This document shows positions 1 through 32,000 of a stretch of 32,000 nucleotides of DNA, piece by piece. Source of the stretch: Delftia acidovorans NBRC 14950. GTDB taxonomy: Bacteria > Pseudomonadota > Gammaproteobacteria > Burkholderiales > Burkholderiaceae_C. The first letter of the stretch is position 1; every line of letters starts with the position of its first letter. The notes under the pieces are model-generated. The model was not told where the DNA came from, ran no database searches, and saw only the letters and a list, made by a program, of their open reading frames with translations. Made by a program: the position numbers and the translations under genes. The stretch spans positions 60,001-92,000 of the forward strand of contig NZ_BCZP01000013.1 of the NCBI RefSeq assembly GCF_001598795.1, read 5' to 3'.

Positions 1-1
1 C

Positions 2-376
2 CTGGTGCTGTGCGACCCCAGCTACGAGCTCAAGAGCGACTACGCCAAGGTGCTGGACATGGCGGCCGACAGCCTCAAGCGCTTTGCCACAGGCACCTAT
101 GCGGTCTGGTATCCGATCATCCCGCGCCCCGAGGCGCACGATCTGCCGCGCCGCCTGAAGACCATGACAACCAAGGCCGGCAAGAGCTGGTTGCATGTGG
201 AGCTCACGGTCAAGAGCAACAAGACGTCGGAGCGCGGCGGCCTGCCGGCCAGCGGCATGTTCCTGATCAATCCGCCGTTCAATCTCAAGGAACAGCTCAA
301 GCCGGCCATGCCGCAGCTGGTCAAGCTGCTCGGTCAGGACGAGAACGCGGCCTTCACGCTCGAATCCGGCGGCTGA
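2..376 (+). CDS. rlmJ: 23S rRNA (adenine2030-N6)-methyltransferase RlmJ, C-terminal ~124 aa only (5' end outside window)
   Basis: The frame is open from the window edge to TGA at 374-376. The translation CDPSYELKSDYAKV...KRFATGTYAVWYPI...ASGMFLINPPFNL matches the IDPPYE / KRFATG.YA.WYP / ASGM..INPP blocks of E. coli RlmJ (YhiR) as I recall them. Confidence 0.8.
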   Translation: MVLCDPSYELKSDYAKVLDMAADSLKRFATGTYAVWYPIIPRPEAHDLPRRLKTMTTKAGKSWLHVELTVKSNKTSERGGLPASGMFLINPPFNLKEQLKPAMPQLVKLLGQDENAAFTLESGG

Positions 377-383
377 ACACGGT

Positions 384-1301
384 TCAGCGCGAGCTCGACG
401 CCGCAGAGGCCACTGCCGTGGCCGAGGCTGCGGCGGGCGCAGCGGCCTTCGCCACCGGCTTGGCGGCAGGGGCGGCCCGGCTGGCCACGGCCGTGCGTGC
501 ATTGGGCCTGGGTGCGGGCGCCTTGGCCTGCACACGCGGCCGGACCGGGGCCTTTGCCTGAACCTGGGTCCGCGCCTGCGTTTGTGTTTGTGTCTGTGCC
601 TTGGCCTGCTGAGTCTTCTTGAGGGACTCTGCCTTCCTGGCCGTGACCAGGGTTTCGGGGCATTCTTCCTCGCCTTCGTCGAGCTGCCACAGCTCCACGG
701 GCTTGATTCCCAGGCCGACCATGCCCAGCTCCTGCGCAGCGGCCTGGCTCAGGTCGATCACGCGGCCGGGCGCAAACGGCCCCCGGTCATTGATGCGCAC
801 CACCACCGTCCTGCCTGTCGCGGCGCTGCGCACGCAGACACGGCTGCCGAAGGCGAAGCTGCGGTGGGCAGCCGTCAGTTCTTCCTTGTCGAAACGTTCG
901 CCGCTGGCCGTCAGCCGGCCATGCAGGCCCGGGCCATACCAGGAAGCCAGGCCTTGCTGGTCGCTGTCGCGCGAGGGAACGAGGGCGAAATCGGGATTGG
1001 AGGGAGCGTCGGCGCTCTCTTCCGGCGAAGCCGGTTCGGAGGGCCTGGCATCCGCGGACCTGCTGGCAGGCGGCGTGGCCCGCGAGGCGCGGCTGCTGCG
1101 CTTGCCTGCTGAGGGAACGGCCGCAGGCGTCTGGCCTTCAGCCATGGCCTCGGCACCTGCCGAACCAGCAGAACCGGCCATCAGGGCGCCGGACTCGGCA
1201 TCGGTTTCGGCCACGGGAGCCGGTGCGCAGCCAGCCAGGGTGGCGGTGATGGCACACATGGCCAGCCAGCGCCAATGCAGGCGTCGAAAATTACGATCCA
1301 T
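384..1301 (-). CDS. rlpA: Septal-ring lytic transglycosylase RlpA-family lipoprotein (DPBB domain), no recognisable SPOR domain
   Basis: The track ORF starts at TTG 1307, but the ATG at 1299-1301 has GGAGG 9 nt upstream. There is a signal peptide with lipobox LAGC. The DPBB core is ASWYGPGLHGRLTASGERFD...RVCVRSAATGRTVVVRINDRGPF. The N-linker and C-tail are Ala/Pro/Gln/Thr-rich. Confidence 0.85.
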   Translation of the reverse strand: MDRNFRRLHWRWLAMCAITATLAGCAPAPVAETDAESGALMAGSAGSAGAEAMAEGQTPAAVPSAGKRSSRASRATPPASRSADARPSEPASPEESADAPSNPDFALVPSRDSDQQGLASWYGPGLHGRLTASGERFDKEELTAAHRSFAFGSRVCVRSAATGRTVVVRINDRGPFAPGRVIDLSQAAAQELGMVGLGIKPVELWQLDEGEEECPETLVTARKAESLKKTQQAKAQTQTQTQARTQVQAKAPVRPRVQAKAPAPRPNARTAVASRAAPAAKPVAKAAAPAAASATAVASAASSSR

Positions 1302-1379
1302 GGGCAAAAACCTCCAGGGAACGCCTGACCGTTCCCAAGTTCTAGAGGGCCGCCTGGGGCCGGCGCAGTGGCTGCGCGC

Positions 1380-2207
1380 TCAAAGGCCCAATCGATCGCA
1401 GATTTCCAGCGTGGCGACGCTCTGGTTCATCGTATAGAAGTGCAGCCCGGGAGCGCCCTGGCTGCGCAACTGCTCGCATAGACGGGACACGACATCGAGG
1501 CCGAAGGCGCGAATGGACGCCGTGTCATCTCCGTAAGCCTGCAGACGCAGGCGGATCCAGCGCGGGATCTCGGCGCCGCAGGCGTCCGAGAAGCGCATCA
1601 GCTGCGTAGAGCTGGTGATGGGCATGATGCCGGGAACAACCGGTGCATCAAGCCCCATGCCGCGCGCCGCATCAACGAAACGGCAGTAGGCGTCGGCATT
1701 GTAGAAATATTGGGTGATCGCGGAATCCGCGCCAGCGCGCACTTTAGCCGCAAACGCTTCCAGATCGGAATGTGGGGATTTCGCCTGCGGGTGGACCTCG
1801 GGATAGGCTGCCACCTCGATGTGAAACCAGTCGCCGAACTCGCGGCGTATGAATTCCACGAGGTCGCTGGCGTACTGGAATTCCCCTCCCAGGCCATAGC
1901 CGCTGGGCAGGTCGCCGCGCAGCGCAACGATGCGGCGCACGCCCATGGCCTTGAGCTCCTGCAGCTCGGCACGCACCTTGTCGTGCGTGGCGCCCACGCA
2001 GGAGAAATGCGATGCCGCGCTGACGCCTTCGCTCTGGATGTCACGCACCATGTTGAAGGTGCCGGCCTGCGTGGAGCCGCCCGCGCCATAGGTGACGGAG
2101 CAGAACTGGGGCTTGCGCGCATAGAGGTTCTTGCGCACCTGCACATGCTTGGCCGCGCCTTCGGGCGTCTTGGTCGGGAAGAATTCGAAGCTGATCGGAA
2201 AGCTCAT
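1380..2207 (-). CDS. metF: 5,10-methylenetetrahydrofolate reductase
   Basis: 275 aa with an ATG start at 2205-2207. It shows typical MetF blocks: ISFEFFPTKT, SVTYGAGGST, RRIVALRGD, AAYPEVHPQA, ITQYFYN. It lies in the same strand run as ahcY. Confidence 0.92.
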   Translation of the reverse strand: MSFPISFEFFPTKTPEGAAKHVQVRKNLYARKPQFCSVTYGAGGSTQAGTFNMVRDIQSEGVSAASHFSCVGATHDKVRAELQELKAMGVRRIVALRGDLPSGYGLGGEFQYASDLVEFIRREFGDWFHIEVAAYPEVHPQAKSPHSDLEAFAAKVRAGADSAITQYFYNADAYCRFVDAARGMGLDAPVVPGIMPITSSTQLMRFSDACGAEIPRWIRLRLQAYGDDTASIRAFGLDVVSRLCEQLRSQGAPGLHFYTMNQSVATLEICDRLGL

Positions 2208-2229
2208 GTAAGACTCACTGCTCAGTGTT

Positions 2230-3417
2230 TCATTCGTTGCGTTTGCGCAGCTTGGCGCGCCCCGGTCCGGGCACGCCGAACTCGGTGCTGGTGTCGATCA
2301 CACGCTCGTTGCGCTGCTCGCGCAGCACGGTGCGGGACACGCGCTTAGGCGCGGTTTTCACGGCCGAACGGGGCTCGTCGTCGTCCTGCGTTTCAGGCTG
2401 TGCAGGCTCCTTCACCACGGCCGCCTGCTGGGCATGCACGAAGAATTCGCGGTTGCCGTCACCGCCTTCGATAGCCGACTCCATCCAGCCCTTGACCTCC
2501 AGGCCCAGCTCGCCCAGGCAGGTGCGGATGCGCTGCTCCACCTCGGTGAACAAGGCTGCGTCGCGCACGATGCCGCCCTTGCCGACCTGGCCCGGCTGCA
2601 GTTCGAACTGCGGCTTGACCAGCATCAGCAGCTGGCCGTGCGGCTTGAGCAGGCGCGTGACGGCCGGCAGCACCAGGGTCAGAGAGATGAAGGACAGATC
2701 GCCCGTGACGAAGTCGAACTGCGGCGTGATGTCCACGTCGGCAAACTCGGCGCGGCGGCGGCGCTGCGTGGCCACCGTGCCTTCTTCCCGGGCCTTGCCC
2801 TTGGCCGCGCGCTCGGCCTTGAAGGCCTCGATCTCTTTTTCCTTGGCGTCGTCGCTGTCGTCGTAGTCTTCATCGACCAGACCGCCGTTGCGCATCCAGG
2901 CATAGGGCGCCACGGGCTGAGTGTCGTTGTCGTCGGGATCTTCTTCCCAGCGTTCGGACAGCACTTCCTCGCAGGACTCCTGCAGGCCCTCGGCCGTCAC
3001 CGCGCGGGCGTTGACGCCCTCGACGCAGATCACACGCACATCCGAGCGCAGCCGGTCATGCAACTGGCCATGGCCCACATCCACGCCGATGACCTGGGCG
3101 GCGCCCGCCTGCAGCAGGCAGTCGGTGAAACCGCCCGTGCTCTGGCCCACGTCCAGGCAGCGCAAGCCGTCCACCGACAGCTTGGTGGCCGCCAGCGCGC
3201 CTTCCAGCTTCAGCCCGCCGCGCGAGATGAACCGGGCCTCGGCCCCGTCCAGCAACTGCAGCTCGGCACCCGCAGGAATCTCGTCGCCGTTCTTGGCAAC
3301 CTTCTTCCAAGGCGTCAGCGGCGTCATGCGCCATTGCACGCCACCCGCAATCAGCCGCTGCGCCTGCGAGCGCGTGGCCGCATGGCCGGCTTCCACCAAA
3401 AATACATCTGCGCGCAT
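2230..3417 (-). CDS. TlyA-family (S4 + FtsJ-like) RNA 2'-O-methyltransferase homolog with ~75-aa acidic insertion and ~65-aa basic C-terminal tail
   Basis: 395 aa. The N-terminal S4-like segment is RADVFLVEAGHAATRSQAQRLIAGGV. The SAM-binding motif is CLDVGQSTGGFTDCLL. The TlyA blocks DLSFISLTLVLPA and MLVKPQFE...GKGGIVRD are split from the N-half by SERWEEDPDDNDTQ...DEDYDDSDDAKEKEIEAFKAERAAKGKAREE. Confidence 0.8.
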   Translation of the reverse strand: MRADVFLVEAGHAATRSQAQRLIAGGVQWRMTPLTPWKKVAKNGDEIPAGAELQLLDGAEARFISRGGLKLEGALAATKLSVDGLRCLDVGQSTGGFTDCLLQAGAAQVIGVDVGHGQLHDRLRSDVRVICVEGVNARAVTAEGLQESCEEVLSERWEEDPDDNDTQPVAPYAWMRNGGLVDEDYDDSDDAKEKEIEAFKAERAAKGKAREEGTVATQRRRRAEFADVDITPQFDFVTGDLSFISLTLVLPAVTRLLKPHGQLLMLVKPQFELQPGQVGKGGIVRDAALFTEVEQRIRTCLGELGLEVKGWMESAIEGGDGNREFFVHAQQAAVVKEPAQPETQDDDEPRSAVKTAPKRVSRTVLREQRNERVIDTSTEFGVPGPGRAKLRKRNE

Positions 3418-3533
3418 AGCGTCGTTCCCAGGAAATCTCTAAACCAATGACGCCAAGCGGCGCCGCACCCCACAACTGGCAGGGCCCAACTCAGGGACAC
3501 CGAGCAAGGGCCGCCCCGCCGCGAGGGTGTCGT

Positions 3534-3585
3534 CCCCCTCCCTTGCGAAGCAAGTAGAGAGGGGGAAGCGGCGCAAGCCGCTCAG
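3534..3585 (-). other. Compound GC-rich stem-loops immediately downstream of the ahcY stop codon (no U-tract)
   Basis: On the plus strand, CCCCCTC(3534-3540)...CTTGC GAA GCAAG...GAGGGGG forms a two-tier hairpin. It is followed by GCGGC GCAA GCCGC (3569-3582). The element lies in the 175-nt ahcY to tlyA-like spacer. No T-run follows on the minus strand, so it is not a canonical intrinsic terminator. Confidence 0.35.
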
Positions 3586-3592
3586 GGGGTGC

Positions 3593-5023
<1,431 letters not shown>

Positions 5024-5069
5024 GGTTTTCTCCAAAAGATGAATGAAAAACCACGTTCTGCGGGAGACG

Positions 5070-5104
5070 AAAAAAAGCTCACCGCACAGAAAGCGTGGGC
5101 GAGC
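5070..5104 (-). terminator. Intrinsic terminator forming the expression platform of the SAH riboswitch
   Basis: On the minus strand, GCUCGCCCAC GCUUUCU GUG(C)GGUGAGC is followed by U7 (5076-5070). This is a 10-bp stem with one bulge. Its 5' arm (5104-5095) is shared with the 3' end of the aptamer, consistent with an SAH-dependent ON switch by anti-termination. Confidence 0.7.
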
Positions 5105-5178
5105 GTCGTTGCAGGTATGACTCCGAGCCTCGCGACCACGCCTGATGTGTGGGGGCCGCTGCAACGCTCCTCGGAGAG
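5098..5178 (-). promoter_or_regulatory. SAH (S-adenosylhomocysteine) riboswitch aptamer upstream of ahcY
   Basis: The minus-strand sequence is CUCUCCGAGGAGCGUUGCAGCGGCC...GGUCGCGAGGCUCGGAGUCAUACCUGCAACGACGCUCGCC. It contains the signature blocks CCGAGGAGCGUUGC, AGGCUCGGA and GCAACG.CGCUCRCC of the SAH riboswitch class (Rfam SAH_riboswitch, from memory). Its position 5' of ahcY is the canonical context in Betaproteobacteria. Confidence 0.85.
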
Positions 5179-5184
5179 GCGCTG

Positions 5185-5190
5185 ATTATA
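5185..5190 (-). promoter_or_regulatory. Possible -10 box (TATAAT) for the riboswitch/ahcY transcript
   Basis: A perfect TATAAT on the minus strand lies about 7 nt before the first aptamer nucleotides. It overlaps the kdpE TAA stop. I found no convincing -35 hexamer 17 nt upstream. Confidence 0.3.
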
Positions 5191-5929
5191 CCGATCCCGG
5201 GGATGCCTCACCGCCCAGCCCCACAAGCCGGTAGCCCACCTGCAGCTCGGTCACCAGGTGGCGCGGCTGGGCCGGCTCGTCCTCGATCTTCTGGCGCAGA
5301 TTGGCCATGTGCACGCGCAGGTAGTGGGCGCGGCTCAGGTACTCGGGGCCCCAGACCTGCAGCAGCAGCTGGCGGTGGGTCATCACACGGCCCTGGGCGG
5401 CGATCAGGGCCGCCAGCAGGCGGAATTCGATGGGCGTGAGGTGCACCGGCTGCCCGGCGCGCCGCACCTCATGCGTGGCCAGGTCCACTTGCACCGGGCC
5501 GAAGTGCACCTTGCTGGACGCGGCGGTGCCGCCCGCCCCACCGGCAGCGCCCAGCTGCTGGCGGCGGCGCAGCATAACGCGCAGTCGGGCCAGCAGCTCG
5601 GGCACGCCGAAGGGCTTGACCAGGTAGTCGTCGGCGCCGGCATCCAATGCGGCCACCTTCTCGTCCTCACGCTCGCGCGCAGAGAGCACGAGCACGGGCA
5701 CGGAGGACCACCCGCGCAGCTCGGTCAGGACCTGCTTGCCATCGGCGTCCGGCAGGCCCAGGTCGAGGATGACCAGGTCGGGCTGGCGGCTGGCGGCCTC
5801 GATCAGGCCGCGGCGCGCGCTGTCGGCCTCGAAGACCTGCCAGCCTTCGTCTTCCAGCACCAGGCGCACGAAGCGGCGGATGCCGGGGTCGTCCTCGATC
5901 ATCAGGATGCGGTTGGCGGGCGTGCTCAT
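5186..5929 (-). CDS. kdpE: KdpE, OmpR/PhoB-family response regulator of the kdp operon
   Basis: 247 aa from the ATG at 5927-5929. The receiver domain is RILMIEDDPGIRRF...DLVILDLGLPDADG...DDYLVKPF. The winged-helix C-terminus is LTPIEFRLLAAL...VGYRL. It sits directly downstream of kdpD. The 796-aa track ORF is an out-of-frame upstream extension. Confidence 0.9.
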   Translation of the reverse strand: MSTPANRILMIEDDPGIRRFVRLVLEDEGWQVFEADSARRGLIEAASRQPDLVILDLGLPDADGKQVLTELRGWSSVPVLVLSAREREDEKVAALDAGADDYLVKPFGVPELLARLRVMLRRRQQLGAAGGAGGTAASSKVHFGPVQVDLATHEVRRAGQPVHLTPIEFRLLAALIAAQGRVMTHRQLLLQVWGPEYLSRAHYLRVHMANLRQKIEDEPAQPRHLVTELQVGYRLVGLGGEASPGSV

Positions 5930-5955
5930 GGGGGGCTTTCGTGCATGGCGGGACT

Positions 5956-8661
5956 CTAATCCAGCGCAGGCTGCTCGGGCACGGGAAAGCGCAGCGTGAA
6001 GATGGTGCCTGGGCCGGGCCGCGCGGCGGCAGCCTCGATGCGCCCGCCATGTGCCTCGACAATGCTGCGCACCAGCGCCAGGCCCAGGCCGATGCCCGAG
6101 ACGGTGGACTCGGCCGTGCCGCGCGTGAAGGGCTCGAACAGCGTCTCCACCGGCAGGTGGGATGGCAGGCCCGGCCCGCCATCGCGCACGGACAGCAGCA
6201 GTTCGCCATCCTGCACACGCGCACTGATGGCCAGCGGCGTGCCGGCCGGCGTGTACTTGGCGGCGTTGTCCAGCAGGTTGACCAGCACGCGCTCCATGAG
6301 CAGGGCATCGAGCTGCAGCAGCGGCAGGCTGGCGGGCACATCGGTGCTGACGGGATGCTGGCCCAGGCGCGCGCGCATCTGGCGCAGCGCGCTGCCCACC
6401 ACTTCGTCCAGCGGAAGCCATTCGCGCTGCAGGTGCACGCCGCCTTGCTGCAGGCGCGCCATGTCCAGCAGGTTCTCCACCAGGCGCTGCATGGCCTGCG
6501 CCTGTATGCGGACCTGCTCCAGCATGTCGGCCGCGCCGCCCGGCGGTACATGGCGCTGCGCGGCCTCGGCCGCGCCCAGGATGGTGGTCAGCGGGGTGCG
6601 CAGGTCGTGCGAGACGGCCGACAGCAGGGTGTTGCGCATGCGCTCGCCCTCCATGGCGATCTGGGTCTGCTGGGCCACGGCCACGAAGTGCTGGCGCTCC
6701 AGCGCCAGCGCCACCTGGCTGGCACAGGCCTCCAGCAGGCGCTGCTCCTCGGGCACCTCCAGGCGCTGCGGCGCACGCAGTTGCAGCACCAGCACGCCGC
6801 GCATGCGCACGGGTGCGGCCAGCGGCACATAGCGGGCCGGTGCGGCCGGCAGCGTGTCCGTGCCCTGGCCGGCCTGCTGGCCATGGTCCATGGCCCAGCG
6901 CGCAATGCTGTCGTCCATGGGGCAGGAGCCGCCGCCGGCGGGGCGCAGGCGCTCGTCGGCATCGGGCAGCAGCAGCCCGGCCTGGGCGTCGAACACGCCC
7001 GAGACCGTGCTCAGCGCAATCTCCACCACCTGCTCCTGCGTGAGCGCGCCCGAAAGGTCGCGCGCCAGCCGCGCCAGGGCGCCCGCGCGCCGCTCGCGCT
7101 CGGCCGCCACGCGCGCCTCGTGGCGCAGCCGCGCCATGAGCTGGCCGCAGACCAGGGCCACGCCCAGCATCAGCACGAAGGTGAACAGGTACTGCGTGTC
7201 GTTGACATGGAAGGATCCGCGCGGGGGCACGAAGAAAAAGTCGAAGCACAGTACCGACAGCAGCGCCGCCCAGGCGCCCGGGCCACGCCCCCAGCGCAAC
7301 GAAGACAGCACGACGATGAGCAGAAACAGCATCACCACGTTGGCCGGGTCGAAGATGCGCAGCAGCTGCTCGGCCAGCACCGTGGCGGTCAAGCAGGCCA
7401 GGGTCACGCCGGCATAGCCCTTCCAGGGCAGCGGCCTGCGCCGCAGCGGTGCTGCAGGCGCGGCCTCTGTCCGGGCCGCGCTGGATCCCCCGGAGAGCAC
7501 CAGCACGTCGATGTCGGGATGCAGTTGGACGATGCGGTCGGGCAGGCTGCGGCCCCACCAGCGCCAGGGCGACCATGCCGGGCGCGGCGGTTGGGCCAGC
7601 ACCAGGCGGCTGGCGTTGCGCTCGCGCGCGAAGGCAACCAGGGCCTCGGCCACATCGGCGCCCGGCAGCGTAGCCGTCTCGGCCCCCAGGCGCGCGGCCA
7701 GGGCCAGGGTCTTGAGCACGGCGGCCTGCACGCTGCGTGGGCGGTGCTGGCGCTGGGGCGCGTCCACGTAGACCACCATCCAGTCCGCATCGAGCCGGCG
7801 CGCCATGCGCGCGACCTGGCGCACCAGGGCGTCGTCGCCCGCGTGTCCTGCCACGGCCACCAGCAGGCGCTCACGCGCAGGCCAGACCGTGCCTATGGAG
7901 CGTTCGCGCCGGTAGTCGCGCATGTCCTCGTCCACGCGATCGGCCGTGCGGCGCAGCGCCAGCTCGCGCAGCGCCAGCAGGTTGCCGCGGCGAAAGAAGT
8001 TGCGCGAGGCCCGCTCGGCCTGCTCCAGCATGTAGACCTTGCCGTCCTTCAAGCGGCGCAGCAGCTCGTCGGGCGAGATGTCGACGACGATGACCTCGTC
8101 GGCATCGTCGAAGATCTGGTCGGGCACGGTCTCGCGCACCGTGATGCCCACGATGCCGCCCACCACGTCGTTCAGGCTTTCCAGGTGCTGCACGTTGATC
8201 GTGGTCCAGACATCGATGCCTGCGTCCAGCAGCTCCTGCACGTCCTGCCAGCGCTTGGGATGGCGCGAACCCGGCGCATTGCTGTGCGCCAGTTCATCGA
8301 GCAGCAGCACGCGCGGCCGCCGCGCGAGCGCCGCATCCAGGTCGAACTCGCGCAGCGTCCGCCCCTGATGCGGCAGCTCGCGCAGCGGCAGTTGCTCCAG
8401 GCCATGCAGTTGCTGCGCCGTTTCCTTGCGGCCATGGGTTTCCACGAGTCCCACCAGAACCTCGCGGCCCCCCTGGCGTTCGCGCTGGGCGGCGGCCAGC
8501 ATGGCGTAGGTCTTGCCCACGCCTGCATTCGATCCGAAGTAGATGCGCAGCTTGCCCCGTCCCTCCTGCGCCCGCTCATGGCGCAGGCGCGCGACCAGGG
8601 CGTCGGGATCGGGGCGCGGCAGACCGGGCGGCGCCGGCTCGGCAGAGGACGAAATGGGCAT
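5956..8661 (-). CDS. kdpD: KdpD sensor histidine kinase
   Basis: 901 aa from the ATG at 8659-8661. The N-terminal KdpD domain has a Walker-A-like GKLRIYFGSNAGVGKTYAML, followed by a USP-like region and four TM helices. The H-box is AVSHDLRTPLTTILG and the ATPase blocks are LLDNAAKYTP and DGGPGLP...GIGLGLA. Confidence 0.93.
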   Translation of the reverse strand: MPISSSAEPAPPGLPRPDPDALVARLRHERAQEGRGKLRIYFGSNAGVGKTYAMLAAAQRERQGGREVLVGLVETHGRKETAQQLHGLEQLPLRELPHQGRTLREFDLDAALARRPRVLLLDELAHSNAPGSRHPKRWQDVQELLDAGIDVWTTINVQHLESLNDVVGGIVGITVRETVPDQIFDDADEVIVVDISPDELLRRLKDGKVYMLEQAERASRNFFRRGNLLALRELALRRTADRVDEDMRDYRRERSIGTVWPARERLLVAVAGHAGDDALVRQVARMARRLDADWMVVYVDAPQRQHRPRSVQAAVLKTLALAARLGAETATLPGADVAEALVAFARERNASRLVLAQPPRPAWSPWRWWGRSLPDRIVQLHPDIDVLVLSGGSSAARTEAAPAAPLRRRPLPWKGYAGVTLACLTATVLAEQLLRIFDPANVVMLFLLIVVLSSLRWGRGPGAWAALLSVLCFDFFFVPPRGSFHVNDTQYLFTFVLMLGVALVCGQLMARLRHEARVAAERERRAGALARLARDLSGALTQEQVVEIALSTVSGVFDAQAGLLLPDADERLRPAGGGSCPMDDSIARWAMDHGQQAGQGTDTLPAAPARYVPLAAPVRMRGVLVLQLRAPQRLEVPEEQRLLEACASQVALALERQHFVAVAQQTQIAMEGERMRNTLLSAVSHDLRTPLTTILGAAEAAQRHVPPGGAADMLEQVRIQAQAMQRLVENLLDMARLQQGGVHLQREWLPLDEVVGSALRQMRARLGQHPVSTDVPASLPLLQLDALLMERVLVNLLDNAAKYTPAGTPLAISARVQDGELLLSVRDGGPGLPSHLPVETLFEPFTRGTAESTVSGIGLGLALVRSIVEAHGGRIEAAAARPGPGTIFTLRFPVPEQPALD

Positions 8662-8695
8662 GGTTCTCAGCCTAGCACCAGAGCGTGCTCCCACA

Positions 8696-9577
8696 CTAGA
8701 ACGCCGCCGACAGCGACAGCACCCAGCCGCTGCGGCCCAGGCTTTGCATCTGGCCCGCCGCGTTGGCCGCGCGGTAGTAGCGCGTGTCGGCCGAGGTGCC
8801 GGCCCAGGCCAGCGTGGCCGTCCACGGTCCCCAGCTGCGGGCCAGCGAGACGCGCCAGTCGGCATACGACAGTTCGCTGTAGTTGCGAACCTGCGTGTGG
8901 CCGGCATGCAGGCCCAGCACCGCCCAGTCGCCCAGCGGATGCTGGTAGTTCAGGTCCAGATAGCTGCTGCCGCGTGAGCTGCCGCTGCCGGGAAGCGCCT
9001 CGGCAAAGGCCGTGGCCGCCGTGCTGTCGCGCAGCCCGAAGTAAGGCGTCAGCGCCAGCGACCATTTGGCGCTGAAGCCGCCGTTGGTGACGCCCAGATA
9101 GGCCTCGGTGGTGTCGTAGCGCACGCCGCCGCTGCCATCCCCGCGGGGCACGCGCGCGCCGGGGTAGTTGTAGTGCAGCAGGCCGATGTCGCCCGTCCAG
9201 CCCGGCAGCAGCTCGGTACGCCAGCCGCCGTACAGGTCCAGCTCCAGCGCGCGGCCATCCAGATAGCTGTGGCGCGACACGCTGGAGCCGGACACGCCCA
9301 GGTAGGCGCCGCGCGGCAGCGACAGCTCCAGCCCGCCCTGCAGCGCCGGCCCCATCCAGCTTTGCGAGATGCCCCGGAAACGGTAGTCGCTGAGCAGCGT
9401 CACGCTGCCGGTGAGGGCGTAGGCGGGTGCGGGCGATTCCTGGGCAGCGGCGCTGGCAGCGCTGACGGGGGAGGTCTCGGCCTGCGCATGGCAGGATGCG
9501 GCCGCCAGCGACAGCAGTGCGGCCAGGGAGAAATGGGGGACGGCACAAGCGGCCGTCATGGAAGAAACGGATTTCAT
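8696..9577 (-). CDS. Gcw_chp / TIGR02001-family putative outer-membrane beta-barrel protein
   Basis: 293 aa from the ATG at 9575-9577. The signal peptide is MKSVSS...LLSLAAASCHAQA. The family-typical blocks are LTGSVTLLSDYRFRGISQS, PALQGG, LELDLYGGW and LLHYNYPG, and the protein has an aromatic C-terminus (SAAF). The start could alternatively be the ATG at 9557-9559. Confidence 0.75.
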   Translation of the reverse strand: MKSVSSMTAACAVPHFSLAALLSLAAASCHAQAETSPVSAASAAAQESPAPAYALTGSVTLLSDYRFRGISQSWMGPALQGGLELSLPRGAYLGVSGSSVSRHSYLDGRALELDLYGGWRTELLPGWTGDIGLLHYNYPGARVPRGDGSGGVRYDTTEAYLGVTNGGFSAKWSLALTPYFGLRDSTAATAFAEALPGSGSSRGSSYLDLNYQHPLGDWAVLGLHAGHTQVRNYSELSYADWRVSLARSWGPWTATLAWAGTSADTRYYRAANAAGQMQSLGRSGWVLSLSAAF

Positions 9578-9609
9578 CTTGGTTTTCTTGAAGAGAAGAG
9601 CAAAGCGGG

Positions 9610-9629
9610 GCCTGCCCGGCCGGGCAGGC
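9610..9629 (-). other. Perfect 20-nt GC palindrome (stem-loop) between kdpB and the outer-membrane protein gene
   Basis: GCCTGCCCGGCCGGGCAGGC is its own reverse complement. It lies 14 nt after the kdpB stop. On the minus strand it is followed by the pyrimidine-rich CCCGCUUUGCUCUUCUCUUC, so it may act as a partial terminator or an RNA-stability element. Confidence 0.35.
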
Positions 9630-9642
9630 GGGCCGCACAGGG

Positions 9643-11727
9643 TCACGCCAGGTTCAGAGCCACCAGCAGCATGTCGATCAGCTTGATGCCGATGAAGGGA
9701 ACGACCAGGCCGCCCAGGCCGTAGATCAGCAGGTTGCGCCGCAACAGGGCCGAGGCACCGATGGCACGGTAGGGCACGCCGCGCAGGGCCAGCGGGATCA
9801 GCACGATGATGATCAGCGCGTTGAAGATCACGGCACTCAGGATGGCCGAGCCCGGGCTGGCCAGCCCCATGACGTTGAGCGCCGACAGCTGCGGATACGT
9901 GCCCACGAAGGCGGCCGGGATGATGGCGAAGTACTTGGCCACGTCGTTGGCCACGCTGAAGGTGGTCAGCGCGCCGCGCGTCATCAGCATCTGCTTGCCG
10001 GTCTCCACGACCTCGATGAGCTTGGTCGGGTTGCTGTCCAGGTCCACCATGTTGCCGGCTTCCTTGGCCGCCTGGGTGCCGCTGTTCATGGCCACGGCCA
10101 CGTCGGCCTGGGCCAGGGCAGGTGCGTCGTTGGTGCCGTCGCCGGTCATGGCCACAAGCCGGCCGGCGGCCTGGTGTTCGCGGATCAGGCGCAGCTTGTC
10201 CTCGGGCGTGGCTTCGGCCAGGTAGTCGTCCACGCCGGCCTCGGCCGCAATGGCCGCCGCCGTGAGCGGGTTGTCGCCCGTGATCATCACGGTCTTGATG
10301 CCCATGCGGCGCAGCTCGGCAAAGCGTTCGCGTATGCCGTGCTTGACCACGTCCTTGAGCTCGATCACGCCCAGCACGCGGGCACCGTCGGCCACGACCA
10401 GCGGCGTGCTGCCGCGCCGTGACACATCCTCCACCACCTTGAGCATGGCGGGCGGGAACTGGCCGCCCAGGGATTCAACGTGGCGGCGCACGGCGTCGGC
10501 CGCGCCCTTGCGCAGGCTGCGCGTGGCGCCGTCCGGCTGGGGCATGTCCACGCCGCTCATGCGCGTCTGGGCCGTGAAGGGCACGAAGACCGCATGCAGC
10601 GTGGCCAGGTCGCGCTCGCGCAGGCCATGCATCTCCTTGGCCAGCACGACCACGCTGCGGCCTTCAGGCGTCTCGTCGGCCAGCGAGGCCAGCTGCGCCG
10701 CATCCACCAGCTGCGCGGCCGTCACGCCGGGCGCGGGCAGGAACTCGCTGGCCTGGCGGTTGCCCAGCGTGATGGTGCCGGTCTTGTCCAGCAGCAGCAC
10801 GTCCACGTCGCCGGCCGCCTCCACGGCGCGGCCCGAGGTGGCGATCACGTTGGCCTGCATCATGCGACTCATGCCCGCCACGCCAATGGCCGACAGCAGG
10901 CCCCCGATGGTGGTCGGGATCAGGCACACCAGCAGCGCCACCAGCACCGTCAGTCCCACGACCTGGCCGCTGCCCGTCAGCTCCACCGCAAAGGACGAAT
11001 AGGGCCGCAGCGTAACGATGACCAGCAGGAACAGCAGCGTCAGCCCGACCAGCAAAATGGTCAGCGCCAGCTCGTTGGGCGTCTTGTGGCGGCGGGCCGA
11101 CTCCACCATGGAGATCATGCGGTCCAGGAAGGACTCGCCGGGATTGACGGTGATCTGCACCACCAGCCAGTCCGACAGCACGCGCGTGCCGCCCGTGACG
11201 GAAGAGAAGTCACCACCGGCCTCGCGGATCACGGGGGCCGATTCGCCGGTGATGGCGCTCTCGTCCACCGAGGCCACGCCCTCGATCACTGTGCCATCCA
11301 GCGGCACGGTGTCGCCGGCCTCAACCAGCACCCACATGCCCGAACGCAGTTCTTCGGCACCCACGGGATGCCAGCGGCTCTGGTAGTTGGCCTGCTCCAG
11401 CTTCTTGGCGACGGTGCTGCGCTTCATGCTGCGCAGGCTGGCGGCCTGGGCACGGCTGCGCCCCTCGGCCAGCGCCTCCGCAAAATTGGCGAACAGCACG
11501 GTGAACCACAGCCACAGCGCAATCGCCAGGATGAAGCCCGCAGGCGCTTCGCCTTCGCCCGCCAGGGCCTGAGCCCAGAGCAGGCTGGTGAAGATGGCGC
11601 CCAGATAGACCACGAACATCACCGGGTTGCGCCATTGCGCGCTGGGAGCGAGCTTGCGGATGGAGTCACCCAGCGCCTGGCGCACCAGCGAAGGATCGAA
11701 CAGGGACAAAGCAGTTTTGCGCGACAT
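9643..11727 (-). CDS. kdpB: Potassium-transporting P-type ATPase catalytic subunit KdpB
   Basis: 694 aa. It is near-collinear with E. coli KdpB as recalled: MSRK...[82 protein letters not shown]. An AAGGAG Shine-Dalgarno sits inside the kdpC 3' end. Confidence 0.97.
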
Positions 11728-11730
11728 GGC

Positions 11731-12465
11731 TTACTCCTTGGCGGCATGGGCTGCCGCAGGCTGCAGCGTCGCGGCCGAGAGATCGTCCAGCGCCAGATTC
11801 AGCTGCAGCACGTTCACGCGCGGCTCGCCCAGCAGGCCCAGCACGCGCGGCTCCACCTGCTGGCGCAGCAGTTCCTGGACCTTGGCCACGGGCAGTTGGC
11901 GCTCGCGGGCCACGCGCGGCAGTTGCAGCTCGGCATTGGCCACCGAGATGTGCGGGTCCAGGCCGGAGGCCGAGGCCGTCACGGCATCCACAGGCACCGC
12001 AGCATCTGCAGCCAGGCCATTGAGTTCGCGGTAGGCCGCCACGCGCGCCGCCACGGACTCCTTGAGCGCCGCATGGGTCGGACCCTGGTTGGTGGCAGCC
12101 GACAGCGCAGCGTTGTAGGGCGCGGCCACCGTGGCATCGGCCTTGTCGGGATCAGGCGCCGAGGTGGCGCTGGGCCGGCCCTGGAAATAGCGCGGCGAGG
12201 CGAACTCCTGCCCGATCAGGGCCGAGCCCACGACCGAGCCCTGGCGCATGACCAGGCTGCCATTGGCGGTCTTGGGAAACGCAGCCTGGGCCACGAGCGT
12301 GGTGACCAGCGGATAGGCCAGGCCCGTGACCACGGCGACGAACAGCGCCGACCGCAGGCTGGGGCCGAACAGCGAGCGCAGACCACCAGGAACGGCCTGC
12401 GTTTGTGCCTGCGCATCAGCGCGCAGCACCGGCAAGGAGCCGGAAGTATGTGTTTGAACTTGCAT
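11731..12465 (-). CDS. kdpC: Potassium-transporting ATPase subunit KdpC
   Basis: 244 aa from the ATG at 12463-12465, with GGAGG 7 nt upstream. It has a single N-terminal TM helix, LRSALFVAVVTGLAYPLVTT. The KdpC blocks are ANGSLV, GSALIGQEF, YFQGRPSAT, VTASASGLDPHIS and NVLQLNLALD. Its TAA stop is 3 nt before the kdpB ATG. Confidence 0.93.
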   Translation of the reverse strand: MQVQTHTSGSLPVLRADAQAQTQAVPGGLRSLFGPSLRSALFVAVVTGLAYPLVTTLVAQAAFPKTANGSLVMRQGSVVGSALIGQEFASPRYFQGRPSATSAPDPDKADATVAAPYNAALSAATNQGPTHAALKESVAARVAAYRELNGLAADAAVPVDAVTASASGLDPHISVANAELQLPRVARERQLPVAKVQELLRQQVEPRVLGLLGEPRVNVLQLNLALDDLSAATLQPAAAHAAKE

Positions 12466-12543
12466 CTCGAAACCTCCGCCGCACGGCCCTGCCAAGGCAG
12501 AACCGGCGGCCAAGAAAAAAACGGGCTCAGGTGGCTCAGGGAT

Positions 12544-14250
12544 TCAGGGGTAGACCTGTCCTGACAGCATCTGCAGCTGCTCGACCACGGGCCCCAGGGC
12601 CAGCGAAGGCAGGAAGGTCAGCCCGCCGACCACGACCACCACGAAGACCAGCAGCCCCATGAACAGCGGCGTGGCCGTCGGGAAGGTGCCCGGCCCCGCA
12701 GGCACGGTGGGCTTGGCCGCCAGGCTGCCGGCCAGGGCCAGCATGGGCAGCAGCGTCAGATAGCGGCCCGCCAGCATGGCCAGGCCGATGGTGGTGTTGA
12801 AGAACGGCGTGTTCGCATTCAGGCCCGCAAAGGCCGAGCCGTTGTTGGCCGTGCCCGAGGCATAGGCATAGAGCACTTCCGAGAAGCCATGCGGCCCCCG
12901 GTTGGCCAGGCTGGCCAGTGTGTCGGGCCAGACCGCCGCCAGCGCCGTGAAGCCCAGGACGGAGATGGGGTGCGCCATCACGGCCAGCATCACCAGCTTG
13001 ATCTCGCGCGCCTCGATCTTCTTGCCCAGGAACTCGGGCGTGCGGCCAATCATCATGCCGGCCAGGAAGACCGTGAGGATGGCGTACTGCAGCAGGTTGA
13101 TCAGGCCCACGCCATCACCGCCGAACACGCAGTTGAGCATCATCTGTGCCAGCGGCACCAGCCCGCCCAGCGGCGTCAGCGAGTCATGCATGGCATTGAC
13201 CGATCCCGTGGTCGCGGCCGTGGTCGTGGCCACGAACAGCGCCGTATCGGCGATGCCGAAGCGCAGCTCCTTGCCCTCCATGTTGCCGCCCGGCTGGGTG
13301 GCACTGATCTGCTGGTCGGCACCTGCGGCCGTGAGCAGCGGATTGCCTGCCTGCTCGGCCGTGAACACCAGCGCCAGAAAGCCCACGAACATCACCAGGC
13401 AGGCGCCGAACAGCACCCAGCCCTGGCGGCGGCGCAGCAGCATGGAGCCGAAGGCATAGGTCATGGCCGAGGGAATCAGCAGCATGCCCAGGATGTGGAT
13501 GGCATTGGTCAGCGGCGTGGGGTTCTCGAACGGATGGGCCGCGTTCATGCCGAAGAAGCCGCCACCGTTGGTGCCGATGTGCTTGATGCTCTCCAGGCTG
13601 GCCACGGGGCCCAGCAGAATCTGCTGGCGCGCGCCCTCCAGCGTCGTCGCCCAGACCTGGCCATCCAGCGCCTGCGGCACGCCCTGCCACACATAGACCA
13701 GGGCCACCACAAAGCTCAGCGGCAGCATCACGCGCCACAGCACGCGCACATAGTCCACCCAGTAGTTGCCCAGGTCCGATGCACTGGAGCGCGCCAGGCC
13801 TCGAATGAAGCCCGCAGCCGCGACCACACCCGTGATAGCACCCGCAAACATCATGAAGGTAATGGCCACCATCTGCGTGGCGTTGGACAGGCTGCTCTCG
13901 CCCGAATACGCCTGCCAGTTGGTATTGGTCACAAAGGACGCGGCCGTGTTGAAGGCCAGATCCGGCGTCTGCGCCGCATTGCCCAGTGCATTCAGCGGCA
14001 GCCAGCCCTGCGCGCGCAGCAGCGCATAGCCCAGCAGCAGCATGGCGCCGTTGGACAGCAGCAGCGCCAGCCCGTAGCGCTGCCAGCCCATGCGCTCGGC
14101 GGGGTTCACGCCCAGGGCGCGAAAGCTCAGCCGCTCGATCCAGGCATGGTGCTCACTCGTGAAGCAGCGTGCCAGCCACTGCCCCATGGGCACGGCCAGC
14201 GCCGTCATCACCAGCAGCACCAGTGCATATTCCATCCAGGTCAACCACAT
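12544..14250 (-). CDS. kdpA: Potassium-transporting ATPase K+-channel-like subunit KdpA
   Basis: 568 aa with AAGGAGA upstream of the ATG at 14248-14250. The KdpA blocks are [61 protein letters not shown] and NNGSAFAGL. Confidence 0.97.
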
Positions 14251-14270
14251 GGCGGTCTCCTTTCAGGCAG

Positions 14271-14354
14271 TCAAATCCGGCCCAGCGCCGCCACGAAGGC
14301 CAGCAGGCCCCCGAAGCAGCCCAGGCTCAGGGCGATAAAGATCAGGTCTTGCAT
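14271..14354 (-). CDS. Unannotated 27-aa hydrophobic micro-ORF between kdpF and kdpA (single predicted TM helix)
   Basis: My manual reverse-complement translation gives MQDLIFIALSLGCFGGLLAFVAALGRI*. A GAGGTG Shine-Dalgarno overlaps the kdpF stop (TTC TGA GGTGG CGCAG ATG). The ORF ends 20 nt before the kdpA ATG. It is too short to appear in the supplied ORF track. Confidence 0.5.
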   Translation of the reverse strand: MQDLIFIALSLGCFGGLLAFVAALGRI

Positions 14355-14364
14355 CTGCGCCACC

Positions 14365-14463
14365 TCAGAACTGCTCGGGCCGCAGCAATGCGTATCCGAG
14401 GTAGACAAACAGAGCCAGAGCGCCCAAGGCGCCCAGCCATCCGGTGATTTCGGTCAGGGTCAT
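14365..14463 (-). CDS. kdpF: Potassium-transporting ATPase small subunit KdpF
   Basis: My manual translation gives MTLTEITGWLGALGALALFVYLGYALLRPEQF* (32 aa). The C-terminal YL.YALLRPE.F matches the KdpF signature (compare E. coli ...GYLVYALINAEAF). GGGAGA lies upstream of the ATG at 14461-14463. It is not in the ORF track because it is too short. Confidence 0.8.
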   Translation of the reverse strand: MTLTEITGWLGALGALALFVYLGYALLRPEQF

Positions 14464-14561
14464 AGGAATTTCTCCCGCATCGGCACCGCTTGGCGGCACC
14501 TGTTGTTGCGATGGGGAAAACTCTAGGGCCGGGGCTGTCAAAAGCGGATTGAGATTGCGGC

Positions 14562-14585
14562 ATGCCGTATCAAGACGGCATCAAG
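14562..14585. promoter_or_regulatory. Direct hexamer repeat at 11-bp spacing nested in a 7-bp inverted repeat, in the kdpF-divergent intergenic region (candidate OmpR-family/KdpE site)
   Basis: The plus strand reads ATGCCGT ATCAAG ACGGCAT CAAG. ATCAAG occurs at 14569-14574 and 14580-14585. ATGCCGT (14562-14568) is the reverse complement of ACGGCAT (14575-14581). The element is about 100-120 nt upstream of the kdpF ATG. Confidence 0.25.
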
Positions 14586-14595
14586 ATGTCCACCG

Positions 14596-16068
14596 ATGCC
14601 TCTTATCGAATGGTTCAGAACCCCGCCCTTCACGCTCTGCCATCCCACCCTTATGACCCCTGCACTCCCAGTGAAAAACACTTCCACGACAGGCCAGGCA
14701 ACCGATGGCAGGACTTTCCTTCGTTTCTGGGGTTTGCTCAGCCTCCTGTACCTGGGATGGCTGCTGATCTTCTGGCCCGGCGTGCTGGGCGAGGACAGTG
14801 CGGCCGTCCTCATGGAAGTGGACAACCCGGACAAATTCCGCTCCGGCAAGGGGGTGCTGTGGTACTACTTCATCCGCCTCACCTACGGCGCCACCCACTT
14901 GGTGGAAGTACCCATCATCGCGTTGATATTGCTGTGCGCCATGTTCTTCGCCCGCATGCTGGCCTGGTACTGGACCTCGCGGCACCGCGCGCTGTGCGTC
15001 TTTCTGCTGCTCTTCATCTGCGCGGCGCCGCACATGTTCTATTTCACAGGCACGCTGTACCCGGACGCCATCTTCGCCGTGGCTTCTTGCGCGCTGCTGT
15101 TCGAGCTCTGGCTGCTGTGCAGCCAGCGCCAGCACAGTCGGGCATCCCTGGCCGTGATTGCCCTTGCCTTGCCCTTCGCCGTGTTCGTGCGCGCCAACGG
15201 GATCGTTTTCCTGGCACCTGCCATGCTGGCCCTGTTTCTCGCCGACCGCCGCAGCCGCTGGTATCTCGGGACCATCATCGCGTTCTGGTGCGCCACGGTC
15301 TCTGCAGGAACCCAATTGCACAAATCGACCGCGCAAAGCGCCACGGATTCACTGGTCCTCTTCGAGACCGTCAAGCTGCTCCAGCCCAGGGCCATGAACG
15401 ATCTATGGCAAAAGCAGCCCCTCATGAACGACCCTTGGGTACTGCAGGAGCCCAAGCTTTCCGCGCGCACCCTGGAAATCCTCGACAGCTACCGCCCCCG
15501 GGAGCTGATGCTCACCTACTCGGACCCAGCCTACTGGGACATGCTGGTGTTCCATCCGTCAGGCCCCCAGCTCTTCGGGCTGCCCGAGGACCAGCGCAAG
15601 GAACTGGTGCAGGAATTCTTCCGCTACAACCTGTGGCACAACCTGCCGGACGTTGTGGCCAGCCGTGTGAACGTTTTTTTGGCTGCGGCGCTTGCGCAGG
15701 GTGGATTTCCTGCGCTCGACTATGCGCAATACGTCCTGAAGCGCACCCAGACACAGTCGCAGATGCGCCGGTTCGGGCTGGACCAGGCAGAACAGGCACT
15801 GCGCGCCGTGCACAGATATAGCTACGCTTGGCGGTGGCTGCTGTGGACACCTTGGCTGGGCATGGGCCTGCTGGCCTTGATGCTGTGGCGCAGTTGCCGC
15901 GGCAAGGACCTGCCAGCCCTGCTTGTGACAATTCCCCTGGCGTTGCAACTGGCAGGTATCACTGCATTCGCTTCGGCAGGCGAATATCGTTACTTACTGC
16001 TTTTCTTCACCATGCCGCTGGTACTCATTCCCATAATGATTTCGTCAGCGCACGAAAACAGGTCGTAA
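14596..16068 (+). CDS. Polytopic inner-membrane protein, family not recognised, possible GT-C-type glycosyltransferase (paralog A of 18893-20272)
   Basis: 490 aa from the ATG at 14596; the alternative ATG at 14653 gives 471 aa, and neither has a clear SD. About 8 N-terminal TM segments are followed by a ~170-aa hydrophilic region and 2-3 C-terminal TM segments. The first-loop acidic motif is FWPGVLGEDSAAVLMEVD. It shows clear collinear similarity to the ORF at 18893-20272. Confidence 0.6.
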   Translation: MPLIEWFRTPPFTLCHPTLMTPALPVKNTSTTGQATDGRTFLRFWGLLSLLYLGWLLIFWPGVLGEDSAAVLMEVDNPDKFRSGKGVLWYYFIRLTYGATHLVEVPIIALILLCAMFFARMLAWYWTSRHRALCVFLLLFICAAPHMFYFTGTLYPDAIFAVASCALLFELWLLCSQRQHSRASLAVIALALPFAVFVRANGIVFLAPAMLALFLADRRSRWYLGTIIAFWCATVSAGTQLHKSTAQSATDSLVLFETVKLLQPRAMNDLWQKQPLMNDPWVLQEPKLSARTLEILDSYRPRELMLTYSDPAYWDMLVFHPSGPQLFGLPEDQRKELVQEFFRYNLWHNLPDVVASRVNVFLAAALAQGGFPALDYAQYVLKRTQTQSQMRRFGLDQAEQALRAVHRYSYAWRWLLWTPWLGMGLLALMLWRSCRGKDLPALLVTIPLALQLAGITAFASAGEYRYLLLFFTMPLVLIPIMISSAHENRS

Positions 16069-16214
16069 CAGCCCCCAGGCGGCAGGTCAATGCATGGGCC
16101 AATCAGGGACATCGTGTAAAAGCCATCTTTTGCCCACGCTCTGTAAAATGCGCCGATTCGCCACGGGTGCCAGACACCCGTGCGCTCTCGACAGCCCATC
16201 TCCTGGATTCCCCC

Positions 16215-17843
16215 TTGACTTACGCCCTGGAAACCCGGCGCCGCCGGACTTTTGCCATCATTTCCCACCCCGACGCGGGCAAGACCACGCTGACCGAAAA
16301 GCTGCTGCTGTTCTCGGGCGCGATCCAGATCGCGGGCGCCGTCAAGGGCCGCAAGGCCAGCCGCCATGCCACCTCCGACTGGATGGAAATCGAAAAGCAG
16401 CGCGGCATCTCGGTGGCCAGCTCGGTCATGCAGATGAGCTACCGCGACCACGTGGTCAACCTGCTCGACACGCCCGGCCACAAGGACTTCTCGGAAGACA
16501 CCTACCGCGTGCTCACGGCCGTGGACTCGGCGCTGATGGTCATCGACGCCGCCAACGGCGTGGAATCGCAGACCCGCCGCCTGATCGAGGTCTGCCGCCA
16601 GCGCGACACGCCCATCATCACCTTCGTCAACAAGATGGACCGCGAAGTGCGCGATCCGCTGGACATCCTCGACGAAGTCGAGCGCGAACTGGGCATGCCC
16701 TGCTGCCCCGTCACCTGGCCTGTGGGCCAGGGCCGGCAGTTCGGCGGCATCATCAACCTGCTCACCCAGACCATGACGGTGTTCCAGCCCGGCAGCGAAC
16801 GCCGCCCGCAGGATTTCGAGGCCATCCCCCTGGCCGAGGCCGACAAGCTGCGCGCGCGCTTCGGCCGGTCCTTCGACGATGCGCTGGAAAGCATGGAACT
16901 GGCCCAGGGCGCCTCGGCCCCCTGGGACCACGAGGCCTTCCTGGCAGGCAAGCTCACACCGGTCTTCTTCGGCTCCGGCGTGAACAACTTCGGTGTCATG
17001 GAAGTGCTGGATGCAGTGGTGGACATGTCGCCCCCGCCCGGCCCCCGCAAAAGCTCGCTGCTGGTCAACAAACAGCCTGTGGAAAAGATCATCCAGCCCG
17101 AGGACGAAGGCTTCTCCGGCGTGGTCTTCAAGGTCCAGGCCAACATGGATGCCAACCACCGCGACCGCATCGCCTTCGTGCGCGTGGCCTCGGGCAAGTA
17201 CACGCCCGGCATGAAGATGAAGGTCCAGCGCACCGCCAAGGAGCTGCGCCCCACCTCCGTCGTAACCTTCATGAGCCAGCGCCGCGAAGCCGTGGAAGAA
17301 GCCTATGCGGGCGACATCATCGGCTTCACCACGCATGGCGGCGTTCAGCTGGGCGACACCATCACTGACGGCACCAACCTGCAATTCACGGGCCTGCCCT
17401 TCTTCGCCCCGGAAATGTTCATGACCGTGGTGCTCAAGAACCCGCTGCGCACCAAGCAGCTGCAGCAGGGCCTGATGCAGCTGGGCGAGGAAGGCGCCAT
17501 CCAGGTTTTCAAGCCCGAGGCTGGCGGCAACATGCTGCTGGGCGCCGTGGGCCAGCTGCAATTCGAAGTCGTCCAGCACCGCCTGAACGCCGAATACGAC
17601 TGCGACATCCGCCTGGAAGGCTGCCAGTACACCGGCGCCCGCTGGATCACGGCCGACACCCCGGCCGAACTGCGCGAATTCGAGAACGCCTACCCGCTGC
17701 GCATGGCGCGCGATGCGGCCGATACGCTGGCCTATCTGTGCACGTCACCCTATGACGTGCGATTGGCGCAGGAGCGGTTTCCGAAGATCCATTTCCATCC
17801 GCTGCGCGAGCATGCGGGGTTGGCGTTGCAATCCGGAAACTGA
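16215..17843 (+). CDS. prfC: Peptide chain release factor 3 (GTPase)
   Basis: It is collinear with E. coli PrfC as recalled: RRRTFAIISHPDAGKTTLTEKLLLF, SDWMEIEKQRGISV, LLDTPGHKDFSEDTYR, FVNKMDR...HPLREH. There is no in-frame ATG upstream of the conserved N-terminus. The TTG at 16215 would give MTYALETRRRRTF, so the start codon is uncertain. Confidence 0.93.
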   Translation: MTYALETRRRRTFAIISHPDAGKTTLTEKLLLFSGAIQIAGAVKGRKASRHATSDWMEIEKQRGISVASSVMQMSYRDHVVNLLDTPGHKDFSEDTYRVLTAVDSALMVIDAANGVESQTRRLIEVCRQRDTPIITFVNKMDREVRDPLDILDEVERELGMPCCPVTWPVGQGRQFGGIINLLTQTMTVFQPGSERRPQDFEAIPLAEADKLRARFGRSFDDALESMELAQGASAPWDHEAFLAGKLTPVFFGSGVNNFGVMEVLDAVVDMSPPPGPRKSSLLVNKQPVEKIIQPEDEGFSGVVFKVQANMDANHRDRIAFVRVASGKYTPGMKMKVQRTAKELRPTSVVTFMSQRREAVEEAYAGDIIGFTTHGGVQLGDTITDGTNLQFTGLPFFAPEMFMTVVLKNPLRTKQLQQGLMQLGEEGAIQVFKPEAGGNMLLGAVGQLQFEVVQHRLNAEYDCDIRLEGCQYTGARWITADTPAELREFENAYPLRMARDAADTLAYLCTSPYDVRLAQERFPKIHFHPLREHAGLALQSGN

Positions 17844-17855
17844 CCATCGACAGGC

Positions 17856-18884
17856 ATGAACTCAAGCACCCGCAGCCTTCCCCGCCCGGTTTCCCACACC
17901 AACAATTTCGATGCCATTCGAATTGTGGCGGCCCTCGCGGTTCTCGTCAGCCACCACCATGCCCTCATAGGCCAATTCGAACCATTGGTACTGGGCATAC
18001 ATTCGCTGGGCGGCTTTGCAGTGCTTGTGTTTTTCGTGGTCAGCGGCTATCTGGTGACCTGCAGCTGGAACAATGATCCGCATCTCATACGCTTTGCCCT
18101 GAGGCGTGCCCTGCGCATCTGGCCAGCGCTTATTGCCGTTGTCGTTCTGACCGCTTACGGGCTGGGCGTCTGGCTGACAACCCTTCCCCCTGAGGACTAT
18201 TTGCGCGACAGTGCAACGTCCGGCTATTTGTCCAATATATGGATGCATGGCAAAGCTGGACTTCCAGGACTTTTCGAAAACAATCCGCTCAAAGGAGCGG
18301 CCAATGGATCAATATGGACGATTCCCTATGAGGTGCAATGCTATGTGATCCTGGCGTGCGCTGGATTGATGGGCGCCTTGCGCATTCGTACCGTCTGGCT
18401 CCTGATGGTACTGGTGACAGCCATATGGTATCAAATCAAATACGGACCGGATTTTCACGCTGACTGGAAATTGAAGCGCGAAATGATGGTTTATTTTATC
18501 CTGGGCTCTGCAATCGCTGTGCTTCAGCCGTACTGGAGCAAACGGTCACTGCTTTGGCTTGCCGTATTGACGGCAGCAGGATTGTGCGCCTGGTTTTTTG
18601 GACTGCGCTATCTTTCACTGATGATAGCACTCCCTTATATTCTGATATATATTGGAATAAAATCAACCCCCATATTGCGACAATTCGGTCGATGGGGTGA
18701 TCCATCCTACGGGCTGTATCTGATTGCCTTCCCCACTCAGCAGACCATTATTCATTTTTTCTGGCCTACCATCGGTTCGGCCGGGGTTCTTGTATTTTCC
18801 GTCGCTATCACCACCGCTCTGGCATATGCTTCGTGGCATTGCATAGAAAAGAGAGCGCTGAAGATCAAGCCTCGCAAACCATAG
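17856..18884 (+). CDS. Acyltransferase family 3 (OafA/YrhL-type) integral-membrane O-acyltransferase, AT3 domain only
   Basis: 342 aa. The N-terminal motif NNFDAIRIVAALAVLVSHH matches the AT3 FD.LR...A...V...H signature. It has about 10 hydrophobic segments and no C-terminal SGNH domain. It starts 12 nt after the prfC stop and has markedly lower GC than its flanks. Confidence 0.85.
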   Translation: MNSSTRSLPRPVSHTNNFDAIRIVAALAVLVSHHHALIGQFEPLVLGIHSLGGFAVLVFFVVSGYLVTCSWNNDPHLIRFALRRALRIWPALIAVVVLTAYGLGVWLTTLPPEDYLRDSATSGYLSNIWMHGKAGLPGLFENNPLKGAANGSIWTIPYEVQCYVILACAGLMGALRIRTVWLLMVLVTAIWYQIKYGPDFHADWKLKREMMVYFILGSAIAVLQPYWSKRSLLWLAVLTAAGLCAWFFGLRYLSLMIALPYILIYIGIKSTPILRQFGRWGDPSYGLYLIAFPTQQTIIHFFWPTIGSAGVLVFSVAITTALAYASWHCIEKRALKIKPRKP

Positions 18885-18892
18885 GCCCAAAC

Positions 18893-20272
18893 ATGCTCGC
18901 AAGTCCACAACGAAGATTCATATTTCTATTGGCCTTTCTCAGCACCATCTATATATTGTGGCTGCTGGCGTTCTGGCCAGGCGTTCTGGGTCAAGACAGT
19001 CTCGCAATCATGCTCGAGGTGGAAACTGACCGGGTTGCACAGGCTGGCAAACCTGCATTCTGGTACCTCTACAATCTCTTGCTGTATGGCCCTTGGAGAC
19101 TGGTGGAGGTCCCCATACTCATACAAATCTGCGTCAGCACGATTGTGAGCGCCCGCATACTCAGCTGGATGCTGGGTGAACGCCTCTACAAGAGCTTCTG
19201 GTATTGCCTCTTCTTTGTTGCACTGGCCCCCAGCGTCCTTTATTACTCTATCGCGCTTTATTCGGATGGAATCTATGCCATGGCCATGATGGGCATGCTG
19301 TTCGAGATATGGCTTTGCCACCGCGCCAGGCGCATTGATGCCATCGCTTGCTGGATGTTGGCTTTTACCATTCCCTTTGCATTGTTCGCCCGCCCCAACG
19401 GATTCATCAACGCAATTGCCTTGGTCGCACTATTTTTCGCCTTGCCTCGGCTTCATCGGTGGAGGCTGCTGGCTGTCACATTGCCCTGGTGTGCCATAGC
19501 GATATTTGCCAATTCTCAATACAAATACCACACACCGATCGGCAGTATCTTCCCGCTCGCTCTTTATGAAACAGTGGGATTCATGGAGCATCGCCCCATG
19601 GGATTGTGGGAATACAACAAACCCCGCATATCTACGAAGTCGGTCGAGGCACTTACATCCACAGGTAAATCTCTGGATCACATCATAAAATTTCACGATC
19701 ACTATTACTGGGATCCTCTCATTTTCAGTGACGCCGGCCCGGCACTTCTGCACCTCCCCAAGCAAGCAAAGAAGACAATTGTCAAAGAGTTCTTCAAGTA
19801 CAACCTTTGGCACAACTTTCCTGCTTTCATGGCAAGTAGAGTTAATATTTTTCTCTACGCATCATTGGCCAATGGAGGCCTTCCACCCCCTGAGGCAGGG
19901 CAATATATTCTGTCCCAAACAAAAACAGAATCATCCGTATTGTTCCGTGAACTTCTTCCACACCGAGTTCTCATGCCTTGGTACAATTTTGCCCTGGAAT
20001 ACAGGGCCATATTCTGGGCTCCATGGCTGGGAATATTCCTGATCATTGCAACCACCGCGAAGGCATGGCGGTACCGTGATCGCGGCAGCCTCATCGTGTG
20101 CAGCATCTTCATACTCCAATTGGCAGCCGTGTTCTTTTTCTCCATCGCTGGAGAATACAGATATCTCCTTTCATTTTTTACGGCGCCCCTCGTACTCCTA
20201 CCCATTTTTTCTCAACGATCACCGAAGATACCAGGCAATTCCAACCATCCTCGGGAACATATAGGAACATAG
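18893..20272 (+). CDS. Polytopic inner-membrane protein, family not recognised, possible GT-C-type glycosyltransferase (paralog B of 14596-16068)
   Basis: 459 aa from the ATG at 18893, which lies 8 nt after the acyltransferase TAG. The track ORF starting at 18833 overlaps that gene. The shared blocks with paralog A are FWPGVLGQDSLAIMLEVE, LVEVPIL, FFKYNLWHNFPAFMASRVNIF and AGEYRYLLSFFTAPLVLLPI. GC is low. Confidence 0.6.
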   Translation: MLASPQRRFIFLLAFLSTIYILWLLAFWPGVLGQDSLAIMLEVETDRVAQAGKPAFWYLYNLLLYGPWRLVEVPILIQICVSTIVSARILSWMLGERLYKSFWYCLFFVALAPSVLYYSIALYSDGIYAMAMMGMLFEIWLCHRARRIDAIACWMLAFTIPFALFARPNGFINAIALVALFFALPRLHRWRLLAVTLPWCAIAIFANSQYKYHTPIGSIFPLALYETVGFMEHRPMGLWEYNKPRISTKSVEALTSTGKSLDHIIKFHDHYYWDPLIFSDAGPALLHLPKQAKKTIVKEFFKYNLWHNFPAFMASRVNIFLYASLANGGLPPPEAGQYILSQTKTESSVLFRELLPHRVLMPWYNFALEYRAIFWAPWLGIFLIIATTAKAWRYRDRGSLIVCSIFILQLAAVFFFSIAGEYRYLLSFFTAPLVLLPIFSQRSPKIPGNSNHPREHIGT

Positions 20273-20397
20273 TAAAAATAATATCCGCGGCAAAGGATGC
20301 ATGCATCATCGAATAAAACGATGAATCTTCTCTTGTCCGCCACCAGTGCCACGCAAAAAAATCAAAAGACAAAGCCTGAAATATCGTCCTCATAGTT

Positions 20398-22395
20398 ATG
20401 CAGCGCAAATTCGGATTCTATTTTTCAGCTCTGTGGCTGGCTTTCATTCTGGTGGCGGCGACCAAGCGTCTCATCCGCTTCTTCCCTTTACCAGGTGACC
20501 AACTCAACGGCGATGCGTACTGGACTTACCTCCCGAATGCGCGAAAGTTGCTTGAGCAGCCTTGGAATTTCCTGACCACGGACCCCTCCAGCTACTACGT
20601 TGCCCCACTGGGCTACGTCTGGGCCGCTGTATGGGGCGCCGACCACGCGCGCGTAGAACTGGCCAATTGCGTACTCTTTCTTGCCTGCGTGCTGATGATG
20701 TGGCGTTGCGCCTCGCGGCTGGGGGGACTGTGGGCCGGGGTGGTAGCGACCAGCCTGCTTGTGGGTTACCCCTCGCTGACGTCCTTCATCCCGCAGGTGC
20801 TGACCGAAACGATCTACCTCTTCGGCCTGATGCTGTGCATGACGGCTGGCATTGAATACGCGCTGGGAGGGCGGCGGCCTCGCCTGCTGCTGGGCCTGTT
20901 CGCCCTCGGCCTCACCATCACCCTGCTGTCACGCCCTGTTCTGCAGATCTTCACACTGGCAGCCCTGATCGCTGCACTGGTGCTGACCGCATACGCCACA
21001 TGGCGTGGCCCGGCGCTCGGCAACACCCTGCGTTGTCTGTCACGCGTCATTGATCGCCGCCTCTGCGTGGCCCTGCTGGCCGCAATCCTGCTGCCCGCTG
21101 CCGTCATCATCAAGAACGGAACGTGCTTTGGCGTCTGGGGGCTGGGCACAGGAGCTGGTTCAGGGCTGCTCTATGGCGTGAGCCCCTCCAAGATGGGACT
21201 GGAACCCATCTACTCGGGCTTTGGCTATGACGCCTCACTTGTCCCGCAGGTGGCCTCCAACATGACCACAGTCAACCCGCTTGCCTACGAGTCGGACAGC
21301 ATCAATGCACGTGTGGGCCTGGGAATCATAAAGAGCACCTCGCTGGCGGACAACGCCGTGTTCTTCGCCCACAAAATCAAGGCTTGGCTGATCTACAGCA
21401 CGCCCGAACTTCAGTTCCTGCGCAAACTGCGCGCTTTGCGGGTCTTCGAGTGGCTTGCCATCGGCTTTGCCGCCATCTCGCTTGCCCTCCAGGCGCGGCG
21501 ACGCCCCAAGGGCGAACGCCTGCGGCTGCCCGGCCCTTCAGGTCGTGAGCCGGAACGGCTCACCATCCTGCTGACACTGCTCGTGCTGGTGCTGGCCATG
21601 GCGGCGCAACTGGCGCCTGTGCTCTACAACACGCGCTACAACCTGTTTTTCCTGGAGCCCTGGCTGATGCTGCTGTGCGGTGTGGCATGCGCCATCCTCC
21701 TGCAAAAACCTGCCGCGCTGGCCACATCCTCCGGCTCTGCGGCCAGGGGTCTGCGCCAGCTGGCGCAATGGCTGCCGCGCAAGGTGGCCATCGTGCTGGT
21801 GCTCGCACTGCTGCCGCCTGCGCTCGCACGCTACGCGGCCCGTCACGAAACCTGGGGCATGGACCCGTATCGGCCCGGCCCTGTGGAGATGGCACTGGAC
21901 CGCACCGCCATGGGCGCCCTTCAGTCCCAGGATGCCACGGACCTCGGCGAGGGCCGGTGGAAGCTGACCACCAGCCCGGCCTCCCTGGTCATACCGCTGG
22001 AAATCAAGGAGCCCGGCATCCTTTCCCCGCATCGCACCATGGATGCCATCTGGCGAGCGCGCTTCGCCATTGAGCTGCAGGGAGAAGAAGCCCGCACCTG
22101 CCGCAAAGCCGTCGTACAGGTCTCCAACGCCTATCAGTCGAACGACTGGTATGAGCCCGATACCGCCCTGCGGCTGCGCCCCGATGGGAAAGCCCACACC
22201 TACGCCCTCCACGGAAACGACCATCTTCGCCCGGCAGGACCAGGCAAGCTGATCATTACCTTCCACTGCCCCAAGGACACCGTAATCACCTGGTCTGGCG
22301 CGGAACTGCTAAGGTCCACGCTTCCCGAGGCGGCACGGGCCCTGGTTCAGCACGGCGTGCCCATCGACCCCTATTACCGCAACGAACCTCGCTGA
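20398..22395 (+). CDS. ArnT/PMT_2-like GT-C glycosyltransferase (GT39/GT83-type) with ~200-aa C-terminal soluble domain
   Basis: 665 aa. The first ~460 aa contain many TM segments. The first-loop motif PLPGDQLNGDAYWTY is followed by APLGYVWAAVW, resembling the acidic-loop and PPL.YW blocks of ArnT/PMT_2 proteins (recalled, not searched). Residues ~465-665 are hydrophilic and beta-rich in appearance. Confidence 0.65.
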   Translation: MQRKFGFYFSALWLAFILVAATKRLIRFFPLPGDQLNGDAYWTYLPNARKLLEQPWNFLTTDPSSYYVAPLGYVWAAVWGADHARVELANCVLFLACVLMMWRCASRLGGLWAGVVATSLLVGYPSLTSFIPQVLTETIYLFGLMLCMTAGIEYALGGRRPRLLLGLFALGLTITLLSRPVLQIFTLAALIAALVLTAYATWRGPALGNTLRCLSRVIDRRLCVALLAAILLPAAVIIKNGTCFGVWGLGTGAGSGLLYGVSPSKMGLEPIYSGFGYDASLVPQVASNMTTVNPLAYESDSINARVGLGIIKSTSLADNAVFFAHKIKAWLIYSTPELQFLRKLRALRVFEWLAIGFAAISLALQARRRPKGERLRLPGPSGREPERLTILLTLLVLVLAMAAQLAPVLYNTRYNLFFLEPWLMLLCGVACAILLQKPAALATSSGSAARGLRQLAQWLPRKVAIVLVLALLPPALARYAARHETWGMDPYRPGPVEMALDRTAMGALQSQDATDLGEGRWKLTTSPASLVIPLEIKEPGILSPHRTMDAIWRARFAIELQGEEARTCRKAVVQVSNAYQSNDWYEPDTALRLRPDGKAHTYALHGNDHLRPAGPGKLIITFHCPKDTVITWSGAELLRSTLPEAARALVQHGVPIDPYYRNEPR

Positions 22396-22416
22396 CGCCC
22401 CCTTCGAATCCACGAC

Positions 22417-22767
22417 ATGACTCCGTTTCTCACCAGCATCACCATCCTGTGCGTCCTGGGCATCTCGCTCGGACAGATGCTTTTCAAGAAAGCCGCGCTG
22501 TCCATACCCGAGGCTGCCACCTGGCAGCACTGGGTCTTCAACGGCTGGCTCATTACCGCTCTGGCCCTCTACGGCATTACCACCCTGGTATGGATCTGGG
22601 TGCTGCGGCACGCGCCGCTGCATCTGGCCTACCCCTTCATGGGACTGGCCTTCGTGATCGTTCCCTGCCTGGGGTGGCTGTTCCTGAACGAACCCATCCG
22701 CATTCCCACGCTGGTGGGCGGCGCCCTCATCCTTGCCGGAATCACAATTACCGCCCACGCATCCTGA
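22417..22767 (+). CDS. Small 4-TM EamA/SMR-like protein resembling ArnE/ArnF undecaprenyl-phosphate-sugar flippase subunits
   Basis: 116 aa. SLGQMLFKKAA, APLHLAYPFMGLAFVIVPC and FLNEPIRIPTLVGGALILAGITI parallel the E. coli ArnE blocks AGQLCQKQA, VPVGIAYPMLSLNFVWVTL and [23 protein letters not shown], as recalled. It ends 5 nt before the GT2 gene. Confidence 0.65.
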   Translation: MTPFLTSITILCVLGISLGQMLFKKAALSIPEAATWQHWVFNGWLITALALYGITTLVWIWVLRHAPLHLAYPFMGLAFVIVPCLGWLFLNEPIRIPTLVGGALILAGITITAHAS

Positions 22768-22772
22768 GACCC

Positions 22773-23750
22773 ATGTCCACTCCCATGCGCATCGCCGTCG
22801 CCATCCCCTGCTACAAGGTCACCCAGCATGTGCTCGGTGTCATCAACGCCATCGGCCCCGAAGTCGAGGCCATCTATGCCGTGGACGACGCCTGCCCTGC
22901 CGGCAGCGGACGCTTCATCGAGGAGAACAACACGGACCCACGCGTGCGCGTGCTCTACAACCCCGAGAACCGGGGCGTGGGCGGCGCCATCGTCACGGCC
23001 TACAAGGCGGCGATTGCCGACGGCATGGACATCGTGGTGAAGATCGATGGCGACGGCCAGATGGACCCCTCGCTGCTGCCGCTGTTCGTGCGACCCCTGC
23101 TGCGCCACCAGGCCGACTACACCAAGGGCAACCGCTTCTACCGGCCTGAGTCGGTACAGGACATGCCTCCGGTACGCCTGTTCGGCAATGCCGTGCTGTC
23201 CTTCATGACCAAGCTCAGCTGCGGCTACTGGAACGTGATGGACCCGACCAATGGCTATACGGCCGTACGCACCTGCGTGCTGGCCGAGCTGCCGCTGGAC
23301 AAGCTGGAAAATCGCTACTTCTTCGAGACCGACATGCTGTTCCGCCTGAACACCGTGCGCGCCGTCGTCAAGGACGTGCCCATGGATTCGGTCTATGCCG
23401 ATGAGGAGTCCAACCTCAAGATCGGCAAGGTGCTGCCCGAATTCCTGCGCAAGCACGCCTCGCGCCTGTGGCGACGCTATGTCTACAACTACCTGGTGCG
23501 CGACTTCAACGTGGGCACGCTCTACAGCCTGAGCGGTGTCATGCTTGTGCTGCTGGGCACCTTCTTCGGCCTCTGGCGCTGGATCGTCAGCAACAGCACC
23601 AGCCATCCTGCCACCAGCGGAACCGTCATGCTGGCGGCGCTGCCCATCATCATCGGCATCCAGTGCCTGATCGCCTTTCTGCACTACGACGTGAGCAGCG
23701 TGCCCACCGAGCCGGTCAGCCTGTCCCTCGAAGACGAAGCCGTCGCCTGA
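22773..23750 (+). CDS. Family-2 glycosyltransferase with two C-terminal TM helices (polyprenyl-phosphate sugar synthase type, ArnC/GtrB/DPM1-like)
   Basis: 325 aa from the ATG at 22773. The GT-A core is IAVAIPCYKV...YAVDDACP...NRGVGGA...VKIDGDGQMDP. The C-terminal hydrophobic segments are LYSLSGVMLVLLGTFFGLW and VMLAALPIIIGIQCLIAFL. Confidence 0.8.
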   Translation: MSTPMRIAVAIPCYKVTQHVLGVINAIGPEVEAIYAVDDACPAGSGRFIEENNTDPRVRVLYNPENRGVGGAIVTAYKAAIADGMDIVVKIDGDGQMDPSLLPLFVRPLLRHQADYTKGNRFYRPESVQDMPPVRLFGNAVLSFMTKLSCGYWNVMDPTNGYTAVRTCVLAELPLDKLENRYFFETDMLFRLNTVRAVVKDVPMDSVYADEESNLKIGKVLPEFLRKHASRLWRRYVYNYLVRDFNVGTLYSLSGVMLVLLGTFFGLWRWIVSNSTSHPATSGTVMLAALPIIIGIQCLIAFLHYDVSSVPTEPVSLSLEDEAVA

Positions 23751-23801
23751 CCGCGCCGTCTTCGCGGCCTGCCACATCCAGTCCTGTCCACCAGCCCATC
23801 C

Positions 23802-25676
23802 ATGCCCCACCTGCCTAGCACCTTCCACCTTCCATACGCATCCACGCTGATCGCCGCAGGCCTTGCCCTGGCATCCATGGCAGCCCATGCACAGACAGGT
23901 TCTGGTGCCACGCGCGGCCAGCCCCTGGTCATCGCGCCCACGGTGGAAGGCATGCTCCTGTGCGATGAAGCCGTTGCAGACACCAGGATCAAGTCCATGG
24001 ACGAGGCCTATGCCTTCTGCCAGCAGCGCAAGCTGGACGGCTCCGCTGCCGTCAACCGCCTGCTGGACACGCTGGAGCCGGGCGGCCCCAAGGGCAACGT
24101 GCAGATCGGCTACACCGCCACGCTGCAATTGCTGGGGCTGTACCAGCGCACGGCCAAGGGCTGGGAAATCGACGAAGCCAAGGTGGACAGCTTCCTGAAC
24201 GTTATCCGCAAGGTGCAGCGTCCGGTCGTGCTGTATTTCTCGGCAGACCATTTCGACTCGGTCGGCCCCATTGCCGCCGAGCTGGCCAAGGACCCCGTTA
24301 ACCTGATGCAGCTGAAAGACGGCAAGCCCCTGGAACTGGGCTATTTCGGCTACCGCATCCTGCCCTACACGCTCTCGACGGATGCTTCGGTTCCCGTCAA
24401 TCACTACCGCTTCAAGGCCCTCGAATACATGGCCAGGAAGATCCGGGAGCTGCCCCAGCCCGTACAGGACCGCATCATTGCCTACACCCTGCCCGGTGAA
24501 CTGCACCACATGTTCCCGGACTTCGAGAACGGCATGGGCGCCTATAAGGACATCCGCGTCACCGACTACAGCCCAGGCTCGGTAGCAGGCTTTCGCCAAT
24601 GGCTGCAGACCAAATACAAAGGCATAGCGCAGTTCAAGGCGCAGACCGGGCTGGACTACGCATCGTTCGATGCGATTCCTGCCCCATCCAAGGACATACG
24701 CAAGGAAAAGCTCAACGGCTTCGGTGAACACTACGACGCATTCGCCGACGGCACACTACCCGTGGGCGGCTGGCTGTGGGACCCAAAGCAGGCAATCGAG
24801 CGCCTGGATCTCTATCTGGACGGCAAGCTGGTAGGGCCCATGGCCCGCGGCCTCAACCGGCTGGACGTCTACCGCGCCGTGGACAACATAACCAGCCCCA
24901 ACACCGGGTTCCGCTACAACCTCGACTTCAGCAACCTGTCCGCCGGACAGCACATCGTCCAGGTCGTGGCCGAGTCCAAGGGCCGCAAATACCAGTTGGC
25001 CAATGCCAACTTCGTTGTCGTTCCGCGCAATCAGGGCAAGATCGTCAACATGTACCCCCGGCGGCTCGGCTGGATGCCGCCCACGTCCATACTGGAAAAG
25101 CAGGGCGTGCGGTCGTGGCTCGACATGCCGGCGCAACTGCAGGACGTCTACTACAACCCCTTGGCCCGCGACTGGAACCACTACCGCGAATCGCAGGTGT
25201 ATGCACAGCTTGCGGTGTTCCACGAACGCGCCATTGCCGCCGGCCTGCCCGCAGCCAAGCTCTACTCCCACCAAATCATTCCCGATGTGAATCCCTCCTG
25301 GAATCCGCAGTTGTTCGCCTCCACCCAGACCCTGGATGGAAAGGCACCTTGGAAGCAGGGCCTGAACATGTATGGCGGCGCCACCAACAGCGACTGGCTG
25401 CGCGGTTTCATGAAGCAGCACCAGATCGGCAGCGGCTACGGCGCGCCCGAGTTCAATCCGCAGCAATGGAAACTTGACGGAACGCACTTGGCCGCGCTGA
25501 AGGCCCACTATGACGCAGGCGCCACCTTCATCAGCCCCTACTACTTCTCGGTGATCAACCAGCGCTTCAAGGGCGCAGCCGAACACGGCGTCAACCGCAT
25601 GGAGCTGTCCCCAGACAACCCCAAGGACGGCTCCGACAAGTTCTACAAGGCCATCGTCGAATTCGCCAGGCAGTAG
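23802..25676 (+). CDS. Secreted/periplasmic 624-aa protein of unknown family; glycoside-hydrolase-like (GH42-type DYSP...FR.WL..KY motif) with an internal Ig-like segment
   Basis: The signal-like N-terminus is STLIAAGLALASMAAHA-QT. The motif VTDYSPGSVAGFRQWLQTKYKGIAQFKAQTG resembles the DYSP..A.FR.WL...Y...L block of GH42-type TIM-barrel enzymes. The segment LDLYLDGKLVGP...SAGQHIVQVVAESKGRKYQLANANFVVV looks like a beta-sandwich insertion. A strong terminator follows the gene. Confidence 0.55.
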   Translation: MPHLPSTFHLPYASTLIAAGLALASMAAHAQTGSGATRGQPLVIAPTVEGMLLCDEAVADTRIKSMDEAYAFCQQRKLDGSAAVNRLLDTLEPGGPKGNVQIGYTATLQLLGLYQRTAKGWEIDEAKVDSFLNVIRKVQRPVVLYFSADHFDSVGPIAAELAKDPVNLMQLKDGKPLELGYFGYRILPYTLSTDASVPVNHYRFKALEYMARKIRELPQPVQDRIIAYTLPGELHHMFPDFENGMGAYKDIRVTDYSPGSVAGFRQWLQTKYKGIAQFKAQTGLDYASFDAIPAPSKDIRKEKLNGFGEHYDAFADGTLPVGGWLWDPKQAIERLDLYLDGKLVGPMARGLNRLDVYRAVDNITSPNTGFRYNLDFSNLSAGQHIVQVVAESKGRKYQLANANFVVVPRNQGKIVNMYPRRLGWMPPTSILEKQGVRSWLDMPAQLQDVYYNPLARDWNHYRESQVYAQLAVFHERAIAAGLPAAKLYSHQIIPDVNPSWNPQLFASTQTLDGKAPWKQGLNMYGGATNSDWLRGFMKQHQIGSGYGAPEFNPQQWKLDGTHLAALKAHYDAGATFISPYYFSVINQRFKGAAEHGVNRMELSPDNPKDGSDKFYKAIVEFARQ

Positions 25677-25686
25677 GATGGAGCCC

Positions 25687-25748
25687 TTGCGCGCACGGTC
25701 CGTGCGCGCAAACGCTGCCCTTTTACAAGCCGCCCTGGGCGGCTTTTT
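25687..25748 (+). terminator. Tandem hairpins, the second a rho-independent terminator, after the 624-aa gene
   Basis: Hairpin 1 is TTGCGCGCAC GGTCC GTGCGCGCAA (25687-25711). Hairpin 2 is AAGCCGC CCTGG GCGGCTT (25727-25745), running into the T-run TTTTT (25744-25748). Confidence 0.7.
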
Positions 25749-25753
25749 GCATT

Positions 25754-26560
25754 TTGACGACCGTGCCTACAACCCTCCAGCCGCTGTCCCTCTGGACACC
25801 TCCCGCATCGCCGCTCGGCATCCTTACCGACATCGACGACACCCTGACCACCGAGGGCGTGGTGCCGGCCCATGTCGTCGATGCCATCGCCCGGCTCAAG
25901 CAGTCCGGCCTGCGCGTGGTGCCGATCACGGGCAGGCCCGTGGGCTGGAGCGAGCCCTTTGCCCAGGCCTGGCCCGTGGATGCCATCGTGGCCGAGAACG
26001 GCGCCGTGGCACTGCGGCGCAATGCGCAGGGCGGGCTGGACAAGCTCTACCAGCAGGACGAGGCCACGCGCACCGCCAACTACGCGCGCATGCAGCAGGT
26101 GCTGGCCGAGATCGAGGCCACCGTGCCCGGGGCGCTGCGCGCCACCGACTCGGCGGGCCGCGAATGCGACATTGCCGTGGACCACAGCGAATTCACCCAG
26201 ATGCCCCAGCAGGACATTGACCGCTGCGTGGCCATCATGAAGGCGGCGGGCATGAACGCCACCGTCAGCTCCATCCACATCAACGGCTGGTTCGGTGCGC
26301 ACAACAAGCTCGAAGGCGCGCGCTGGATCCTGCGCACCCTGTTCGACATCGACCTCGACGCCACGCTGGACCGCTGGATCTACATCGGCGACTCCACCAA
26401 CGACCAGCTCATGTTCGAGCACATGCCCCACAGCCTGGGCGTGGCCAACATCGCGCGCTTCGTGCCCCAGCTCAAGCACCTGCCTCGCCATGTCACCCAG
26501 GCCGAGCGTGGAGACGGCTTTGCCGAAATGGCGCAGTACCTGCTGACCCAGCGCCCCTGA
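25754..26560 (+). CDS. HAD-superfamily hydrolase, subfamily IIB (sugar-phosphate phosphatase-like)
   Basis: Motif I is ILTDIDDTLT, motif II is VVPITGRP, and motif III/IV is YIGDSTNDQLMF. The cap region between motifs II and III is typical of HAD-IIB. The start is uncertain: TTG at 25754 or GTG at 25763, with no ATG and no clear SD. Confidence 0.8.
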   Translation: MTTVPTTLQPLSLWTPPASPLGILTDIDDTLTTEGVVPAHVVDAIARLKQSGLRVVPITGRPVGWSEPFAQAWPVDAIVAENGAVALRRNAQGGLDKLYQQDEATRTANYARMQQVLAEIEATVPGALRATDSAGRECDIAVDHSEFTQMPQQDIDRCVAIMKAAGMNATVSSIHINGWFGAHNKLEGARWILRTLFDIDLDATLDRWIYIGDSTNDQLMFEHMPHSLGVANIARFVPQLKHLPRHVTQAERGDGFAEMAQYLLTQRP

Positions 26561-26740
26561 TCCACAGGGCCGAGGGCCGGTGCAGCCCTTGCAGGCCTGC
26601 GCCTTCGCCTTCGACTACCCCATCGGCCCGTCCTGATCTGCGGGACCCGCGCTCCCCCCGCAGACACCATCACCCTCAGCACAGCCAACCGCCCGGCGCA
26701 GGCGGGCTGCGCACCCTCTTTCCCCCATTCGACAGAGCAA

Positions 26741-26760
26741 ATCTAGGACTATTCCTAGAT
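26741..26760. promoter_or_regulatory. Perfect 8-bp inverted repeat with 4-bp spacer (ATCTAGGA ctat TCCTAGAT) at the edge of the AT-rich fimbrial upstream region
   Basis: I read it directly from the sequence. A related half-site, CCTAGAAT, recurs at 26811-26818. It lies about 440 nt upstream of the fimbrial major-subunit ATG. This geometry is typical of a dimeric DNA-binding protein operator. Confidence 0.3.
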
Positions 26761-27200
26761 CAAGCATCAATTATCAGAATGCGCCCTATTTCATATAGTG
26801 GCGGTGCACACCTAGAATCCATCACATACCCAAAGAACAGGTTTTTGTTTCGCCTTTTTCTTTGACAGATTCTCTCCTGCATCCCATCCGCGCCATTGGG
26901 CACTGGTGTATTTGAACAATTCAACTTCAAACATGCCAGAGAAACAAACCTCGCCCATCCCTCGCCAACGCTCCCTCATCCGAACAATTTCTCCATGTCA
27001 GCGCCACCACCTATTCCAGCATGATCGCACCCCCTGCAAATCCTTGACCATGCTGACAGTTACCAACCATTGGATTGATGAGGTGAACATGGAACACTGA
27101 TGATTTATTAACCACTCAACCATTCACACACTCTCTTATTCCATCAGCGCATTCATCGCTGCTGGAATTTTATTTATCTCTTCAACTCGAGGGAATACCC

Positions 27201-27788
27201 ATGAAAAAGATCGCATTGCTGACATCGGTTGCCGGCCTGGTCATGATGGCCATGAACACCGCTCAAGCAGCAGACGGCACCATCAACTTCACGGGCGAGG
27301 TGGTCACCACCACCTGCAAGGTGGACACCACGGTCGCCGGCGCCGCCAAGGACGGCGTGAAGCTGCCCAACGTGGCGAACAACCAGCTGGCCACCGTGGG
27401 TGCCACGGTCGGCCGCCAGGCGTTCTCGCTGGAACTCAGCGGCTGTGAGCTGGCCACCGCCACCTCCACAGCGCCCGTCTCCAAGGTCGCCGTGTTCTTC
27501 GAAGCCGGCCCCAACGTGGACCTGGTCACCGGCATGCTCAAGCCCGCAGCGGCCAGCGGTACTGGTGCGCCCACCGTGGCCTCCGGTGTCCAGATCGCCA
27601 TCGTGGATCCCAGCAACAACGAGCGCCTAAAGATCGGTTCCGCCCAATCGCGCTTTGTGGACATCGACAACAAGGTCGGTGGCAATGGCCGGGCCATCAT
27701 GCGTTTCGCCTCCGAATACGTGGCCACCGGCCCCGTGACCGCAGGCCGTACCGACACCTCGGTGACCTACTCGCTGGTCTATCAGTAA
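27201..27788 (+). CDS. Type 1 (chaperone-usher) fimbrial major subunit
   Basis: 195 aa. The signal peptide is MKKIALLTSVAGLVMMAMNTAQA. The mature N-terminus ADGTINFTGEVVTTTCKV and the Cys pair (TTC...SGCEL) are typical of the FimA family, as is the C-terminal beta-strand ending YSLVYQ. Confidence 0.9.
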   Translation: MKKIALLTSVAGLVMMAMNTAQAADGTINFTGEVVTTTCKVDTTVAGAAKDGVKLPNVANNQLATVGATVGRQAFSLELSGCELATATSTAPVSKVAVFFEAGPNVDLVTGMLKPAAASGTGAPTVASGVQIAIVDPSNNERLKIGSAQSRFVDIDNKVGGNGRAIMRFASEYVATGPVTAGRTDTSVTYSLVYQ

Positions 27789-27801
27789 TCACTGACTTTC
27801 A

Positions 27802-27835
27802 GGCATATCGGCCGCCTTGCGGTGGTCGATATGCC
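27802..27835 (+). terminator. Strong stem-loop after the fimbrial major-subunit gene (attenuator / partial terminator)
   Basis: GGCATATCGGCCGCC TTGC GGTGGTCGATATGCC forms a 15-bp stem with two G-U pairs. It is followed by the T-rich GTGTCTTCTGCTTTCTT. Its position between the subunit and chaperone genes is the classic site for stoichiometry control in fim/pap operons. Confidence 0.6.
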
Positions 27836-27901
27836 GTGTCTTCTGCTTTCTTGACATGGGCCCGGCCCCATTCTTTCGCTCAAAACCCAGAGAGTTCTCC
27901 G

Positions 27902-28663
27902 ATGCTGACGATCAAACGTTCATATGGGCTTGCTGCCATCCTGTTGTCCCTTCTTCTTGGAACGGCGGCACAGGCCAGCGTGACATTGACGGGCACGCGC
28001 ATCATCTTCCCCAGTGGCGAGAAGGAAGCCACCATCCAGCTCACCAACGAAGGCAGCAAACCTGCCCTGGTGCAGGCCTGGCTGGACAAGGGCAACAACC
28101 AGGAATCGCCTGAGAACATCGACGTTCCCTTCGTCATCACGCCCACCATCATGCGCATCGAGGCGGGCAAGACCCAGACGTTGCGCATCATCTATTCGGG
28201 CGAAGCACTGCCTGCTGACAAGGAATCCCTGTTCTGGCTCAACGTGCTGGACGTCCCGCCCAAGGCGAAAATGGAAGGCGACTCCAACAATCTCCAGTTC
28301 GCCTTTCGCACTCGCGTCAAGCTCATGTACCGGCCCGGCAATCTGCCCGGCAATGCCCAGGAGGCTCCTGCCCTGCTTCAATGGTCGGCAGGCGTTGACG
28401 CCAAAAACCAGCCTGTGTTGAACGCACGCAATCCCAGCGCCTTTGTGGTCAATGTGGCTGGCGTTGAAGTGCAGCTCAACGGTAAATCCTTCGAGGCAGG
28501 TGTCGGGCCCGTTCTTCCCGGCCAGGTGGCCACCTTCCCAATCAAGGAACCTGCGGGTGCCAATATGGCTGGTGCGACCGGTGCCACGGTGATGTTCAGC
28601 AGCATCAATGATTGGGGCGCCAGTCTCAACCACGAAGCCATAATTGGCAATTCCGCCCAATAA
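27902..28663 (+). CDS. Periplasmic fimbrial chaperone (PapD/FimC family)
   Basis: 253 aa from the ATG at 27902. The signal peptide is MLTIKRSYGLAAILLSLLLGTAAQA. It contains GTRIIFPSGEKEATIQLTNEGSKPALVQAWLD and the conserved FWLNVLDVPP...LQFAFRTRVKLMYRP. The track ORF from GTG 27836 would overlap the upstream hairpin. Confidence 0.9.
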   Translation: MLTIKRSYGLAAILLSLLLGTAAQASVTLTGTRIIFPSGEKEATIQLTNEGSKPALVQAWLDKGNNQESPENIDVPFVITPTIMRIEAGKTQTLRIIYSGEALPADKESLFWLNVLDVPPKAKMEGDSNNLQFAFRTRVKLMYRPGNLPGNAQEAPALLQWSAGVDAKNQPVLNARNPSAFVVNVAGVEVQLNGKSFEAGVGPVLPGQVATFPIKEPAGANMAGATGATVMFSSINDWGASLNHEAIIGNSAQ

Positions 28664-28937
28664 ACAGGGCAATGCGAGCAAAGCCACGCGAATCCCCCGT
28701 CCTCTCCGGTCTGATTATCTAACGCCACTGCATTTTCAGCCCGGCCAGCACACCGATACACAGCGTTAATACCCAGCAAAACTGCATCGGTCTCTTTACC
28801 GGGACTGGCACATCGGCCTTGGCCGTTCGCTTTGCATCGGGCGCACAGCATTAGGAGATAAGCAAATGATCAGGCCAGTCTTTCCAGATTCAGAAAAGGG
28901 AATCAAAAGCCGGCATACAAGGCAAAGACAAGGAATA

Positions 28938-31900
28938 ATGCCGGGGCCAGGCCAAGGCCCTGCCGGATATTTCCAACTGAAGCCCGGCCATGCGCTGCTG
29001 CTCTCCGTGCTGGTCTGCTGGCAGTCCGAGGCCCAGCAGGGCCAGCAGGTCAAGGAAGTCACGACCTCCACGTCCACCGGCCAGTGGCAGCCCACGCCGG
29101 CTGCCGTCGACTTCGACCCCAGCTTTCTGAACACCGGCAGGCAGACCATTGACGTCTCGCGCTACTCGCGCGCCAACGTGGTCACGGCAGGCAGCTACAA
29201 CCCAGACATCTACATCAACGGCAACTGGGTTGGCCGCAGCGAAGTGCAGTTCAAGGCACTGGCCGGTTCGCAGGACGCGCTGCCCTGCCTGGATAAAGCA
29301 CTGCTGGAGAAGGTGGGCATCGACCTTTCGCGCCTGCCGCCCGAGGCCGCCTTGAAGCTGGTGGCCGACGGTGGCTGCAACCGTCTGGACCAGATCATCG
29401 CGGGCGCCTTCACCAGTTTCGACTTCGGCAAGCAGCGACTGGACCTGAGCGTGCCCCAGGCCTCGCTGCGCCGCTCGGTGCGTGGCTATGTCAGCCCTGA
29501 CCAATGGAGCGCTGGCGTGCCTGTCGGCCTGCTCGGCTACCAGTTCAACACCTACCACGGGCGCTCCAGCAACGCAGAAAACACCACGCAGAGCTACCTG
29601 GGCCTGAACGGCGGCGTCAACATCGACCGCTGGCATTTCCGGCACAACGGCTCCTTCAGCTGGGCGGACACTGGACGGGGCAACTACCAGAACATCTCCA
29701 CCTACGCACAGCGCGACATTGCCGACTGGTCTTCCCAGCTCATACTGGGCGACACCTACACGGGTGGCGACCTGATGGACTCCACCTCGTTTCGCGGCAT
29801 ACGCTTGAACAGTGACGACCGCATGCTGCCCGACTCCCAGCGCGGCTACGCGCCCGTGGTGCGCGGCGTGGCCAACACCAATGCCCGAGTCACCATCACG
29901 CAGAACGGCATCAAGCTCTACGAAACCACGGTGGCGCCCGGCGCCTTCGTCATCAACGACCTCTATCCCACGGGCTACGGTGGCGACCTGCAAGTCAGCA
30001 TCACCGAGGCCAATGGTGCCGTGCGCAGCTTTGCCGTGCCCTACGCAGCCGTGCCGCTGTCGCTGCGCGAGGGGCAGGACCGCTACAGCCTCACGGCGGG
30101 CGTGGTGCGCCACCTGCCCAATACCTCGCCGCTGTTCTCGCAGGCGACCTGGCAGCACGGCTTCACCAACATGCTGACCGGCTACGGCGGCGTGTCCGTG
30201 GCCAAGGGCCATATCTCGCCCATGATTGGCGCGGCGCTCACCACGCCCTGGGGTGCCTTTGGTGCAGATATCACGCACGCCTCCACCAGCATTCCCAATG
30301 ACGGCTCCTTTTCCGGACAGAGCTTGCGTGCCAGCTACGCCAAGTCCTTTGCGCAGACCGGCACCCACGTGGCCATTGCCGCCTATCGCTACTCCACCAA
30401 CGGATTCTTCGGCCTCAACGACGCCATGCGCGCACGGGATCAGGCCAATCTGCTACGGCCCTCCACGGACCTGTACCGGCCTCGCAACCGCGCCTCCCTG
30501 GTCATGGGCCAGCAGTTTGGCCCCGGGGGAGGCAGCCTCAGCCTCACGGCGTCCACTGCCAAGTACTGGAACCGCCAGGGCTCCAACGTCGACTACGCCA
30601 TTGGCTACAGCAACTCGTTCCGCAACATCTCCTACAACCTCTCTGCGGCGCGCCAGCGCGATGCCTGGGGACAGTCCAACACGTTCCTGCACGTGGGCCT
30701 GTCGATTCCGCTGAGCATGGAGCGCGGCATGATGCTCTCCACCAATACCAACCGCGACTCGCGCGGCCGCGTGCAGGCCCAGGCCAACCTGTCCGGGCTG
30801 CTGGGCGACGACAACGCCATCTCCTACGGCCTCAGCGCCAACCACAACACCGGTGGCATGAATGGCAGCAGCACCAGTGCCAGCGCCAACGCCACCTACC
30901 GCGCATCGCAGACCGAACTCAGCGGCAGCGTCAGCGCCAGCAGCGGCTACCAGCAGTTCTCGGTAGGCGCGCGTGGCGCCATCGTGGCCCACCCGGGCGG
31001 CGTGACGCTGTCGCAATCGGTGTCTGACACCTTTGCCATCGTGGAGGCCAAGAACGCGGAAGGCGCGCGCATCAACAACGCGCCCGGAGTGAAGGTGGAC
31101 AGCCGGGGCTATGCCGTCGTCCCGTATCTGACGCCGTTCTCGATGAACGAGGTCTCCATCGATCCCAAGGGCCTGTCGACGGACGTGGAACTCAAGGAAA
31201 CCAGCCAGCACGTCGCGCCGCTGGCCGGCGCCGTGCCGCTGCTGGTGTTCAAGACAGCCTATGGCCGCTCGGCCGTGATCCGCGCGCGGCAGGCCGGCAA
31301 CATGCCTGTGCCCTTTGGCGCCAGCGTGCTGGACATGGACGGCAAGGAGTTGGGCATGATCGGCCAGGCCGGCAAGCTTCTGGCGCGCGGGCTGTCGGAC
31401 CAGGGCGAACTGCAGGTGCAATGGAAGACCGACACCGGCATGGTGGGCTGCAACCTCTCCTATACCCTTCCTGAAAGAAAGCGCAGCACCACCTACCAGC
31501 CGCCGCAAAGCCTGGAACTGCCCTGCGTGGCCAGCAGCAAGCTGCTGCCTGCGGCCACCGACGTGGCATCGGCCAAGCCGGGCAAGACCGCGACAACCTC
31601 AACCTCAACCGCAACCACCAATGCCAAGACAGCCGTGGCCGGCGCCCCGGCCTCCAACGCGGCGTCGGCCGTGGCTCTGGCCGGCATGACCCAGGAACGC
31701 ACGGCAGCAACGGCACCGGCCACGGTAGTCGCCAGCGCGCCGGCAGTCACTGCGGCTGCAGTGCTGCCCGCTCGTGCCACACAGCCGAGCGACAGCCAGC
31801 AGGCACTGAAGCTGGAGCGCAACCTGGACGGCCTGCGCATGAGCGTCAAGATCAGCGCCTTGCCCACCACGGTGCCAGTCACCAGCAACGCGGGCAGAAC

Positions 31901-32000
31901 TCCCGTGGCGGCAGGGCACGACGCAGGCACCGGCAAGCACAAGCCGCCGCAGCAAACCCTGCGGGCTGACCGTCCGCTGGCCATCCTGCAGCCCAGCTTG
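28938..32000 (+). CDS. Outer-membrane fimbrial usher (FimD/PapC family), 3' end not reached; canonical usher ends near 31529 and is followed by a >=157-aa low-complexity extension
   Basis: It is absent from the ORF track because there is no in-frame stop before the window end. I read frame 0 from the TGA at 28866-28868 and the reading is consistent with the track listing no plus-strand frame-0 ORF there. The first ATG is at 28938, giving 1021 codons. Hand translation gives FDPSFL...DVSRYSRANVV..GSYNPDIYINGNWV, LNSDDRMLPDSQRGYAPVVRGVANTNARVTITQNG, GDLQVSITEANGAVRSFAVPY, YRYSTNGFF, GGVTLSQ, and a C-terminal Cys pair (GCNLSY...ELPCV). Confidence 0.9.
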   Translation, partial: MPGPGQGPAGYFQLKPGHALLLSVLVCWQSEAQQGQQVKEVTTSTSTGQWQPTPAAVDFDPSFLNTGRQTIDVSRYSRANVVTAGSYNPDIYINGNWVGRSEVQFKALAGSQDALPCLDKALLEKVGIDLSRLPPEAALKLVADGGCNRLDQIIAGAFTSFDFGKQRLDLSVPQASLRRSVRGYVSPDQWSAGVPVGLLGYQFNTYHGRSSNAENTTQSYLGLNGGVNIDRWHFRHNGSFSWADTGRGNYQNISTYAQRDIADWSSQLILGDTYTGGDLMDSTSFRGIRLNSDDRMLPDSQRGYAPVVRGVANTNARVTITQNGIKLYETTVAPGAFVINDLYPTGYGGDLQVSITEANGAVRSFAVPYAAVPLSLREGQDRYSLTAGVVRHLPNTSPLFSQATWQHGFTNMLTGYGGVSVAKGHISPMIGAALTTPWGAFGADITHASTSIPNDGSFSGQSLRASYAKSFAQTGTHVAIAAYRYSTNGFFGLNDAMRARDQANLLRPSTDLYRPRNRASLVMGQQFGPGGGSLSLTASTAKYWNRQGSNVDYAIGYSNSFRNISYNLSAARQRDAWGQSNTFLHVGLSIPLSMERGMMLSTNTNRDSRGRVQAQANLSGLLGDDNAISYGLSANHNTGGMNGSSTSASANATYRASQTELSGSVSASSGYQQFSVGARGAIVAHPGGVTLSQSVSDTFAIVEAKNAEGARINNAPGVKVDSRGYAVVPYLTPFSMNEVSIDPKGLSTDVELKETSQHVAPLAGAVPLLVFKTAYGRSAVIRARQAGNMPVPFGASVLDMDGKELGMIGQAGKLLARGLSDQGELQVQWKTDTGMVGCNLSYTLPERKRSTTYQPPQSLELPCVASSKLLPAATDVASAKPGKTATTSTSTATTNAKTAVAGAPASNAASAVALAGMTQERTAATAPATVVASAPAVTAAAVLPARATQPSDSQQALKLERNLDGLRMSVKISALPTTVPVTSNAGRTPVAAGHDAGTGKHKPPQQTLRADRPLAILQPSL

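Follow-up and report, generated by a model that had tools for sequence, protein, structure and literature searches.

A strain-variable Delftia locus predicted to combine lipid-carrier-dependent glycan decoration with O-acylation and a periplasmic glycosidase-like protein

Related decoration systems and the Delftia locus

A framework exists for the periplasmic three-component decoration of O-polysaccharides (PMC11127046), with which we compare a locus found in a 32,000-nucleotide stretch of Delftia DNA (the window), assigned to the D. tsuruhatensis group. In gtrABC of Shigella and Salmonella phages, a GT2 undecaprenyl-phosphate-sugar synthase with C-terminal TM helices is accompanied by a small flippase of four TM helices and by a polytopic GT-C enzyme specific to the serotype (PMC11127046). 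These modules vary between strains and are often combined with O-acylation by an AT3 enzyme (Oac), features that are all paralleled at the Delftia locus. The latter differs in being chromosomal and devoid of phage genes, and in having an SMR/EamA-type rather than a GtrA flippase, three GT-C genes of two unrelated families, and a periplasmic GH-like enzyme as part of its variable block. The arnC/arnE-arnF/arnT and Bordetella lgm systems share with it an SMR-type flippase and a GT2 donor synthase, and the arnT-type transferase, a PMT_2/ArnT-like GT-C whose C-terminal domain is periplasmic, resembles the Delftia protein G665. In contrast with them, the Delftia locus is hypervariable, has a single flippase gene and, as already noted in the first-pass annotation, is accompanied by no arnA/B/D-like tailoring genes in the window; moreover, its GT2 matches dolichol-phosphate mannose (Dol-P-Man) synthase rather than ArnC, and G665 itself matches no Pfam or NCBIfam model.

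The rgtE system of Rhizobium and Mesorhizobium, to which rgtA-C likewise belong, offers another comparison. There, one bactoprenyl-phosphate sugar synthase (rgtE) feeds both rgtD and rgtF, which act at different sites, a precedent for one donor serving several GT-C transferases (PMC7663294). The Rgt enzymes are, however, conserved, add galacturonic acid to lipid A/core and have neither an AT3 nor a GH partner. In the GT136 pentofuranose systems, such as that of Citrobacter youngae O1, a GT-C draws on a lipid-linked monosaccharide to decorate O-polysaccharides in the periplasm once they are polymerised, ABC-transporter-exported ones among them, and the galactose modification of Klebsiella O-antigen is of the same kind (cited in PMC11127046). 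These systems depart from the Delftia locus in their donor synthase (a phosphoribosyltransferase plus a phosphatase), their MATE-family flippase and their GT-C families (PMC11127046).

From the folds, family relations, linkage, fusions and mosaicism that we observed, we infer the enzymatic steps, donor sugar and acceptor at the Delftia locus, which in our opinion probably encodes a three-component, lipid-carrier-dependent extracytoplasmic glycosylation and O-acylation system decorating an envelope polysaccharide, most likely of the O-antigen type. Literature searches retrieved no biochemical or genetic data for any gene of the locus.

Predicted enzymes of the locus

All eight same-strand genes listed in the first-pass annotation were confirmed, at the positions given there, as open reading frames on the forward strand. 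The gaps between them measure 5-51 nt, except for 146 nt upstream of prfC and 125 nt upstream of the G665 gene. A terminator had been proposed only after the last gene; the best forward-strand hairpin is indeed found there (25727-25745, an 8 bp stem with six G-C pairs and a T-rich tail), but weaker ones occur within the run (e.g., 20306-20324) and terminator-like sites are not enriched overall (15 found versus 10 +/- 3.7 expected).

The GT2 (22773-23750, 325 aa) matches PF00535 (Glycos_transf_2, E 2.4e-15) and the NCBIfam models AglJ and PpgS, and hydropathy supports the membrane anchoring claimed for it, with two C-terminal TM helices (residues 247-265 and 285-303). Among solved structures it matches the Pyrococcus Dol-P-Man synthase alone (5mlz, E 3.3e-10); even with E values up to 5 allowed, neither ArnC nor GtrB is matched. 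On the cytoplasmic face of the membrane, this enzyme would charge undecaprenyl phosphate with a hexose or HexNAc taken from a nucleotide sugar. The adjacent S116 (22417-22767, 116 aa), previously described as an ArnE/F-like 4-TM protein, does have four TM helices by hydropathy and matches EamA (28.5 bits) as well as, below their curated cut-offs, ArnE (E 1e-10) and ArnF (E 2.5e-9). By sequence it is a candidate SMR/EamA-type flippase for the undecaprenyl-phosphate sugar, which it would move, probably as a dimer, to the periplasmic leaflet.

Three polytopic proteins may then draw on this same donor, each glycosylating the acceptor glycan at its own position or in its own linkage. G665 (20398-22395, 665 aa) has about 10-11 TM helices according to hydropathy, followed by a soluble and probably periplasmic C-terminal domain (about residues 478-665). 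Its proposed ArnT/PMT_2 likeness did not come from any direct match to a Pfam or NCBIfam model and stands through its homologues: 16 of 45 match PMT_2, one carries an ArnT-family annotation, and a 616-aa protein from locus L004 of a neighbour strain, 24% identical to G665 end to end (E 1e-22), exceeds the Pfam PMT_2 cut-off. Matches to both the PMT and PMT_2 models occur in the family, in which D39 after TM1 is invariant and C568/C624 nearly so. G665 is best regarded as a predicted PMT_2/ArnT-like GT-C.

F490 (14596-16068, 490 aa) and F459 (18893-20272, 459 aa) are paralogs, as anticipated (38% identity over 449 residues, E 4e-98), of an unclassified family with known members so far confined to Comamonadaceae. 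When the confident AlphaFold2 model of F490 (pLDDT 90.9) was compared with the PDB using Foldseek, the top six matches were all GT-C proteins (ArnT, AftB, ALG3, AglB and DPY19), although weak (best E 0.011, TM about 0.3). Further GT-C proteins (Emb, ALG9/12, STT3, Pmt4, PglB) keep appearing lower in the list, interspersed with GPCR and transporter matches of very low probability. No Wzy was matched in this search and the nearest flippase, WzxE, had a probability of 0.04, which favours a GT-C over the transporter or Wzy polymerase that had been considered as alternatives. Family members weakly match GT22 (14/42) and DUF2142 (9/42), and share an invariant D67/S68 pair in the loop following TM1 as well as D157; the F490 and G665 profiles had no matches among PDB sequences. 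The model points to a polytopic GT-C-fold protein and candidate periplasmic glycosyltransferase. F490 lies across prfC from the other genes, with the 146-nt gap, and may be separate in expression and action.

AT3 (17856-18884, 342 aa) matches Acyl_transf_3 (PF01757) with 85.7 bits against a cut-off of 31 (E 4e-24), in agreement with its first identification, and is an Oac-type membrane O-acyltransferase without an SGNH domain. Acyltransferases from temperate Burkholderia phages share 35-37% identity with it, and its matches also include Shigella/Lederbergvirus phages, the group in which Sf6 Oac is the known O-antigen acetylase; for F459, no phage homologue was found. AT3 would acylate the same acceptor glycan. 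Natural fusions join AT3 to members of the G665 family (e.g., P0187) and F459 to a G665-family gene (L002/L003 and P0161), which suggests that these three proteins (AT3, F459, G665) are physically associated when they act.

The last gene, H624 (23802-25676, 624 aa), begins 51 nt after GT2 with no terminator in between and encodes, as proposed, a secreted GH-like protein, with a signal peptide and no TM helices in its mature part according to hydropathy. Its model (pLDDT 87.8) suggests a GH35/GH42/GH14-like (beta/alpha)8 (TIM) barrel, with Foldseek matches to the GH35 beta-1,2-glucosyltransferase IaSGT (7vky; E 1.9e-6, TM 0.45), beta-amylase and GH42 enzymes. H624 shares with IaSGT and the GH42 beta-galactosidases the barrel, a motif after strand 4 (profile E 2.4e-5) and two invariant glutamates placed as acid/base and nucleophile candidates (E176/E343 in IaSGT; PMC8861115). 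In contrast, sequence identity is only 9-10%, the Pfam GH42 score is under the cut-off, IaSGT is cytosolic, and H624 is interrupted by a Big_7-type Ig domain (roughly residues 305-406) and has a Gly-Glu replacing Asn-Glu. In its family, whose named members are all Comamonadaceae, G232, E233 and H235 are invariant, E550 is retained in 94 of 95 members, C54 in all 95 and C73 in 93, and H490 and Q491 also show enzyme-like invariance, making E233 and E550 the candidate catalytic residues. Since clan GH-A usually has Asn-Glu at the Gly-Glu position, ordinary hydrolase chemistry is not assured, and H624 may be a retaining-type periplasmic glycosidase or a transglycosylase that trims or remodels the same glycan.

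A hypervariable site between prfC and the HAD gene

The prfC product (16215-17843, with the start of the 542-aa call made in a 92%-identical genome; NCBIfam prfC match of 812 bits) is one of the eight genes of the run. It is a conserved bystander that keeps 97-99% identity from one Delftia species to another even though its surroundings are exchanged on either side, release factor 3 being a housekeeping anchor embedded in the locus. The right flank is the gene of a HAD-IIB phosphatase (25754-26560; TIGR01484, 81.7 bits), 98.5-99.6% identical between Delftia species and following H624 in 28 of 50 loci. Farther downstream, chaperone-usher fimbrial genes begin at 27201, an arrangement restricted to Delftia.

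The eight-gene set is not constant and represents one allele of a site that is hypervariable in Comamonadaceae, where the prfC-HAD interval shows more than 45 architectures in 77 species, in which GT-C families and flippase types swap while the logic stays constant. The flippase can be of the SMR type or, in other genera, the GtrA type, and the large membrane protein can be F490 or G665, can belong to either of two PMT-like families, or can be a DUF7657 protein, provisionally grouped here with the candidate GT-Cs. In 23 of the 50 species loci with enough flank, a GT2, a flippase and a GT-C all lie no more than 10 kb from H624, supporting the linkage that the first-pass annotation expected; S116 lies directly upstream of GT2 in 28 of 77 species loci, and F490, S116 and GT2 are adjacent in 12 of 77.

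Mosaicism is evident at a finer scale. AT3, F459 and the spacer after them form a low-GC island (17850-20500; GC 0.45-0.57 versus 0.61-0.68 in the flanks, GC3 0.57-0.58 versus 0.77-0.91) that is replaced in sister strains and is a separately acquired cassette. Different GT-C genes fill one and the same position in strains whose flanks are 97% identical, a PMT_2 gene occupies the F459 position in L004, and F490 is missing from D. acidovorans and L007. In the comparison with D. acidovorans, identity is 98.5% for prfC and HAD but falls to 77% for H624, 68% for GT2 and 63% for S116. Aligned with D. acidovorans L082, the nucleotide sequence stays at an identity of 0.6-0.8 between 23850 and about 25350, the right-hand breakpoint inside the 3' end of H624, and reaches 0.97-1.0 thereafter.

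Such variability could also mean that there is no single system, a decoration cassette having been inserted by chance beside H624 and HAD and F490 being independent, a reading that we consider rather unlikely, as we do the associated view of H624 as an unrelated glycosidase serving, for example, nutrient or periplasmic-glucan turnover. H624 is certainly not an obligate partner, being solitary among housekeeping genes (pyruvate dehydrogenase, RlmJ, Dus) in 12 of 50 loci, while L086 and L087 have AT3::G665-flippase-GT2 cassettes at prfC but no H624 and prfC, H624 and HAD can follow each other with nothing between (L063, L070, L022). Against coincidence, H624 accompanies GT2, GT-C and AT3 genes also where there is no prfC (L059, L060, L047) and enters O-polysaccharide clusters, its gap to GT2 is short and terminator-free, and most of its gene diverges with the cassette between Delftia species, unlike HAD only 80 nt downstream (98-99% identical).

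The acceptor glycan

The acceptor, initially held to be beyond deduction, can be narrowed to an O-polysaccharide-type glycan. At seven prfC-independent loci, H624 paralogs adjoin a 1,100-1,400-aa methyltransferase+GT2+GT4 enzyme, and four of these loci also contain wzm and wzt (with a Wzt_C domain), three of the four with a TPR-methyltransferase and one (L061) with a WecA-type gene. The presence of H624 paralogs inside wzm/wzt O-polysaccharide clusters points to an O-antigen-type acceptor, a link resting on other genera (Rhodoferax-type genomes) and not on Delftia. The resemblance of AT3 to phage acyltransferases also favours such an acceptor.

Modification of lipid A/core as in Arn, Lgm or Rgt, with G665 and the F490 paralogs acting on lipid A phosphates or core sugars, would imply altered surface charge and cationic peptide resistance instead of O-polysaccharide decoration. 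The ArnT and PMT_2 relations of the G665 family, a flippase closest to ArnE/ArnF and the rgtE precedent of one synthase with several lipid A transferases (PMC7663294) agree with it. We nevertheless find it unlikely, given that allele replacement within a species and a low-GC cassette are more to be expected of a variable antigen than of lipid A, a conserved site, that Oac-type AT3 enzymes are fused to G665 homologues, that H624 is linked to wzm/wzt clusters, and that GT2 matches Dol-P-Man synthase and no ArnC or GtrB structure at E values up to 5, nor are arnA/B/D-like genes present in the window.

Mycobacterial lipomannan is built by polyprenyl-phosphate-mannose-dependent GT-C enzymes. The Delftia GT-Cs might similarly elongate or branch a separate polymer in the periplasm from undecaprenyl-phosphate-monosaccharide, with H624 processing it; at least two GT-C genes with a single GT2 in 14 of 28 GT-C-containing loci, the Dol-P-Man synthase likeness of GT2, the weak matches of F490 members to the Alg9-like mannosyltransferase family, and the adjacent conserved periplasmic GH, whose paralogs keep all candidate catalytic residues, fit this idea. 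It seems improbable to us because H624 is accompanied at many loci by a single GT-C or by none at all, the cassettes differ in content more freely than a backbone synthase would allow, and the window holds no anchor-priming enzyme or export gene. Finally, O-glycosylation of Ser/Thr in secreted proteins (H624 or the downstream fimbriae) by the PMT-like GT-Cs, for which actinobacterial Ppm1/PMT is a precedent and with which the PMT and PMT_2 matches, the Dol-P-Man-like GT2, and the neighbouring secreted protein and fimbrial genes would agree, is very improbable, as AT3 enzymes and their fusions indicate carbohydrate acceptors, the fimbrial operon adjoins the locus in Delftia only, and H624 has enzyme-like invariance (E233, E550, H490, Q491) and occurs in wzm/wzt clusters.

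We therefore retain the decoration of an O-antigen-type polysaccharide as the probable function. The three-component logic is known; what is new here is a strain-variable system made from unclassified enzyme families together with a new periplasmic glycosidase-like enzyme. Since everything from kdpF as far as the 3' end of H624, prfC excepted, is a recombination-prone, strain-specific allele, the resulting glycan structure is probably a variable surface antigen.

A probable three-component glycosylation locus

The eight plus-strand genes that the first-pass annotation had read as a glycan-modification system were all recovered exactly at the coordinates it assigned; the finding is real and that reading is supported. 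The locus is probably a variant of the known three-component periplasmic glycosylation systems rather than a system without precedent. The glycosyltransferase, GT2 (22773-23750), matches PF00535 above the Pfam cut-off (E = 2.4e-15) and has dolichol-phosphate mannose synthase 5mlz as its sole PDB match (E = 3.3e-10). The two C-terminal transmembrane (TM) helices ascribed to it are predicted at 247-265 and 285-303, giving it the features of a Gtr/Arn-type polyprenyl-phosphate glycosyltransferase with a predicted C-terminal TM anchor. Upstream of it, across a gap of 5 nt, lies the gene for the 116-aa ArnE/F-like protein S116 (22417-22767), in which four hydrophobic segments were indeed found; it reaches the EamA cut-off (28.5 bits), matches ArnE (E = 1e-10) and ArnF (E = 2.5e-9) under their strict cut-offs, and corresponds to the small multi-TM candidate flippase that adjoins GT2 in Gtr/Arn-type systems. 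Whereas the gtrABC seroconversion module uses a GtrA flippase (PF04138), S116 is of the EamA/SMR type, and the flanks of the locus lack the phage genes of a gtrABC-type prophage context. The arnA/arnB/arnD-type tailoring genes, reported missing at first, are found neither in the window nor in its collinear relatives.

The O-acyltransferase AT3 (17856-18884) also passes its Pfam cut-off (PF01757, Acyl_transf_3, 85.7 bits against 31, residues 17-326) and is a polytopic member of that family, with at least seven hydrophobic segments. Its relatives include acyltransferases of temperate Burkholderia phages; Shigella/Lederbergvirus phages are matched as well, a group whose known O-antigen acetylase is Sf6 Oac. 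The prfC label is unambiguous (812 bits, NCBIfam), and the product has 542 aa in the 92%-identical genome CP109857, which places the gene at 16215-17843; prfC appears as a conserved island within a variable region, outside the components of the system. The best plus-strand terminator-like hairpin (25727-25745) follows the last gene, where a terminator had been proposed, and an Rfam scan of 13500-27500 found no regulatory RNA. Upstream of the locus, on the minus strand, lies a kdp operon (~5206-14463), whose order, read from Pfam labels in L002 (a collinear Delftia locus, 92% identical), is kdpF-kdpA-kdpC-kdpB, Gcw_chp (PF09694), kdpD-kdpE; kdpC precedes kdpB, and the extra Gcw_chp gene sits inside the operon at about 8692-9567.

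The candidate GT-C transferases

The 490-aa and 459-aa proteins F490 (14596-16068) and F459 (18893-20272) are true paralogs, as first thought (38% identity, E = 4e-98). A structural model of F490, built from an alignment of 42 homologues (pLDDT 90.9), places two short helices after TM1, followed by a TM-helix bundle and a helical extramembrane region; the invariant residues D67 and S68 lie on the two short helices. Its best six Foldseek matches in the PDB are all GT-C enzymes, comprising ArnT (probability 0.98), AftB (1.00), ALG3, AglB, and DPY19, at weak scores (E = 0.011 at best, TM-scores about 0.3), and Emb, ALG9/12, STT3, Pmt4, and PglB appear at lower ranks amid very-low-probability GPCR and transporter matches. 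A transporter or Wzy-type polymerase fold, which the first-pass annotation had set against the GT-C reading, is thereby rejected for the pair: GT-C enzymes head the list, WzxE as the closest flippase reaches a probability of 0.04, and Wzy is absent. Weak matches to GT22 (14 of the 42 family members) and DUF2142 (9 of 42) involve what we take to be GT-C-clan families in Pfam. The F490-family profile found no match in the PDB, and profile-profile comparison detected no relation to the G665 family (probability 1%).

The label given to G665 (20398-22395), the 665-aa protein, stood in part. It matches no Pfam or NCBIfam model itself, does not reach ArnT/GT83 membership at the curated HMM threshold, and its family profile retrieved no PDB sequence, ArnT included. 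Its PMT_2 likeness comes through homologues: PMT_2 is matched by 16 of 45 family members, and G665 aligns over its full length (24% identity, E = 1e-22) with a 616-aa protein that occupies the F459 position in the Delftia locus L004 and scores 33.1 bits against the PMT_2 cut-off of 26.1. An invariant aspartate, D39, follows TM1, and the C-terminal domain contains a nearly invariant cysteine pair, as would suit a periplasmic position. The acidic residue of the first periplasmic loop that marks GT-C enzymes is thus present as D67 in F490, weak as the fold scores of the latter are, and as D39 in G665.

Natural fusions connect these proteins. AT3 is fused to G665 in P0187, whose AT3 part is 52% identical to that of the window, and in five further proteins about 1,000 aa long, and F459 is fused to G665 in P0161 and in a 1,167-aa ORF of L002 and L003 (F459 parts 63% and 89% identical to the window protein, respectively). 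Two independent assemblies contain the latter ORF (L002 14310-17813), which joins F459 to a divergent G665 allele (63% identical). The window has F459 and G665 as distinct genes, and between them a 125-nt spacer of 45% GC with a weak hairpin (20306-20324). These Rosetta-stone fusions place AT3, F459, and G665 in one pathway; the three proteins probably belong to one complex, and the fusions argue that acylation and glycosylation would be carried out by one membrane machine.

A variable cassette in a conserved frame

A profile of H624, the 624-aa protein encoded at the end of the run (23802-25676), was scanned against one genome per species and gave 77 distinct loci. Their record titles name Comamonadaceae or unclassified Burkholderiales/Burkholderiaceae in nearly every case, and twelve families were mapped on all of them with iterated HMMs. 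The frame is prfC, a variable interval, H624, and the HAD gene (25754-26560 in the window), and the prfC-H624 interval ranges from almost nil (L063, L070, L022, and L073) to about 7 kb. Among the 50 loci with enough flank, GT2 is present in 33, a GT-C candidate in 28 (DUF7657 being counted among the candidates), a flippase in 25, and AT3 in 24; 12 loci have none of these. The co-occurrence of glycosyltransferase, flippase, and GT-C protein anticipated for relatives was borne out, all three lying within 10 kb of H624 in 23 of these 50 species loci, and S116 and GT2 are adjacent in 28 of the 77. More than 45 architectures occur: the flippase may be of the SMR/EamA or the GtrA type, the large membrane protein may be F490, G665, a member of either of two PMT-like families or DUF7657/DUF7654, and there may be up to three AT3 genes or none. 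Judged by gene content, the parts are interchangeable and the logic constant. As 14 of the 28 GT-C loci combine at least two GT-C genes with a single GT2, one donor serving several transferases appears to be a common design, for which rgtE with rgtD/rgtF offers a precedent (PMC7663294). H624 is no fixed member of the locus: it also stands alone among housekeeping genes, neighbors that gave no functional hint, and prfC-site cassettes occur without it in L086 and L087. The gene in the H624 slot of L086 encodes an S41 peptidase, unrelated to H624.

Several loci depart from the usual layout or title. In L033 (9932-17268) and L039 (2964-8094), three AT3 genes in a row come after H624, and a GT-C gene is lacking; beyond its AT3 genes, L033 carries another copy of H624 in inverted orientation. 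L026 (titled Sphingomonas sp. NCPPB 2930) is a Comamonadaceae-type locus with prfC 98.7-99.3% identical to Xylophilus, and L087, a MAG titled Hyphomicrobiales, shows Acidovorax-type synteny (MFS, prfC … TctC, PQQ); both records are probably mislabelled or mis-binned.

Cassettes also differ between close relatives. The 665-aa and 624-aa proteins share 94-99% identity with proteins of the D. tsuruhatensis group, and the gene order is the same in D. tsuruhatensis NBRC 16741 (L006). Compared with the D. acidovorans locus L082, kdpA, prfC, and HAD show 96-99% identity; that locus lacks F490, its cassette comprises DUF7657, another S116/GT2 pair (63%/68% identical), and AT3, and H624 is only 77% identical. 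Within the 3' end of H624, at about 25350, nucleotide identity climbs from 0.6-0.8 to 0.97 or more, so that most of this gene lies in the exchanged block. Likewise, L002 and L004 have 97% identical flanks around, respectively, the F459::G665 fusion and a PMT_2 gene plus G665. AT3, F459, and the following spacer stand out as a sharp-edged stretch of low GC (17850-20500), with GC about 0.50 and GC3 0.57 where the surroundings have about 0.64 and about 0.8. A phage origin of this low-GC cassette is unsupported, since phage genomes yielded no match to F459, although AT3 has phage relatives.

The H624 family and the probable acceptor

H624 has a signal peptide and is modelled as a (beta/alpha)8 barrel (pLDDT 87.8) whose closest fold is the GH35 beta-1,2-glucosyltransferase IaSGT (E = 1.9e-6, TM 0.45); beta-amylases and GH42 enzymes also match. 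On the Pfam Glyco_hydro_42 model it scores 12.9 bits, short of the cut-off of 21 (homologues 17-21 bits). In retaining glycosidases of clan GH-A, the acid/base Glu follows strand 4, usually preceded by Asn, and the nucleophile Glu follows strand 7. The 95 full-length members of the family, among them paralogs with just 30-40% identity, share G232, E233, H235, D255, D441, H490, and Q491 without exception; E550 is conserved in 94 of them, C54 in all 95, and C73 in 93. E233 follows strand 225-230, and E550 lies within 'PEFNPQQW', which we take to resemble the GH35 nucleophile motif; the two glutamates are therefore candidates for acid/base and nucleophile. IaSGT uses E176/E343 (PMC8861115). Since the C-terminal profile of H624 reaches the PDB with an E-value of about 0.05 only, to GH128, we infer rather than assign the nucleophile. 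In contrast with the usual Asn-Glu, H624 has Gly-Glu throughout the family (95 of 95), which may reflect unusual chemistry or else an atypical substrate, namely a 2-substituted sugar. The barrel insert is a Big_7-type Ig beta-sandwich (residues ~305-406; window 24714-25019). Unrelated proteins of 544-3,788 aa contain this domain in 5-9 tandem copies; those scanned carry RCC1 or subtilase domains.

Seven loci without prfC (L028, L029, L030, L041, L045, L047, and L061) bear on the acceptor. Their H624 paralogs adjoin a 1,076-1,437-aa methyltransferase+GT2+GT4 enzyme, and four of the seven contain wzm (ABC2_membrane) and wzt with Wzt_C, three of these four with a TPR-methyltransferase; L061 adds a WecA-type PF00953 gene. 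Such clusters bear the signature of ABC-transporter-dependent O-polysaccharide assembly. The Rhodoferax-type ones hold three tandem H624 paralogs (L028 1854-7469, L041 8166-13527, L045 8058-13507), 30-57% identical to the window protein and all retaining E233 and E550. The wzm/wzt linkage comes from other genera and bears on Delftia indirectly, the Delftia O-antigen cluster lying outside the window. The fimbriae encoded about 640 nt past HAD (27201-32000; subunit, PapD-like chaperone, usher) were rejected as an unlikely acceptor, this chaperone-usher operon adjoining the locus only in Delftia. We infer the acceptor, as we do the donor sugar and the enzymatic steps: given the wzm/wzt-linked paralogs, the phage kinship of AT3, and the established three-component periplasmic decoration of O-polysaccharides (PMC11127046), it is most likely an O-antigen-type polymer.

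Searches of the literature on Delftia/Acidovorax glycans, ArnT, and glycoside hydrolases in Wzt clusters did not find these genes, nor any precedent for a glycosidase-like enzyme accompanying both decoration cassettes and wzm/wzt clusters. That periplasmic enzyme is new, as are the spread of the system in Comamonadaceae with two GT-C families missed by curated models, the natural AT3::GT-C and GT-C::GT-C fusions, and the conserved chromosomal site at which whole cassettes are exchanged within species. Interest attaches to the unclassified GT-C families, to the fusions and to the hypervariable prfC-HAD site, and above all to the H624 family. We entertain, tentatively and with more doubt than confidence, a combined reading in which H624 founds a new periplasmic glycoside hydrolase/transglycosylase family (so far Comamonadaceae only) acting in an unrecognized step of O-polysaccharide maturation, with a specificity that co-diversifies with the adjoining GT-C and AT3 proteins, and in which prfC-HAD is a second serotype-determining locus. 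If so, H624 would trim the polymer, edit its chain length, or transfer it in the periplasm, and the prfC-HAD interval would determine serotype besides the O-antigen cluster proper. Three-component periplasmic glycosylation is the known route to post-polymerization surface-antigen diversity. Opportunists, plant pathogens, and mosquito symbionts occur among Delftia and Acidovorax strains, and a surface-glycan determinant that varies from strain to strain in these bacteria would bear on phage host range, on serotyping, and on host recognition.
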